From IMG/VR virus record IMGVR_UViG_3300020428_000001, positions 1 to 58,114 of that record: a stretch of 58,114 nt of DNA. One strand, given 5' to 3'. Position 1 is the first letter of the stretch; every line of letters starts with the position of its first letter. Both the position numbers and the translations under genes were made by a program. Below the pieces are notes generated by a model. The model was not told the origin of the DNA and searched no databases. It saw only the letters and a list, made by a program, of their open reading frames with translations. Origin of the DNA: a virus (taxonomy: Duplodnaviria; Caudoviricetes). Shown one piece after another: positions 1-58,114 of the stretch.

Positions 1-55
1 CAGAACCACCACCAATAGCCCATTGTTTAGCTGATCCAGCACTTTGACCTGATTG
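1..55. repeat. 55-bp terminal overlap (copy 1), circular assembly junction
   Basis: Bases 1-55 are identical to 58060-58114, and a reading frame runs straight through the junction. Confidence 0.97.
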
Positions 56-838
56 TGTTCCTATTGCATATTCTTTAGCACTATACTCTGTATTATCTGC
101 AGTTGTTGTTGTTTCAGTTGCCCAGTCTTTAGCATTACCACCACCTGAAGCATGATCTACACCTGTACCACCTATAGCCCAAGCTTTAGCAGAGTAATCA
201 GAAGTACTTGGTACGACTCCATCTACTTTAACTGCATAATTACTTGCAGTAGTTGCATGACCACTTGCAGTAGTCGCATGCCCACTAGATGTACTTGCAC
301 TATTACTAGATGCTGTTGCACTAGTAGCCGAAGCAGTAGCACTTGTGGCACTAGCAGTAGCACTAGTAGCAGATGCTGTAGCACTAGTTGCTGAAGCAGT
401 TGCTGAAGTACTTGATGTTGCCGAGTAGTGTAATGCTGAATAATAACTATCTCCACTATATGTGAAGGCAGAGTTAGCTGCATTAGTAGCAAACTTTTGT
501 GCATCAGTTCTTGCAGTTGTTGCTAAAGTAGTTTGATTAGATACTTCAGTAGCATAATGTAATGCTGAATAGTAGTTACTACCACTATAATCGAATTGAG
601 TATTATGTGCATTAGTTGCGAATTGTTGTGCGACTGTTGCACTTCCAGTTGCATTGGTTGCTTGTGTTGAAGCTGTTGATGCACTTGTTGCTGCGTTAGT
701 AGCTGAAGTTTGTGCTGAAGTAACGTCTGCTGCAACTAAGTCTGATATTCCACTAAGCAGTGTTGTTCCAAAATAACTACCTGCTGAGGCAGTGTCTGTA
801 GCTCCTGTAAATTTTCCTGGTCTTGCTGGTGTAGTCAT
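1..838 (-). CDS. Tail fibre-like protein, 5' part (374 aa gene spanning the junction: 838->1, then 58059->57773)
   Basis: ATG at 838 overlaps the upstream TAA (TAATG). Open frame MTTPARPGKFTGATD... is Ala/Thr/Ser-rich with SATASAT heptads and YSAKxWA/YA motifs. Joined length is 1125 nt, in frame with ORF 57773..58039. Confidence 0.8.
   Translation of the reverse strand, partial: MTTPARPGKFTGATDTASAGSYFGTTLLSGISDLVAADVTSAQTSATNAATSASTASTQATNATGSATVAQQFATNAHNTQFDYSGSNYYSALHYATEVSNQTTLATTARTDAQKFATNAANSAFTYSGDSYYSALHYSATSSTSATASATSATASATSATASATSATASATSATASSNSASTSSGHATTASGHATTASNYAVKVDGVVPSTSDYSAKAWAIGGTGVDHASGGGNAKDWATETTTTADNTEYSAKEYAIGTQSGQSAGSAKQWAIGGGS
307..411 (-). repeat. Degenerate 21-nt coding tandem repeat (SATASAT, about 5 units; boundaries approximate)
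   Basis: Units such as gcactagtagcagatgctgta vary at wobble positions. A 2x SGHATTA repeat lies at about 246-287. Confidence 0.8.
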
Positions 839-1710
839 TATATTAATCCTCGCCCATTAAAGTTTACTTGAACATTTCCCCCAGAAGCTTGCCTTTGCTT
901 ATCTTCATCATTAAGCTCTTTAATCTCTGCATAAAACATATTACTATATTTTGCTGCTTGTTCATCGTCTTGTACGAAGGCAAAAATTTGAGCCAAAGCT
1001 CCGTATAAAAGTATTCGTTCATTTTCGTCTCTTAACCAATGTGGTACATCAATACCAATATAGTTTGCTGTATTTGTTCCAGCTCCATCTGCTGCTGCGG
1101 TTGCTTCGGTAGCAGTTGCATAAGCAGTCGTTGTATTACCATTTACAAAATATAACGCAGTTGTACCACCTGTAGTTGTAAGTAATCCAGCTGAATAGTT
1201 TAATGTAGTTACAGCGTATTTAGCATTTAATGATGGTAAACGTCTATAATAATATACTTCTATATTAGATGCAGTACCTAAACTAGATAAATTAAATCCA
1301 GGACTTACGAATATTACGTTTCTTTCTCTAGTCCAATAATTATTATTAGTATACTTTTCTGATAATGGATCAAAGAAAGTTCTTGGGTCTAACTTTTCAT
1401 TAAATACTCTTATTGTATTTCCTGCTGAATCAGTTTCTTTTATTGCAATAACTTCAACTAAGTCTTGAGGTACTTGTATTTCTGTTTTACTTGGATTAAG
1501 ATTAGTAGCAGCAGTTGTCGCGTTATCAAGACTATCACTATCATTTGTAAATACTGCTACATTTTCTAATGGCGGAACTCTTAATGTTCTGTAAGTTTTA
1601 TCTGCTGCGTATTGTAAAGCATCTTGTATAATAGCATCAGATACAATTTGTTCGTCTCTATTCGACCAAGTTCGAACTAGAGTAGTTAACTCTGTATATG
1701 TTAAAGCCAT
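838..1710 (-). CDS. Head-tail adaptor / tail tubular protein A-like
   Basis: 290 aa; N-terminus TYTELTTLVRTWSNR...RTLRVPPLE and C-terminal WL..ERILLYGAL are typical of podovirus adaptors; lies downstream of the capsid gene. Confidence 0.65.
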   Translation of the reverse strand: MALTYTELTTLVRTWSNRDEQIVSDAIIQDALQYAADKTYRTLRVPPLENVAVFTNDSDSLDNATTAATNLNPSKTEIQVPQDLVEVIAIKETDSAGNTIRVFNEKLDPRTFFDPLSEKYTNNNYWTRERNVIFVSPGFNLSSLGTASNIEVYYYRRLPSLNAKYAVTTLNYSAGLLTTTGGTTALYFVNGNTTTAYATATEATAAADGAGTNTANYIGIDVPHWLRDENERILLYGALAQIFAFVQDDEQAAKYSNMFYAEIKELNDEDKQRQASGGNVQVNFNGRGLI

Positions 1711-1722
1711 ACTACTCTCCTA

Positions 1723-2061
1723 TTAAGTGTTAATTAAAAGATCAGGATATTCAAACCTTAATACATGTTTTAATTTTATCATTTTATCTTTATCATGCAT
1801 AAATGCTGGATCGTGTAAATCTATACCATGATCTTCATTTATTTTAATAGCAACAATATCTGGTATAGTAGCCATTTTTCGATAGCCTTTATTAGCTTTA
1901 CCAAAATAGTCTTGTCTATCTCTATCAAGTTTAGCTTGTTCTTTATATTGTTGTATATTTTGAGTAGCTTCCCACTCACCTGTTTTTAAATCAAATCCTG
2001 CTTTTATAGATTCTTTTGGATTTATAGTAGCGCTTTGAAATTTAAAATCACTCTTTGTCAT
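1723..2061 (-). CDS. Hypothetical phage protein
   Basis: 112 aa ORF with AGGAG RBS in the late operon. Confidence 0.75.
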   Translation of the reverse strand: MTKSDFKFQSATINPKESIKAGFDLKTGEWEATQNIQQYKEQAKLDRDRQDYFGKANKGYRKMATIPDIVAIKINEDHGIDLHDPAFMHDKDKMIKLKHVLRFEYPDLLINT

Positions 2062-2071
2062 TTAAATTCTC

Positions 2072-2305
2072 CTATGTAGCAGGCTCTGTTATAGCGATAA
2101 ATCTACCTGATTTACCTATATAACCTAATTCATCACCAGCAGTTGCTGCTGTAAGTGATGCTTGTAAAGTTGGTGCTGGTGTACCACTTACATTTATAAG
2201 ATCTAAATGTGTTAACTTATATCCACCGCCTGTAGCTGCTCCTATTCTATATACACATTTTTCTACTGGGTATATATTTCCTGCGTTCGTTTTTATAACG
2301 TACAT
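2072..2305 (-). CDS. Hypothetical protein (possible minor virion protein)
   Basis: 77 aa ORF with GGAGG RBS. Confidence 0.7.
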   Translation of the reverse strand: MYVIKTNAGNIYPVEKCVYRIGAATGGGYKLTHLDLINVSGTPAPTLQASLTAATAGDELGYIGKSGRFIAITEPAT

Positions 2306-2322
2306 TGTTCCCTCCCGTTATT

Positions 2323-2517
2323 TTAATCTCTTCCGGTTATTACATATCCACCACCTTTATAGTGTTTAGATATTTTACCACCATGTCCTTTATAATCTAC
2401 TTTTTTCTTCTTTTTCTTTTTAGCTAACTCTTTATCTACATCATATCCTGAATCTTTAAACGTACTTCTGTCTATGTCTTGCATTCCTCTCTTTGTCGGT
2501 ACAATTACAATAGCCAT
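2323..2517 (-). CDS. Small basic hypothetical protein
   Basis: Start refined to ATG 2517 (GGGAGAG RBS); poly-Lys tract and GGxI/V motifs. Confidence 0.65.
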   Translation of the reverse strand: MAIVIVPTKRGMQDIDRSTFKDSGYDVDKELAKKKKKKKVDYKGHGGKISKHYKGGGYVITGRD

Positions 2518-2530
2518 AATATTCTCTCCC

Positions 2531-2562
2531 AATAAAAATGAGGAGACTCATAGAGCCTCCTC
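2531..2562 (-). terminator. Intrinsic terminator after the major capsid gene
   Basis: Minus strand GAGGAGGCTC-TAT-GAGTCTCCTC followed by ATTTTTATT; same position as T7 T-phi. Confidence 0.8.
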
Positions 2563-2569
2563 GAGTTGA

Positions 2570-3715
2570 TTATGCTAAGCCGTAAATAGCTCCACATCCT
2601 TTTGGATTACGTACTTCTAGAGTGCACTCTTCAACCATCATTCCAACAGTTGAATCACCCTTCTGACCTACATCTACTTCTTGTAGAGGTCTTAGATACG
2701 CAGTTGCAAACCACATTGGATCATAAAGTATTGCAGCAAAGTTAGCTACGTTAGTAGTAGCAGCTAAGTTTCCTGGACTTCCAGCTGAGTTTGTAAATTG
2801 AACTGCATTAGTAAGACCCATAATATAGTTAGGTACTACCATAAGATCACCAAAATCAGACATGTATACATCTACTGACTGTCTTAGTTTTCCGTCAGAA
2901 TCCATATTACGTCTTACGCCAGTATCACTTACCATTAAGTCAGAGAAATCTCTCCTTAATTTTGGTGATAGCATTATTTTAGTAGCTTTACCACCTTCTT
3001 CATAGATACTCTGCATAACAGAATCTATCTCAGTTAATGATAGTGCTGCAGTAGCAGGAGCAGCTGTACCACTAGTAGCAGCAGATCTTGGCTTACCTTT
3101 ACCATTTCCTATATCTGCAGCAACAGGAGCTCCCCAACCACCTACATAGTTAACAGTATCAGTATCATTAATAAAAGATTGGTAACCACCAGCCTTTCTT
3201 GCAGTATTAGACTGAGAAGCTACAGCTGCTGAAACATTATATGAATGAACCATATCGTGCTCAACATCACGTCTCATTTCAGTTCCACGCTTCTTAAGTT
3301 GATAAGCGTATTCGTCAGCAATACCCGCTTGATCTACAGCTCTCCTTGTACCTGACACAGCAATAGTTTTACCATTAATCTGTGTATAGTTTCCAAGTCT
3401 GGTTCTATTTGGACCAGTATGAGCAAATTTACCACCAACGGTAGGTGTAGCAGTTCCACCAGAAGAAGTAGGCTCTAACCAGTCAGTACCTTCTGGAATG
3501 ACTGAATCGCCAGGAACTTCTAATGCATCTGTCTGCCATTCATGATAAATAGCAGTTGCTTTAGTTTTACCAATAGATGATATAAAAGGGGTTTCATCCC
3601 TTGTAATCATCGAAATAAAGTTAGAAAGATCTTCCCTTTCGGAAACATCTTTATTTGTAGCACGGGCCGGACCAGCAGGTCCTCCAGTACCACGAACACC
3701 GAGTGTACTAGCCAT
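2570..3715 (-). CDS. Major capsid protein (DUF5309/SU10-type)
   Basis: REDLSNFISMITRDETPFISSIGK..A.AIYHEWQTDAL, GNYTQI, VDVYMSDFG and ECTLEVRNPKG motifs; follows the scaffold gene. Confidence 0.92.
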   Translation of the reverse strand: MASTLGVRGTGGPAGPARATNKDVSEREDLSNFISMITRDETPFISSIGKTKATAIYHEWQTDALEVPGDSVIPEGTDWLEPTSSGGTATPTVGGKFAHTGPNRTRLGNYTQINGKTIAVSGTRRAVDQAGIADEYAYQLKKRGTEMRRDVEHDMVHSYNVSAAVASQSNTARKAGGYQSFINDTDTVNYVGGWGAPVAADIGNGKGKPRSAATSGTAAPATAALSLTEIDSVMQSIYEEGGKATKIMLSPKLRRDFSDLMVSDTGVRRNMDSDGKLRQSVDVYMSDFGDLMVVPNYIMGLTNAVQFTNSAGSPGNLAATTNVANFAAILYDPMWFATAYLRPLQEVDVGQKGDSTVGMMVEECTLEVRNPKGCGAIYGLA

Positions 3716-3744
3716 GATATTCCTCCTTAGGCTATAAGTTTAAG

Positions 3745-4851
3745 TTATAAAGAACTTAAAGAGCGCTCAGCTATATTTCTTAGGAACATATTTTGCTCTT
3801 CTTGCGTAGCATTGCCACTAAGAGCTTTAGCACGTAAAGTATTATTAGCATCTTCTTTCTTTTTAGATACAGTTTTAGCCTTACGTAATGGTGCTTTCTT
3901 AACTGTTGTAGCTTTTCTTTTAACAGTTCCTTTATTAATTCCCTGCTTTAAAATACGATAATCATCTACAAATTTAACAATCTTTGGATCTGCAATGCTA
4001 TTTAATACTTCAGGTGATATACCTTCATTAATAGCAAATTCCCTTATAGATTTAGCCCTTTCTTCATTGAATCCAGGAATCATATCAGGAATAGCTTTAT
4101 TAAAATAGTCTAATTGTTCTTTCCAAGCTTTATTACTTTGTTCAACGCCTTCTTTTTCAACAGCAGATACTAACTGCTCTCTTTTATTTCTAGCGTCCCA
4201 ATATTGCTTTTGCGCTTGTTCTCTTTTATCTTTAAGATCACTTAACGCAAACGTATCGTTATCTTTTCTTGCAGTGTCTATGTCTTTATCTAAATCATGA
4301 TATTGCTTAGCAAGATCTTGTTCAGTAGAATAAAGGACTGCTAAAGAAGCTTTTGACATATTAGCTAATTCACCAAATTTGCCTTGATATTCCTCGTCTA
4401 ATTTTTTTCTAGCTTCTCCAAGTTCACGACCCTTATGAGAAAGAGATTGTTCAGTAGAGTAACCTTTAATTAGATCACTAAAAGATACTTCAGTTTCTTT
4501 GCCATCTATTTTAATAGCAACTTTAGCATCTAAATCTAAATCATCTTGAGTAAAAACTTCTAGTCCTTCGGTAGCGGCTTCTTCAGCGGCATCTTCTCCT
4601 TCAGTCTCTGTCTCTTCAGATTCGACTTCTTCTTCAACTTCTTCACTTTCGGATTCCTCAGATTTTGGGTCTTCTTTATCTGATTCCTCCGGGTCTAACT
4701 CAGGTACTTGCTCAGTGGGTAGAGACTCTTCGTTACTCGTAAAATTCGAGCTACGAACAATGTCAGCCAGCAATTGATCTTCTGTTCGACCACCTTCAGC
4801 TACAGAATCATCCCGAGGGGTAGAGTCTGGTATTGCTTGGGTATTATCCAT
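3745..4851 (-). CDS. Capsid scaffolding protein
   Basis: Very acidic N-terminus, KIDGKETEVSFSDLIKGY motif and coiled coil; directly upstream of the MCP. Confidence 0.85.
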   Translation of the reverse strand: MDNTQAIPDSTPRDDSVAEGGRTEDQLLADIVRSSNFTSNEESLPTEQVPELDPEESDKEDPKSEESESEEVEEEVESEETETEGEDAAEEAATEGLEVFTQDDLDLDAKVAIKIDGKETEVSFSDLIKGYSTEQSLSHKGRELGEARKKLDEEYQGKFGELANMSKASLAVLYSTEQDLAKQYHDLDKDIDTARKDNDTFALSDLKDKREQAQKQYWDARNKREQLVSAVEKEGVEQSNKAWKEQLDYFNKAIPDMIPGFNEERAKSIREFAINEGISPEVLNSIADPKIVKFVDDYRILKQGINKGTVKRKATTVKKAPLRKAKTVSKKKEDANNTLRAKALSGNATQEEQNMFLRNIAERSLSSL

Positions 4852-5053
4852 TTGCTTTTACCTCCTTTTTAGGTATAGGCTTTGAATTCTTATTATTATT
4901 ATAAATTTCTTTTAATTGATGTAAATGAACTAAAGTCTGAGCATTTAATTTAGCTTTACCCGGACTTCTCATAGAATCATATTCTAAAGTATTAATCATT
5001 ACATCTAAATTTTTCTTTAATTGAGTATTATCTATATCTCTCAAATCACTCAT
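4844..5053 (-). CDS. Hypothetical protein
   Basis: Start refined to MSDLRD at 5053 (GAGGA RBS); overlaps both neighbours. Confidence 0.65.
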   Translation of the reverse strand: MSDLRDIDNTQLKKNLDVMINTLEYDSMRSPGKAKLNAQTLVHLHQLKEIYNNNKNSKPIPKKEVKANG

Positions 5054-5381
5054 TAGGGTTATCCTCCTCTTGTATATGCGGAATATTTTTACCGTAAGTC
5101 TCAAATTGTATCATTTTCTCCTTAACACTTCCAAGTGCCATAGCAGAAGAATATAAAAATTCTCGAGTCTTAGTTTCATGAGGATCAGTTTTGAGCCACT
5201 CAACAAATAAATCTACTAATACTTCACCATATACTTCATCAAAAAATTCATCTCTTTCTTTAGCAGCAAAATGCCCTTTAACGTGGGAAAGTCGCGCTAA
5301 CTCGTCTGGATGAACTTTATGATTACCATAGGATTTAGTATTACCCAGCCTCTTCTCAGCTGTCTTACGGTATTTGTCCAT
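5046..5381 (-). CDS. Hypothetical head-module protein
   Basis: 111 aa with WLKTDPHETKTREFLY motif; lies between portal and scaffold. Confidence 0.75.
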   Translation of the reverse strand: MDKYRKTAEKRLGNTKSYGNHKVHPDELARLSHVKGHFAAKERDEFFDEVYGEVLVDLFVEWLKTDPHETKTREFLYSSAMALGSVKEKMIQFETYGKNIPHIQEEDNPNE

Positions 5382-5389
5382 TAGATTAT

Positions 5390-5809
5390 TTATCCTTCTA
5401 TTGAAATCTTTTTAGGCTTCTTTTCTTCTGGAACAATTCTTTCTAAATGAATTTTTAGCAAGCCATTTTCTAATTTTGCAGAATTAACTACTATATCATC
5501 AGATAGAGTAAATCGTCTAGTAAATTTTCTATACGAAATACCTCTATATAAATTGTTCTCATCATCATTGTTTTCTTTTATAGATTTAATTGTAAGAACA
5601 CCATCAGATAATTCAATATCAATATCTTTTTTACAAAAACCAGCAATAGCTAATTCTATAGTAAAATCAAAATCACCATTTTTAATTATATTGTATGGTG
5701 GATAAGAACTTTCTGTAGTATAATTATTTAACCTATTAAATACTCGATCAAAACCAATAGAATAAGGTGCATAATGATCGAACATTTCTGCGAAAAAATC
5801 TCTTGTCAT
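5390..5809 (-). CDS. hsp20: Small heat shock protein (Hsp20/IbpA family)
   Basis: IGFDRVF, SYPPYNIIK, IELAIAGF, YRGIS.RKFTRRFTL and AKLENGLLKIHLERIVPEEKKPKKISI motifs. Confidence 0.95.
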   Translation of the reverse strand: MTRDFFAEMFDHYAPYSIGFDRVFNRLNNYTTESSYPPYNIIKNGDFDFTIELAIAGFCKKDIDIELSDGVLTIKSIKENNDDENNLYRGISYRKFTRRFTLSDDIVVNSAKLENGLLKIHLERIVPEEKKPKKISIEG

Positions 5810-5861
5810 ATTTATCTCCTTTATTAAGCAAGATTATATTACTAACCCATAAGGCGTTAGT
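5810..5861 (-). promoter_or_regulatory. ROSE-like RNA thermometer in the hsp20 5' UTR
   Basis: AUCUUGCUU-AAUA-AAGGAGAU pairs the UUGCU motif (bulged G) with the SD. An upstream hairpin ACUAAC...GUUAGU is also present. Confidence 0.7.
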
Positions 5862-5874
5862 TAGTTAATTAGTA

Positions 5875-6171
5875 TTAAGTTACTAATGTATTATAAATTA
5901 TTTCTCCAGACTGAGCTGAAGTTCCATGTGTTGTTTTTAAACTAGTTAAAGTTTGAGCACCATTGTCTAATCCTGTTACTAACATATAAGATTTAGGACC
6001 CAAACTAAGGCCAGTTTGTACGTCTGTGCCTGCAGTTGCGACATTAAATGTTATCGCACCGTCACTATGATTAGTTACCATAATAATTCCTCCACCAGAT
6101 CCACCAGCAGTTGTGATAGTACCTGATTGAGCTGCGCCAACTCCAGCCGCGCTAAGTGTTACTGTTGCCAT
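5875..6171 (-). CDS. Hypothetical Gly/Thr-rich virion protein (possible capsid decoration)
   Basis: About 98 aa beta-rich ORF following the portal gene. Confidence 0.65.
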   Translation of the reverse strand: MATVTLSAAGVGAAQSGTITTAGGSGGGIIMVTNHSDGAITFNVATAGTDVQTGLSLGPKSYMLVTGLDNGAQTLTSLKTTHGTSAQSGEIIYNTLVT

Positions 6172-8314
6172 TTGCATTTACTCCCTGTAATAATTGCTTT
6201 GCCATTAATATTATTTGACCATACTCTGGATGATCTGGTAGTTTAGTACCTTCTTTTGCAGCCTTAATAGTTAAGTCTGCCCATTCTTGAAAATGTTTAT
6301 CAATTGATACTGCTAATTGCTTTGCATTATCATCTTGAGTATTTTTACTTTGAGCATTAGTATAATTAACATTAGCTTCTTGTAAAGCAAGATCAGTAGT
6401 AGCTTTTTGTTGTTCCATTTGTCTTGCTTGCTCAGCTGCTTGAGACTGTTTTTGTATAGTTTCTGCAGCTTTTTGCTTAAATTCATCTGTAGTATAATCT
6501 TCAAGAAAATCATTACTATCAATATTCATAGCTTCAATAAGTTTTGTAGCCAATATTGCTGGCGCTTCAGGTTTAACGACTATACCTGCACCTTGATTAT
6601 TGAGAGCTGGAAGAACTTCTGCACCAATTTTATTTAATTTTTGTATCATAGTAGAGTTTGAATTTTCTCCTATATCTAAGAAGATCTCTACATCCATTCT
6701 AGATGGAAGTGCGTTCATATCTATAGACTTATAAACCCCATCCATATTGTACGAATAAGTACCTTTAATATTTTTGTACATAGTCTCATAGACACCAGCA
6801 ATTAACCGCTTAAATCCAGTTTCAGCAAATCTCCGCGCTATATGTTGAATGCGCTTCTGGGCTGCTGATTGAACAGCGGAAAGCTTTTGTTCAGAATTAC
6901 CTGAAACATATAAAGTATCATTTAAACCTTGAGCAGCTTTTGACATTCCAGTTGCTTGTTCTTTTATAAGTTGTAAATGTTCTAATAATGGAACAGTACC
7001 AGTAGACATAGTCTCTGGTGGCAAGTTTTGAACTGCAGCTGCTGGATTACCATTAGTTGGTATTATTTGCTTAGGCTTCATATTTTGTAAAGCAGAAAAA
7101 TCTACTACATTTGGGTCTGCAAGCTTAGGACTATAATTAGTTAAATAAGTATTTTCTACAAATCCTCTTAAAATTGCAGTACTTGCTAAAGTAGAAGACC
7201 TTGTAAAGTCAGCCATTGATAATCCATAAAATTCAAATGGTATATCAATAGGAACTATAGATGCTAATGGAATAGTCTCAACATCTTCTTCGTGTAGTAT
7301 ATGAGTTCCAATAGTAATAAAATGCTTTAATTCTGCAATACCGTCTCCGTCTCTATCTACTTTTAACCAACACTCAGTAACAGTTACTTCTCTGTTAGCT
7401 TCAAGAGGCATTGCATCTTTTTGTGTAGAACCTTGCCAGTACTCTTGACCTGTCACAGTTTTTCTTGCTGCAACATCTTGAGAATATCCAGAAGAACCTA
7501 TCCAAACTTCTTCTTTCAAATCGTCCCAAGAATCAATATCTTTAGACTGTTCTGGCCAATACTTTCTAATTTCAGATCTAGTCATCTCTGTTTGTATTCC
7601 TACAAAATGAGCATCATCAATATTATTTGAATCTCTAGATATACGAAAGTTTTCTGGTGGTAATAATTCAATCTTTACTCTTGATTTATTTAATTTCTTT
7701 CTTATTCTAACATTAGTATATACTAATTCTACATCTGTATTTTCAGCACCTTCGCCAACAGATCTATTAGTATATTCTAATTCGCCAACTATTTCTACAT
7801 TATCATCAGATAATAGTTCATCTAAATTTTGTTGAGTTATTTCTTCAAATTCTTCAAATATATAATCTTCATCTTCAATAAAATCCCATCTACATATAGA
7901 ATTTTTCCATAACAGTGAAGCTTTAATCCATTGACTAATTAATTCCCAGCCATTATTCTTTTTAAACAAACAATAATTAACTAATGATGAAGCATCTTTA
8001 GCAGCTTTAAAAGCTCCAGGAGTTTCATCATAAGGAATAAATCTAGCAAGTCTTTGATTATTTAAAAATAAATCAGACAATATTGCTGTGTAAGCCTCTA
8101 CAACCTCAGTAGTAGACGTATCAACAATTGTTGAAACTCCTTGTGGAGACAGATGAGCGTCTGCGACACCTGCATATTCATACGTAGCTTTTAACCTTTC
8201 TCTAGCTAGATCGGAACTATTTAACCAATCTCCAGTAGAGTTTTGTACCCCACTTTCAATTAAATTAATTAATTGTTCGTCGGTTACAGCTTCTTTATAA
8301 CCATAACTAGACAT
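6152..8314 (-). CDS. Portal protein
   Basis: 720 aa; TECWLKVDRDGDGIAE, PFEFYGLSMAD, RGFVENTYLTN and IARRFAETG motifs of podovirus portals. Confidence 0.92.
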   Translation of the reverse strand: MSSYGYKEAVTDEQLINLIESGVQNSTGDWLNSSDLARERLKATYEYAGVADAHLSPQGVSTIVDTSTTEVVEAYTAILSDLFLNNQRLARFIPYDETPGAFKAAKDASSLVNYCLFKKNNGWELISQWIKASLLWKNSICRWDFIEDEDYIFEEFEEITQQNLDELLSDDNVEIVGELEYTNRSVGEGAENTDVELVYTNVRIRKKLNKSRVKIELLPPENFRISRDSNNIDDAHFVGIQTEMTRSEIRKYWPEQSKDIDSWDDLKEEVWIGSSGYSQDVAARKTVTGQEYWQGSTQKDAMPLEANREVTVTECWLKVDRDGDGIAELKHFITIGTHILHEEDVETIPLASIVPIDIPFEFYGLSMADFTRSSTLASTAILRGFVENTYLTNYSPKLADPNVVDFSALQNMKPKQIIPTNGNPAAAVQNLPPETMSTGTVPLLEHLQLIKEQATGMSKAAQGLNDTLYVSGNSEQKLSAVQSAAQKRIQHIARRFAETGFKRLIAGVYETMYKNIKGTYSYNMDGVYKSIDMNALPSRMDVEIFLDIGENSNSTMIQKLNKIGAEVLPALNNQGAGIVVKPEAPAILATKLIEAMNIDSNDFLEDYTTDEFKQKAAETIQKQSQAAEQARQMEQQKATTDLALQEANVNYTNAQSKNTQDDNAKQLAVSIDKHFQEWADLTIKAAKEGTKLPDHPEYGQIILMAKQLLQGVNANGNSNT

Positions 8315-8487
8315 TAATATTTACCTCCATCACCAGAATAAATTTTTCTACTTTCCATTAATTGTTCAGAAGTATAATTTCCCGGTTTAGTTAAATAATT
8401 AAGAACTCTTTCTTTTTGTTTTTTAACTTTAGGTTTTTCTTTTTTAATATCTTCGTTAGGATTTACTGCTTGAATATATCGTGTCAT
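8314..8487 (-). CDS. Small hypothetical protein (57 aa, not in ORF track)
   Basis: AGGAG RBS; MTRYIQAVNPNEDIKK...GDGGKY; its stop overlaps the portal ATG. Confidence 0.65.
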   Translation of the reverse strand: MTRYIQAVNPNEDIKKEKPKVKKQKERVLNYLTKPGNYTSEQLMESRKIYSGDGGKY

Positions 8488-8505
8488 AATCCGCTCCTGG
8501 GTTAA

Positions 8506-8952
8506 CTATGATAAATCTTTCATCCTTGTTACTAATCTTCCTGCTCTATTAGGTACTTGTTGATACCATTTAGAGTCTTGCATTTGAACTGAAGCTTCTT
8601 TCCAATCACCTTCAAGAACAGCTTTTTTCATATTAACAAATCTACTTAATCTAGGTTTTCCCATATTAAACATCATATTTGCTATTATATGTTGAACTTC
8701 TTCTGGTAATACATCAAAGTTGTTATATAAATCGTTACATTCATTTAATGTAATTTGTATATCTCGTTCAAATAATTCATTTACTTTTTCTTGAGATACA
8801 GGTGTTCCTTCTGGTTGTCCAAATAATTCTTCATCAAAGTCTGTAATAAGATGACCTATACCACAAGTTGGATAACCTAAATGGTCTCTATAAATTTCAA
8901 GTTTACATCCTTCATCTTGAGTTAATTCGTTTCTTAATTGTTCTATATTCAT
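8506..8952 (-). CDS. Endolysin, T4-lysozyme-like muramidase (GH24)
   Basis: DEGCKLEIYRDHLGYPTCGIGHL catalytic E-D-T motif, NMMFNMG and SKWYQQVPNRA. Confidence 0.92.
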   Translation of the reverse strand: MNIEQLRNELTQDEGCKLEIYRDHLGYPTCGIGHLITDFDEELFGQPEGTPVSQEKVNELFERDIQITLNECNDLYNNFDVLPEEVQHIIANMMFNMGKPRLSRFVNMKKAVLEGDWKEASVQMQDSKWYQQVPNRAGRLVTRMKDLS

Positions 8953-9272
8953 TTACCATTTTTCCTTTGAACCCAAGCGCTAGCACCCATATATGCACCT
9001 ACAATACCTGCACCTGAGATATAAAATAAATTACTAATATCAGCTAATGCATCTACTCTTTCAATAGGAATAAAAAACATTGCTGCTGTAAATACTCCCA
9101 TAGAAATTAAAGTATACCTAGCCATTCTAAGTTGAGCTAACTGCTTACGCAAAGTTGACTCCAACTCTTTAATTTCTCTAGCATGAGATAACTCTTCATC
9201 ACTAACTACTCCATCTCCATCTTCATCGTATTTACTATAAACACTTTCTTTTTGTAGAGACTTTGTAGTCAT
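8949..9272 (-). CDS. Two-TM membrane protein with EF-hand-like loop (possible holin)
   Basis: DEDGDGVVSDEE loop and two hydrophobic helices; coupled to the endolysin. Confidence 0.55.
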   Translation of the reverse strand: MTTKSLQKESVYSKYDEDGDGVVSDEELSHAREIKELESTLRKQLAQLRMARYTLISMGVFTAAMFFIPIERVDALADISNLFYISGAGIVGAYMGASAWVQRKNGK

Positions 9273-9277
9273 GATTA

Positions 9278-9514
9278 TTATCCGTTATCTATAAATTGCT
9301 TTTGCAATACATCTAACTTATCTTGAGCCGTTGCCATTGAATCTAATTCTTTATCAACAGTTTCAATAATATCAGAGTGTTCTCCAATACCAATTGATTT
9401 AGTCATATAAATAGATATATTAGCTTTATGCTTAGCAATTATTCCTTTATAATATTGAATTAATCCTTCGATTAATAAATGCTTACTTAAATTCTCATCT
9501 ACACGCGTATCCAT
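9278..9514 (-). CDS. Conserved hypothetical phage protein
   Basis: 78 aa with IGIGEHSDIIET motif. Confidence 0.7.
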   Translation of the reverse strand: MDTRVDENLSKHLLIEGLIQYYKGIIAKHKANISIYMTKSIGIGEHSDIIETVDKELDSMATAQDKLDVLQKQFIDNG

Positions 9515-9525
9515 ACTTCATCCTT

Positions 9526-9942
9526 TTAATTTAATGCATTTTTATGTGTTGAAAAACCACCCCCTAAATCTTGTATTGCTTTTTCTAATTCGTCATCAGT
9601 TAAGTCAGCGGTCTTAGTTACTTGGTTTATATCTTGTCTTTGTAGTTTTGGAGCTTCAAATTCAGCTAAAATAGTAGCTACTCTTGTAGCTTCTTCCATA
9701 TCATTTTGACCTATTGCTTTAGACATAGCAATTCTTAAAACGTCTAAAGCTCCAGGCGCTTCATCTTTAATTTCGTCTCTTAAAGACTTCCAATCATTTA
9801 ATGATAATTTCAATGCTTCTCTTGCTTCTTTATTCGCTTTTCTTGCAAGAACAGAATTCTTTTGTCCCTCGCGCGCACCTTCTTTAGTGAAGGGGCGTAA
9901 GTTATTGAGCGAATTTGGATGCATATTACCATCTCTACTCAT
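9526..9942 (-). CDS. Putative terminase small subunit / DNA-binding protein
   Basis: HPNSLNNLRPF..E.AREGQKNS and DLTDDEL motifs seen in small terminases. Confidence 0.5.
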   Translation of the reverse strand: MSRDGNMHPNSLNNLRPFTKEGAREGQKNSVLARKANKEAREALKLSLNDWKSLRDEIKDEAPGALDVLRIAMSKAIGQNDMEEATRVATILAEFEAPKLQRQDINQVTKTADLTDDELEKAIQDLGGGFSTHKNALN

Positions 9943-9977
9943 GATTATCTCCTTAAAACTTATTTAAAGTATAAAAT

Positions 9978-9994
9978 TCTCTAATAGGAGACAC
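9978..9994 (-). promoter_or_regulatory. Putative phage RNAP promoter, class II (GTGTCTCCTATTAGAGA)
   Basis: One of four intergenic copies, each oriented with the downstream genes. Confidence 0.8.
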
Positions 9995-9995
9995 T

Positions 9996-10271
9996 TTATG
10001 AATAATAAGGATCAACAGTAGAATTTGGATCTTCAATTCCTTCAACACCTAAGACTTCAGGTATATAATATTTTAACATATTCTCTATGCCCATCTTTAA
10101 TGTTTGTGTAGACATTGCACATCCACTACAGGCACCACTTAAAAATATTGTAGCTATTCCATCATTAAACGATTGTAGTTCTACATGACCTCCATGCATT
10201 TGTACAGTAGGTAATATACTTTCTTCAATTATTTTTTTAATAGAGTCCTCAATTTCTTTTTTAGTTTTCAT
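9996..10271 (-). CDS. NifU/NfuA C-terminal domain Fe-S carrier protein
   Basis: ILPTVQMHGGHVEL and LSGACSGCAMSTQTLKMGIENMLK..IPEV motifs. Confidence 0.9.
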   Translation of the reverse strand: MKTKKEIEDSIKKIIEESILPTVQMHGGHVELQSFNDGIATIFLSGACSGCAMSTQTLKMGIENMLKYYIPEVLGVEGIEDPNSTVDPYYS

Positions 10272-10340
10272 TTATTTTTATTAAGCCTTATTCTTTTCAT
10301 AATTATCTCTCTTTCTTCGTGAGTAATATTTGCCATATCA

Positions 10341-10616
10341 TCACCATTTAACTTTATGGGACCAATACTTTGCAGACATCTTACTACTAGGTTTACCCTG
10401 TGCATTATGTCTTGCATAGTAACTTTTCTTACGAGCTTTATCTTTAGCACTGGTAGGATTCTTACCTGCGCCTCGAACACCTTGTTGTCCAAATCTTACT
10501 AATCTTACTTTATCACCTTCTTTTGCTAATACAGCATGTGATTTTGTTTTATGTCCAGGAGTTCGTTTGGGTTTATTATATCCTGCAAACCGTTCTCCAG
10601 ATTTTTCAATAGCCAT
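10341..10616 (-). CDS. Conserved basic hypothetical phage protein
   Basis: GYNKPKRTP, VRFGQQG, SYYARH and SAKYWS..VKW motifs; GGAGG RBS. Confidence 0.8.
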   Translation of the reverse strand: MAIEKSGERFAGYNKPKRTPGHKTKSHAVLAKEGDKVRLVRFGQQGVRGAGKNPTSAKDKARKKSYYARHNAQGKPSSKMSAKYWSHKVKW

Positions 10617-10625
10617 AGTTCCCTC

Positions 10626-10745
10626 CTATATACTATAAGTGATAGTCCAATCTCTTATTTCGTCTTTAGTTCTTTTACATCCTATACAAATATTATTTTC
10701 TAACTTACATACTTGTATACATGGAGTTATTATTTCTTGTGGCAT
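10626..10745 (-). CDS. DUF1289/YdhL-like Cys-rich protein (39 aa, not in ORF track)
   Basis: MPQEIITPCIQVCKLENNICIGCKRTKDEIRDW matches the PCxxxC..CxGCxRTxDEIxxW pattern. Confidence 0.75.
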   Translation of the reverse strand: MPQEIITPCIQVCKLENNICIGCKRTKDEIRDWTITYSI

Positions 10746-10804
10746 GAGCAATTACACTCTTTCTCATTACACTTATAAGCTTTACAAGTTTCACATTTAC
10801 TCAT
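10730..10804 (-). CDS. Metallothionein-like Cys-rich peptide (24 aa)
   Basis: MSKCETCKAYKCNEKECNCSCHKK; starts 1 nt after the upstream stop and fills the gap. Confidence 0.5.
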   Translation of the reverse strand: MSKCETCKAYKCNEKECNCSCHKK

Positions 10805-10805
10805 T

Positions 10806-11003
10806 TTAATATTTCATTTTAAACATAATATATTCTTTGCCATCAGGAGCTTTTATAGGAATAGAGGTTAAATTTTCGTCAGCTCCTTTTATTCCCACAA
10901 ATTCTAATTTATAACCTTCTTTATATTGCTCTTTAGATTTAGCAAAATAATCTGCGTTCTCATAAAAAAACATAGTTGATATACCTAATATTATTAATTC
11001 CAT
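10806..11003 (-). CDS. Hypothetical protein with hydrophobic N-terminus
   Basis: 65 aa with AAGGAG RBS. Confidence 0.65.
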   Translation of the reverse strand: MELIILGISTMFFYENADYFAKSKEQYKEGYKLEFVGIKGADENLTSIPIKAPDGKEYIMFKMKY

Positions 11004-11013
11004 TATTCTCTCC

Positions 11014-12657
11014 TTATAACCATGCTGTATTATCTTGTTCTGTTCCCTGCCATTTCTGGTTCCAGGCTACTTTATGAGTTACTATCCTATCATAATGAGT
11101 TCTCAAAACCTCTAATGCAATTGCCAAAGACATTACTGTATCATCATAACATCCTGGTGCAGCTTCAGATTTTCCATTATCTGTAACTATATAATCTTTT
11201 AATTCTTGAATTACTTGCGCAGAAGGAATAAATATATCTTCATTCTCAATGGCGTTCTTTAAATTTCCTATTATTGTACTCTTAGTTGCTGTTGTGGTTC
11301 TAAAACCAAGTCTTTCACCTTCTTCATTACTAATATTTGCGATTTTAGTTTGTCTATATAAATTTACATAATTCATATCATCTAATTTTTGTAAGGTTGC
11401 AATACCCATAGAATTACTTTCAACAGCAAGCAAAGCATTATTATAATATCTACCTAAATAAAATAATAAGTCTCCAAATTTACTTGGATCAATTCTATTG
11501 TTTCTATATACAGAGACAATCTCTCTATCTCTATTTAATACTATAGCTGCGGAATAATCTTTTCCAACTCCTAAAGAAACATCAGCACCAATAACGTATG
11601 GTTCGTCATGCTTTGGATAAGCATAAACCTCTAAATCTCCTTCTACTGTAGTTTCCCAAAACTTCGAGTCCAGGTCTAACATCATCCTTTTTTCATAAGG
11701 CATTGGAGATAGTTCTACAAGTTTCTTCATATCAAACACTGAAGCACCTGAAACTAAGAAAGCTTCTTCTGCGTAAGATGGATATTCTTGAACAAACTTC
11801 TTCTCTCCACTTTCTGCTATTTTTAATCTACGCCAATATAATTGATCAAAGTCTAAATTAAATTCTTTTATGAATTCTTCTTCTTTCGCAGTCGGTGTAA
11901 AATTTTCTGGAGCTTCTCGTCTATATTCATCAGTAATAAACCATGGTAAAAAGATAGGTATATATTCTGAATTGCCGTTAGTATAGCCAGACTCAGCCGT
12001 TTTCCATAATCTATAGAATTCTCCTTTAGCACCATTAGCCGTGCTTTCGAGAATAACTTCAGTACCATCGGCTTGAGAAATTCCTTGAAACAAGCCAGCA
12101 AGAATCTTTTCATCAAAAGTCCAGAAAGCCACTTCAGAAAGGTGAGCAATGGTAGGAGTAGTACCTCTACCAGCTTCTGGAGAACCAGCCGTATAAAGTC
12201 TATAACCTGCATTATTATGTTCAAATTTAATCTCCTTTGCGTTAGATGCTATTAGAGCGGGTCTAAATTCATCTTCCATTCTATCTATTAAGTTTTTACT
12301 CATATTAAATAAAGCATCAGAAGTAGCACTATCATGAGCCATAACTACTGACCGAGCATTAGAAGTAAAATAACTTTTCCATGCTGTTCTTGCTGTACAG
12401 TAAGTACTTATACCTTGTTGTCTTGCTTTTAATATAAGGGCTCTTACTATTTTCTTCTCTTTTAATTGTTGTTTTAAAGCTTCATTAACTTTCTTCTGAG
12501 CAGAGTTAAAAATAAAAGGCACAAAACCTTTACCAGCATCTTTTGTAATAATACGAACTTGGTCTTTAGCAAATTGTTCAAAGTTAGTTTCATACTCTTT
12601 TAATAATTTTCTACGTCTAACTTCTTTTATTAATGCGAGCTTTTTTCTGTTTTCCAC
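11014..12657 (-). CDS. terL: Terminase large subunit
   Basis: ILKARQQGIST (Walker A), AHLSEVAFW (Walker B), ESTANG, IGADVSLGVGKDYS nuclease motif and DDTVMSLAIA. Confidence 0.96.
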   Translation of the reverse strand: MENRKKLALIKEVRRRKLLKEYETNFEQFAKDQVRIITKDAGKGFVPFIFNSAQKKVNEALKQQLKEKKIVRALILKARQQGISTYCTARTAWKSYFTSNARSVVMAHDSATSDALFNMSKNLIDRMEDEFRPALIASNAKEIKFEHNNAGYRLYTAGSPEAGRGTTPTIAHLSEVAFWTFDEKILAGLFQGISQADGTEVILESTANGAKGEFYRLWKTAESGYTNGNSEYIPIFLPWFITDEYRREAPENFTPTAKEEEFIKEFNLDFDQLYWRRLKIAESGEKKFVQEYPSYAEEAFLVSGASVFDMKKLVELSPMPYEKRMMLDLDSKFWETTVEGDLEVYAYPKHDEPYVIGADVSLGVGKDYSAAIVLNRDREIVSVYRNNRIDPSKFGDLLFYLGRYYNNALLAVESNSMGIATLQKLDDMNYVNLYRQTKIANISNEEGERLGFRTTTATKSTIIGNLKNAIENEDIFIPSAQVIQELKDYIVTDNGKSEAAPGCYDDTVMSLAIALEVLRTHYDRIVTHKVAWNQKWQGTEQDNTAWL

Positions 12658-12782
12658 TTACTTTTCTCCTTGTTTCGATCATATTTAGTTTTATCAAGAA
12701 CAGTCTGGGTCGAGTACCTTCTTCTATGTAGTGATATAAACTTAGAAATAGGATTCACTCTTCTCTTAAATAATTTAGTCAT
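12630..12782 (-). CDS. Small basic protein (50 aa, not in ORF track)
   Basis: MTKLFKRRVNPISKF...VLDKTKYDRNKEK; GGAG RBS; first gene after the 12817 promoter. Confidence 0.55.
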   Translation of the reverse strand: MTKLFKRRVNPISKFISLHRRRYSTQTVLDKTKYDRNKEKSKWKTEKSSH

Positions 12783-12800
12783 CTTCTTCTACTCCATTGA

Positions 12801-12817
12801 TCTCTAATAGGAGACAG
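12801..12817 (-). promoter_or_regulatory. Putative phage RNAP promoter, class II (CTGTCTCCTATTAGAGA)
   Basis: 16/17 match to the other three copies; sits at the head of the late arm. Confidence 0.8.
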
Positions 12818-12961
12818 TTCTGATATTTTTTAATGGTCCCCGGAATCCTGGCCTGTACTCTTCTTTAAGATTAAGAGGAAAAAAAATTCTCTATAAAATA
12901 TATATATATACATTATTTTCACTAACCCCCTATTTTTATTCTACAAAGTCTGAAAGAAAAG

Positions 12962-12988
12962 GAAAATGAAAACATTTTCTACTCATAC
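12962..12988 (+). promoter_or_regulatory. Putative hairpin promoter, class I (copy 1)
   Basis: GAAAATG-AAAA-CATTTTC, about 50 nt upstream of the first + strand gene. Confidence 0.6.
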
Positions 12989-13030
12989 ATTTATTCTAAT
13001 TCAACATCAACCTTTATTAAGGAGGAAAAG

Positions 13031-13111
13031 ATGGAACTCTACATCTTTATTTTATTCTTATTTCTATCTACTGCAATTGTATACATGATATACAACGGAA
13101 CAAGAGGATAG
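13031..13111 (+). CDS. Small membrane peptide (26 aa)
   Basis: Strong AAGGAGG RBS; MELYIFILFLFLSTAIVYMIYNGTRG. Confidence 0.6.
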   Translation: MELYIFILFLFLSTAIVYMIYNGTRG

Positions 13112-13112
13112 G

Positions 13113-13301
13113 ATGAGAAACTTTTCTATATTTATGGCTCTATTCTGCGCGATTGTAGGAGTAGGGACACTGGAGGATTGTCAAGGATACTGTGCTCCTG
13201 CTGAAGAAGAGGCGACGATTAGAATGATCATAGCCTTAGTAGCTTTAGCGGGAACTGCATTCTTTACATACTGTACCTTTATTCTTCCAGAAAAAGATTA
13301 A
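13113..13301 (+). CDS. Small two-TM membrane protein
   Basis: 62 aa; two hydrophobic segments flank a CxxxC loop; GAGGA RBS. Confidence 0.7.
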   Translation: MRNFSIFMALFCAIVGVGTLEDCQGYCAPAEEEATIRMIIALVALAGTAFFTYCTFILPEKD

Positions 13302-13330
13302 GGAGAAAAGGAGCCCCGAAGGTTCCCAAC

Positions 13331-13347
13331 GTGTCTCCTATTAGAGA
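13331..13347 (+). promoter_or_regulatory. Putative phage RNAP promoter, class II (GTGTCTCCTATTAGAGA), rightward
   Basis: Exact 17-mer shared with the 9978 and 49140 copies; followed by a G-rich tract. Confidence 0.8.
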
Positions 13348-13476
13348 AAGGAGGCTGGGGGCTGGGGGTAGTCCTAAACTATACCTAAAACCTAGTATTA
13401 GTATCATGATTGGATGATTCCAAAGGTAATTCCGGTACCAATTATGATGCCTACCTATAGATATTAATAGGTAAGG

Positions 13477-13503
13477 GTAAATGAGAACATTTACTATTCA
13501 TAA
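13477..13503 (+). promoter_or_regulatory. Putative hairpin promoter, class I (copy 2)
   Basis: GTAAATG-AGAA-CATTTAC, a perfect 7-bp stem. Confidence 0.65.
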
Positions 13504-13533
13504 TATAAACTCATGTAGAAAGGGGTACTTGTT

Positions 13534-13668
13534 ATGCATGAAAAAATATTTGACTATGTCTTAGCTAATTATGATATTGCTCTTGGCGTAGATGAAATTA
13601 TGTATATAGTTTCTAATAATCTATGTACAGATAAATATATGGAGGCTAATTATGGACTTGTATCTTGA
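13534..13668 (+). CDS. Small hypothetical protein (44 aa)
   Basis: GAAAGGGG RBS; MHEKIFDYVLANYDIALG... Confidence 0.55.
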   Translation: MHEKIFDYVLANYDIALGVDEIMYIVSNNLCTDKYMEANYGLVS

Positions 13669-13831
13669 TACTTATGTCGTAATTGCTACCTATATTATGA
13701 TTGGCTTTGTAACCTTAATGTTTACGTTTGCAATGGGGTTATGGGTCTATGCTATGTATGGTCTGTTTAAAATTGGTTTGAACAATGATCAATACTACAG
13801 CAAGAAAAATGAGAACATTTTTCAAAAATAG
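13652..13831 (+). CDS. Small membrane protein (59 aa)
   Basis: GGAGG RBS; MDLYLDTYVVIATYIMIGFVTLMFTFAMGLWVYAMYGLF... Confidence 0.65.
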   Translation: MDLYLDTYVVIATYIMIGFVTLMFTFAMGLWVYAMYGLFKIGLNNDQYYSKKNENIFQK

Positions 13832-13837
13832 ATAAAG
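13804..13837 (+). promoter_or_regulatory. Putative hairpin promoter, class I (copy 3)
   Basis: GAAAAATG-AGAA-CATTTTTC (8-bp stem) followed by AAATAGATAAAG, as in copy 4. Confidence 0.65.
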
Positions 13838-14040
13838 TTATTGAGGTTGGCCCACAGTAAAGTTCCTTAAAGAAGGTGTGGGGGTGCGTGTGAAAAATGA
13901 CTTTATTCGGGTTACATGTCAGACAGTCCTGGTGTAACTGATTATATAATAAAATAGAATATCGCTTAGATGTATGGTCGAAAAGCCTTTTATATAATCT
14001 TAAATTTTTAACTTAACTAATGTTTAAAGAAAGGTCTAAA

Positions 14041-14541
14041 ATGAGTGAATATCCTCGTACAATTATTGTTAAAGATGTAACTGCTAAATGGTGTAAAATC
14101 TCTGGTGATGATGCGCCTGTAAATACTTTTAAATCGAAACAGTGGGAGATGCAAATCCAAACTACTGATCCGAAGAAAGTAGAAGAACTTAAAGATTATG
14201 GTCTTAAAGTTAAAGAAGGAACAGGTGAAGACAAAGGCGTTTTCTCTGTTAATCTTAAACGTAAAGGCTTAAAATCTGATGGCAATGGTGGACAAGTTCC
14301 AAATACGCCTGTAAAGATTGTTGATACCAAAGTTCAGCCGATTACTGGTGATAATATTGGTAATGGTTCTAAAGTTAACGTTAATCTTTGGCAATATCCA
14401 TATGAAGCGCCTGGTGTAGGTAAAGGTATTGCTACTTCTCTTACTGCTGTACAAGTAGTAGAGTTGGTAGAATATACACCTTCTGCCGGTTTTGAAGTTA
14501 TCGAAACAGAGGCTGCTAAAGATGGATCTCTTCCATTCTAG
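14041..14541 (+). CDS. ssb: Single-stranded DNA-binding protein (T7 gp2.5-like)
   Basis: IGNGSKVNV and LTAVQVVELVEY motifs; acidic tail ending in LPF. Confidence 0.85.
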   Translation: MSEYPRTIIVKDVTAKWCKISGDDAPVNTFKSKQWEMQIQTTDPKKVEELKDYGLKVKEGTGEDKGVFSVNLKRKGLKSDGNGGQVPNTPVKIVDTKVQPITGDNIGNGSKVNVNLWQYPYEAPGVGKGIATSLTAVQVVELVEYTPSAGFEVIETEAAKDGSLPF

Positions 14542-14551
14542 TCCCCTTGAA

Positions 14552-14615
14552 ACGGTCCTGCCTCACGCTCGTTAAGAGTGTGGGGTGGGGATCGGGGCTT
14601 TTTTCGTGAACCGTC
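14552..14615 (+). terminator. Long GU-rich stem-loop with U tract after ssb (terminator or processing site)
   Basis: CCTGCCTCACGCTC-GTTAA-GAGTGTGGGGTGGG followed by GGGGCTTTTTT. Confidence 0.5.
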
Positions 14616-14656
14616 ATGTTTATACCGCCAACATTATTTATATAAGGAGTTTATAA

Positions 14657-14740
14657 ATGCATTTTAATTACAAAAATATTATGATAGGAGCTTTTATTGG
14701 CTTATCAGTAGCAGTGTTATATCATACGTACTGGTTATAG
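14657..14740 (+). CDS. Small membrane peptide (27 aa)
   Basis: AAGGAG RBS; MHFNYKNIMIGAFIGLSVAVLYHTYWL. Confidence 0.6.
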   Translation: MHFNYKNIMIGAFIGLSVAVLYHTYWL

Positions 14741-14743
14741 CTT

Positions 14744-14812
14744 ATGGATGTGAGCTTTTATATAATACTTGGTTTAGTTATTTTGGGAATAATTATATTA
14801 CAAGAAAGATAA
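14744..14812 (+). CDS. Small membrane peptide (22 aa)
   Basis: MDVSFYIILGLVILGIIILQER; starts 3 nt after the previous stop. Confidence 0.45.
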   Translation: MDVSFYIILGLVILGIIILQER

Positions 14813-14815
14813 CTA

Positions 14816-14881
14816 ATGTATGCGTTAATTTTTATTTTAATATTATTTTTAATAATGGCACTTGGCGTCCGCTATTATTAA
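14816..14881 (+). CDS. Small membrane peptide (21 aa)
   Basis: MYALIFILILFLIMALGVRYY; starts 3 nt after the previous stop. Confidence 0.45.
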   Translation: MYALIFILILFLIMALGVRYY

Positions 14882-14897
14882 GAAAGAAAGGACTATT

Positions 14898-15332
14898 ATG
14901 GATTTTTTAGTTAATTTTAGAGAGCAATTCATGCCTTGTATTCAAGCTATTGATGTTGCTAAAGAAGAAGCTGATAAAGCCGGTAAAGAAGATGCTAGTG
15001 AAGCTTATAAGAAAGCTTTAGTCATTGTTAAAGAAGCTATTCAAAAAGCTGAAAAGCATCAACAGTGGAAATTACAAGACCGTATTGTAAATATCATTAA
15101 AGACCATACTAATCATAATGATGTAGCTTATGACGCAATTAGAGAAATTCAAGATTTTACTCATGATAAATCTAATGATATAGAATCTGAAGTTAAATCT
15201 CAAATTGAAGATTATTTAAGAGATCAATTACATGTTGACGATGCTACTATTGATGCAATTCAAAATACAATAGAAGATAGTATACAAGAAGCAACTGAAG
15301 AAGAATTTCAAAATGAAGGTATGTGGTTATGA
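14898..15332 (+). CDS. Hypothetical acidic helical protein
   Basis: Start refined to MDFLVN (AAGGA RBS). Confidence 0.75.
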   Translation: MDFLVNFREQFMPCIQAIDVAKEEADKAGKEDASEAYKKALVIVKEAIQKAEKHQQWKLQDRIVNIIKDHTNHNDVAYDAIREIQDFTHDKSNDIESEVKSQIEDYLRDQLHVDDATIDAIQNTIEDSIQEATEEEFQNEGMWL

Positions 15333-15553
15333 GTATAAAATGGAATGATATATCAAGTCCACCTCATTATAAAAATGGTCCTATTGAATGTATTGATGGC
15401 ATTAAATCTGCCACTGGTAATCTCTTTGAAGGTTATTTAATTGGCAACGTGATAAAGTATTTATGGCGTTGTAATTACAAAGGTGATAAATTAAAAGACC
15501 TTAAGAAAGCTCAATGGTATCTTAATTACTTAATTGATTCACAAGAAAAATAA
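15329..15553 (+). CDS. DUF3310 family protein (T7 gp1.7-like nucleotide kinase domain)
   Basis: PPHYKNGPIECIDGI...GNVIKYLWR.NYKG...DLKKAQWYL. Confidence 0.88.
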   Translation: MSIKWNDISSPPHYKNGPIECIDGIKSATGNLFEGYLIGNVIKYLWRCNYKGDKLKDLKKAQWYLNYLIDSQEK

Positions 15554-15777
15554 TGTGGATTATATATGTACTACTAATGAGTGCTGATAGAAGCTTAGAA
15601 GGTTTTATATTAGATCAACGATTTAATAATGAGACTGAATGTAATTCGTTTTATAATGAACATAAGATTGATATTAATAATGATGTTAATACTCTTATTA
15701 ATGAAAACTTTTCTTCTCATAAATTAATTACAATTGGATGTTTAACAAACTTTACTATTGAAAGGAATAAACAATGA
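15553..15777 (+). CDS. Hypothetical protein
   Basis: 74 aa, translationally coupled; F...EC and GC motifs. Confidence 0.7.
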   Translation: MWIIYVLLMSADRSLEGFILDQRFNNETECNSFYNEHKIDINNDVNTLINENFSSHKLITIGCLTNFTIERNKQ

Positions 15778-15998
15778 TTATGTTAAGCAGAGACTTTATC
15801 AGAGACTTTGAATGTTCTATAAGTGGTGAAAGACTTTTTATTAATGAAAAGTATGTTAGCTACATAGAACACGAAACAAAATCTGATGGTAGAACTATTC
15901 ATAAATTTCATATGACAGATCATAGAATTCTTTTTGCTGTAGTTAGACGTAAAAAGGAACCTATAGATTGGTCAAAGGAGCCACAGCCTCATGTTTAA
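15774..15998 (+). CDS. Hypothetical protein
   Basis: 74 aa; AAGGA RBS and ATGA overlap. Confidence 0.7.
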   Translation: MIMLSRDFIRDFECSISGERLFINEKYVSYIEHETKSDGRTIHKFHMTDHRILFAVVRRKKEPIDWSKEPQPHV

Positions 15999-16197
15999 AT
16001 GTATATTAGTGTTATGTAGTACATTCTTTGGTAATTGTCAAATTATTGAAGATACTCGAGGTCCTTATGAAACTTTAGAAGAATGTAATAAAAGAGCTTA
16101 TGAGATAGTTAAAGATATGTCTTCTATGATTCCTACTTATAGAGCTCAAGTTCATTTTTGTCTTGAATTAAAGAAAGAAAAAGGATATAGGTTATAA
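15991..16197 (+). CDS. Hypothetical protein
   Basis: 68 aa; DTRGPYETLEEC motif. Confidence 0.7.
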   Translation: MFKCILVLCSTFFGNCQIIEDTRGPYETLEECNKRAYEIVKDMSSMIPTYRAQVHFCLELKKEKGYRL

Positions 16198-16198
16198 T

Positions 16199-16318
16199 AT
16201 GGATAAGAAATTAGGTCGTAAAATAGCAAAATCTTGGGGTCGTACTACAAAGTGTGGCAAAAGATTTGCTAATAAAGGTGTAAGAAAATATCATAAAACT
16301 CAACTAAAGAAAGGTTAA
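16199..16318 (+). CDS. Small basic protein (39 aa)
   Basis: MDKKLGRKIAKSWGRTTKCGKRFANKGVRK...; fills the gap exactly. Confidence 0.55.
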   Translation: MDKKLGRKIAKSWGRTTKCGKRFANKGVRKYHKTQLKKG

Positions 16319-16320
16319 TT

Positions 16321-16512
16321 ATGACTATAGATATTTTAGATAATGAAGATTTGTCTAATCATTTCAATTACTTAGATGAATTACGTGACAGTGGGGTTAC
16401 CAATATGTTTGGTGCTTCAACGTATCTTCAAGACGAATTTGCTCTTGATAAAGCTACTGCAAATGCAATTTTAGGAAAATGGATGGATTCATATGGCTCG
16501 AAAAATACATAA
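16321..16512 (+). CDS. Conserved hypothetical phage protein
   Basis: YLDELRDSGVTNMFGA motif. Confidence 0.75.
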   Translation: MTIDILDNEDLSNHFNYLDELRDSGVTNMFGASTYLQDEFALDKATANAILGKWMDSYGSKNT

Positions 16513-16666
16513 AGATTTTTTAGGAAATCCTATGAAAGCTTCGACTTGTAAAAAATGCAACATAAAATATTCATATATGTCTATAACAAGAAATAATAGT
16601 CAATATTGTGCGCCATGCCAAAACGAATTAGATGGCATAGAAAGGGAACCAAATGGCAATAGTTAA
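16493..16666 (+). CDS. Small zinc-ribbon protein (57 aa)
   Basis: CKKC...CAPC pairs; open frame bridging both neighbours. Confidence 0.55.
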   Translation: MARKIHKDFLGNPMKASTCKKCNIKYSYMSITRNNSQYCAPCQNELDGIEREPNGNS

Positions 16667-16952
16667 ATATAATAAAAATCGTATTGCGGACAGTGGATAC
16701 AAATTTACTGTTACGAGATTAAATGATCCGCAAATTAAACAACTTAAAGGTATTGTTTCTGAATACAATACTTTTGTTAATGATAGAAATAAATTTAGAA
16801 ATAAAAGAGACCATGAGCGTAAATGGCGTGTAAGATTTATGGGTAGAAATCCTAATAGAAAGCAATATGAATCTTATTCAGGTGAATATAGAAGTTATTT
16901 ACCTCAAAAATATTCCACTCACTGGGATGTTTACGTTCATGAAATGCGATAA
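16653..16952 (+). CDS. Hypothetical protein
   Basis: 99 aa with RBS; RVRFMGRNP...WDVYV motif. Confidence 0.7.
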   Translation: MAIVKYNKNRIADSGYKFTVTRLNDPQIKQLKGIVSEYNTFVNDRNKFRNKRDHERKWRVRFMGRNPNRKQYESYSGEYRSYLPQKYSTHWDVYVHEMR

Positions 16953-17103
16953 TGATAAAATATTAGAGCTTTGGGATAAGTATTTAGTAAAAGATAAAAG
17001 AAGTTTTAGTGAATTCTTTTCTGAAGAATTTGGTATAACTTTAAATTCTGATATTACTTATCCACAGATTAAGATTTTAGTAAAAGCTTTAATAAAGTTA
17101 TAG
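16939..17103 (+). CDS. Hypothetical protein
   Basis: Start refined to MKCDNDKILELW; ends at the tRNA. Confidence 0.55.
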   Translation: MKCDNDKILELWDKYLVKDKRSFSEFFSEEFGITLNSDITYPQIKILVKALIKL

Positions 17104-17175
17104 GTGAATAGTGTAATGGCAACACGAGTGGTTCCAACCCACTTAATCTGGGTTCAAATCCTAGTTCACCTGCCA
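17102..17175 (+). tRNA. trnW: tRNA-Trp (CCA)
   Basis: Acceptor stem AGGTGAA/TTCACCT, D stem GTGT/ACAC, anticodon stem AGTGG/CCACT with loop TTCCAAC, GGTTCAAATCC T arm, G73 and encoded CCA. Confidence 0.93.
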
Positions 17176-17179
17176 AGAT

Positions 17180-17410
17180 AGGTGTGCTAGCGAATCCCTT
17201 GTGGTAGAATTAGATTCACACTAAAAAGGCTAGTATAACATAAAGGAGTGAATATCGGTCCAGTAATAGGCCTTCGTAGCGCCTCGAAAGAGGTGACAGG
17301 GGTGGTAAGACGCCTTAGGATGATACTGAAGTTGGCCCTTCAGCCGATATTCAGATCTCTTTATGTGAACCGTCTTCAGATAATTTTTTAATAACACCGA
17401 ACGGGGCACC
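17180..17410 (+). ncRNA. Candidate structured non-coding RNA downstream of the tRNA
   Basis: GC-rich gap with nested stems TGAATATCGG/CCGATATTCA, ACATAAAG/CTTTATGT, CGCCTC-GAAA-GAGGTG and TGCTAGC/GCTAGTA. Confidence 0.55.
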
Positions 17411-17420
17411 GTGGCAATTT

Positions 17421-17687
17421 ATGGAGAATTTTATGGGTATTATTGAATTCCCGATAAGGGAACGAATGTATAAGCGATGGAGCAATCTATCAGCTGAGCG
17501 TTTAACTAATAAATGGGAAGTAGATCCAAAACGTGAACCTGAGATTTTTAATGATATGTTATATACTATCACTAATGAATTTAAAGGTGATGCTGAAGAT
17601 TGGACTCAAGAAGAAATTATTGAACTGATTGATAGTTTCTTTAGAGTAGAAGAATTTATAATAATGAGGAGAGGGCCTAAGAAATGA
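17421..17687 (+). CDS. Hypothetical protein
   Basis: 88 aa ORF coupled to the next gene; start uncertain. Confidence 0.6.
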   Translation: MENFMGIIEFPIRERMYKRWSNLSAERLTNKWEVDPKREPEIFNDMLYTITNEFKGDAEDWTQEEIIELIDSFFRVEEFIIMRRGPKK

Positions 17688-18037
17688 GTGAAAATATTCC
17701 TTATAGAGAAATGATTAGGCAAGGATTTAGAAAAATGAGAGAAGAAAGTGAAAAAGAAAGTTACTTAGAACGATCAATAGAAATCTTAGAAGAATGTGGT
17801 AATTTAATTCGTAAGAAAGGTCAAGACTATCAAGGTGGATCAGTAAAAGATCCACAATACTATCCTCATGGATGGAAGTCCTTTGATACAATGCTTACTA
17901 CTAAGATACTAAGATTTCGTTCTGTTATGGATCAAGAAGGAAATGTTAATTTTGATTCAGCAGAAGATTGTTTAAGAGATTTAATTAATTACTCTGCAAG
18001 ATGCATTGTATGGTTAGAAAATGAAAGGAATAAATAA
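17684..18037 (+). CDS. Nucleotide-modification-associated domain 1 (Nmad1/DUF1599-like) protein
   Basis: KKGQDY, YYPHG, KILRFRSV and NFDSAEDCLRDLINYS motifs; next to DNA modification genes. Confidence 0.7.
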   Translation: MSENIPYREMIRQGFRKMREESEKESYLERSIEILEECGNLIRKKGQDYQGGSVKDPQYYPHGWKSFDTMLTTKILRFRSVMDQEGNVNFDSAEDCLRDLINYSARCIVWLENERNK

Positions 18038-18228
18038 TGACTGTTCATGGTAGTCCAAAAGATAGAGGTTCAGCAGATAGATATTATGGTCGTCCGTTTG
18101 AACCACATTGGTATCCGCAAGGAACTTATAATGGCAGAAAAATAGAAGAAGATGAAATGAATTCTGACCAAGTAGAAGAATATAAAGAAGGTTGGAATAA
18201 CGAAATTAATAGAAAGAATTGGGGTTAA
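18037..18228 (+). CDS. Conserved hypothetical phage protein
   Basis: HGSPKDRGSADRYYGR..PH motif. Confidence 0.75.
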   Translation: MTVHGSPKDRGSADRYYGRPFEPHWYPQGTYNGRKIEEDEMNSDQVEEYKEGWNNEINRKNWG

Positions 18229-18230
18229 TT

Positions 18231-19172
18231 ATGGGACTTCTTAAACCTATAATATTCACAAGAGGAAGATTAGAAAATCAAGTAACTCTTTCACAATTAC
18301 CGTCTTCATTACAAAGAATAGCATGTCTTATAGTTTATCCCGAGGAGTATGAAGAACATAAAAAGCTATATGGTAATATAACTAATGTAGTTAAGACACC
18401 TGAGGGTTGCCGAGGGATTGCTAAAAGACGTGAATGGGCTGCATTAAATGCTAATAAAAACCTAATTCAATGGCAATTAGACGATGATTTAACTTTTTGT
18501 AAAGCAAAAGATGAAGGTCAAGACGGTACATGGCCATTCTTAAAATTTGGTCCAATGGAAGATGATGATTGGAAAACTCTTGAAAAAGATATTGAAAGAG
18601 CTTGTGATATTGGATTTAAAGTTGGAGGGTTAGGTCAAAGAATTGCTCCAGCAGGAATTAGCGATTTTCCTGGTTCAGTAAATTCTAGAGTATATACTAA
18701 TACGTGGTTTGATTTTAGAACTATAAATGCAAAAGACTATGATTGGATAGGTAAAGAATGGAATGATGATGAGTTCTTACCTGAAGATTTTCATATTCAA
18801 TGTCAAATGGTAAAGTCTGGTATTCCAATTTTAAACTTAAATAAATTTGCTAGTTCTGGAAATAAGACTCAAGCAGCAGGAGGATGTGCTACTTATAGGT
18901 CTTTAAATAATCATAATAAAGGTATGAAGAAATTTGCAGAAGTATGGTCTGATTGTACCGTCTTAAGATGGAAAGATGGTTGGGAAAAAGGTACTCAAAA
19001 AGCTGCGTTAACTATACGACTTAGTAAGCTTTGGCCACAGACAAAAGAACTTTTAATAGGTATGGAACACCGTCTTAGATTAGATCTTGGTGGAAAGTCA
19101 AAACCTGAAGCAAAGAAACTTCAAGAAAAAGCTAATAACCTTAGAAAGGAAATGCAAGAAAATGCCGAATAG
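18231..19172 (+). CDS. GT-A fold glycosyltransferase, TET-associated (TAGT)/GREB1-like; putative DNA base glycosyltransferase
   Basis: IFTRGR, VYPEEYEEH, GIAKRREW, QLDDDL (DxD), EDFHIQ and TQAAGGC..YR motifs; coupled to the hydroxymethylase. Confidence 0.75.
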   Translation: MGLLKPIIFTRGRLENQVTLSQLPSSLQRIACLIVYPEEYEEHKKLYGNITNVVKTPEGCRGIAKRREWAALNANKNLIQWQLDDDLTFCKAKDEGQDGTWPFLKFGPMEDDDWKTLEKDIERACDIGFKVGGLGQRIAPAGISDFPGSVNSRVYTNTWFDFRTINAKDYDWIGKEWNDDEFLPEDFHIQCQMVKSGIPILNLNKFASSGNKTQAAGGCATYRSLNNHNKGMKKFAEVWSDCTVLRWKDGWEKGTQKAALTIRLSKLWPQTKELLIGMEHRLRLDLGGKSKPEAKKLQEKANNLRKEMQENAE

Positions 19173-19872
19173 AACTATTGATGAAATCAGAGATGAGTTT
19201 TGTTTAAAGTATCAAAATATGATGGTTGAACAAGATGGTAATATAGAAATATTAGGTGCTTCATTTGTTGCTAGTGAAGATAAATTATTCGGAGAACCTA
19301 ATAAGAAATATAGAATAGCAGAAGTAGATTGGTATGACAGTCAAGAAAGAAATATCAATAAACTGGGAGAGTTGTATGGTAAAATTCCTGTAATTTGGAA
19401 AGAACATGCAGCTAATACTAAAGGTGAAATTAATTCTAATTATGGATGGATGATTTATAATTGGGAAAATGGTAATCAATATGAGTTTTGCTTAAGAGAA
19501 TTAAAAGAAAATCCAAATTCTCGTAGAGCTATTATGATTTATCAGCATCCACATATGCATACAAGATATAGAAGAGAAGGTATGAATGATTTTTGTTGTA
19601 CCAACGCAGTAAGTTATTATATTAAAGATGGATCTCTTAATTGTGTAGTACAAATGAGATCTAATGATGCTATATTTGGTTATATGAATGATTATTACTG
19701 GCAGAATAGAGTTCAAGAGCGTTTAGCAATTGATTTAAATATTTCTAAAGGTAAAATGATTTGGCAAGTCCAAAGTTTACACATATATCCAAGACATATG
19801 TATTTAATAAAAGAATTTATTGAAGAAAGACATAAAAACCGTCTTAACGCAAATGACGATTATATTTTATAG
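19162..19872 (+). CDS. dCMP hydroxymethylase (T4 gp42-like thymidylate synthase homologue)
   Basis: IEILGASFVA, GEINSNYGW, NPNSRRAIMIY, DFCCTN (catalytic Cys), MRSNDAIFGYMND (dCMP-specifying Asp as in T4 GFRND) and SLHIY. Confidence 0.88.
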   Translation: MPNRTIDEIRDEFCLKYQNMMVEQDGNIEILGASFVASEDKLFGEPNKKYRIAEVDWYDSQERNINKLGELYGKIPVIWKEHAANTKGEINSNYGWMIYNWENGNQYEFCLRELKENPNSRRAIMIYQHPHMHTRYRREGMNDFCCTNAVSYYIKDGSLNCVVQMRSNDAIFGYMNDYYWQNRVQERLAIDLNISKGKMIWQVQSLHIYPRHMYLIKEFIEERHKNRLNANDDYIL

Positions 19873-19884
19873 AAAGGAAATAAA

Positions 19885-20838
19885 ATGGCTCATGAAGTAG
19901 AAACAATGGCTTATGCAGGGGAAGTACCATGGCACGGATTAGGTGTTCCTGTATCTAATGATTTAACTGTTTATCAAATGATGGATAAAGCTAATCTTAA
20001 TTGGAAAGTACATGAAGTTCCTAATTATGTTGATTGGGAAGGCCAAAAAGTAAATACTACTTTTAAATCTTTGATAAGAGAAACTGACGGTAGAATTCTT
20101 ACTACAGTTGGTAAAGACTGGAATCCAGTACAAAACGAAGAAGCTTTTAAATTCTTTGAAGAGTATGTTAATGTAGGTGATATGGAAATGCATACTGCTG
20201 GCTCATTAAAAGATGGTCAATATGTATGGGCATTAGCTAAAGTTAAAGATTCCTTTGAATTATTTAGTGGAGATAAAGTAGATTCGTATTTATTATTCTC
20301 TAATCCTCATGTATATGGAAAATCTATTGATATTAGATTTACACCGATTAGAGTTGTATGTAATAACACATTAACTTTATCTTTATCTGGTAAAAATAAT
20401 AAAGCTGTTAAAATTAGGCATAGAACTAAGTTTAATGCAGAGCAAGTTAAAGAAACTTTAGGTATTGCTACTGAAGAACTACAGAAATATAAAGAAGTAG
20501 CTCAATACTTAGGAAGTACACGAATAAAGGATGTAGAGACTTTAATACATTATTATAATGATGTTTATCCTAGAGATGAGAAGCATGGTACTACTCCATT
20601 AAAAGAAGAAACTCTTTCTAAACCTGCAAAAGTTGCTTTAAAGAATTTTGACACTCAACCTGGAGCTAAGTTCGCTGAAGGAAGTTGGTGGCAAGCATTT
20701 AATTCTGTAACTTACTCACAAGATCATGTGTATGGTAAAAATAAAGATAATAGACTATATAATTCATGGTTTGGTAGAGGACAAGTACTTAAGAAGAAAG
20801 CTTTAGATAAAGCTCTTGCATTTGCTGATGTAGCTTAA
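19885..20838 (+). CDS. DUF932/DUF945 family protein
   Basis: MAHEVETMAYAGEVPWHGLG, PVQNEEAF, TAGSLKDG and TPIRVVCNNTL motifs. Confidence 0.88.
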   Translation: MAHEVETMAYAGEVPWHGLGVPVSNDLTVYQMMDKANLNWKVHEVPNYVDWEGQKVNTTFKSLIRETDGRILTTVGKDWNPVQNEEAFKFFEEYVNVGDMEMHTAGSLKDGQYVWALAKVKDSFELFSGDKVDSYLLFSNPHVYGKSIDIRFTPIRVVCNNTLTLSLSGKNNKAVKIRHRTKFNAEQVKETLGIATEELQKYKEVAQYLGSTRIKDVETLIHYYNDVYPRDEKHGTTPLKEETLSKPAKVALKNFDTQPGAKFAEGSWWQAFNSVTYSQDHVYGKNKDNRLYNSWFGRGQVLKKKALDKALAFADVA

Positions 20839-20996
20839 TGGAAGGTTCTATTATACCTAATTGGTGGCAATCATGGTTACTGGTTGCCATCACTATTAAT
20901 ACATTAATAAACTTAATTGTATTCTTCAAAGGAAGAAAATTACATATAAAAGAATTGTTACATTTAAAACCTAAAAGGAAGAAAATAAATGACTAG
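20838..20996 (+). CDS. Small membrane protein (52 aa)
   Basis: TAATG coupling; WWQSWLLVAITINTLINLIVFF followed by a basic tail. Confidence 0.6.
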   Translation: MEGSIIPNWWQSWLLVAITINTLINLIVFFKGRKLHIKELLHLKPKRKKIND

Positions 20997-21423
20997 TGAA
21001 TGGTTAAAAGATATAAAAGATATGCATCAAAAATTTGGTGTAAACAAATGGGTTCAATCTGAACTTCAAAGTGATGTAGATTGGAGACGTTTAGATAAAT
21101 TTATTCAATTTAGAATGGATATGATAAAGGAGGAGTTGGATGAAACTAAAACGGCCATTAAGAAAGGCGATGAAGAAGGCGTTGTTGATGGACTTATTGA
21201 CTTATGTGTTTTTGCGATTGGTACGCTTGATATATTGGGACTTGATGTGGACAAGGCTTGGAGGACTGTACATTCAGCTAATATGGCCAAAGAACCCGGA
21301 ATCAAGGCTAGCAGGCCTAATCCGCTTGGCTTACCGGACATGATAAAGCCTGAAGGTTGGAAAGATCCTTCTCATAAAGATAATATAGGTAATATAAAAG
21401 ATTTTATAAGAAACGATAAGTGA
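20989..21423 (+). CDS. MazG/PRA-PH-like NTP pyrophosphohydrolase (candidate dCTPase)
   Basis: MIKEELDE, VDGLIDLCVFAIG, VHSANMAK and KPEGW motifs. Confidence 0.85.
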   Translation: MTSEWLKDIKDMHQKFGVNKWVQSELQSDVDWRRLDKFIQFRMDMIKEELDETKTAIKKGDEEGVVDGLIDLCVFAIGTLDILGLDVDKAWRTVHSANMAKEPGIKASRPNPLGLPDMIKPEGWKDPSHKDNIGNIKDFIRNDK

Positions 21424-21452
21424 ATGAGAACATTCACTATAAATAGATAAAG
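21419..21452 (+). promoter_or_regulatory. Putative hairpin promoter, class I (copy 4)
   Basis: AGTGAATG-AGAA-CATTCACT (8-bp stem) followed by AAATAGATAAAG, directly before the DNA polymerase RBS. Confidence 0.65.
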
Positions 21453-21464
21453 AAAGGAAATACT

Positions 21465-23312
21465 ATGCAACTAGTATTTGATATAGAAACTGACGGACTA
21501 TTAAATCAAATGACTAAATGTCATGTTTTAGTTTGTCAAGATCCAGTTAGTAAAAATATTTATAAGTTTGGTCCTAATGAGATTGATAAAGGCTTAGCAC
21601 TATTATCTAGTGCTACTGCCTTAATTGGTCATAACATTATTGGATTTGATTTAATGGCTCTTGATAAACTATATAATTGGAAACCGTCTTTAGATACTGC
21701 GATTATTGATACTTGGGTTATGTCTCAAGTTTTAAACTATCAAAGACCTCATAAACATGGTTTAGCAGGTTGGGGATCTCATCTTAAATATAAGAAGATA
21801 GATAACTCTAAATTTGACGAACAAGAATGGAAAATATATTCTCCAGAAATGTTAGAATACTGTGTTCAAGATGTTAAGCTAAATACTAAAGTTTATGAAG
21901 TATTACTTGCTGAATTAAATAAAGCTGTGTTAAATAATAAAATGATTAGAGATGGTTTACGTGTTGAACATGATGTGGCTCATTTTGAAAGTCAAGTAAG
22001 AAAGAAAGGTTGGATGTTTGATATAGATCAAGCTACTAAAAATCTTAAGACTATGAAGAAGCATATGAATAAGATTGAATCTATTATTGAACCAAAACTC
22101 GGAACTACAAAAGTCTTTATAGATAAAACTCCTAAGACTCCTAAGTATACTAAAGCTGGATATTATACTGCGACTACAGCTAGAATACTATCTGAATATT
22201 TAGATAAGAAAGTAATAGGTGAAGATGCCGTATCTGACAACCCTCCTATGCTGCCTGGTACAGAGTTTCAACGTTTTACAATAGAACCTATAACCTTAAG
22301 TAATATGGATCTAGTAAAAGAATGGTTACATACGATTGGCTGGAAACCAGATGATTGGAACGTTAAAAGAGATCCACATGGTGGTTGGATTAGAACTGGT
22401 CCTAAACTTACTTCAAGTTCTCTTGCTAAGTTAGGTAGAATAGGAAAATTAATTGATAGATATTATACAATTAAAAATCGTAAAGCAACTATTGAATCAT
22501 GGTTTGAGAGAATAGAAAGAGATGAGCATAATAACTGTAGACTTCATGGTCGAATGTGGACTGTTGGTACTCCTAGCTTTAGGTGTAGGCATGAAGTTAT
22601 CGTTAATTTACCAGCAGTGGATGCGCCTTATGGCCGTATGCTTAGGGAATTATTTATTTCTGAGCCCGGTTATAGAGTTGTTGGTGCGGATAGCGCTGGT
22701 AATCAGCTGCGTGGACTATGTCATTATGTGGGGGATAAGAATTACACCGAACTCGTCGTTAACGGAGATCAGCATTCGAGAAACGCTGCTGTTCTTAGTT
22801 GTACTAGGAGTCTTGCTAAATCTTTTCTTTATGCTATTCTCTTTGGGGCAGGTGATGCAAAGCTTGGTCAAACTCTTTATGGAGTCAGTAGTGTACCGAA
22901 AGGTAAAGATGCTAGAAGAAAATTTACAGCGAATTTACCAGGATTTGATTCACTAGTAAATAAATTAAAGAATATTTATAATCAGTATGGATGCATACCT
23001 GCTTTAGATGGTAGAAAGATATATGCAAGATCTGATTATCAAGTTTTAAATTATTTATTACAAACTGCTGAAGGTATTACATGTAAAGCAGCTGTAAGTT
23101 ATGCAATGAAAAAGATTAAAGAAGAAAATTTAGATGCCTATCCTGCAATATTCTATCATGATGAACAAGCATGGATTGTTAATGATAAAGATACTAAACG
23201 TGTTGGAGAAATCTTACAAGAATCTTTTCGTGAAGCTCCAAAATGGTTTGGTGTAGACTGTATGGATGGTGGTGATTATAAAATAGGAGACTCATATGCA
23301 GATGTTCATTAA
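21465..23312 (+). CDS. DNA polymerase family A (T7 gp5-like) with 3'-5' exonuclease
   Basis: FDIETDGL, GHNIIGFD, YCVQDV, GADSAGNQLR (motif A), RSLAKSFLYAILFG (motif B) and YHDE (motif C). Confidence 0.96.
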   Translation: MQLVFDIETDGLLNQMTKCHVLVCQDPVSKNIYKFGPNEIDKGLALLSSATALIGHNIIGFDLMALDKLYNWKPSLDTAIIDTWVMSQVLNYQRPHKHGLAGWGSHLKYKKIDNSKFDEQEWKIYSPEMLEYCVQDVKLNTKVYEVLLAELNKAVLNNKMIRDGLRVEHDVAHFESQVRKKGWMFDIDQATKNLKTMKKHMNKIESIIEPKLGTTKVFIDKTPKTPKYTKAGYYTATTARILSEYLDKKVIGEDAVSDNPPMLPGTEFQRFTIEPITLSNMDLVKEWLHTIGWKPDDWNVKRDPHGGWIRTGPKLTSSSLAKLGRIGKLIDRYYTIKNRKATIESWFERIERDEHNNCRLHGRMWTVGTPSFRCRHEVIVNLPAVDAPYGRMLRELFISEPGYRVVGADSAGNQLRGLCHYVGDKNYTELVVNGDQHSRNAAVLSCTRSLAKSFLYAILFGAGDAKLGQTLYGVSSVPKGKDARRKFTANLPGFDSLVNKLKNIYNQYGCIPALDGRKIYARSDYQVLNYLLQTAEGITCKAAVSYAMKKIKEENLDAYPAIFYHDEQAWIVNDKDTKRVGEILQESFREAPKWFGVDCMDGGDYKIGDSYADVH

Positions 23313-23436
23313 CTGGTATATAGATATATTATTAAAAATATCTAGTAAGTTTGGTAGAATAAGTTCTTACTTTTATATGAAGCATGTAAATGTTTTACAT
23401 AAAAAGCAGATAAAAGATGGAATAAGAGATCGATGA
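23296..23436 (+). CDS. Small hypothetical protein (46 aa)
   Basis: AGGAG RBS; ends in an ATGA overlap with the next gene. Confidence 0.55.
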   Translation: MQMFINWYIDILLKISSKFGRISSYFYMKHVNVLHKKQIKDGIRDR

Positions 23437-23849
23437 AAATAGGTTTTACAGCTAGTACATTTGATTTACTTCATGCTGGACACGTTCAAATGTTACGTGA
23501 AGCTAAAGAACAATGTGATTATTTAATATGTGGATTACAAATAGATCCAACAATTGATCGTAAAGATAAAAATTATCCTATACAAACGATTGTTGAGAGA
23601 TATACACAATTAAATAGTGTAAAATATATTGATGAAATTATTCCTTATTCTACTGAAAAAGATTTATGTGATATATTAAGTATGTATAATATAAATATAC
23701 GAATACTTGGTGAAGAATATAGAGAAAAAGAATTTACAGGTAGAGATATTTGTAAAGCAAGAAGTATAGATATTTATTTTAATAAACGCGATCATAGATT
23801 TAGTAGTACTGATCTTAGACTTCGTGTTATAAAAGGAAAGGAAAAATAA
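23433..23849 (+). CDS. Cytidylyltransferase (TagD/glycerol-3-phosphate CT-like)
   Basis: FDLLHAGH (HxGH), QTIVER and RDHRFSSTDLR motifs. Confidence 0.9.
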   Translation: MKIGFTASTFDLLHAGHVQMLREAKEQCDYLICGLQIDPTIDRKDKNYPIQTIVERYTQLNSVKYIDEIIPYSTEKDLCDILSMYNINIRILGEEYREKEFTGRDICKARSIDIYFNKRDHRFSSTDLRLRVIKGKEK

Positions 23850-24647
23850 ATGAAACTATTTATAGATGCTGACAGTATTTTGTTTAAAGCTGCGTGCACT
23901 CAAAGTTCTGTTAAAGAGACTAATAAAGTAGTTCATACAATAGTACAAGATACTATTGGTGATTGTTGGGCTGATGAAACTTATCTTGCTGTAAAAGGAA
24001 AAGGAAACTTTAGATATGATATATTTAAAGATTATAAAGCAGCAAGAAAAGATAAGCCTATGGAAGAAGATTTAAGGAACCGACTTAATGAAGCTTATAA
24101 ATATCTTATTGATAAGTATAAAGCAGTTCCAGCAGATGGAATGGAAGCTGACGATTTAGTTTCTATTTGGGCGTTTGAAGCAAGAAAAGCTGATGAAGAC
24201 TTTGTTATTGCTCATATTGATAAAGATATAAATCAAATTGCTGGTAACCATTATAATTATAATAAGAAGAATTATTATTTTATTAATGATGATGAAGCTG
24301 ATTTAAATTTCTGTATACAACTTTTAATCGGAGATAGTGGTGATGGCATACCTAAAATTCGTAAAGGATATGGTATAAAAACTGCTCAAACCGCCTTAAA
24401 AGATACAACTTATGATAATAGAATAGATCGTGTTGTAGACGAGTGGAAAAGACATTATGGAAATGGATGGGAAACTCAACTTAATATGGTTGGTAACTTA
24501 ATATATATGAAAAGAACTTGGGATATGGAGGAATGGAACTATGGAGATCGTTATTCCGGGAAAACCGATGTCAGCGAACCGAATGGAAGGGATAAGAGCG
24601 ATAAGAACGAAGACGGGAAAGAGCTTCACTCAAACTTATCCAACTAA
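23850..24647 (+). CDS. 5'-3' exonuclease (T7 gp6-like)
   Basis: IDADSI, NFRY..FKDYKAAR, EADDL, IDKDINQIAG and GDSGDGIP motifs. Confidence 0.92.
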   Translation: MKLFIDADSILFKAACTQSSVKETNKVVHTIVQDTIGDCWADETYLAVKGKGNFRYDIFKDYKAARKDKPMEEDLRNRLNEAYKYLIDKYKAVPADGMEADDLVSIWAFEARKADEDFVIAHIDKDINQIAGNHYNYNKKNYYFINDDEADLNFCIQLLIGDSGDGIPKIRKGYGIKTAQTALKDTTYDNRIDRVVDEWKRHYGNGWETQLNMVGNLIYMKRTWDMEEWNYGDRYSGKTDVSEPNGRDKSDKNEDGKELHSNLSN

Positions 24648-24918
24648 AGATTATAAAGAATTTCTCGAGAGATTTAAAGAAGCTACTAAAGATAAGACTT
24701 GGAGATTTGAAGAAAAGGCTAGATTAAAGATATATATTTGGCCTTTTTTCTCAAATAAAGCGTCTGATTTAGATAACGTCGCTAAACCTACTCTTGATGC
24801 TTTACAAAAAGTATTTAATTGGAATGATAAACATGCTTATGAACTTCATTTGATAAAGAACTTTGCAAAACGTGGAGAAGAGAAATTAGAAATTGAAATA
24901 GAAGAGCTTATAGATTAA
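24541..24918 (+). CDS. RusA-like Holliday junction resolvase
   Basis: P.SANR N-terminus, DLDNVAKPTLDALQ and WNDK motifs. Confidence 0.85.
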   Translation: MEIVIPGKPMSANRMEGIRAIRTKTGKSFTQTYPTKDYKEFLERFKEATKDKTWRFEEKARLKIYIWPFFSNKASDLDNVAKPTLDALQKVFNWNDKHAYELHLIKNFAKRGEEKLEIEIEELID

Positions 24919-24931
24919 GAAAGGAAATTAC

Positions 24932-26539
24932 ATGCAAAATAGTAAAAGATATTCATGTCCTGATTGTGGAAGTTCTGATGGAGTTATGATAGATCCTGAA
25001 GATGGACACACATTTTGCTTTGCTTGTGGAGTATATAACTCAAAATATAAAGGAAATAAGATGGATGAACCCATTACCGATACAGATAATAACTTCGAAT
25101 TACAACTCAACGATATTCATAACTATCCTAGTCTTGATATGCCTAGTAGGCGTATTTCTAAAAAGGTAGTAGAATTCTTTGGTGTAAAGACTCATCAATA
25201 CAACGATAAACCGGCTCATTTCTATCCTTATGATAATGATTGTTATAAAGTTAGAATATTACCAAAAGAATTTAGACTAATAGGAAAACCAAAGAAATTA
25301 TTTGGACAACGAGAATTTGGTTCTGGTGGTAAGATGTTAGTTATTACAGAAGGAGAACTTGATGCACTCAGCGTAGCTCAAGCGTCTATGGATACTAATA
25401 ATAGAATATGGCCTGTTGTATCTATTCCTTCAGCAAATCAATTACAAGTAGTTTTAGAAAATAGAAACTGGATTAGACAATTTGAGAAAGTAGTAATATG
25501 GATGGACGCAGACGAGGCCGGTCAAAAGGCCATTACGGAAATATCGAAAATTATTGGCTTCGACAAAGTAAGAATAGTAAATCTGAATGGGAAAGAAAAA
25601 GATGCGAGCGATGTATATATGACGAGTGGCGCTGCACAGGTTTCTTCGGTAATTTGGAATGCCAGTTCTTACAGTCCAGCTGGGATAGTCGTAGGAGAAA
25701 AGATTTGGGAGAGGTTTCAAGAAAGACAGAAAGTTCAATCAATTCCTTATCCAAAATGTTTAGATGGATTAAACGAAAAATTAAAAGGATTGAGATTTGG
25801 AGAAATTAGTTTATTTACTAGTGGAACTGGATCAGGTAAAAGTACTGTATTAAAAGAAATTATCCTTAATATATTAAATACTACTGATTCAAAAGTTGGT
25901 TTAATATCTTTAGAAGAAAGCGTTGGAGATACAGCTGAGAAATTTATTGGTATGCAAATCAATAAAAGAATTGGTGATGATGATGTACCTATTTCTCAAG
26001 ATTTATTAAGATCTGGATTTGAAAGTATATTTAGTGATGAAAGATTAATTCTTCTTGACCATCAGGGATCTGTAGGTGATAACAGTTTAATAGACAAGAT
26101 GGAATATATGGCTCTTATGGGTTGTAAATACCTTGTATTAGATCATATTACTATTGCTGTATCTGAAGGTAGTGAAGGATTATCTGGAAATGAAGCTATA
26201 GATAAAGTTATGTCTGACTTACTTAAAGTAGTAAAGAAGCATGATGTTTGGTTAGGTTTAGTAAGTCATTTACGTAAGTCTGGAAGTAAAGCTTTTGAAG
26301 AAGGTAATATGGCTTCAATAGATGATGTAAAAGGCAGTGGTAGTATCAAACAAATATCATTTGATATTATAGCTTTTTCTAGAAATCTTACAGCTCATCT
26401 TGAAGAAGAGCGAAATCAAATCAAATTAACTGTATTAAAATCAAGATTTACTGGTAAAACTGGACCAGCTGGTACAGCTATATACGATTCAGAAACTGGA
26501 AGATTAAAAGATGGGAGTACTGAATTTGGGATATTATAA
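24932..26539 (+). CDS. Primase-helicase (T7 gp4-like)
   Basis: CPDC..CFAC zinc domain, ITEGELDA and WMDADEAG TOPRIM, SGTGSGKS Walker A, LDHIT, SHLRK and KSRFTG. Confidence 0.96.
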   Translation: MQNSKRYSCPDCGSSDGVMIDPEDGHTFCFACGVYNSKYKGNKMDEPITDTDNNFELQLNDIHNYPSLDMPSRRISKKVVEFFGVKTHQYNDKPAHFYPYDNDCYKVRILPKEFRLIGKPKKLFGQREFGSGGKMLVITEGELDALSVAQASMDTNNRIWPVVSIPSANQLQVVLENRNWIRQFEKVVIWMDADEAGQKAITEISKIIGFDKVRIVNLNGKEKDASDVYMTSGAAQVSSVIWNASSYSPAGIVVGEKIWERFQERQKVQSIPYPKCLDGLNEKLKGLRFGEISLFTSGTGSGKSTVLKEIILNILNTTDSKVGLISLEESVGDTAEKFIGMQINKRIGDDDVPISQDLLRSGFESIFSDERLILLDHQGSVGDNSLIDKMEYMALMGCKYLVLDHITIAVSEGSEGLSGNEAIDKVMSDLLKVVKKHDVWLGLVSHLRKSGSKAFEEGNMASIDDVKGSGSIKQISFDIIAFSRNLTAHLEEERNQIKLTVLKSRFTGKTGPAGTAIYDSETGRLKDGSTEFGIL

Positions 26540-26975
26540 AAATAAGCAAATCAAAAATGATGAATTATATATGGGAATCGCAGAAGTAGTTGCTCTGCGA
26601 TCTCATGATGATAAACACCAAGTTGGAGCTGTTATAGCTGATGGTAATAAGATATTAAGTTATGGTTGGAATGGTACTCCACACGGTATGGATAATAATA
26701 CAAGATATAATAATGGAAAAACTAAATGGGAGGTAATACATGCGGAAGCAAATGCAATATGTAAATTGGCTTCATCAAACTCGTCGTCGAAGAATTCCAC
26801 TCTATATACGACTATATCACCGTGTATTGAATGTACTAAGCTTATTCTTCAATCACAAATAAATAGAGTTGTATATAAAGAAGTTTATAATGCAGATGTA
26901 AATGGTAAACGTGTACCTCAATTACAAGCTATAGAGTTTTTGAAATCTAATGGAGTTAAAGTTGAGAAATATTAA
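26511..26975 (+). CDS. dCMP deaminase
   Basis: VGAVI, GWNGTP, HAEANAI and SPCIEC zinc motifs. Confidence 0.92.
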   Translation: MGVLNLGYYKNKQIKNDELYMGIAEVVALRSHDDKHQVGAVIADGNKILSYGWNGTPHGMDNNTRYNNGKTKWEVIHAEANAICKLASSNSSSKNSTLYTTISPCIECTKLILQSQINRVVYKEVYNADVNGKRVPQLQAIEFLKSNGVKVEKY

Positions 26976-27423
26976 AGTAAGAGAAGGAACTGATGAAGTA
27001 ATAAAATATCCTGACGATATGTTTTGTGTTTATACTCATAGAGATCCAGAAACATTAGATGTAGTTTATGTAGGTAAAGGTACATTACATAGAGCGTTTC
27101 AAATAGTTAATAGAGGTTATGACCACCATCTATGGTTGTTAGACAAATTAAAAGAATTTGAAATACAAGAAATAGTAAATATAAAAGGTGGTAATATGAC
27201 TGAAGGTGAGGCTTTAGTTGTAGAAACTCATGAAATTAAATGCTGCTTAAGATCCGGATGTAACTTATATAATGTTACTCATAATCCGTATCGCAGAACA
27301 AGGAGAAATAATAATGCAAGAGATAATGGAATATCTGGAGCAAAAAATATTGAATGCGCCACAAAGGTGGGCAATAAAGTTAGTGAAAGAGAACGAATTA
27401 GAAACGAAGAAATTAGTTCTTGA
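26950..27423 (+). CDS. GIY-YIG family nuclease-like protein
   Basis: CVYTHRDP...VVYVGKG...RA, a conserved E and LYN; overlaps the RNAP start. Confidence 0.65.
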   Translation: MELKLRNIKVREGTDEVIKYPDDMFCVYTHRDPETLDVVYVGKGTLHRAFQIVNRGYDHHLWLLDKLKEFEIQEIVNIKGGNMTEGEALVVETHEIKCCLRSGCNLYNVTHNPYRRTRRNNNARDNGISGAKNIECATKVGNKVSERERIRNEEISS

Positions 27424-29677
27424 TGCGTTAACTATATTACAATATCATTTTAGAAAGACTTCTACGTCTGAGTCTGCAACATGTAAATTAACTGCAGCTT
27501 CTTGTGCTATAGGAAAGAATGTATTACTTCATAAAGGAAAAGAATTAGGATTTAGAGCTGATGTAACTATCGGTGATTTTGTTCTTGAAGGATTTTATGA
27601 ATGTGGATATATTAAGATAGTTAGAGCTCCAACAGAAGCTCAAATAGCATGGGAAAAGAATCCAATAGGTAAAAGACCTTTTAGTAGAGCTCCATATATG
27701 ATTGAAACCTCAAAACGATGGAAAGAAATAGGAAGTTTACCTGATGTAGTAGTAAATGAGCTTATTCAAAATACTGCCTTTAAAAAGATTAAGAAGGTTC
27801 ATAGTCTTTATCAAGATAACGGATACCCAGTAATAAAGCATTGGGGCTTTGATCGTGATAAAGAATTTAAAGAACTTTTAGATGAACCTTTTATAAAAGC
27901 AATTAATAAGTTACAGAAAACTGCATGGAAGATTGATACAGAAATATTAGAAGCTGTAGAAAATAATAAAGATAAGTTTGTAAAAGAAACTTTAGAAGTT
28001 CTTGATAGCAGAAAGCAAAAATATAATTACTGTATTTTTGGTAATAATAAAGAGTTAGAAGGTAAAGAACTATATTGGAATAAGCATATCTTTAGACCTG
28101 ATTTAGGTAATAAATCTTTAGAAAAGAAATATTATGGAGAACTAAGAAGGCTTACTAATAAACTTAAGAATAAAGTTAATAAGAAACCGTTAGAGAGAAT
28201 GCAAAAGAAATATGATGAAGCTGCAACTCATTGGAATGCTAAATTAGTTTTACTTAAAAATAGAAGTAAGTTTGATGCGTATAATATGACACTTCAAAAG
28301 GCAAAAGCTTTATCAAATAAAATATTCTTTCAATATGTAGATGCTGATTATCGTGGTAGATTATATTATAGAGAGTCTTATTTAAATTATCAAGGAAAAG
28401 ATATAGAAAGAGGTTTATTAAAGTTTGCTGAACCTAAAGAAATGACTGAAGAAGGTTTATATAATTTATCTATATATACTGCATGTTGTTTCAATCAATC
28501 TTATAGTATTGATTCTATACCTAGTTGGTGTGAAAACGATTATGTATCTTACTTAGATGAGCAAGGTCTTACTGATATATCTATTGATAAAATGAATATT
28601 GATGATAGAGTAAGATGGGTTTTAAATAATCAAGACTTTATAATAAATACTTGGAAGAACCGTACTATACATGAAAACGCTGAAAAACCTGTTGGATTTT
28701 TAGCTTGTTGTAAAGAATGGTGTGCATTCTGGGACACCAAGTCAGAAGATGGTGTATATACTACCAACTTGCCAATCCCTATTGACGGTTCTAATAACGG
28801 TTGGCAACACTTATCTGCTATATCTAAAGACGAGCAGGCAGGAGAATTAGTAGGTTTAGTTCCAACTAAAATACCTAAAGACTTTTATGTTGAAACTGCT
28901 AAAGCTTTAAAGTCTCGTATGCCTGAATGGTTTAAGTCTAGAGTAATACCTATGAAGCATATACGTAAAGGTATATCTAAAAGAGGTTCTATGACTAGAG
29001 CTTATAGTGCAGGCCATTTAGCTATAGCTTTAAATATGTATGCAGATTGTTATGCTGAAGGTTATCATAGTAAGTATAATATAACTATGTCAGATTGTAA
29101 TGACTTATCTTTTAATCTTATAAGAGCTATAGATGAAGTTTGTCCTGGCCCTTTAGAGACTATGAGTTATTTACAAAAGTTAGCTAATCATATTATTGCA
29201 GACTTAAATGAGCCAGTAATTAAATGGATAACGCCATCTGGTTTTCCAGTTACGTATGAAAATTATGTTATGGAAGATATAAAATGGAAATCTTGGATAT
29301 CTGATATGAGAATTGAGCATGTTGGTAATGAACCAAGATTAATATATGGTAAGAAAATACCAAGTCCAGGTGGGTTTGCTTCAGGAATAAGTCCTAATTT
29401 TATTCATAGTATGGATGCTGCTCATATGGCTATTATTGTAGCTAATTGGGATGGAGAATTTGCAGCTATACATGATTCATTCTCTACTCATGCAAAAGAT
29501 GTAGGAGATTTACTAGACTTAACTAAAGAAGTTTTTATAGCAATGTATAATCATAAAGATTATTATAAGTGTATTGCTGAGATGCTTTTAGATAAGCCTG
29601 AGGACTTCAAATATAATTATAAGTTAGGTAAATTGCAAATAGAAGAAATTGCTAATAGCGATTACTTCTTTGCATAG
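27314..29677 (+). CDS. Single-subunit T7-like RNA polymerase (RNAP-2, 787 aa)
   Basis: DYRGRLY, PIDGSNNGWQH (motif A), KRGSMTRAY (motif B), PNFIHSMDA and IHDSF (motif C); start refined to MQEIME (AGGAG RBS). Confidence 0.95.
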   Translation: MQEIMEYLEQKILNAPQRWAIKLVKENELETKKLVLDALTILQYHFRKTSTSESATCKLTAASCAIGKNVLLHKGKELGFRADVTIGDFVLEGFYECGYIKIVRAPTEAQIAWEKNPIGKRPFSRAPYMIETSKRWKEIGSLPDVVVNELIQNTAFKKIKKVHSLYQDNGYPVIKHWGFDRDKEFKELLDEPFIKAINKLQKTAWKIDTEILEAVENNKDKFVKETLEVLDSRKQKYNYCIFGNNKELEGKELYWNKHIFRPDLGNKSLEKKYYGELRRLTNKLKNKVNKKPLERMQKKYDEAATHWNAKLVLLKNRSKFDAYNMTLQKAKALSNKIFFQYVDADYRGRLYYRESYLNYQGKDIERGLLKFAEPKEMTEEGLYNLSIYTACCFNQSYSIDSIPSWCENDYVSYLDEQGLTDISIDKMNIDDRVRWVLNNQDFIINTWKNRTIHENAEKPVGFLACCKEWCAFWDTKSEDGVYTTNLPIPIDGSNNGWQHLSAISKDEQAGELVGLVPTKIPKDFYVETAKALKSRMPEWFKSRVIPMKHIRKGISKRGSMTRAYSAGHLAIALNMYADCYAEGYHSKYNITMSDCNDLSFNLIRAIDEVCPGPLETMSYLQKLANHIIADLNEPVIKWITPSGFPVTYENYVMEDIKWKSWISDMRIEHVGNEPRLIYGKKIPSPGGFASGISPNFIHSMDAAHMAIIVANWDGEFAAIHDSFSTHAKDVGDLLDLTKEVFIAMYNHKDYYKCIAEMLLDKPEDFKYNYKLGKLQIEEIANSDYFFA

Positions 29678-29685
29678 GAGGGAGT

Positions 29686-29838
29686 GTGTTTACTATACAT
29701 GAAAATGGAACTATAGGACTTGACATGAATAAAGTCGAGTATATACATAAATACGGAATAGTTTTTAAAGACGGTAAAGAATTAATTTTACCACAAACTG
29801 TTATAAAGAAAGTAATAAAAAGATTTATTCGTATTTAA
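29686..29838 (+). CDS. Small hypothetical protein (50 aa)
   Basis: GGAGG RBS and GTG start; last gene before the terminator. Confidence 0.55.
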   Translation: MFTIHENGTIGLDMNKVEYIHKYGIVFKDGKELILPQTVIKKVIKRFIRI

Positions 29839-29839
29839 T

Positions 29840-29893
29840 AAAAAAAAAAGGGGTACCTTAGCGTAATGCTTTGGTACCCCTATTTTTTTTTTT
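29840..29893. terminator. Bidirectional intrinsic terminator between the converging arms
   Basis: A10, then the GGGGTACC...GGTACCCC stem, then a T-rich tract. Confidence 0.9.
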
Positions 29894-32800
29894 AACCAAT
29901 ATCTATTTGTAAGATCTTAGAGTCAGCTTTTTTCTGTAATGCTATTAATTCGTCTTTAGCTTTACGTACTTGATTTATAGTTTTCTGGTTTCTTACATTT
30001 AAATTTAATGCTTGCATAATTCTATCAAACACTGCTAACATCTCATTACCAGTCATAGAAGTAGTTACTTCTGGATTATTAAATCTACTTCCCATTATAG
30101 ACTTAACCATAGCAGCAGCTCTCTTTTTCTTTTCCCATTCAAACTTTCCTATTGGAGTTCCTTTAGGTCTTTGTTCAAATTCCATAGTATCATACATTAG
30201 AAATTGTAAGTTCTTATAAGGTGGGTTCCTTTCAGGATCCATAGGTGCTTTAGGATTAACACGTTCTGGGTCTAACATCCAACCAAATCCTCTAAAATCA
30301 GTATCCATTTCAACACTAACTTCTGAGTTACCTAATTCTTTTAATTGAGTTCTAAATTTGTCTATAGTTTTTGGCGCCCAATCTCCCATGATCCCATCTA
30401 CATAAGAAAACTCTTTAATAACATTCCACCAGTTATTATTAGCATGCTCTCGTACTCTTCTAGCACTCGCCAGGTCTGTCTTTACAGCATCCATGATAGG
30501 TAACATGTAATCTTTCTTTAATTGTTTCCACGAACTTCCTGTAAACATTGAATTCATCCATGCGCCATCCACTCCTTGTATAACGGCGGGAATTACTCGT
30601 CCTCTTCCCCATCCTCCAGGAGTTTCTTCTCCTTGGGAGTTAACTCTTATAGCAGAACCAGCTGGTTTAGATTCGTATAAAGGAACTGCTCCAACTTTTC
30701 TACCACTAGGTAATGTAATACTTAAATTAGCTTTATCTTTAACAATAGATTGTTTAGCACCAATATAAGTATCATAACCAATAGCGTTTTTCATAGTCAT
30801 AATATCATTAGATAATAAAGCAACGACATTATTAGCTCTTAGTAGTTGGCCTACTTGAACTATTCCCGGATGAAGTTCAGTATCGATAGCATCTGCAAGA
30901 ATGTCATGAAGAAAACTTACAGTAACGTCTTCTTTACTTTGCATTGGACCGCCTTTCTTTACTAAGAACTTAGCTACTTCAGGCTTATCTAAAATTGCTC
31001 TAATCTTTTGAGCTTGAGGACCTGTAAAGATAGTATCTTTAATAGCACCTTTTAAGTTCTTTAAAAGCTGACCATAACTTAATGTCATAGGTGGTTTCTT
31101 AAGAAAATTATCTCTATCTTTTATAGCTAACTCTAATATCTCATATAAATATGGAGAAAGAGTCTCATCATTAGTAAAATTTTGAGCATACTTTTGACCT
31201 TCTGAAAGCATCATATATGCCATTCCATCTCTAATGTCTCCAGCCTGCATATCAACTTCAGTTTCATTACCATTATATAATTCAGTTAAAGTAAAATCAT
31301 CTAAGTTTTTAACAGCATCTCCTTTTCTTAGTACCCCTCCTCTATAAGCAGCTCTAATAGAACCTAATAACATTAAGTTAGTTAAAGGTCCATGAGTTTT
31401 ACCATCAATCTCTACTCCTAAATTAGAATAAAATGAAGTATTATTATCAAAAGCTTGAGCATATCTAAATAACTCATTAGTAGCTTCTATTAATTGAAGT
31501 CCTTCTAATCCTTCTGATTGAGCCTTTTCTAAAAGAGAAGAATTAACATTTAGCTTAGGCATATTCTGTAATTCAGGCGGAATGTTAATAAACTCAGTTC
31601 CATTTTGATTTACATCTAATTTTATTTGCTTCATCAAATTTGTATATTGAGTATCTTGTTCCGGAGTTAGAAGTGATTCGTTTATAGATCTACCTGCCTT
31701 GATGAGCGCACCAAAAAGAGCACCATGGCCGGGAGCATTCCATTCTGCGTCAAACGCTTTTACTCTTTCGTCTGGAAGAAGTTTAGAAGCGCCTTTAATA
31801 AACAATGCAGCCATCATTTCTTTGAACATAAGTTCAGTATCATTATTACTTTTTGGTTTAACTTCACTAGGCTTAAGACCACCAGTAATATATCTCATCC
31901 ATGGCTGTAGTTGTGGATTAAAATCATTAGTAACATGCATTCTACTTTGCAATTCTTGAACTGCATAATCAAGATGCTTAGACTTATTACTTTCAAGAGC
32001 TGTTTGATTTAGATAATCTAAAAACCTAGTTATTTGTTTTTCCATTTCATAACTAGGATTATAATCAGTATTTGGATCTTCTAATCTTTTCTTAGCAAGC
32101 TCTCCTCTAAAAGATATAAACTTATCCATTCCAATTTTAAATAAGTTTCCTACTTTAGGTAATTCATTTCCTCTTTTAATTCCACTTAACGCTTCCATAG
32201 CTAATTGATAAACTATTTTACGTCTTAATGGATCTACTTGATGAGCTACAGAATTAGCATTTTCTTTTGCTTCTTCTACTTTTCTCATACGTCTATTAAC
32301 AACAGCAGTAGTTTTCTCTTTTCTTATAAGTCTTGATTCTCCTTCTTGACCAAGTCTTCTTATCACAGGTCTTGGAGCGTTAGCTGCTGGTTTCTTTGGT
32401 TTTGCAAAAACTTCAGGTGAGGATTCTGCGGCCGCTTTTATAGTCTTTGCCCCAACTGGAGTTAAACTATATATAATAGTAGAACCACTAGGACTCTCAT
32501 TTCTTTCATACATCATTGGATTAGCAGCATGATACATTTCTTTAGCTACTGTTCCTATATATTCAAATTGATCTTGACCAACTCCACTTTCAGAAAACTC
32601 GTCTGAAGGACGACCTTCCATTCTATTTTGTTCTCTTTTCCATGATCTAAAAATCTCTCTTCCTAATAAAGCATTTCCAGCTCCTCTACTTAGACCTCCT
32701 TCTTCATCTACTTGTACTTCTGGTCTGTCTTGTAATGCAGATAACGGATCATTAGCGTCAAACTGAACTTCTTGTTCTGAACCTATTTGAGTATTATAAA

Positions 32801-33560
32801 CAAATTTTTCAGTAGTAAGACCCATGATTCTACCGAATAACGGATGAACTACTAAATCATTATTCTCTAATATTTGACCAGCATTAAATCCTTTACTATC
32901 AAATAAGATACCTTTAAGAGATAATGGATCTACACCTACAGCTTCAGGATCTAATCCCATTGCCATAGGTAAAGTTTTCTCATAAAAGTTTTTATCAGTT
33001 TGTATATTACCTTCAGTATCTTTTGGACTGGCTGTAATATAACCTCCACCAACAGTAGCTTTATCATTTATTTTACTATGAAATAATGTAGTAAAGTTAT
33101 CTGCTCTTTGAACTTGCAATCCAAAACCATCATTATCTACACTATCTAAGTTTAGTACTTGTGGTTTTAATTCAGATAATGGATTAACTCTTTCTTCTTC
33201 TCTAGTTTCTATAGCTGATTGAGCATATTTTTGTTCTTCATATCTCTTTTTACTATTATCTACTTGTTTAAGAAATTCTTGAGAAGATTTTGGAGAAGCA
33301 CTTCTATATTTATCTAATTGTCTTATTACAGTTTTCTGTTCAGGACCTTCTACCGTTTCTTCCGGAGCTCCAGTAAAAACAGTATCAGTATTTACTTCTG
33401 CTGTCTTCAAAGAAGCTGGTCCTGCTTCTCTTAATTTTTCGACGATAGTTTTAGGTCTTTCAACCTTTTCTTGACCATATTCTCTCTGTAACAAAGCTTC
33501 TCTAGCGGCTTCAGCCATTGCTTCTTTCTTTGTTTGAACTGGTATTACTTTTATAGCCAT
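29892..33560 (-). CDS. Putative virion-encapsidated single-subunit RNA polymerase (N4 vRNAP-like)
   Basis: SRMHVTNDFNPQ, EIDGKTHGP (motif A), R....KKPPMTLSYG (motif B), IQGVDG and PIMDAV (motif C); no cysteines in 1222 aa; last gene of the ejection-protein block. Confidence 0.8.
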   Translation of the reverse strand: MAIKVIPVQTKKEAMAEAAREALLQREYGQEKVERPKTIVEKLREAGPASLKTAEVNTDTVFTGAPEETVEGPEQKTVIRQLDKYRSASPKSSQEFLKQVDNSKKRYEEQKYAQSAIETREEERVNPLSELKPQVLNLDSVDNDGFGLQVQRADNFTTLFHSKINDKATVGGGYITASPKDTEGNIQTDKNFYEKTLPMAMGLDPEAVGVDPLSLKGILFDSKGFNAGQILENNDLVVHPLFGRIMGLTTEKFVYNTQIGSEQEVQFDANDPLSALQDRPEVQVDEEGGLSRGAGNALLGREIFRSWKREQNRMEGRPSDEFSESGVGQDQFEYIGTVAKEMYHAANPMMYERNESPSGSTIIYSLTPVGAKTIKAAAESSPEVFAKPKKPAANAPRPVIRRLGQEGESRLIRKEKTTAVVNRRMRKVEEAKENANSVAHQVDPLRRKIVYQLAMEALSGIKRGNELPKVGNLFKIGMDKFISFRGELAKKRLEDPNTDYNPSYEMEKQITRFLDYLNQTALESNKSKHLDYAVQELQSRMHVTNDFNPQLQPWMRYITGGLKPSEVKPKSNNDTELMFKEMMAALFIKGASKLLPDERVKAFDAEWNAPGHGALFGALIKAGRSINESLLTPEQDTQYTNLMKQIKLDVNQNGTEFINIPPELQNMPKLNVNSSLLEKAQSEGLEGLQLIEATNELFRYAQAFDNNTSFYSNLGVEIDGKTHGPLTNLMLLGSIRAAYRGGVLRKGDAVKNLDDFTLTELYNGNETEVDMQAGDIRDGMAYMMLSEGQKYAQNFTNDETLSPYLYEILELAIKDRDNFLKKPPMTLSYGQLLKNLKGAIKDTIFTGPQAQKIRAILDKPEVAKFLVKKGGPMQSKEDVTVSFLHDILADAIDTELHPGIVQVGQLLRANNVVALLSNDIMTMKNAIGYDTYIGAKQSIVKDKANLSITLPSGRKVGAVPLYESKPAGSAIRVNSQGEETPGGWGRGRVIPAVIQGVDGAWMNSMFTGSSWKQLKKDYMLPIMDAVKTDLASARRVREHANNNWWNVIKEFSYVDGIMGDWAPKTIDKFRTQLKELGNSEVSVEMDTDFRGFGWMLDPERVNPKAPMDPERNPPYKNLQFLMYDTMEFEQRPKGTPIGKFEWEKKKRAAAMVKSIMGSRFNNPEVTTSMTGNEMLAVFDRIMQALNLNVRNQKTINQVRKAKDELIALQKKADSKILQIDIG

Positions 33561-36500
33561 TAATTACCTCCAAAACTCCATTGTGGCAAGTCTTTTGTCA
33601 TTTGATGAGCGGCTTGAGCCATAGGAGAAACTCTTAAAGCTGCATAACCTAATGTTTTATCTCCAGCGATTACATCAACTCCTAATCCTCCAATTCTAAC
33701 AGCTTTACTTAATGCTGCTGACTCTCCTGATATAGTTCCAAACGCCCAACCAAAAGTTGTTTTATATCTATGCTCATACATTGGAAATACAAAATCAATT
33801 AATCTTTCTCCTGTACCTAACAATCCACTAGCACCTACTCCTCTTCTAATATAATCTATATCTTTAAAGTATGGAGTTGTTTTACCATACTTAAGTAGAT
33901 CTTTTAAATGTTGAGAAACAAATCCTAATAAAATCATAGTAGACATAGTAGCAAAGACATTATACTTCATAGCCGGAGTACCGCGTCTAGCTAATTCTCC
34001 CCACATCTTTGGTATATGATTTGCTGTAAACACAGATATAAATCCTTGAAATTGAGTGAATAACGCAAATCGTGGATCTTGAAATATCTTAGGTCTATTA
34101 GCTGCTTGAGGTAATGCTACTGCCTCATTAACAAAATTAAATGAAGCATCTCTCATAAACATATCAAACTTAGCTTTCTCTTCTTGAGTAGAAGCTCTTG
34201 TATTTCCATCAGCATCTTTAAATCCAACTATATAACTTGTCATAAATGTTGGATCTATACCTAAGTTTCTTAAAGACTCTTCTGCTTCAGCAGCTTCATT
34301 AGTAAATAAGTTAGTATCTCTTGCTTCTGCTAAAATAGACAGCTTATCAGTAACATAATCACCAGCAATAGCGGCCCTTGAGGCACGCGTAGCGTTAGTC
34401 CATTGTTGTAGTAATATAGTTTTAAAGTACATGTCAAGAATTCTTTGACGCCAATGTCCTGTTTCACTAACACCTGTTGTATGAGCAGCACCTACTTCCC
34501 ATTCATTAAAGCCTAAATCTTTTGCTACAGCAGCTCCACCTGAATCTCTTTTATGAGGCATTGGAGTATTTGTTGTAGCACCATAAGCTCTTCTAGCTGT
34601 ATTATGTATTTCATTAACGAATACTCTTGACATTTGCATTAAGCTTCCATCTTGTCTACCGAATATTTGCTTTACATTTAATCCTTTAGAAACAAGAGCT
34701 GACTCTACAAAATTAGATATAGTAGCTAATGGTAAACCAGTAATAGTAGTAACAAATAATAGATTCTTTTGAGCCCATTCTAAAATTGGAGACTTAATTC
34801 TATTATAGTTACCTGATTCAGCATCAAAATAATCTTTTAATGTAGCTGCTAACTCATCTACTCTTGCTTTAGCTTTTTCTGCAGACCAACCATTTTGCAT
34901 TAATTGCTGTTCTATTTTATTAAGTCTATAGTTTATCTTTTTATTATCACTACCTACGTATTCTTCTAAGGCCACATATCTTACTGAAGATTTTGCAGCA
35001 TTAGATATATTTGTAAATAAATCATTTTCCATAAACTCATTAAACTCAACCATATCTGATAGACCTAATGTACGTTGTCTATGAGATTGTGGTTTAAATG
35101 TAGATCTTGCTGTGACAGAAAATTCACCATCTTGTGGAGTAATAACTTCATTAATAGAATCTTGACTTAATATTGCATCAGTAATTTCTTTTGCTTGATC
35201 TGGATTCATATTTAATTTAGTTACTAAAGCTCCTTCAAATCCGGCTCTATTATTTTCAATAGCTTCTTTATTAAAAGATTTATAACGAGATAAGTAATCA
35301 GTAATTCTACCTAATTGTGGATTATGTTTAGCTTGCCAGTCATGCATCATATTTCCAACATCATTCAATGTTTGATGAAATGCTTTAAACTCATTAAGAT
35401 ATTGATTAAACTCTCCTTCTAAATCAGTATCCCAATTTATTGATCTATTTTCAGCATCAGCTTTATCTTTAGCTATTTGATAAGCTTCATAAAACTTTTT
35501 ACTAAACTCTAAACGACTACTTCTCTTATCATTAACATTAAACTTTGCTAATATTTTATCTACTGAACCTAATTTATTTCTTAATATACTAATTAAATGA
35601 TGCTTTCTATTTTCATAAGTAGCACCACTAGTAGATCTTTGTAAGTTACTTCCAAGAGATTCACCTAAAATTCTAGCTTCTACTGAATCTTCTTGAAGTT
35701 TATCAGCTTGACCCATATTTCCGAAGGCTTGTCTAGTTAATCCTCTCCATAGGCCCGGAATAGCTCTCCATAAGTCTCTACCTATTTGAGCACTATCACG
35801 TTTTCCTCGCTTTTCTTTAAAACGCTCTGTTCTAACGTTAATATCTTCTACAAGATCAGCATCTAATGCATCTGTTTCCACTTTAGTTTTTTCATTTTCT
35901 ACTTGAACATTATACATTTGACCATTGATTTGTTCGTCTTGTTTAGCTTTATTTCCTGCCCAAGATCTCGTTCTTGCGTCGTCTGGAGCAGTTCTATAAG
36001 CTACATCAGCCCATGCGCCATAATCATATATAGTACCAGGAGTAGAGAACGAAGCACCAAGAGTAGAGCCAGCTAATCCAGCATCTATAATTCTATCAGT
36101 AAATTCTCCAGCATCCCAATCTCTGAAGCCATTAGCAGTATGAGCAGCAGTATAACCAATTCCTTCTTGTAAAATTTCAGTAACACCTTCACCACCAGCT
36201 GCAATAGCAGTTCGTTGTAAAGCTACTCTTGCTACATTTCGTTTTATAAGTTGATCTTTAGCAAATTTCGCTGCATCAGTAGCTAATTTAGCAGTTTCAA
36301 TTCTTGATGCGTTAAGAAGAAATGCTTTAGCTGCTTCTTTAGTAGTAATAGTTCTATGAATATCTTTAGTACTATTTATTAACGCATTTACAACTGTGTT
36401 ACGGCCTTCTTTAGTTAACATACTACCTTTACTAATAAAGCTTAAACCAACTCTATCAAGAACAGCTTGCGCTATACCTGCAGTAACAGCTAAACCAGCA

Positions 36501-37492
36501 TTTTTATTATCTCCTTCCATCTCATTCCAAGTAGTACCAGTATATAATGATACTGGCGCTAAATATGAAAGTCCTAAAGTAAAAGGCGCTGCGACTGCAC
36601 CACCAATACTAACAGCCATATATGGAAGAGAGATAGCAGCGTTATTAGCTATATATTGTAAGACCCCTTCTTTACCCCAGAATCCATCAATATCTTTATA
36701 TGAAGTTACTATTTCAGGTTTATTTTTAATCTTCTGACGTGCTCTATAAATACCAGCTTCACCAATATTTTCTGCCCATTCCCATCCAGTAGTTTCTCCT
36801 AATAGTTCAACAGCACCAAATAATCCTTCTTGAGCTCCAATAAGACCAACGTCCCATGCACTAGAAAAAGGACTAGTAGCTTTATTCTGTAAGTCTCTAT
36901 CTGGATTTCTAAATTGTACAGAACCAGGAGCGTAATAACCACCACCATAAGCTAATTGAGCTTCATCAATTGCTTGCTGTCTAAATTGCTTTTCATACTT
37001 AGTCTCATCTAAAATAGCAGATTGAACAGCGTTGGCAGCGGTATCCCACTCATCTCCATAATTATGACCATCAAAAACTTTAGCAACTTCTAAAGATCTC
37101 AATGCTTCATTAGAAGTATATCTATTTGGATCTAAAACTCCTGTAGTAATAAGAGCTCTTTCCCAACTTCTACCTTTAGCATCTTGTAAATCAATAATCT
37201 CTCTACCGTGTGGATCTTTTTTACCAGTCTTTACAATGTTAGTAAAACCTTGGTTTTTAGCTAATTGTTGTAAAGCCATATTTGCTTTATGACCACCGGC
37301 AGTACCAACGTCTATATTCTCAAGACCAAAAGTCTTTAAAATTTCAGGAGCATCAACTCCTTTTAAACGATATTTTACTGGATCACCATCACTATCGGTT
37401 TCTGTCTCAGAAATAATTGTATCAGCATCATAAAACCTATGGTTTTCGTCTACTCGATTAATATCAGGTTTTATATTATCTATAATACCCAT
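33560..37492 (-). CDS. Large ejection/internal virion protein with N-terminal SNase-like domain and T7 gp16-like C-terminus
   Basis: DADT..YRLKGVDAPE..DPHGR, hydrophobic Gly/Ala helices and ALFTQFQGF; Cys-free. Confidence 0.7.
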   Translation of the reverse strand: MGIIDNIKPDINRVDENHRFYDADTIISETETDSDGDPVKYRLKGVDAPEILKTFGLENIDVGTAGGHKANMALQQLAKNQGFTNIVKTGKKDPHGREIIDLQDAKGRSWERALITTGVLDPNRYTSNEALRSLEVAKVFDGHNYGDEWDTAANAVQSAILDETKYEKQFRQQAIDEAQLAYGGGYYAPGSVQFRNPDRDLQNKATSPFSSAWDVGLIGAQEGLFGAVELLGETTGWEWAENIGEAGIYRARQKIKNKPEIVTSYKDIDGFWGKEGVLQYIANNAAISLPYMAVSIGGAVAAPFTLGLSYLAPVSLYTGTTWNEMEGDNKNAGLAVTAGIAQAVLDRVGLSFISKGSMLTKEGRNTVVNALINSTKDIHRTITTKEAAKAFLLNASRIETAKLATDAAKFAKDQLIKRNVARVALQRTAIAAGGEGVTEILQEGIGYTAAHTANGFRDWDAGEFTDRIIDAGLAGSTLGASFSTPGTIYDYGAWADVAYRTAPDDARTRSWAGNKAKQDEQINGQMYNVQVENEKTKVETDALDADLVEDINVRTERFKEKRGKRDSAQIGRDLWRAIPGLWRGLTRQAFGNMGQADKLQEDSVEARILGESLGSNLQRSTSGATYENRKHHLISILRNKLGSVDKILAKFNVNDKRSSRLEFSKKFYEAYQIAKDKADAENRSINWDTDLEGEFNQYLNEFKAFHQTLNDVGNMMHDWQAKHNPQLGRITDYLSRYKSFNKEAIENNRAGFEGALVTKLNMNPDQAKEITDAILSQDSINEVITPQDGEFSVTARSTFKPQSHRQRTLGLSDMVEFNEFMENDLFTNISNAAKSSVRYVALEEYVGSDNKKINYRLNKIEQQLMQNGWSAEKAKARVDELAATLKDYFDAESGNYNRIKSPILEWAQKNLLFVTTITGLPLATISNFVESALVSKGLNVKQIFGRQDGSLMQMSRVFVNEIHNTARRAYGATTNTPMPHKRDSGGAAVAKDLGFNEWEVGAAHTTGVSETGHWRQRILDMYFKTILLQQWTNATRASRAAIAGDYVTDKLSILAEARDTNLFTNEAAEAEESLRNLGIDPTFMTSYIVGFKDADGNTRASTQEEKAKFDMFMRDASFNFVNEAVALPQAANRPKIFQDPRFALFTQFQGFISVFTANHIPKMWGELARRGTPAMKYNVFATMSTMILLGFVSQHLKDLLKYGKTTPYFKDIDYIRRGVGASGLLGTGERLIDFVFPMYEHRYKTTFGWAFGTISGESAALSKAVRIGGLGVDVIAGDKTLGYAALRVSPMAQAAHQMTKDLPQWSFGGN

Positions 37493-37506
37493 TATATATC
37501 TCCTTA

Positions 37507-40395
37507 TTATTTAACGGAAGCTGTTATCTCATTTTTAACCCATTCCATAAAACCATTACTAGTTTTATCGTCGGCTTTTGCATCCCATTGTTTTCTATCA
37601 TCAGCAGGAAGAGCATTCCAATCTTGAATAGCTTGACCTATAAAAGTATTATTTAACGCAGCATCACCACCTTTAAAGCCATTCATTCTCATAACAACAG
37701 CTATATTCTTTTGTAGTTTTGAAAACTCTTTAGCATCAACAGGATTCTGTTTTTCTTCTGGGTCTCTATCTGTTATATTACCAGCCATAAAGTAAGTTAA
37801 GTTTTCGCCAACTCTTTCACGAATAACTAAACTATTTAAATAACCAATAAGTGATTCTGCTTTTGAACCATCTTGTCTAACATCATTCGTAGCATCTCTC
37901 ATTGCTAAGTCTATTAGTCCACCCATTTTATCTAAAGAAACATTATTTGCTATTGCCCATTCAATAACTTTTGGACCTGCAGTTTTAGCATTTATATTAG
38001 TTTTATAAATAGTTTGACCATCATCATCTTCACCTGCTTTACCAAATTGAGACTTTAAACTTGAAATTTGATCACTATAAGTTTTTCCAAATGTTTTAAT
38101 AGCTTCTCTATTTTCTTTAGTACCTTTAACATATGTTGGATCTGCATTTAGTTTTGCACCATCAATGAATTTACCATCTGGTGTCTGCCAATACTCATCA
38201 TCACCTACTTTTACTTTTTCTGCCTTTACTTGAAAGTATTTACCTTTCTTAGTTCTTCCATAAAAAGTTTCATATGTTCCAGTTCTTGTTGTTGGCTTTC
38301 CAACTGGTATTAAACTACTTAAGTCTTTACTTTCTTTCCAATCTTGAATAGAACCAGGAGTATAAGTACCTATAAACTTCTTCTCCATCTCTTTTTCGTA
38401 CTTATCTTCAGACGCAGCTTTTGCATCTATTCTATTTAAATAACCTTTAGCTGCAAATTCTAAAGAACCACCGTGATTATAGCCCATTAATCTAGAACCA
38501 AGATACATTACACCCATTCTAGCAAGTTCTTTCTTGTCAAAAAGATCTCCAAACCATTCTTGAAAAAAGCTTTCAGTTTTCTCTTTTTGCTTTTTACTGG
38601 CTCCTTCTCCTTTATTTTTAACGTCGTCTGAATTTGCATTAGGACCAGATTGATCTGAACCAGGACCATCATTACCTTTAGTTTCATTAACAATCTTTTC
38701 AACTATACTATTTTTCTTATTTTGCTTTTCTTTATTAACAGTAGTATTATTAGATTCACCAATATTTTGATTATTTTTATTAGCTTCTGCTACTTGTTGA
38801 AGAATATTTTTATTATCTTGATGCGCTCTAATACTTTTCCATTTATCAGATTCATATTTTGCAGACCATTTTTCAAATGTTGGAAACTCCATAATACCAG
38901 AGCCTAACGCTTGCTTTTTAGCTGCTTCATATTTAGCTTTCAGATCGTCTTCTAAAGAATTTATTTCTTTATCTTTCTTTATTATATTCTTTTCTTCATG
39001 CTTTTTATTTTGAGTTAGTTCTCCTCTTTTCTCAGTTATTGCAAGAGTAGTTTCATTACTTACAGCACCTTTATCATCAACTTCTTTTTGAGCTTTCTTT
39101 TCTAGATTTTTAATCTCATTATGAATAGTAATTACATTCTTACCACCTAATTCATTTTCATAATTAGAGAATGGATTAGCTCCATCATATGTTTCACCCC
39201 ACTTTCCAGATTGTGCTATATCAAATTCATTTTGAACCTTCAGGTTCATAGGATTACCATGCTGATCTACATACATTCCAGTTCGTAAATCCTTTTTATA
39301 AATTTGAGAGGCACCATCTCCTAGTTTATAAGTAATTACATCTTTAGGAACCCACTTACTTGAGATATTAGTGCTATCATCAAAATTTTCTAGTGTAGAA
39401 TCAGTGTCAATATTATCTATATCAATATTATCTGTATCACTAATACCTTGTGCAACTCCACCTTCCGTATCTAATGTTGGCTCGTTTATTTTAGGAACGT
39501 TACCATACATCTCGTTAATAATTTCAGCTTGCATGCGTGAATCATCACTACCTGCAATTTGATCAGGTACTTTTGGCCCAAGTGGAGGATCTTGATATTG
39601 ATTAGTCCATTCAGGTTTTACGGTTGGAGTGTTAGGATTAGGAACTATATTATTGTTATTTGGTCCAGCAGCATGAGCTGAAGATATAAAACTTGGCCAT
39701 TTCCAACCACTAGAAGCTGTTTGAACTTCTGGTTCTTTTGAAACTCCTGATAAAACTTTATTTGAGTATGCTTTAGCTTCTTCAGGGATAACATGTGGAG
39801 GTAGCTTACCACTTTTTAAAGCAGCTACATTTCCAGGACCCCAATTATAAGCCATTAAAACATCTTCTTTAGACCAATTAGGATATTCTTTTTGAATACC
39901 TTTTAAATATTGTAAAGAAGCGTTTCTTTGAGCAGTTTCATCTGTTATATCAAAAGGTTTAACTCCATAACCAGCATCAGACGCGCTTTTAGGCATCCAT
40001 TGATAAGCTCCCAAAGCTCCAGCTTTACTCTTAGTTAACTCACCTTCATCATCATAGTGTTTACCACCTGATTCTACAAGCTTTAAAGAGTCTAATAAAT
40101 TGCCTGTTACCCAATCTCCTGTATTAAAATAGCTAGCTTTTTTCGTGTCCTGAATTTCACGCCCGTGGTTGTTCATTCTTTCTATTGCTGGACCATACAT
40201 ATCAGTAGCTTCTTTATTGACTACGAATTCACCAGGGGTCAACCATGCTGGTACAGTATCAGTACCTTTAGGATCTCCGGGATGATCGTACTCAGGAATC
40301 ATATTCATTGGAGGAATATTATTTTGAGGAATGTCAAACTCAAAAGACATCATGTTTCCATATCTATCTTTTTTAGTGAATTTCTTTACTTGCAT
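37507..40395 (-). CDS. Internal virion protein with lytic transglycosylase (SLT) domain
   Basis: VESGG, GALGAYQWMP and AYNWGPGNV motifs, plus GTDTVPAWLTPGEFVV; Cys-free. Confidence 0.82.
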   Translation of the reverse strand: MQVKKFTKKDRYGNMMSFEFDIPQNNIPPMNMIPEYDHPGDPKGTDTVPAWLTPGEFVVNKEATDMYGPAIERMNNHGREIQDTKKASYFNTGDWVTGNLLDSLKLVESGGKHYDDEGELTKSKAGALGAYQWMPKSASDAGYGVKPFDITDETAQRNASLQYLKGIQKEYPNWSKEDVLMAYNWGPGNVAALKSGKLPPHVIPEEAKAYSNKVLSGVSKEPEVQTASSGWKWPSFISSAHAAGPNNNNIVPNPNTPTVKPEWTNQYQDPPLGPKVPDQIAGSDDSRMQAEIINEMYGNVPKINEPTLDTEGGVAQGISDTDNIDIDNIDTDSTLENFDDSTNISSKWVPKDVITYKLGDGASQIYKKDLRTGMYVDQHGNPMNLKVQNEFDIAQSGKWGETYDGANPFSNYENELGGKNVITIHNEIKNLEKKAQKEVDDKGAVSNETTLAITEKRGELTQNKKHEEKNIIKKDKEINSLEDDLKAKYEAAKKQALGSGIMEFPTFEKWSAKYESDKWKSIRAHQDNKNILQQVAEANKNNQNIGESNNTTVNKEKQNKKNSIVEKIVNETKGNDGPGSDQSGPNANSDDVKNKGEGASKKQKEKTESFFQEWFGDLFDKKELARMGVMYLGSRLMGYNHGGSLEFAAKGYLNRIDAKAASEDKYEKEMEKKFIGTYTPGSIQDWKESKDLSSLIPVGKPTTRTGTYETFYGRTKKGKYFQVKAEKVKVGDDEYWQTPDGKFIDGAKLNADPTYVKGTKENREAIKTFGKTYSDQISSLKSQFGKAGEDDDGQTIYKTNINAKTAGPKVIEWAIANNVSLDKMGGLIDLAMRDATNDVRQDGSKAESLIGYLNSLVIRERVGENLTYFMAGNITDRDPEEKQNPVDAKEFSKLQKNIAVVMRMNGFKGGDAALNNTFIGQAIQDWNALPADDRKQWDAKADDKTSNGFMEWVKNEITASVK

Positions 40396-41627
40396 TATTT
40401 ACCTCCACTGCTAGGCTCATCATTTTGTTCTGGTGGTTTTTGAATTACGTTACCATCATTAACTCCAGACATTTGAATAACTGTACCTTGAGCTGTTTCA
40501 ACTTGTCCACTAGAGTTAACAACACCAGGACCAAAATTAGTTTCTACTACAGAACCTTCTCCAATGTCAGGTTGCCAATCATTTGATTCTAAACCTGTTC
40601 TAACTGCAGTAAATTTACCAAGTTTATCTCTATCTCCATAAACAGTTGGCATACCAGCTTCTTTATTTTGTTGAAAAGCTGAAATACCAGATCCACCTTG
40701 CGCTCTAGGATCAATTCCTAATTCTTCAATAGTAATATCTCTATGACTAGGCTTTTCGTAATCTACAATATACTGACCAAACTCATCATATACAGGTGTA
40801 CCTTTATCAAATTCTGATTTTAATTGACCACTAAATGGATCTCTATAATCTACTACCTCATATCCTCCAAGACCACCATAAATCTCTTCAGTAAATATTT
40901 TACTAGGATTTGATATAGCAGTATTATGTCTTATATTACCGCCAGTAGTTTCTATTCCATATCGACCTGCTGGATTAGCGCCATAAGCACGTTGTTCTCT
41001 TGATATATTATGCATAGAGTTTTCCCAGCTTCCTAAACCAGCTGAGATTGGACTTTCTCCTGCTGCTCTTAATTTTCCATAACTACTACTAGAACCACCT
41101 AAACCTTCTTCTGATCCAATTCCAAGCCAACTTTTACCCCAATCACTAGGACTTTTATAGCCTTCTGCAGCTCCTGTTATTGGATTAAAAGATCTTCCTT
41201 CTTCATTAAAAACATTACCATATGCGTCTGTAGTACCTGGCTCACCAAAATTATATTTATCTGATTTAGTTGCTCCTGCTAACAATGTTCCTACATAAGG
41301 AACTAAACTTATAGGATTCGTTGAACCTGGTTTATAACCCCTTGCTGTAGACATAGCTGTATAATTTGGAGTGACATTATCATTATCATCATCTTGATTA
41401 AATTGATTAATATCTTCTAATGGATCATCCATTACAGTAGTACTAACCTTTCTTTTATTTATTCCCCAAGGATTTTCTGGAATCTCAGGATTTGGTACGC
41501 CAGCTGCAGATACTGTGTCTACGAAAGGTTGTGATGAGTATCTAAAACCATATTTTGGTTGTATAGTATGAGAAGGCTGGTAAGGTATACCTGTACCACT
41601 ACTACTATTATTATTAAATCCTACCAT
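40395..41627 (-). CDS. Putative internal virion protein
   Basis: 410 aa, Gly-rich and Cys-free, in the ejection block. Confidence 0.6.
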   Translation of the reverse strand: MVGFNNNSSSGTGIPYQPSHTIQPKYGFRYSSQPFVDTVSAAGVPNPEIPENPWGINKRKVSTTVMDDPLEDINQFNQDDDNDNVTPNYTAMSTARGYKPGSTNPISLVPYVGTLLAGATKSDKYNFGEPGTTDAYGNVFNEEGRSFNPITGAAEGYKSPSDWGKSWLGIGSEEGLGGSSSSYGKLRAAGESPISAGLGSWENSMHNISREQRAYGANPAGRYGIETTGGNIRHNTAISNPSKIFTEEIYGGLGGYEVVDYRDPFSGQLKSEFDKGTPVYDEFGQYIVDYEKPSHRDITIEELGIDPRAQGGSGISAFQQNKEAGMPTVYGDRDKLGKFTAVRTGLESNDWQPDIGEGSVVETNFGPGVVNSSGQVETAQGTVIQMSGVNDGNVIQKPPEQNDEPSSGGK

Positions 41628-41628
41628 T

Positions 41629-42540
41629 TTAATTACCTCTGCTTAAAGGACCACCTATCATTGCAGAAGGTCTTGTCATATCTTCTGCAGCTAAATTAGT
41701 ACTTATTGGATTTCCAACTGTATCATACTTAAGTTTTATTTCTCTATTTTCTGAAATTGGTCCACCAGTATTCTTATAAGAAATATTCATTTCTTTTAAA
41801 GCTCTTTGCATATCTGGATTAAGTTCTCCTACTGGTCCAAACATACCTTTAAAACTAGTTTCTCCCCAAGGAAGCCATTCTGGTTCTCTTCTCATATATT
41901 TATCGACTACCCAACCAAGTGGAGAAGTTAATCGATTCATTCCTCGTTGAACTGTATCTGATACAGAGTCAGTTCCTTTTTGATTAGCTATTTCATTATG
42001 TATATTCATATTTCTATTAACGTCTTTCATATATTGCCATAAACCAGGAAATTCAACGTCTCTTCCAATAGGCCTTTCTGAAGGTATTGGTGGCATATCT
42101 TCTTTAGTTGCTGATTTTCTTTCATCCCAAGGAGTACCTATATATTCAGTAAGATATGGATCGCCTTTAACTTCATTTCCTCTTTCATGGTATTGAGGAG
42201 ATAATGGACCATTAACATGACCACCTTTATTGAATAAGCTATAAAGCATATCTTTTAAGAATGGTGCAGCAAATTCTCCAGCTACTTCCCCTGCTACTGC
42301 GCCCATAGGCCCACCTGCAGCGGCACCAGCTGTTGCTAATCCTTTCTTTAATCCTTCTTTACCAACTTGCTCCATACCTTTATCAATAGCTCTATCTACA
42401 AACATATCACCAGCTCTTTCAGCCATATTTGGTGCAGCTGGAGCAGAGTCCATAATTGGTTGTGCTGTCGGTCTACTACCCATTTGAGCTTGTTGTAATC
42501 TTTTTTGTAGTTCAGAACTTGGCATTGCTAATTGAATCAT
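41629..42540 (-). CDS. Putative internal virion protein
   Basis: Gly/Ala hydrophobic segment and repeated GGP(I/L)S-like motifs; Cys-free. Confidence 0.6.
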   Translation of the reverse strand: MIQLAMPSSELQKRLQQAQMGSRPTAQPIMDSAPAAPNMAERAGDMFVDRAIDKGMEQVGKEGLKKGLATAGAAAGGPMGAVAGEVAGEFAAPFLKDMLYSLFNKGGHVNGPLSPQYHERGNEVKGDPYLTEYIGTPWDERKSATKEDMPPIPSERPIGRDVEFPGLWQYMKDVNRNMNIHNEIANQKGTDSVSDTVQRGMNRLTSPLGWVVDKYMRREPEWLPWGETSFKGMFGPVGELNPDMQRALKEMNISYKNTGGPISENREIKLKYDTVGNPISTNLAAEDMTRPSAMIGGPLSRGN

Positions 42541-43091
42541 TTTCCTCCTCCTCCGCCACCGGTTTTCTCAATTGTTTGTGGTGCGCTACCTAAATAACCA
42601 AAATATCTTTCAGCACTAGTATGTGGTGCGTCTAATCTTTGTTGCGCATATTGTTGCATTGTACTACCTGCTTGTCCTAAAGACTCTATTCCAGCAGCAG
42701 TTTCTTGTTGACGTCTTTGAAGATGCTGTAAAGATCTATCAGATAGAGCTTGATTCATTGCAGCTTGAGATCGTGCTGAGCCTAAAGAACCGCCTGCAGA
42801 AGCTTGACCTAAAGAAGTACCCATTAGATTTTGTAAATCTCTTCGTTGAGCTCCAGTAGTATCATAGAGTCCTTGACCAGTGATAGCTTGTCTAGCTAAA
42901 TTTTGCTGGTAATTAAGAGCTTCTTTTTGAGCTGGATCTAAAGCAGCAACAATAGCATCAGGACCTGTAGCAGTATCTTGTTTATATCTATTTGTTACAT
43001 CTGAGAGAACATCAACTAAATATGGTTTAAATTCGGGATCAATACCAGTAGTTTGAGTTACAGTATTTCCTCCACCTCCTCCTTTACCCAT
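42537..43091 (-). CDS. Putative ejection (pilot) protein
   Basis: MGKGGGGG.TVTQTT N-terminus and GGSLGSAR motif typical of podovirus pilot proteins; start refined using the GGAGG RBS. Confidence 0.65.
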   Translation of the reverse strand: MGKGGGGGNTVTQTTGIDPEFKPYLVDVLSDVTNRYKQDTATGPDAIVAALDPAQKEALNYQQNLARQAITGQGLYDTTGAQRRDLQNLMGTSLGQASAGGSLGSARSQAAMNQALSDRSLQHLQRRQQETAAGIESLGQAGSTMQQYAQQRLDAPHTSAERYFGYLGSAPQTIEKTGGGGGGK

Positions 43092-43128
43092 AAAAGCCTC
43101 CATTTATATATTTCATTTAATTAATCTC

Positions 43129-43593
43129 CTAAATTTTTCCTCGTACTGAAATTTGGATTCTACCATTATAATGTTTTTCCAAAAATCTACCATATTTTAA
43201 AGCATGTTCTTCATCTTGTACAGAATCTGCTCTCCAATATTTTCCACCATTCTCTTTTATATGTTTCATTAATTCATCAAATAATGCACGAACAATAAGT
43301 CCATTAGTTGTATTATCTTTATCTACAATACAATCTTTAACATCCATTATCCATTCATTATTATAATAATTATTAAACGTAGAAGCTGAAAGAAATCCTT
43401 TTAACTTGTTATCATTATAATAACCAATAACAAGAGCATGAGGACTTTCTTTTTGTTTTTGAACTAAAGATAAAAAATATGAAATCCAAGCGCTTTCGTT
43501 TCTTTCATACCCTTTATAATTATTATCATTAGTAGATTTATTCATTAACTTGATAGCTTCAAACACATCATTATCAAGAATTCTTTTTATCAT
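43129..43593 (-). CDS. GNAT-fold-like tail-module protein
   Basis: 154 aa between the nozzle and ejection genes; secondary-structure pattern resembles GNAT. Confidence 0.5.
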   Translation of the reverse strand: MIKRILDNDVFEAIKLMNKSTNDNNYKGYERNESAWISYFLSLVQKQKESPHALVIGYYNDNKLKGFLSASTFNNYYNNEWIMDVKDCIVDKDNTTNGLIVRALFDELMKHIKENGGKYWRADSVQDEEHALKYGRFLEKHYNGRIQISVRGKI

Positions 43594-43757
43594 TTTTTAT
43601 CTATCCTTACTTTTAAATCGGCAAGGTCTACAGCATCTCTTATATCTTGTAATAACTTAAGATTTTGTTCTCTAAGTAAATTAACTTCTTCAACTAATTT
43701 AAATAAAGTTAAATTAAGAGTTGCATTTTCAGTAATAGGAGGATTATTAATAGCCAT
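43590..43757 (-). CDS. Small hypothetical protein (55 aa)
   Basis: GGAGG RBS, TAATG and ATGA couplings; MAINNPPITENATLNLTLFKL... Confidence 0.65.
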   Translation of the reverse strand: MAINNPPITENATLNLTLFKLVEEVNLLREQNLKLLQDIRDAVDLADLKVRIDKK

Positions 43758-46700
43758 TACTTAATACCTCCTTTACTTACTTTTAACTGTAATCCAGAAA
43801 TATTCCAAGCTTTATTATTTCCAGCAGTATTATTTGTATTAGCATCATCTACTCTATAGTTAACAAATCTACCATGAACTCTTGTATCAACTTTATAATT
43901 TGATGCTACAACAAAGTCATTAATTGAAAGTTTATTTGCTTTAGAATTAGTTTGAGTATTATCTTCTGCTGTAGTTAAATAAGCTTCTTCTCCTGGAGAA
44001 TTAGTTCCTCTAACTCTTACTCTAAGAGTAGCTCTTTGAGGATCACCACCGACTGTTGTTACTGTTCCTCCATCAGCAAATAAAGAAACACTTTTTAATT
44101 CTTCACTATCAAAAGTAGGACTTATACTCATTTGCTCTTTTTCAAAATAAGATATATAATTAGTTCCAGCAAAATCATAAGTTAAATCTGCAACTCTTAC
44201 TCTATTAAATAAAGTTCCACTACTATATCCACTTTGTACAAATATAGGATATATTTTACTTGGGTTAATATCTGTACTTTGCCAAGGTCTTACAATATCA
44301 AATGTAGTTGATATAGCTGTAGCTGTAGTTGCTTGAGTAGGATTAGTAGTAGATACTGTATTTCCTTCTGCAGCATTAGTAAGATTAGTTGTAGACGGAG
44401 CTACCTTCGCAGCTACTGTTTCACCACTAAATGGATTATAAGTTAATACATAACTTGCATCACTTGAAAATTGACTAGGAGTGATTGTTAAAGTTGTTGG
44501 ATCTGTAGTACTATCGTTAGTAATATTAACTAATTGATTAGTGTTAAGAACAGTTAATATATCTAATAAAGCATTTGTACCTTCTAAATCAATTAATGTA
44601 CTTGCAGTATTATTAACTGCTGTATGTAATGTCATATCAACAGCTAAACCATTAGGCTTATTTAGCTCTGCTGTATTTTGTGTTGCATCAGGATTATAAA
44701 ATAAAGCTCTGTATGCAGCATCATTAGTATCATTCCTAACATTTGCTAATGTTGTACTATCCCATCCTGTTACAGAACCATAATGTTTATCATTAGCTGC
44801 TTTTACAAATGTACTATCTAATATTCTTCCTGGACCTTCGCCATAATGTTTATCAAATACAACTGTACCACCATTAAGTGTTACTGTTACTCTAGTACCT
44901 CTTGCAAATAAAGGAGTTATACCTTCTGTTGTAGCTGAACCACTTGCGTTACTAATAAGCGTTTGCCCACCTGTATATCCAGTTCGAGTTGTTCCTTGTG
45001 TTATTGTATAAGAGAACGTACCTGTAATAGCTTGTCTATCAACTGCAGTAAAGTCTAAGTTAGGACTACTTCCTCCAGGATTTGCTAATGTCCATATAGC
45101 TTGGTTAGCTGAGTTACCTCCAGCTTGCCATGCATTATAAACTAATGTAGCAATCTCATTAGGAGTAATGTGAGGAGTAGTACTATATCCGACACCACTA
45201 TCTATATCAAATGTATTTGAGTTACCTGAGCCTGCAGTTAGAGTAACATTTAATGCAGTACCAAAGTCTGTAGGAGGAGTAATTACTAGTACATCTTCAC
45301 TTGTAGATGTAGCAAGTCCAGGTCTAGTTTCACCGACAGTAAAAGAACCATTAGTAACACCTGTAGGTAATGTTCCACTACTTACTATTGTAACACTATA
45401 AGCATCTTGTGGACCTACAGCTGGTGCTGTACATATGACTGCATTAGTTGAGCTATCTGCAGTAGTCCATGAGCTATTATTAGTTATAAGACTTTTGATT
45501 TCATCTCTTATAAGTGTAACACTGTATGTTCCATTTAATAATGAATAAGCATTTGTTCCATCAGGAAAATTAACTGTAAGGGTTATCTCTCCAGTAGCAG
45601 TAAAGTTACTGAATGAGCCTACAGTAATAGTTTGTTTTTCTTTAACACCTCTATGTTGTTTAGCAGCATGACCATTAACTATAACTCGCTGTACTTCCTT
45701 TTTTCCTCTATTAGTATAACCAAAGTTACCAGAATTACCTGTAATTTTTAATGTCGCAGTAGGAGTTCCACCACCTTTAACTGGCCCAACATCCCCTGAA
45801 GTAACACTATTAAGATCTCTTAAAGTCCAAGTGTTATCTCTATAATTCCATATTAATGCTTCATCTGACTCTCCAGCAAGTGAAGCAAGAGTAGGATAAC
45901 AAATCCATATTTCGTTTTGTCTATGATTTAAAAGAGTGAATAATTGTTGTTCATAAGTAGGATTAAGATTATCAAAGAAATATCGTCTTACCCTTTGGTC
46001 AGCTAATGATTGTATATCTCCAGGGTTTCCAGCAAATACATAAATATCATTTCGACCTATAATAAAATGTTTACCATCATATTCTATAACACCACCATTA
46101 GTTAAACAACCATACTCATCTGTTATTGAACCAAATGATACTGGCGCGTTAACATTACCAGTAAGCCTCATTACATGAATACTATCTGTTGCATAGATAT
46201 ACATACCACCTTGTAATGGTTTCATATCTTTAATAACACTTGTTTCTGCAAGAGTAAATTCATCTGCTGTGTTTACACCAGTTTCAAATGGATTCCAGTT
46301 ATTTGGAATTCCTCCTGGAGCTGCAACATCAGAGGTTCTTACTTCTCCTGCTAATCTTCGTACAGTATTACTGCCATCTTTTTCTGTAAGGTTTCCAGCA
46401 ACTAATAAATCACCAAATGATTCTACTACACCGGCAGTCACTGTAACTACATTTCTAGATTTAACATTAACTGTAACTACATTACCGTCTGCTAAACCAC
46501 CAATATAAGTTATAGTAGTATTAGTAGCAGCATCTGTATATAATTGAAAATTACTTGAACCAACACTTGGTAGGCTTCCAGGAAGCGCACCAGGCACAAA
46601 GTTAGAAGTATTAGTAGTACCAGATCCTGCAGGAGTTCCAGCTTGAGCGGTTCTTGAAGAACCACCAACTTCTATTATAACTTCATATAAAGAAAAATCT

Positions 46701-47311
46701 ACCTTTTGACCACAATCAAATAAAGAACCTTCTCCAGTATTCCAAGTATCTTCAACAATTTTTTGATCTACTTTATAACTATCCCATCCAGGTAATTCAG
46801 CCAAAACAATATTAGCTATATCAGTATTTCCAGGAGTATCTAGTATATAATGAGGTTTATCTAAACCATTATTAATAATAAAAGCAAAACCACCAGAAAA
46901 TAAAGTATGTTGCCATCCAGTAGTAGTATGTTGAAATCCATTACCACTATTTAAAGTACTAGGAGTAATATCTCTTTTAGCTCCTGTATGGTCTTGTATA
47001 TAAACCTTTTGACCAACAGTAACATTACTACTTAATAAATCTACAACCCAAATATAATAACATCCAGTAGGTTGCTTATTAGGATTTTCCCAAACAGCAA
47101 AATATCTTATTTCACCGAATGATAATGGAGAAGATAAATCACTAGTTATATCATTTAATAGTAATTCTCCTTCCATTTTTCTAATTGCACCATCTTTAAA
47201 TCGTACATTTCTTGCGTTAGTGAATATATTATGAGGTAAAGAGATTGGAGGAGTATCTTTAATAACTCCTTTAGACGCAATATCAAGAACGGAAACTACA
47301 TCTTCTGCCAT
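43757..47311 (-). CDS. Tail nozzle / tail tubular protein B-like, with a large internal insertion
   Basis: GVIKDTPP..LP...FTNARNVRFKDG N-terminus, EIWICYP..ALIWNYRDNTWT and C-terminal RVHGRFVNYRV..WNISG. Confidence 0.75.
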   Translation of the reverse strand: MAEDVVSVLDIASKGVIKDTPPISLPHNIFTNARNVRFKDGAIRKMEGELLLNDITSDLSSPLSFGEIRYFAVWENPNKQPTGCYYIWVVDLLSSNVTVGQKVYIQDHTGAKRDITPSTLNSGNGFQHTTTGWQHTLFSGGFAFIINNGLDKPHYILDTPGNTDIANIVLAELPGWDSYKVDQKIVEDTWNTGEGSLFDCGQKVDFSLYEVIIEVGGSSRTAQAGTPAGSGTTNTSNFVPGALPGSLPSVGSSNFQLYTDAATNTTITYIGGLADGNVVTVNVKSRNVVTVTAGVVESFGDLLVAGNLTEKDGSNTVRRLAGEVRTSDVAAPGGIPNNWNPFETGVNTADEFTLAETSVIKDMKPLQGGMYIYATDSIHVMRLTGNVNAPVSFGSITDEYGCLTNGGVIEYDGKHFIIGRNDIYVFAGNPGDIQSLADQRVRRYFFDNLNPTYEQQLFTLLNHRQNEIWICYPTLASLAGESDEALIWNYRDNTWTLRDLNSVTSGDVGPVKGGGTPTATLKITGNSGNFGYTNRGKKEVQRVIVNGHAAKQHRGVKEKQTITVGSFSNFTATGEITLTVNFPDGTNAYSLLNGTYSVTLIRDEIKSLITNNSSWTTADSSTNAVICTAPAVGPQDAYSVTIVSSGTLPTGVTNGSFTVGETRPGLATSTSEDVLVITPPTDFGTALNVTLTAGSGNSNTFDIDSGVGYSTTPHITPNEIATLVYNAWQAGGNSANQAIWTLANPGGSSPNLDFTAVDRQAITGTFSYTITQGTTRTGYTGGQTLISNASGSATTEGITPLFARGTRVTVTLNGGTVVFDKHYGEGPGRILDSTFVKAANDKHYGSVTGWDSTTLANVRNDTNDAAYRALFYNPDATQNTAELNKPNGLAVDMTLHTAVNNTASTLIDLEGTNALLDILTVLNTNQLVNITNDSTTDPTTLTITPSQFSSDASYVLTYNPFSGETVAAKVAPSTTNLTNAAEGNTVSTTNPTQATTATAISTTFDIVRPWQSTDINPSKIYPIFVQSGYSSGTLFNRVRVADLTYDFAGTNYISYFEKEQMSISPTFDSEELKSVSLFADGGTVTTVGGDPQRATLRVRVRGTNSPGEEAYLTTAEDNTQTNSKANKLSINDFVVASNYKVDTRVHGRFVNYRVDDANTNNTAGNNKAWNISGLQLKVSKGGIK

Positions 47312-47330
47312 AATATTTCTCCTTTATTTT

Positions 47331-49109
47331 TTAAGCGCATTCTTTTTGGCCAGTTGTTGGGTCGATAAAGCAAGCTTCAATCTTTTCTTTTTCTTGATCC
47401 ATCTTCTCAATCTGAATAGGTATCTCCTCTTCTTCTTCCACGACCGTATTAAGCACTCCATATCTTTTTCCGCTGAGTCTGAACGTTGTGCAACCCTTCG
47501 CACCACCTTTCCAGGCATCAACATAAACTTGTTTGAAATCTTCATATGTAACGTCATCTCCTACGTTACAAGTTTTTGAACAAGCACTATCAATATAATG
47601 CTGTGATAATAACAATATAGATAGATGCTCATTTACAGTTGTCTCATTCGCAGTTTTTCCTTTTATACCTTTTGTATAAGCATAATCTTCAACTCTTTCT
47701 ACTTTAGGTCCATCAAAAGTTTGAATAGTTCTATCATAATAATGACTAAATACTGGTTCAATACCACCACTAACATTATTAGCAACTAAGCTTATAGTTC
47801 CTGTAGGAGCTATAGACGTTAAATGACTATTACGTATACCATGTTCTCTAATTAATTTTTTAACAGAAGCTGGTAAAGTTCTAACAAAATTTGATTTTAA
47901 ATATTCTTCTCTATATAAAGGAAATGGTCCTTTTTCTTTTGCTATTAAAGCTGAAGCTTTATAAGTATTATCTCTTAAACACGCAAATATTTTTTCTGCC
48001 CACTTCATAAAATCTTCAGAAGCATATTTAAATCCTAGCATTTCACCAGCATTAGCTAAACCAGTAACACCTAAACCCATTCTTCTTTTATCTTTAGCTT
48101 CATCAGCTTGAGCTTTTAATGGATATATAGTTCTATCTACAACGTTATCCATTGCTCTTACAACATGCATAATGTCTTCTTTAAATTTTTTAAAATTAAA
48201 ATTATAAGTATATTGAATAGTATCTCCACCCATAATTTCTTCATCTTTTTCTAAATAACCAACAAGATTAAATGATCCTAATAAGCAAGCACCATAAGCT
48301 GGTAGTGGTTGTTCACCACAAGGATTTGTAGCATTGATTTCTTCACAATACCACAGGTTATTCATTTCAGCAATTCTATCAATAAACAAAACACCAGGCT
48401 CAGCCCAATCCCACGTGCTATCCATAATATCATCCCATAGTTTTCGGGCGGATATTGTTCTATGCACTTGTCCTTCGAACACCAAGTCAAAATCATCCCC
48501 AACATCGCTTGTTAAAGCCTCCATAAATTTATCAGTTATACCAACACTAATATTAAAACCAGTAAGATTATGAGAATTACGTTTAGCAGTAATGAATTCT
48601 TCAATGTCCGGATGGTCGACCCTGAGGACACCCATCTGCGCCCCACGTCTGTGTCCTGAGCTAGCGATGGTTTGACAGATAGAATCAAAGATGCCCATAA
48701 AGGATACAGGACCGCTAGCCTGGCTATCGAGCGATTTAATTTTATCTCCTCTTGGTCGGATTTTACTAAAGTCATAACCAATCCCACCGCCTCTACGCAT
48801 TGTTTCAGCTGCTTCACTAGCTTTCTCCATTATACAGTTCATACTATCTTCTATTTCACCAGATACAAAGCAATTATAAGCTGTTGTAATCCTATTAGAG
48901 CCAATAGCAGCTTGAACTCTACCTGCTGGTAAGAATCTCATATTACCTAATATATCTTCTAATTCATATCTATGTTGGTCATCATCAGAAAGAGCTCTAG
49001 CTATTCTCTTTATTTTTTCATTAAAACTCTCATCTTTTTGACGATATTTCATTTCGTCTATCTCTTTAGATATATCCTTATCTGGTCCTATATATTCAGT
49101 ATTACGCAC
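47331..49109 (-). CDS. nrdJ: Class II (adenosylcobalamin-dependent) ribonucleotide reductase
   Basis: FLPAGR, NCFV, GGGIG, RRGAQM, TNPCGEQPL, CLLGSFNL and IAPTGTIS motifs; no beta-subunit gene found in the genome. Confidence 0.88.
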   Translation of the reverse strand: MRNTEYIGPDKDISKEIDEMKYRQKDESFNEKIKRIARALSDDDQHRYELEDILGNMRFLPAGRVQAAIGSNRITTAYNCFVSGEIEDSMNCIMEKASEAAETMRRGGGIGYDFSKIRPRGDKIKSLDSQASGPVSFMGIFDSICQTIASSGHRRGAQMGVLRVDHPDIEEFITAKRNSHNLTGFNISVGITDKFMEALTSDVGDDFDLVFEGQVHRTISARKLWDDIMDSTWDWAEPGVLFIDRIAEMNNLWYCEEINATNPCGEQPLPAYGACLLGSFNLVGYLEKDEEIMGGDTIQYTYNFNFKKFKEDIMHVVRAMDNVVDRTIYPLKAQADEAKDKRRMGLGVTGLANAGEMLGFKYASEDFMKWAEKIFACLRDNTYKASALIAKEKGPFPLYREEYLKSNFVRTLPASVKKLIREHGIRNSHLTSIAPTGTISLVANNVSGGIEPVFSHYYDRTIQTFDGPKVERVEDYAYTKGIKGKTANETTVNEHLSILLLSQHYIDSACSKTCNVGDDVTYEDFKQVYVDAWKGGAKGCTTFRLSGKRYGVLNTVVEEEEEIPIQIEKMDQEKEKIEACFIDPTTGQKECA

Positions 49110-49139
49110 TTTATTGTCTCCATTTAAATAGTTTTTCGA

Positions 49140-49156
49140 TCTCTAATAGGAGACAC
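49140..49156 (-). promoter_or_regulatory. Putative phage RNAP promoter, class II (GTGTCTCCTATTAGAGA)
   Basis: Exact intergenic 17-mer upstream of the RNR/nozzle/ejection operon. Confidence 0.8.
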
Positions 49157-49161
49157 CTTTT

Positions 49162-49557
49162 TTACTTAGTTATACCTTTAAATTTCTCAAAAGTACGTAA
49201 TCCACCAAGTCCTAACATACCCATAAGAACGGTTAATAAACTTTCCATATCAAACGTCGGTAGTTGAGGTATTTGTACAGCTAAATATGCACAAACAAAC
49301 ATAATAAAAGGTGCTAATACAAAATGCCAAGCTAAAGCTACGCCACAAGTCCATCCTACAAATGGTCTCCAACCAGCTACAAATATACTTCTATGAGCAG
49401 CTTCTGCTTTATTAATTTCTAATTGGCCTTTAGCTAATTCTTGAGCATGGCGTTCTGCCATTGTTGATAGTTCATGAGCGAGTTTGTTTTTAACGTCTTT
49501 ATCTTCTATAAATTTACCTAAAAGATTACTGACTGGTCCTATTAAAGCTGTTAACAT
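49162..49557 (-). CDS. Holin (3TM family)
   Basis: INKAEA..SIFVAGWRPFVGW and MLGLGGLRTFEK motifs. Confidence 0.8.
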   Translation of the reverse strand: MLTALIGPVSNLLGKFIEDKDVKNKLAHELSTMAERHAQELAKGQLEINKAEAAHRSIFVAGWRPFVGWTCGVALAWHFVLAPFIMFVCAYLAVQIPQLPTFDMESLLTVLMGMLGLGGLRTFEKFKGITK

Positions 49558-49649
49558 TATGCTTTCTCACATTGGCAGTTACATTTACAAATTCTTATCT
49601 TGTACTGCTTTATCTGTTTGATAAAGTTCTTTAGTTTTGAAATAATCAT
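49557..49649 (-). CDS. Small basic Cys-rich peptide (30 aa)
   Basis: MIISKLKNFIKQIKQYKIRICKCNCQCEKA; TAATG coupling to the holin. Confidence 0.4.
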   Translation of the reverse strand: MIISKLKNFIKQIKQYKIRICKCNCQCEKA

Positions 49650-49824
49650 ATTGTTTAATTCTCTCCTTAAACTTTTCTTTTAAAGTTTCGTTTTTGCAAC
49701 TATTAAAAAATAATTTTATAGCAACTTTACTACTTCCTTTAAATTCAAGCTTGTTTTCATTATATAAAAATCCTATAGCATTATCTATTATTAATAGTAA
49801 TTCTTCATCTTTATATGTTAACAT
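49585..49824 (-). CDS. Hypothetical protein
   Basis: 79 aa coupled ORF. Confidence 0.6.
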   Translation of the reverse strand: MLTYKDEELLLIIDNAIGFLYNENKLEFKGSSKVAIKLFFNSCKNETLKEKFKERIKQYDYFKTKELYQTDKAVQDKNL

Positions 49825-50597
49825 TATTTTTTCTTTTTTAAAGCACTATTAATAGAACTTATAACATCGTCTATATTAGGCTCTTTTTGATTTGGGTTAT
49901 ATTTACACATTATATTTCTTGGACAAGTTGAATCAACTACTAATTCATAAGTTTTATTTAAACCTATATAAATACAAGCTTCTTGACCATTCTTAGCTTT
50001 AGCTCTTTTCTTTAATCTACAGTTTATAAGTTTAGGATTATCCCTTAAACCTTTCCTTAATTGCTGTTGATATGTCCAATTATAAGTTTTATTAGAATTA
50101 TATTTGTATTCACCAGCGTGTGCCTTATTACCATATAGATACGCAATAAATAATATAAAAGCAGTAATAATAATAGCTAGTAATCCTATACCAATCCATT
50201 CTAAAACTTTTCTTCTAAGTATTTGTTGTTTATATATTGCCTCTTGGCGCTGCTTTCTTATACGACCTTCCATAGCAAGAAGATCATCATATGCTCCTGG
50301 TCCTTGTGTCATGTTAAGCCATGTTTTTAATTCTTGTCTTTGTTCTTGTAATTTCTTTTTAGCAATATAAGCAGACATAGCCTCCTCTTCTACTGAACCC
50401 GCAGCAAATAATTTTTTAAAGAGTGGTGGATTCTTAGCCATCTTTTCAGCATTATCAACATCTGAAGCAGCAGTCATCCATCGAGATACATCTTTACCCA
50501 TTGATTCAAAATCGCGACCAATTTGAAATCCTTTTTTAATTGCATCAAAAGCTTTAGATGCTACACTAACAGCCGCTGTAATAGTTAATGGGTCCAT
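49824..50597 (-). CDS. Membrane-anchored hypothetical protein
   Basis: 257 aa; MDPLTI N-terminus, central TM helix and Cys-containing C-terminal domain. Confidence 0.75.
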   Translation of the reverse strand: MDPLTITAAVSVASKAFDAIKKGFQIGRDFESMGKDVSRWMTAASDVDNAEKMAKNPPLFKKLFAAGSVEEEAMSAYIAKKKLQEQRQELKTWLNMTQGPGAYDDLLAMEGRIRKQRQEAIYKQQILRRKVLEWIGIGLLAIIITAFILFIAYLYGNKAHAGEYKYNSNKTYNWTYQQQLRKGLRDNPKLINCRLKKRAKAKNGQEACIYIGLNKTYELVVDSTCPRNIMCKYNPNQKEPNIDDVISSINSALKKKK

Positions 50598-50606
50598 TTA
50601 TTTCTC

Positions 50607-50786
50607 CTACTTATTCTTTGGTAAACATATTGCAGTGAGCTCCTTATATGTACCATCTTGTTGAGGAACAGATCTTTGATTGCTTAATCTTTCAGCAAAA
50701 TATTTACACGTATCTATATTAGCAAACACTTGTGTTTTATTATATAATTGAGTTCCCATATATACGTATAAAACAAACTCAATCAT
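50607..50786 (-). CDS. Hypothetical protein
   Basis: Start refined to MIEFVLYVY (ATGA overlap). Confidence 0.6.
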   Translation of the reverse strand: MIEFVLYVYMGTQLYNKTQVFANIDTCKYFAERLSNQRSVPQQDGTYKELTAICLPKNK

Positions 50787-50977
50787 TTCATAATTATACT
50801 TATAACTAAAGCAACAATACCTAATGTACCTATCATAGACATTGCTTCTATACGCCACATACGTTTATCTAATCCATGTAGCTTTTCGTTAACAGCTTCA
50901 TACCTTATTGCACATTCTTTTTCATGTGCATCAAGTTCCATTTGTACTTTGAGTTCAGGTTTCATTTCCATTTTCAT
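50783..50977 (-). CDS. Small coiled-coil protein with C-terminal TM helix
   Basis: HEKECAIRY motif and hydrophobic tail. Confidence 0.7.
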   Translation of the reverse strand: MKMEMKPELKVQMELDAHEKECAIRYEAVNEKLHGLDKRMWRIEAMSMIGTLGIVALVISIIMK

Positions 50978-51591
50978 CAGCCTTTAATCTCTTGTAAAGT
51001 TAACTGACAAGTTCCACTCGCCATTTCGTCATTGTTGTAGTTATAACCAGCAATATTTCTAAGCATTATTCTTGTGCTACCTGAATGTTCAATAATACCT
51101 TGTATGTTATATGTAGTTGCAGAAGTTGTGCTAGGAGAGTCAACAAAATGAAAAGGAACAGAAGCAGGTCTACTAGCCGAATAACCTGCATCTTTAACAA
51201 CAGAGTGCATAGGACTTGCTCCACTTGCATCAGCACCATGAACAGTTGTTGCTGTTGATAAATCAGTTGTTTCACCTATCACTGTGCTTCCTCTTTTTAA
51301 TCTGACTCCTATGTAATCTAAAGCTGCACTATGATCACTATACTTGCCTCCTATTGATATAAATCCTGTAAGAAGAATTTTACTACTTGTAGCTGAAGGC
51401 GTTATTGCAAGACTTATAACAGTACTTGGAGTAGTTGAACTGTTGCCTGAATAAGATGCTGATGTCATATCATTAGTGCTTACTGTTTGTAATATTGCAC
51501 CAATAGGGAGCTGAGTACCAGTAATAGTAGGGATATTAGCAGCAACAAGTGCTTGCTGATTGCCACCGAAGTTTAATTTTGTTAGTGCCAT
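50977..51591 (-). CDS. Tail fibre/RBP-module protein
   Basis: MALTKLN; GAILQTV..ITPSATSSKILL..DSPSTTSATTY..LQEI; paralogue of 55711..56250. Confidence 0.7.
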   Translation of the reverse strand: MALTKLNFGGNQQALVAANIPTITGTQLPIGAILQTVSTNDMTSASYSGNSSTTPSTVISLAITPSATSSKILLTGFISIGGKYSDHSAALDYIGVRLKRGSTVIGETTDLSTATTVHGADASGASPMHSVVKDAGYSASRPASVPFHFVDSPSTTSATTYNIQGIIEHSGSTRIMLRNIAGYNYNNDEMASGTCQLTLQEIKG

Positions 51592-52301
51592 TATTTTAAT
51601 ACTCCATATAATTCCCAACCTTCATGCGTCATAGTAGCTGTATAAGTATCTTGAGCATAATTAAACATGACTATCTTCATTTGGTCATTAACTTCGGCTG
51701 TTTGAACTCCTCCCATTCCTCTTCTCCAACAATAGTAATTCGTTCCACTATAATCTGATCCTCCATAACCAGTATACTGAACTGCAGTAGATAGAGTTGA
51801 TACTTCATTATTACAGATTACAAATTCGTAATTTATAAAATATTTAGCAGCATCATCAGTCAAAGGCATATTATAATAAAAAGCTCTAACTCCATTTGTA
51901 GTTGGATTATCTTCACCAGTTACTGCTGATCCTTGTAACTCTTCAAAGTTATAAGCCCAGTAATCTCCAGAAGTTCTACTTCCACTTGCACCATCATTTC
52001 TTACACTTCCACCACTTGTTCTAAACCTTAATCCAAAACCATGTGCTGTTGACATTCTAACACCACGAATATTCCATAGCAACCTTGAGTATTTACCAGC
52101 AGTAGTTGGTAAGTCGACTGTAAATGGACTTGTGCCTGCAGCTGCAGCTGCTGAAGATATTTTTTCAAGCGATCCAGCACCAGTAACAGTTCCACTAAAT
52201 GTTACATTCTGAGGAAACGTAACATTACTACTTCCATCAATAGTCATAGCAGCAGTACCAGAGCTATTCTGTATATTGTTTACTTTAATTATACTTGTCA
52301 T
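51591..52301 (-). CDS. Tail fibre/RBP-module protein
   Basis: MTSIIKVNNIQ N-terminal motif; C-terminal WELYGV; paralogue of 52916..53566. Confidence 0.7.
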   Translation of the reverse strand: MTSIIKVNNIQNSSGTAAMTIDGSSNVTFPQNVTFSGTVTGAGSLEKISSAAAAAGTSPFTVDLPTTAGKYSRLLWNIRGVRMSTAHGFGLRFRTSGGSVRNDGASGSRTSGDYWAYNFEELQGSAVTGEDNPTTNGVRAFYYNMPLTDDAAKYFINYEFVICNNEVSTLSTAVQYTGYGGSDYSGTNYYCWRRGMGGVQTAEVNDQMKIVMFNYAQDTYTATMTHEGWELYGVLK

Positions 52302-52310
52302 GTTATTCTC

Positions 52311-52919
52311 CTATGATTCATACATAATGTTGACAGAGCCACCAGAAAAAGCACCACCTGAAACCATTTGCACTCTTAATCTATCTAAAGTTCCACCTAA
52401 TTGGACATGACCACCACCAAACACACCATTACTTGAATTATATCTAACAGCATGAGAGCCAACAAAAAGATTTGAACCCATATGACATATTGTAAGAATA
52501 CCTGAAATAGTATTACCACCACCACTTCCATAAACAATAAAACCACTTGTGTCTTGCACCTGATCAGCACCCCAAGAACTATTAGTAACATAACCTGATG
52601 TTGTTAAACCACTACTTGTTCCAAGTCGTATTAAAACACTAGCATTTGCACCTGTAACTGCATTAAACATTATAGAAATTCGTTTTGTTCCTGATGGAAT
52701 ACTTCCATAATCAACTGCTGTTCCTGAAGTAGTAGCTGTAGTAGTTTCTAAAGTCATTGTTGATGCAGTAAAACTGCTTGAACCAGTACCACCTTGAGAT
52801 ATTGGTAAAGGAGAAGCTAATGTTATTCCTCCATCATTAGCTACAGTAATTGCTGCATTTCCAGTAATACTTTTTATATTACCAGCTTGAACATTCGTTG
52901 CTTCTATTATTCCACTCAT
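52311..52919 (-). CDS. Tail fibre/RBP-module protein
   Basis: Start refined to MSGIIEA; IPSGTKRI, RLGTSSG and LGGTLDRLR motifs; paralogue of 54342..55007. Confidence 0.7.
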   Translation of the reverse strand: MSGIIEATNVQAGNIKSITGNAAITVANDGGITLASPLPISQGGTGSSSFTASTMTLETTTATTSGTAVDYGSIPSGTKRISIMFNAVTGANASVLIRLGTSSGLTTSGYVTNSSWGADQVQDTSGFIVYGSGGGNTISGILTICHMGSNLFVGSHAVRYNSSNGVFGGGHVQLGGTLDRLRVQMVSGGAFSGGSVNIMYES

Positions 52920-53566
52920 TTTTTCCATCCATATAATACCCATTCACCATGGGTCATTGTTCCACTTAAAGGATATAGTTTAAGTCTATCATTTATTTCT
53001 GCTACGTTTACAGAGCCACCACCTACTCTAATTGTAGCATAAGCATTAGATGCTAATCCATAAGCTGTATAAAAATATTTTGTATGATAACTAGCTGTTT
53101 TATTATTAGTTATAGTTATATTATATGAGTTAGCTTCTATTAGAGCATTTCCTAGATTATAATACCCTATCTGAGCATTACCAGAACCAGAGTTACCACT
53201 AGCACCATTTGGGGATGCTCCATACGTTCTTTCCATTGTACTATATGTATAGTTTGTAGCATAGCTTCCACCTGAAGTTCTAAAAGCTACAGCTAAATCT
53301 GTATCACCACTATTATATATATCATGTATGCTTAATTCAAACTTATGATAAGAAGCATCAGTTGGTAAATCTATTTCTAAATTACTTACAGCAGATCCAG
53401 CATTACCAGAAGATACTATAACAGTAGGGCTTGCACCTGTAACTGTTCCAGTAAAGTTTGATGTGCCATTAAAAGTACTTGTACCACTAAAGGTAGAGGA
53501 TTCAGGAAATGTAATACTACCACCTGTTGTTTTAGGTTCTATTGTGTCTACGAATATTTTACTCAT
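52916..53566 (-). CDS. Tail fibre/RBP-module protein
   Basis: MSKIFVDTIEPKT N-terminus; C-terminal WVLYGW. Confidence 0.7.
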   Translation of the reverse strand: MSKIFVDTIEPKTTGGSITFPESSTFSGTSTFNGTSNFTGTVTGASPTVIVSSGNAGSAVSNLEIDLPTDASYHKFELSIHDIYNSGDTDLAVAFRTSGGSYATNYTYSTMERTYGASPNGASGNSGSGNAQIGYYNLGNALIEANSYNITITNNKTASYHTKYFYTAYGLASNAYATIRVGGGSVNVAEINDRLKLYPLSGTMTHGEWVLYGWKK

Positions 53567-54051
53567 ACTACTGTTAAAACTCCATTTACTGTTAGTGTTA
53601 CACCATTAGCAACGGAGATGTCTCCAGCTACCATAGCTCTTTCTGTACTAGCTATTGTTATATTAGTGTCAATACTATCATCGTTAATTCTTAATGGGTC
53701 TCTAAATAATGTATTAGATAACTGTGCTGCTTGAATAGATCCACTAGAAGGTGTACCTGTGCTTAAATTATTTCCCATAACTAATACGTAATTAATAACA
53801 TCATTACTTGTTAATGCATCACTAAATATTATTTGACTACCACTTATAGTATAAGCATCTCCAGGAGCTTGTGTTACTCCGTTAAGACTTACAATACACT
53901 GTTCAGCAGTTCCAGGACTAAATGCTGCACCACTTCTTTCTAAATCATATGGACCAGCTCCTGTGTTATCTGCTCCTGTAGCATTTGCTGCAGTAATACT
54001 ATCTAGCTTTATATACTCCCCATGTAGAGGTTCTTTCCCTATATATGGCAT
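53563..54051 (-). CDS. Tail fibre connector-like protein
   Basis: MPYIGKEP, LNGVTQAP..Y and C-terminal VANGVTLTVNGVLTVV; paralogue of 56881..57381. Confidence 0.7.
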   Translation of the reverse strand: MPYIGKEPLHGEYIKLDSITAANATGADNTGAGPYDLERSGAAFSPGTAEQCIVSLNGVTQAPGDAYTISGSQIIFSDALTSNDVINYVLVMGNNLSTGTPSSGSIQAAQLSNTLFRDPLRINDDSIDTNITIASTERAMVAGDISVANGVTLTVNGVLTVV

Positions 54052-54054
54052 GTC

Positions 54055-54330
54055 CTACTCCTTTGGCTTTGTTGGAAACTTAAAATCTTTGTCTCCCATG
54101 CTTTTAAATGTTTTAGTTATATCTCTTAATTCTTGCCTATATTTTTTCCAAGCATCACTTATTGTTGCTGTATCTGCTAACACCATATAATCTGTTTCTG
54201 CTAATAATTCATTTCTTGCATATCTTAATACCTTAAGCTCTTGCTCTGGATAAGTTTTAGGAGTTATGTCTTCTTCTTTTTCTACAGTTTTACCTGTAAT
54301 TGCATCATGTGTTACTACTTTTACTTTCAT
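54055..54330 (-). CDS. Tail fibre assembly chaperone-like protein
   Basis: LR..RNELLAETDY..L.D....WKKYRQELRDIT...FPTKP. Confidence 0.85.
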   Translation of the reverse strand: MKVKVVTHDAITGKTVEKEEDITPKTYPEQELKVLRYARNELLAETDYMVLADTATISDAWKKYRQELRDITKTFKSMGDKDFKFPTKPKE

Positions 54331-54341
54331 TGTAATTCCTC

Positions 54342-55007
54342 CTACATCCAATATAATCTGACATGACCTTTATCAGTACCACTACTTCCACCTTCTGCAG
54401 CATTACTATTTTGATTATTACCAGCTGGAGATTTTATTCTAATTTTTGTGAGAGCTGCAGCTAATCTAACAGATGCACAAGATTCTCCAAAATGAGAATT
54501 TGTTTTAGTGTTACCATGAAATCCACCATTGTAGTTACTAGCCAGTTGAGAACGTATAACCCATTCATGGTCAGCATCATTAATTTTTCTACAATCAATT
54601 ACTCCAGAATAGTTATGACAATAATAAAATATACCTACTGCATCATTCATCGCTGTAGTATTTCCAGCATTTACGTAATGTGAATTACCAGTTGTATAAC
54701 GAGTTACTCCTCCATAGCTATAATTATTATCAGGATAACCACCTGAAGTACCTAATTGAAATTGTATAAATTCACTATTATCATTACTATAATTTGATAT
54801 TGCTACTATTAAATGATTAATCCCAGCAGGTATTCCAGTTACTTCATAAGAAGTTGCTGTGGTTAAATCAAATGTAGTACCTGAAGTATATCCAGCATTA
54901 TCACCTGCAATAGTTCCAGAAAAAGTGTAATCATCAGCTAAATCTAATATAGTATTATCAACTGCATCATTAGCAATAGACGAAGTTATTATTTGACTTT
55001 TTGGCAT
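54342..55007 (-). CDS. Tail fibre/RBP-module protein
   Basis: TGIPAGI, QLGTSGG and LAAALTKIRI motifs. Confidence 0.7.
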   Translation of the reverse strand: MPKSQIITSSIANDAVDNTILDLADDYTFSGTIAGDNAGYTSGTTFDLTTATSYEVTGIPAGINHLIVAISNYSNDNSEFIQFQLGTSGGYPDNNYSYGGVTRYTTGNSHYVNAGNTTAMNDAVGIFYYCHNYSGVIDCRKINDADHEWVIRSQLASNYNGGFHGNTKTNSHFGESCASVRLAAALTKIRIKSPAGNNQNSNAAEGGSSGTDKGHVRLYWM

Positions 55008-55008
55008 G

Positions 55009-55068
55009 TTAACCTCCTATCTCTGTTCCAGCAACATCTGTAATTCTATTTGATCTTAATTCACTCAT
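55009..55068 (-). pseudogene. In-frame internally deleted RBP-module gene remnant (19 aa)
   Basis: MSELRSNRITDVAGTEIGG*: the N-terminus of the 55711..56250 family joined to an EIG-type C-terminus. Confidence 0.75.
55023..55060. repeat. 38-bp exact direct repeat (copy 1; copy 2 at 56205-56242)
   Basis: ctgttccagcaacatctgtaattctatttgatcttaat is present twice. Confidence 0.92.
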
Positions 55069-55709
55069 AATGCTCTCCTATATCCGTATACTGTATAGGC
55101 ATCCCAAACTATAGCAACACTAGTATCTGATAAAATAAATTTAACTCTATCTATAACATCAACATAACCACCTTTTCCAGAACCATTTTCTCTCATTACT
55201 CCAGAAGAATTCTGACCATATAATTGCCAACCTATGTTAAACTTTTTATCATTAGCAGAATTAAAGAAATTAATTTCTAAATCATTAAGATGATGTGTAG
55301 CATCACTACCTATATTATTATGTGACATTCTAAAATGAGCACCATTCCATAAACCAGCATGACTTGAAGAAGCACTACTGCTTGTCATCATATGACTTCC
55401 AATAATACTTAAATAACTATCTGTAATATATGTATCATTACTATCTTTTCTCACTTGCATATGTAAGTCATGTGAACCTGAAGCACCAGTAACACCACTC
55501 AATACTAACTTTTGATAGGCATAGTCATTACTATTAGATAAATCTATTTCAAGGGCAGTAGTCGAACCTCCAGTATTATTGCTAGATATAATATCAACTG
55601 GACTTGTACCACTTGGTTTATTAGGGAAAGTAACTACCCCATTATTCGCTACAGTCATAGCAGCATTACCTGTTGTGCTTTGTATAGCACCAACTTTTAA
55701 TGTACTCAT
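55065..55709 (-). CDS. Tail fibre/RBP-module protein
   Basis: MSTLKVGAIQSTTGNAAMTVANNG; C-terminal YTVYGY. Confidence 0.7.
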   Translation of the reverse strand: MSTLKVGAIQSTTGNAAMTVANNGVVTFPNKPSGTSPVDIISSNNTGGSTTALEIDLSNSNDYAYQKLVLSGVTGASGSHDLHMQVRKDSNDTYITDSYLSIIGSHMMTSSSASSSHAGLWNGAHFRMSHNNIGSDATHHLNDLEINFFNSANDKKFNIGWQLYGQNSSGVMRENGSGKGGYVDVIDRVKFILSDTSVAIVWDAYTVYGYRRAL

Positions 55710-55710
55710 A

Positions 55711-56250
55711 TTATACTCCTATTTCCATTGCAGTTATTGTGCTTACTGTATAAGCGTTGTAAGCTGCATCAGTGTCTGTAGCTACTTGGTTTAAGATTGC
55801 CTGATATCCTGCACTATAAGGTGTTCCTGCTTGTAACGTATAAGTTAAAGCACTTGTACTAGAGGGTTCATCAAGCAAGTTTAATGGTGCTGTTTGAATT
55901 TGATAAATATCATTAGCACTTGCAACATAATAATGTATGTGGGATTTTATTCTGCTACCCATAGTCTCTGTTGATAGTAAAATATCAGCACCATTTCTAA
56001 CTACTTTAAAATCAACATGATTTCCTGACTCACCACTGAAGTTAATCATTCCAGTAATAAGTATTTTAGATGAAGTTGATTGAGGAGTTATAGTCACGCT
56101 TAAAGGTGTATTTTCAAATGCAGTTGATGAAGAACTACTTGCCCATTTTGTTGTTAATATACCTTGCTTAACTTGCAACACAGCACCAGGAATTATAGGA
56201 GATGCTGTTCCAGCAACATCTGTAATTCTATTTGATCTTAATGTACCCAT
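55711..56250 (-). CDS. Tail fibre/RBP-module protein
   Basis: MGTLRSNRI; GAVLQVKQ..ITPQSTSSKILI..LDEPSSTSALTY..ITAMEIGV. Confidence 0.7.
   Translation of the reverse strand: MGTLRSNRITDVAGTASPIIPGAVLQVKQGILTTKWASSSSSTAFENTPLSVTITPQSTSSKILITGMINFSGESGNHVDFKVVRNGADILLSTETMGSRIKSHIHYYVASANDIYQIQTAPLNLLDEPSSTSALTYTLQAGTPYSAGYQAILNQVATDTDAAYNAYTVSTITAMEIGV
56205..56242. repeat. 38-bp exact direct repeat (copy 2)
   Basis: Identical to 55023-55060. Confidence 0.92.
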
Positions 56251-56251
56251 T

Positions 56252-56884
56252 TTATTTTACCCCATATAGTTTAATTGAACCAGTAAATGTAGTACTACTT
56301 ACACTATAATAAAAATTAATTCCATTAACTACACTTGAAGCACTAGTAGCTGGAAAGCCTCCTCCAAAATTAGCAGCCCTAAAGACACCACCAGTATCCC
56401 AATAACCAGACATTCCAGTTATGAAAGCAGGTCTTGTTGTACTATTTACATTTTGTAAAAGAGCATTCACTGTAATACCCTCACCTGTAGCGTTACCTAC
56501 TCCATTTCTATTGAATAAACAAAATTCACTTTGACCAGGACTATTCCACACATCACCACTACCAATTTCTCTAACATATCTACTATATCCATTACCAGAA
56601 TCTACTACTGAACCACCAACGTATGCATCACTATAAAAATAATTAGTATCATTTGATGGTATTGTTTCTATTTGAATTATATAACTATCATAGGTAGAAT
56701 TAATATAAGTTGAATTAAGTATATACATTCCTGTACTGCTTATTGTTTCATCTAATATTTTTACTATAGCTGAACTATTACCTAAACCACTAGGTGCATT
56801 AGAAAACGTAACTGTACCACCACTAATAGCCATAGCATTATTAGTTCCAGTATCTTGTATTGTATTAACTTTTATTGTACTCAT
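56252..56884 (-). CDS. Tail fibre/RBP-module protein
   Basis: MSTIKVNTIQDTG; INSTYDSY; C-terminal GSIKLYGVK. Confidence 0.7.
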   Translation of the reverse strand: MSTIKVNTIQDTGTNNAMAISGGTVTFSNAPSGLGNSSAIVKILDETISSTGMYILNSTYINSTYDSYIIQIETIPSNDTNYFYSDAYVGGSVVDSGNGYSRYVREIGSGDVWNSPGQSEFCLFNRNGVGNATGEGITVNALLQNVNSTTRPAFITGMSGYWDTGGVFRAANFGGGFPATSASSVVNGINFYYSVSSTTFTGSIKLYGVK

Positions 56885-57381
56885 ACGATTGACAATGCTC
56901 CTCCGCTAGTTATAGTTAATGTAACACCACTAGCTATTGTCAATGGTCCACTTGCTACTCCATTTGTATTAGCATCAATAGTTGTGGTTGTATTTAATTC
57001 GTTTTCATGTACTCTTATAATAGCACCTAAGTTTTGTGAGGTATCACCTTTAAATATTCCAAGACCATGAACTACTCCAGCTCCTAATTGAGCAGCACCT
57101 ACTGAGCCATCTGGTGGTTGTACTGTTTGTTGACCTTTACCTAAATATATTACATATATATCATCAGTACCAGCTACAGTATAGCCTTGTAAACTAACAG
57201 TAGTTCCAGTTGCTGTATAAGATGTCGCAGGTTCTTGTCTAACATGATTAATATATAATGCTATTTCATTTTCATTAGCCACTGCATTTGATAAAGTTAA
57301 AGAACTACCACTAGCACCTGTAAGGTCTTGTTTAGTTACGCTATTAAAAGAGCTACTTGCTTGATTTCCTACGTATCCCAT
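56881..57381 (-). CDS. Tail fibre connector-like protein
   Basis: MGYVGNQ, INHVRQEP..SY and C-terminal GPLTIASGVTLTI..GGALSIV. Confidence 0.7.
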   Translation of the reverse strand: MGYVGNQASSSFNSVTKQDLTGASGSSLTLSNAVANENEIALYINHVRQEPATSYTATGTTVSLQGYTVAGTDDIYVIYLGKGQQTVQPPDGSVGAAQLGAGVVHGLGIFKGDTSQNLGAIIRVHENELNTTTTIDANTNGVASGPLTIASGVTLTITSGGALSIV

Positions 57382-57390
57382 TTAACTCTC

Positions 57391-57762
57391 CTATGTGCTT
57401 ATTGCATCTACAACAGACACCCATGCGTCTAATGAACTTGCTGTATCAGATTGAATCCATAATCGATCACCATCTTGAACAACTACTTTAGCTCCACCAT
57501 CCATTACTTGTAATGCAGATCCTGCTGGTATAGGTGCATCTTTTAATAAATAGTACGTATTAGCAGCATTATTTGTTGGATCATCATCTGCATCATCATT
57601 ATAGTCTGTGATAAATACAGTAGCATTAATTGTATTAGTTGTTCTATTTGCTAAATGTATTCCTATTATTGTATCATATGAATTAAAATCAGTACCATCA
57701 GGAGCATCTGCTGCTGTTGTACCTATACTTCTTAATGCATACCTTCTAAAATTTTGTGCCAT
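57391..57762 (-). CDS. Conserved tail-region protein
   Basis: MAQNFRRY, LLKDAPIPAGSALQVMDGGAKVV and SLDAWVSVVD motifs. Confidence 0.75.
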   Translation of the reverse strand: MAQNFRRYALRSIGTTAADAPDGTDFNSYDTIIGIHLANRTTNTINATVFITDYNDDADDDPTNNAANTYYLLKDAPIPAGSALQVMDGGAKVVVQDGDRLWIQSDTASSLDAWVSVVDAIST

Positions 57763-57772
57763 TCCTTTCTCC

Positions 57773-58114
57773 CTATAAGGCTATTGCCATTGCGATTGTA
57801 AAACCTGCAGTTGGCAATCCTGATGTACTTACTGCTGCAGTTTCCCAAGCTGATCCACTATAGACCTTTAAATCACTACTTCCAGTATTATAATATAAAT
57901 CTCCAGATGTTAAAGCATCTCCATCATTATCTACTGTAGGATCAGAACTCTTTGCACCGAGATAAACATCGTCAAAACTATCTGCTGAAGCTGCTGCTTG
58001 TTCTGCATAATATTTAGCTGAATAAACACCTCCAGCCACTGCTGTACTTGTAGTGAATCCAGAACCACCACCAATAGCCCATTGTTTAGCTGATCCAGCA
58101 CTTTGACCTGATTG
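57773..58114 (-). CDS. Tail fibre-like protein, 3' part of the junction-spanning gene
   Basis: DSFDDVYLGAKSSDPTVDNDGDAL..GDLYYNT...GFTIAMAIAL; continuous with 838->1. Confidence 0.8.
   Translation of the reverse strand, partial: QSGQSAGSAKQWAIGGGSGFTTSTAVAGGVYSAKYYAEQAAASADSFDDVYLGAKSSDPTVDNDGDALTSGDLYYNTGSSDLKVYSGSAWETAAVSTSGLPTAGFTIAMAIAL
58060..58114. repeat. 55-bp terminal overlap (copy 2)
   Basis: Identical to 1-55. Confidence 0.97.

Follow-up and report, generated by a model that had tools for sequence, protein, structure and literature searches.

A predicted cytosine-hypermodification cassette, with a T4 gp42-type hydroxymethylase and a TAGT-family glycosyltransferase, in a CRP-7-type podovirus genome

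The locus and its genomic setting

The window considered here is the complete viral record IMGVR_UViG_3300020428_000001, of 58,114 bp and about 33% G+C. The features discussed below are the following.

15323-15553: DUF3310 protein (76 aa; E 3.5e-20)
17684..18037, + strand: Nmad1 (DUF1599)-like small helical protein (DUF1599, E 0.0019; phrog_1485, E 2.9e-12)
18037-18228: 63-aa ORF between the Nmad1-like and glycosyltransferase genes
18231..19172, + strand: predicted TAGT-family GT-A DNA glycosyltransferase, GT (PF20691, E 1.1e-13; phrog_842, E 1.8e-26)
19162..19872, + strand: T4 gp42-type dCMP hydroxymethylase (5hmdCMP synthase), HMase (PDB 1B49/1B5E, E 4.4e-60; PF00303, E 1.1e-19)
20989..21423, + strand: MazG-like all-alpha NTP pyrophosphatase (PRA-PH, E 2.5e-10; phrog_671, E 8.2e-24; DR2231, E 3.4e-6)
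21465..23312, + strand: family A DNA polymerase (tblastn: Pelagibacter phage Kolga, 37%; CRP-7, 35%)
23433..23849, + strand: cytidylyltransferase-like (TagD/RfaE domain II-like) accessory gene (PF01467, E 3.3e-13; phrog_7878, E 2.5e-34)
26511..26975, + strand: dCMP deaminase (PF00383, E 3.8e-24; phrog_174, E 8.9e-50)

The cultured podovirus Roseobacter phage CRP-7 (MK613349.1; 58,106 bp) and the window share one layout, in which PolA, exo, primase/helicase and RNAP come in this order before large converging ORFs, with identities of 54% for the MCP, 50% for the primase-helicase, 35% for PolA and 33% for the RNAP. In the first 30 kb of CRP-7 (the replication half), matches to the GT, HMase, Nmad1-like, MazG-like and dCMP deaminase genes are absent at E<=1e-3, and the terms "hydroxymethyl", "glycosyltransferase" and "deaminase" never occur in the text of the CRP-7 paper. 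A DUF3310 gene is also found in CRP-7, which is without the pathway. In the window, the DUF3310 protein had been taken for a kinase-like neighbour of the cassette; its gene lies outside 17684-26975, its 76 aa contain no Walker A motif, and it is a kinase in no library used. The T7-like RNAPs, announced in the plural, are reduced to one, as a six-frame search gives a single PF00940 match.

The Nmad1-like, GT and HMase genes had been described as a coupled block. This holds for the last two: the true start of the HMase is the ATG at 19162 and the TAG stop of the GT occupies 19170-19172, so that the genes overlap by 11 nt. The Nmad1-like and GT genes are not directly coupled, being separated by the 63-aa ORF, which was not found in 12/12 relatives. 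The Nmad1-like gene itself is supported by phrog_1485 and by its best Atlas clusters, which carry PF07659 (score 0.96), the DUF1599 match (18.9 bits) being under the Pfam cut-off of 25 bits. The same ORF matches phrog_18404 "hydrolase" (E 1.9e-10), and its AF2 model (pLDDT 78) has 4 helices. The MazG-like and dCMP deaminase genes were likewise recovered where they had been predicted. DR2231 is the nearest solved relative of the MazG-like protein, a candidate dCTP/dUTP-clearing enzyme that has no similarity to T4 gp56. The deaminase, in the translation of which the HAE and PCxxC motifs are visible, would provide the host thymidylate synthase with dUMP and lower the dCMP pool.

A T4-like dCMP hydroxymethylase

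As originally predicted, the thymidylate synthase (TS)-fold gene is close to T4 gp42. In phmmer searches, structures of the T4 dCMP hydroxymethylase are matched with E 4.4e-60, the next-best TS-fold chains with 2e-11 and the CMP hydroxymethylase MilA with 2e-8. The window enzyme and T4 gp42 (PDB 1B49, 1B5D, 1B5E, 6A9A/B, 6L18) have the TS fold in common and are 46% identical over nearly their full length. The catalytic Cys and Asp residues D145, D171 and D179 of T4 gp42 are conserved in the window HMase, which possesses the catalytic Cys146 plus Asp143, Asp169 and Asp177. The dCMP-selecting Asp is the last residue of the string GYMND (QMRSNDAIFGYMNDYYWQ), aligned to T4 Asp179. Judged from its sequence, the TS-fold gene thus bears every residue marking a 5-hydroxymethyl-dCMP synthase. 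The setting differs from that of T4 gp42: in place of a T4-like myovirus, the window HMase is encoded by a podovirus of 58 kb whose polymerase is of family A and whose RNAP is T7-like. Unlike T4, the window contains no gp1 kinase, gp56 dCTPase or GT-B partner. The Nmad1-like and MazG-like neighbours are, for their part, missing from three coliphage-like HMase loci.

The TS homologue might instead be an ordinary thymidylate synthase or a dUMP hydroxymethylase that the dCMP deaminase feeds, the cassette being largely silent and the DNA canonical or modified on thymine. Six-frame searches give this one TS-fold gene and no ThyX, in agreement with the earlier remark that no ThyA or ThyX could be recognised, and such a role would be compatible with an AT-rich genome in which a dCMP deaminase but no other ThyA/ThyX is encoded. 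Moreover, the NCBIfam matches are to thymidylate synthase models only, every one of them far under its cut-off. Against this, E. coli-type TS structures are matched at only about 1e-6, compared with 4e-60 for T4 gp42. Studies of TS homologues indicate that N177D leads to selection of dCMP and that an acidic residue at the position of E. coli L143 goes with a non-methyl product, arising by hydration rather than reduction (PMC13326640). Asp occupies both positions in 29/29 aligned homologues, which makes a thymidylate synthase or dUMP hydroxymethylase hardly credible here.

A second possibility is a 5-hydroxy-dCMP synthase of the RB69 type. In 2026, enzymes from RB69, DLP3, RL38J1 and IMG/VR sequences that had long borne the annotation "dCMP hydroxymethylase" were shown to make 5hoC (PMC13326640). 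If the window enzyme were such a flavin-dependent synthase, the GT would attach its sugar to 5-hydroxycytosine via an ether link. N177D and the acidic residue at L143 are common to the 5hoC enzymes and the window HMase, and in the arabosyl-5-hydroxycytosine pathway of RB69/DLP3 a TS homologue acting on dCMP stands beside DNA glycosyltransferases, as in the window (PMC13326640). However, position 169 is Asn in all tested 5hoC synthases (PMC13326640), and this defining D169N substitution is absent from the window: the HMase and 4/4 aligned relatives read MRSND, like T4, where RB69 has MRSQN, and Asp169 is kept in 80/80 of the best IMG/VR homologues. Identity to RB69 gp48 is 22%, against the 46% to T4 gp42. 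The RB69/DLP3 glycosyltransferases resemble GT-B enzymes whereas the window GT is of the GT-A type, and these phages possess a kinase and a gene cluster for sugar-nucleotide synthesis, both lacking in the window (PMC13326640). The retention of Asp169 therefore speaks for the exclusion of RB69-type chemistry, and we consider a 5-hydroxycytosine product very improbable.

The glycosyltransferase and its likely acceptor

The predicted GT-A TAGT gene was found as expected, PF20691 scoring 52 bits where the cut-off is 27.5 (E 1.4e-15 in the six-frame search). The R...DDD...EDF signature (R67, D84-D85-D86 and E185-D186-F187) is invariant in 11/11 subfamily members, and none of 86 family members departs from D85 or D186. 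In the AF2 model (pLDDT 95.7), the protein ends with a two-helix extension. The best viral matches of this model in BFVD are TAGTs (E 1e-21 to 1e-18, TMq about 0.7), and those in the PDB are of the GT-A fold, corresponding to general GT-A and nucleotidyltransferase enzymes with non-DNA acceptors. This is the sole glycosyltransferase found in the window, where neither an alpha-GT nor a beta-GT was found, nor a TET or C5-methylase that would provide another route to 5hmC.

The GT-B enzymes of T4 had been contrasted with TAGT/GREB1-type GT-A enzymes. This contrast does not stand, because T-even phages are not confined to GT-B enzymes: the PF20691 TAGTs include the T2/T6 beta-glucosyl-HMC-alpha-glucosyltransferase, which carries out the second step and adjoins gene 42, as TAGTs do in hundreds of T-even phages. 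The T2/T6 enzyme has in common with the window GT the families PF20691 and phrog_842, the GT-A fold, the DDD motif and the adjacency to the HMase. The window GT is, however, only 25-29% identical to T-even TAGTs, has about 40 additional C-terminal residues (the two helices) and precedes the HMase, in reverse of the T2/T6 order. Moreover, the substrate of the T2/T6 enzyme is made by an alpha-/beta-GT, and the window GT stands alone without either.

This raises the possibility that the DNA carries bare or partial 5hmC and that the TAGT homologue needs a missing primary sugar or glycosylates something other than DNA. Indeed, only one T-even TAGT has been characterised biochemically, and it acts not on bare hmC but on alpha-glucosyl-hmC, to which it adds a second glucose. 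The non-DNA acceptors of the PDB matches, the failure to find a primary alpha-/beta-GT, a kinase or a gp56-type dCTPase in the window, and a complete relative that has the HMase core without a TAGT (see below) point the same way. On the other hand, viral TAGTs come out best in the structural comparison, and the overlap with the HMase start accompanies a GT conserved next to the HMase in every relative reaching that site. Solitary TAGTs are also common in phages, being reported for 288/753 phage genomes. Finally, Pyle et al. report that metavirome phage GT-A enzymes sharing the fold and the R...DDD...EDY/F motif of the window GT glycosylate 5hmC in DNA directly (10.1101/2023.12.21.572611). The enzymes tested there are fed post-replicatively by a methyltransferase and TET (5mYOX/TET clusters), the ThyS-linked ones being only catalogued. 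We therefore hold a DNA without sugar on its 5hmC to be unlikely, albeit the least unlikely of the alternatives.

A putative pathway to glycosylated 5-hydroxymethylcytosine

A T4-like HMase together with an overlapping sugar-transferase gene suggests that the DNA is probably sugar-coated on cytosine. With a probability of about 60% for the reading as a whole, the window represents an uncultured marine podovirus of the CRP-7 type, complete in its genome and equipped with a pre-replicative cytosine-hypermodification cassette, in which the HMase, Nmad1 and MazG genes form a conserved core and the GT an exchangeable tailoring step; the likeliest product would be glycosyl-5hmC DNA. First, dCTP would be converted to dCMP by the MazG-like pyrophosphatase, in which the Nmad1-like protein may assist, and from dCMP the gp42 homologue would produce 5hmdCMP with methylene-tetrahydrofolate. 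Kinases of the host, or one of the phage that escaped recognition, would then yield 5hmdCTP, which the family A polymerase would need to accept and would place in DNA instead of dC. After replication, the TAGT may move a sugar from an NDP-sugar straight onto the 5-hydroxymethyl group, with no alpha-/beta-GT acting first. By turning part of the dCMP into dUMP, the deaminase would feed the host thymidylate synthase, in keeping with the low G+C content. The core of the original prediction is thus retained (5hmC from a gp42-type enzyme that has kept Asp169, then the TAGT, with PolA), without the GT-B framing, the DUF3310 kinase and the plural RNAPs.

T4 depends on gp1 to phosphorylate 5hmdCMP. Among 409 frames, the T4 gp1 and RB69 kinases gave 0 matches at E<=10, and the window contains neither a PF02223 match nor any Walker-A kinase candidate. 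The lack of a detectable dNMP kinase or T4-type dCTPase thus represents real gaps in the pathway. In the work on TS homologues, kinase co-expression was required for a UV-visible product (PMC13326640). It is not certain that C is replaced throughout, since no gp56-type dCTPase was found and the substrate of the MazG-like protein cannot be read from its sequence.

The order Nmad1-GT-HMase...MazG-PolA...dCMP deaminase is kept in IMG/VR relatives, at 62-80% amino acid identity. The Nmad1-like gene is present in 12/12 close relatives and the HMase in the 10/10 relative loci reaching past the GT; the MazG-like gene and the deaminase are found in all relatives that extend to their positions (9/9 and 5/5). 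Across 80 HMase loci, the Nmad1-like gene accompanies the HMase in 65 (median gap 131 bp), the MazG-like gene in 54, the dCMP deaminase in 43 and a TAGT in 19. Furthermore, the relative G001, a complete genome (CheckV 100%), has the HMase core and no TAGT, so that glycosylation would not be obligatory in the lineage. This genome and the Nmad1-HMase linkage (against that of the TAGT) are what is new here. The HMase/TAGT pairing is not new, because a TAGT adjoins gene 42 in T-even phages and GT-A/ThyS clusters have already been mined: GT-A, ThyS and dCMP deaminase are reported to form a recurrent neighbourhood, drawn mostly from IMG/VR (10.1101/2023.12.21.572611). If the glycosyl-5hmC reading is true, the likely benefit is shielding from host restriction and related nucleases; this would probably represent an anti-restriction strategy already known in phages, sugar on cytosine, in a new phage lineage.

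The cytidylyltransferase-like gene at 23433-23849 is doubtfully tied to the modification pathway. Absent from 12/12 relatives and under both NCBIfam equivalog cut-offs, it matches ethanolamine-P and glycerol-3-P cytidylyltransferases in the PDB and is 74% identical to Vibrio phage genes.

Probable hydroxymethylase of the modification block

Between about 13 and 29.8 kb the plus strand carries the replication and nucleotide-metabolism genes; elsewhere in the window the genes are on the minus strand. Searches located the genes named in the original prediction of glycosylated 5-hydroxymethylcytosine (5hmC), namely the Nmad1-like, TAGT, TS-fold, MazG-like, family A polymerase and dCMP deaminase genes. 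The features considered here are:

15323-15553, plus strand, DUF3310 protein, 76 residues, no P-loop
17684-18037, plus strand, Nmad1/DUF1599-like protein (phrog_1485, E 2.9e-12)
18231-19172, plus strand, TAGT GT-A glycosyltransferase, hereafter GT (PF20691, 52 bits, cut-off 27.5; phrog_842, E 1.8e-26)
19162-19872, plus strand, TS-fold gene, hereafter HMase (PF00303, E 1.1e-19)
19885-20838, plus strand, DUF932/TIGR03299 'phage/plasmid-like protein', between HMase and MazG-like genes
20989-21423, plus strand, MazG-like all-alpha NTP pyrophosphatase (PRA-PH, 41.1 bits, cut-off 21.3)
21465-23312, plus strand, family A polymerase (PolA)
23433-23849, plus strand, cytidylyltransferase-like protein (TagD / RfaE domain II-like), lying among the replication genes
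26511-26975, plus strand, dCMP deaminase (dCD)

Six-frame searches of the window found one TS-fold gene, no second one and no ThyX, in agreement with the earlier remark that no ThyA or ThyX was recognisable. The HMase shares 46% of its residues with T4 gp42 and 22% with RB69 gp48. It matches the solved T4 enzyme with an E-value of 4.4e-60, the next-best hits being TS-fold chains (2e-11), MilA (2e-8) and E. coli TS (about 1e-6).

Residue positions are quoted in E. coli ThyA numbering. The catalytic Cys146 (C148 in T4) is present, the window sequence GMNDFCCTNA aligning with GMSDFMCTNT in T4, against ETLEYPCTDS around the catalytic Cys of RB69 gp48. Three residues ahead of the catalytic Cys, Asp143 is equivalent to T4 Asp145. 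The resemblance to gp42 that had been predicted, including the dCMP-selecting Asp, is borne out, as Asp177 in ...GYMND aligns with T4 Asp179. A second motif reads QMRSNDAIFGYMND in the window versus NMRSNDVVFGFRND in T4 gp42 and HMRSQNCAVVMQLD in RB69 gp48. According to the relevant parts of PMC13326640 (2026), N177D leads to selection of dCMP rather than dUMP (section 24), and an acidic residue at L143 admits water, so that the product is non-methyl.

The same parts of that source report that 'dCMP hydroxymethylase-like' enzymes, from RB69, DLP3, RL38J1 and a number of metavirome sequences, use flavin and O2 to produce 5-hydroxy-dCMP, and give D169N as the mark of 5-hydroxy enzymes (section 28). 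An RB69/DLP3-type 5-hydroxy-dCMP synthase is very improbable here, because the marker D169N is absent: Asp169 is kept within MRSND in the window, in T4 and in 4/4 relatives, RB69 gp48 having MRSQN, and it is invariant in 29/29 aligned homologues. By every sequence criterion available, the TS homologue is a T4-type 5hmdCMP synthase, and it very probably makes 5hmdCMP. The prediction of glycosylated 5hmC was reasonable and also withstands this newer residue test for 5-hydroxycytosine.

Glycosyltransferase and proposed pathway

The PF20691 match of the GT spans profile positions 5-205 of 205 (52.7 bits in the six-frame search). R67, D84-D85-D86 and E185-D186-F187 are invariant in A1, an alignment of 11 sequences of the window's GT subfamily; in the wider set of 86 family members, D85 and D186 never vary, and conservation of R67, D84 and D86 reaches 90% or more. 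An R...DDD...EDY/F pattern is described, in the accessible part of a recent study, as the signature of phage GT-A enzymes transferring sugars directly onto 5hmC in DNA (10.1101/2023.12.21.572611). The AlphaFold2 model of the GT (86 sequences; pLDDT 95.7) finds TAGTs as its best counterparts among viral models (TMq 0.69-0.72). It is matched by the models of the Klebsiella phage PKO111 'beta-glucosyl-HMC-alpha-glucosyl-transferase' (E 7.9e-19, TMq 0.72) and of the phiRSL1 TAGT (E 2.3e-18). In the PDB, GT-A / nucleotide-diphospho-sugar folds are retrieved (RmlT, GalNAc-T2, TarP), and also RmlA. The window's subfamily has about 40 added C-terminal residues, which form two helices in the model. The family is a large one, with 1,063 representatives passing E<=0.001, 294 of them also E<=1e-10.

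As far as the available parts of two 2026 papers show, the T2/T6 beta-glucosyl-HMC-alpha-glucosyltransferase is a PF20691 TAGT that adds a second glucose to alpha-glucosyl-hmC; this single characterised T-even TAGT being a second-sugar enzyme, it counts as a gap in the direct-transfer reading. TAGTs of the T2/T6 type, which yield gentiobiosyl-hmC, are paired with an alpha- or beta-glucosyltransferase for the first glucose; no such partner of the window GT was found. The alpha-glucosyltransferase, sought with its Pfam model alone (PF11440), gave no six-frame match in the window. The beta-glucosyltransferase model PF09198 gave none either, but its control also matched nowhere; phmmer with T4 beta-GT returned 0 matches at E<=10. 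The window likewise contains no match to the TET/JBP family and no C5-methyltransferase was found in it, so that neither an alternative 5hmC route nor a second DNA glycosyltransferase was found in the window. Solitary TAGTs of undefined function are reported in the same parts of the two 2026 papers for 288/753 phage genomes.

Relatives were recovered with A1 as the query, the single GT protein having found none. Twelve IMG/VR loci, six of which (L002-L007) represent the same phage sampled repeatedly with near-identical sequence, carry a GT 67-71% identical to that of the window; their genes are 38-81% identical to those of the window, and 57-81% from the Nmad1-like gene onward. The Nmad1-like gene is present in 12/12. 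The HMase is found in ten and stands beside the GT in 10/10 relatives that reach the site, the other two being cut off in the GT or no more than 274 bp from it. Nine of the twelve contain the MazG-like gene, the remaining three ending earlier, and dCD occurs in 5/5 that reach its position. In the window itself, the GT stop codon and the HMase ATG overlap by 11 nt.

A 5hmdCMP-synthase-type active site, a TAGT-type GT-A, the gene overlap and conserved synteny are what can be read from the DNA. In the pathway that we propose, the MazG-like enzyme, with dCTP as its presumed substrate, would return dCTP to dCMP; 5hmdCMP made by the HMase would be phosphorylated by host kinases and incorporated by PolA; then, after replication, 5hmC would be glycosylated directly by the TAGT. 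The dCMP deaminase would feed the host thymidylate synthase. We give this full statement, that is pre-replicative 5hmC followed by direct TAGT glycosylation in a PolA phage, a probability of about 60%.

Gaps in the pathway are that no dNMP kinase or gp56-type dCTPase was found and that one complete relative (G001) has no TAGT. The textbook T4 trio for hmC nucleotides consists of gp42, gp56 and gp1. T4 gp56, T4 gp1 and the RB69 p045 kinase, used as phmmer queries against 409 frames, gave 0 matches at E<=10, and the model PF02223 had no match in the window. The MazG-like protein has DR2231 as its nearest solved relative (E 3.4e-6). The DUF3310 protein, which had been called kinase-like, was rejected as a kinase: it is a product of 76 residues, has no P-loop, is annotated as a kinase in no library used, and also occurs in the pathway-less phage CRP-7.

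The cytidylyltransferase-like gene was considered as a supplier of the sugar donor, a phage cytidylyltransferase being required for heptosyl-5hmC in one published cluster. It was set aside, as it is absent from 12/12 relatives, is a common phage gene (137 records), and resembles CDP-alcohol enzymes as well as it does RfaE domain II. Its counterparts are 74% identical in Vibrio phages of about 191 kb and 51% identical in Synechococcus phages and roseophage CRP-6; the gene is apparently a mobile accessory one. The DUF932 gene is also peculiar to the window (0/12 relatives). In the relatives, the gap between HMase and MazG-like genes holds instead a Pyr_excise-like ORF (pyrimidine dimer DNA glycosylase family, E 2.1e-5), for example at L004:11896-12399.

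Nmad1-like protein and hydroxymethylase neighbourhoods

The Nmad1-like protein scores 18.9 bits against PF07659, under the curated cut-off of 25; in a protein atlas, it matches clusters carrying PF07659 with a score of 0.96. Its core of about 90 residues has 39 invariant columns among 26 subfamily members, and 13 columns are invariant over 44 sequences that include T4-like-associated ones. The AlphaFold2 model has four helices and moderate confidence (pLDDT 78). Foldseek with this model found no PDB entry at E<=0.001 (best E 1.2); many MazG/PRA-PH/DCTPP1 entries appear in the weak part of the list, which we take as a hint only. Comparison of the Nmad1 alignment with the window's MazG-like protein by hhalign gave a probability of 0.9%, and in a phmmer search of the PDB Nmad1 had no match under E 0.1. 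One part of the phrog_18404 profile ('hydrolase') matches the MazG-like protein and another part the Nmad1-like protein, which suggests that fused Nmad1-MazG forms exist. The predicted complex of two HMase chains with one Nmad1-like chain scored 0.00, a value that is not evidence either way.

A scan of IMG/VR with the hydroxymethylase alignment confirmed at least 562 stretches, the best 80 of which (L010, L012, L020-L097) were kept; many of these loci are interrelated. Asp169 and Asp177 are found in all of these best 80. Position 143 is Asp in 59 and Leu in 3, the other 18 being unparsed by the residue pattern. Within +/-6 kb of the HMase, the Nmad1-like gene occurs in 65/80, always on the same strand and with a median gap of 131 bp, including at loci with T4-type gp43/UvsX; among the 15 loci that lack it, three have the HMase at the contig start. 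MazG-like and dCD genes are seen within the same distance in 54/80 and 43/80, respectively. The TAGT is less frequent (19/80: 5/10 PolA-type loci, 11/41 with T4-type gp43 or UvsX, and 3/29 unclassified). The three loci with T4 beta-GT, which are coliphage-like, lack both the Nmad1-like and the MazG-like gene.

In the PolA-type relative G001 (55,997 bp, CheckV 100%), the Nmad1 gene adjoins the HMase, no TAGT is found anywhere in the complete record, and a SAM-methyltransferase-like ORF (L025:7451-8290; Methyltransf_23, E 5.5e-10) lies between HMase and MazG; this ORF may provide an alternative tailoring step on hmC. From these counts, which describe gene neighbourhoods rather than test for co-evolution, Nmad1, HMase, MazG and often dCD would constitute a conserved nucleotide-level core with an exchangeable tailoring enzyme. 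If the pathway has a component not yet recognised, the Nmad1-like protein is the leading candidate on account of its linkage to the HMase; its going with the HMase while the GT is optional suggests a concrete, testable role for this domain of unknown function.

A wider reading, which we hold only tentatively and consider rather doubtful as a whole, is that in most environmental hmC phages the core differs from the T4 trio. Nmad1, whose place beside the HMase extends over both T4-like myoviruses and PolA podoviruses, and a DR2231-like MazG would clear pools or channel nucleotides, and lineage-specific tailoring enzymes would plug in, a TAGT here and a SAM-methyltransferase-like enzyme in G001. 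Nmad1 would then be required for pre-replicative cytosine modification, and the solitary TAGT would be a first-sugar transferase acting on 5hmC, possibly with a non-glucose donor.

Lineage and other features of the genome

By tblastn, the GT has homologues in 648 phage records, with identities of 25-29%; going by the first word of the organism names, Escherichia, Klebsiella and Shigella phages predominate. Among the 40 matches listed, a dCMP hydroxymethylase or thymidylate synthase gene is often annotated as a neighbour, and an Acinetobacter phage has the order HMase-TAGT-beta-GT. In the accessible part of their study, Pyle et al. (10.1101/2023.12.21.572611) describe about 19,990 GT-A contigs split between 5mYOX and ThyS neighbourhoods, dCMP deaminase accompanying the latter, IMG/VR being the source of about 95% of all GT-containing contigs. 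The pairing of GT-A with ThyS was therefore already known, from these contigs and from T-even TAGTs and their gene neighbours. What is new is the host lineage, the pairing itself being an extension of known biology. Literature searches, supplementary lists of mined genomes aside, brought up no specific account of podoviruses, pelagiphages or CRP-7-type phages with an hmC pathway.

The window, a whole IMG/VR virus record of 58,114 bp, has direct terminal repeats and a CheckV completeness of 100%, and its G+C varies between about 0.30 and 0.38 (2-kb windows). Its closest cultured phage is the Roseobacter podovirus CRP-7 (58,106 bp), with identities of 54% (MCP), 50% (primase-helicase), 35% (PolA) and 33% (RNAP). 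Both have PolA, exo, primase/helicase and RNAP in this order, with large converging ORFs after them, and CRP-7 is short-tailed in electron microscopy according to the available text of the CRP-7 paper. 'Podovirus' is thus a fair inference for the window. In that available text the words 'hydroxymethyl', 'glycosyltransferase' and 'deaminase' do not occur. Megablast of 17400-27500 against phage records gave no match.

If the proposed pathway holds, T4-style pre-replicative cytosine hypermodification would not be limited to large T4-like myoviruses and would also occur in a small but abundant marine podovirus group. The family A polymerase and the single-subunit RNAP of these phages would both have to cope with a bulky modified base. 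Because DNA of this kind withstands many restriction enzymes and certain library preparations, such genomes may be under-counted or mis-handled in viromics. The polymerase, the RNAP and the solitary TAGT would be candidate reagents to handle or label 5hmC DNA. The significance of the locus lies in its lineage, in the T4 accessory enzymes that are missing and in the linkage of Nmad1 to the HMase.

A single T7-like RNAP is detectable in the window, where several had been predicted. Its longest reading frame (27272-29677) overlaps by 152 nt a 157-residue ORF (26950-27423), so that the RNAP start is probably further downstream. This ORF, just after the deaminase gene, has no family match and is about 70% identical in relatives. 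Sigma-70 promoters and terminators in 12.6-30 kb are in no excess over shuffled sequence (84 versus 89.3 expected, and 3 versus 5.2). Directly upstream of the modification block lies a single tRNA-Trp (CCA; 17102-17175), whereas a tRNA-Arg is reported for CRP-7 in the available text of its paper.

The minus-strand part carries SU10-type capsid, portal and adaptor genes, a lysozyme gene and tail-fibre-like ORFs. Three ORFs of 1,184-1,310 residues without a Pfam match (29892-33560, 33560-37492 and 43757-47311) are laid out like CRP-7 gp33-gp35 and presumably encode internal or ejection virion proteins. Between 49824 and 57381, on the same strand, about ten ORFs of 160-260 residues without a Pfam match stand in a row; several resemble the C-terminal portions of tail-fibre PHROGs (two of them phrog_6942, another phrog_18673), so that this row may be a cassette of receptor-binding modules. 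Among the structural genes are also a ribonucleotide reductase (47331-49109, minus strand; barrel domain E 1.5e-108, with a weak match to the B12-type insertion) and a GTA-type three-TM holin (49162-49557, minus strand). An Hsp20 gene is located at 5390-5809.
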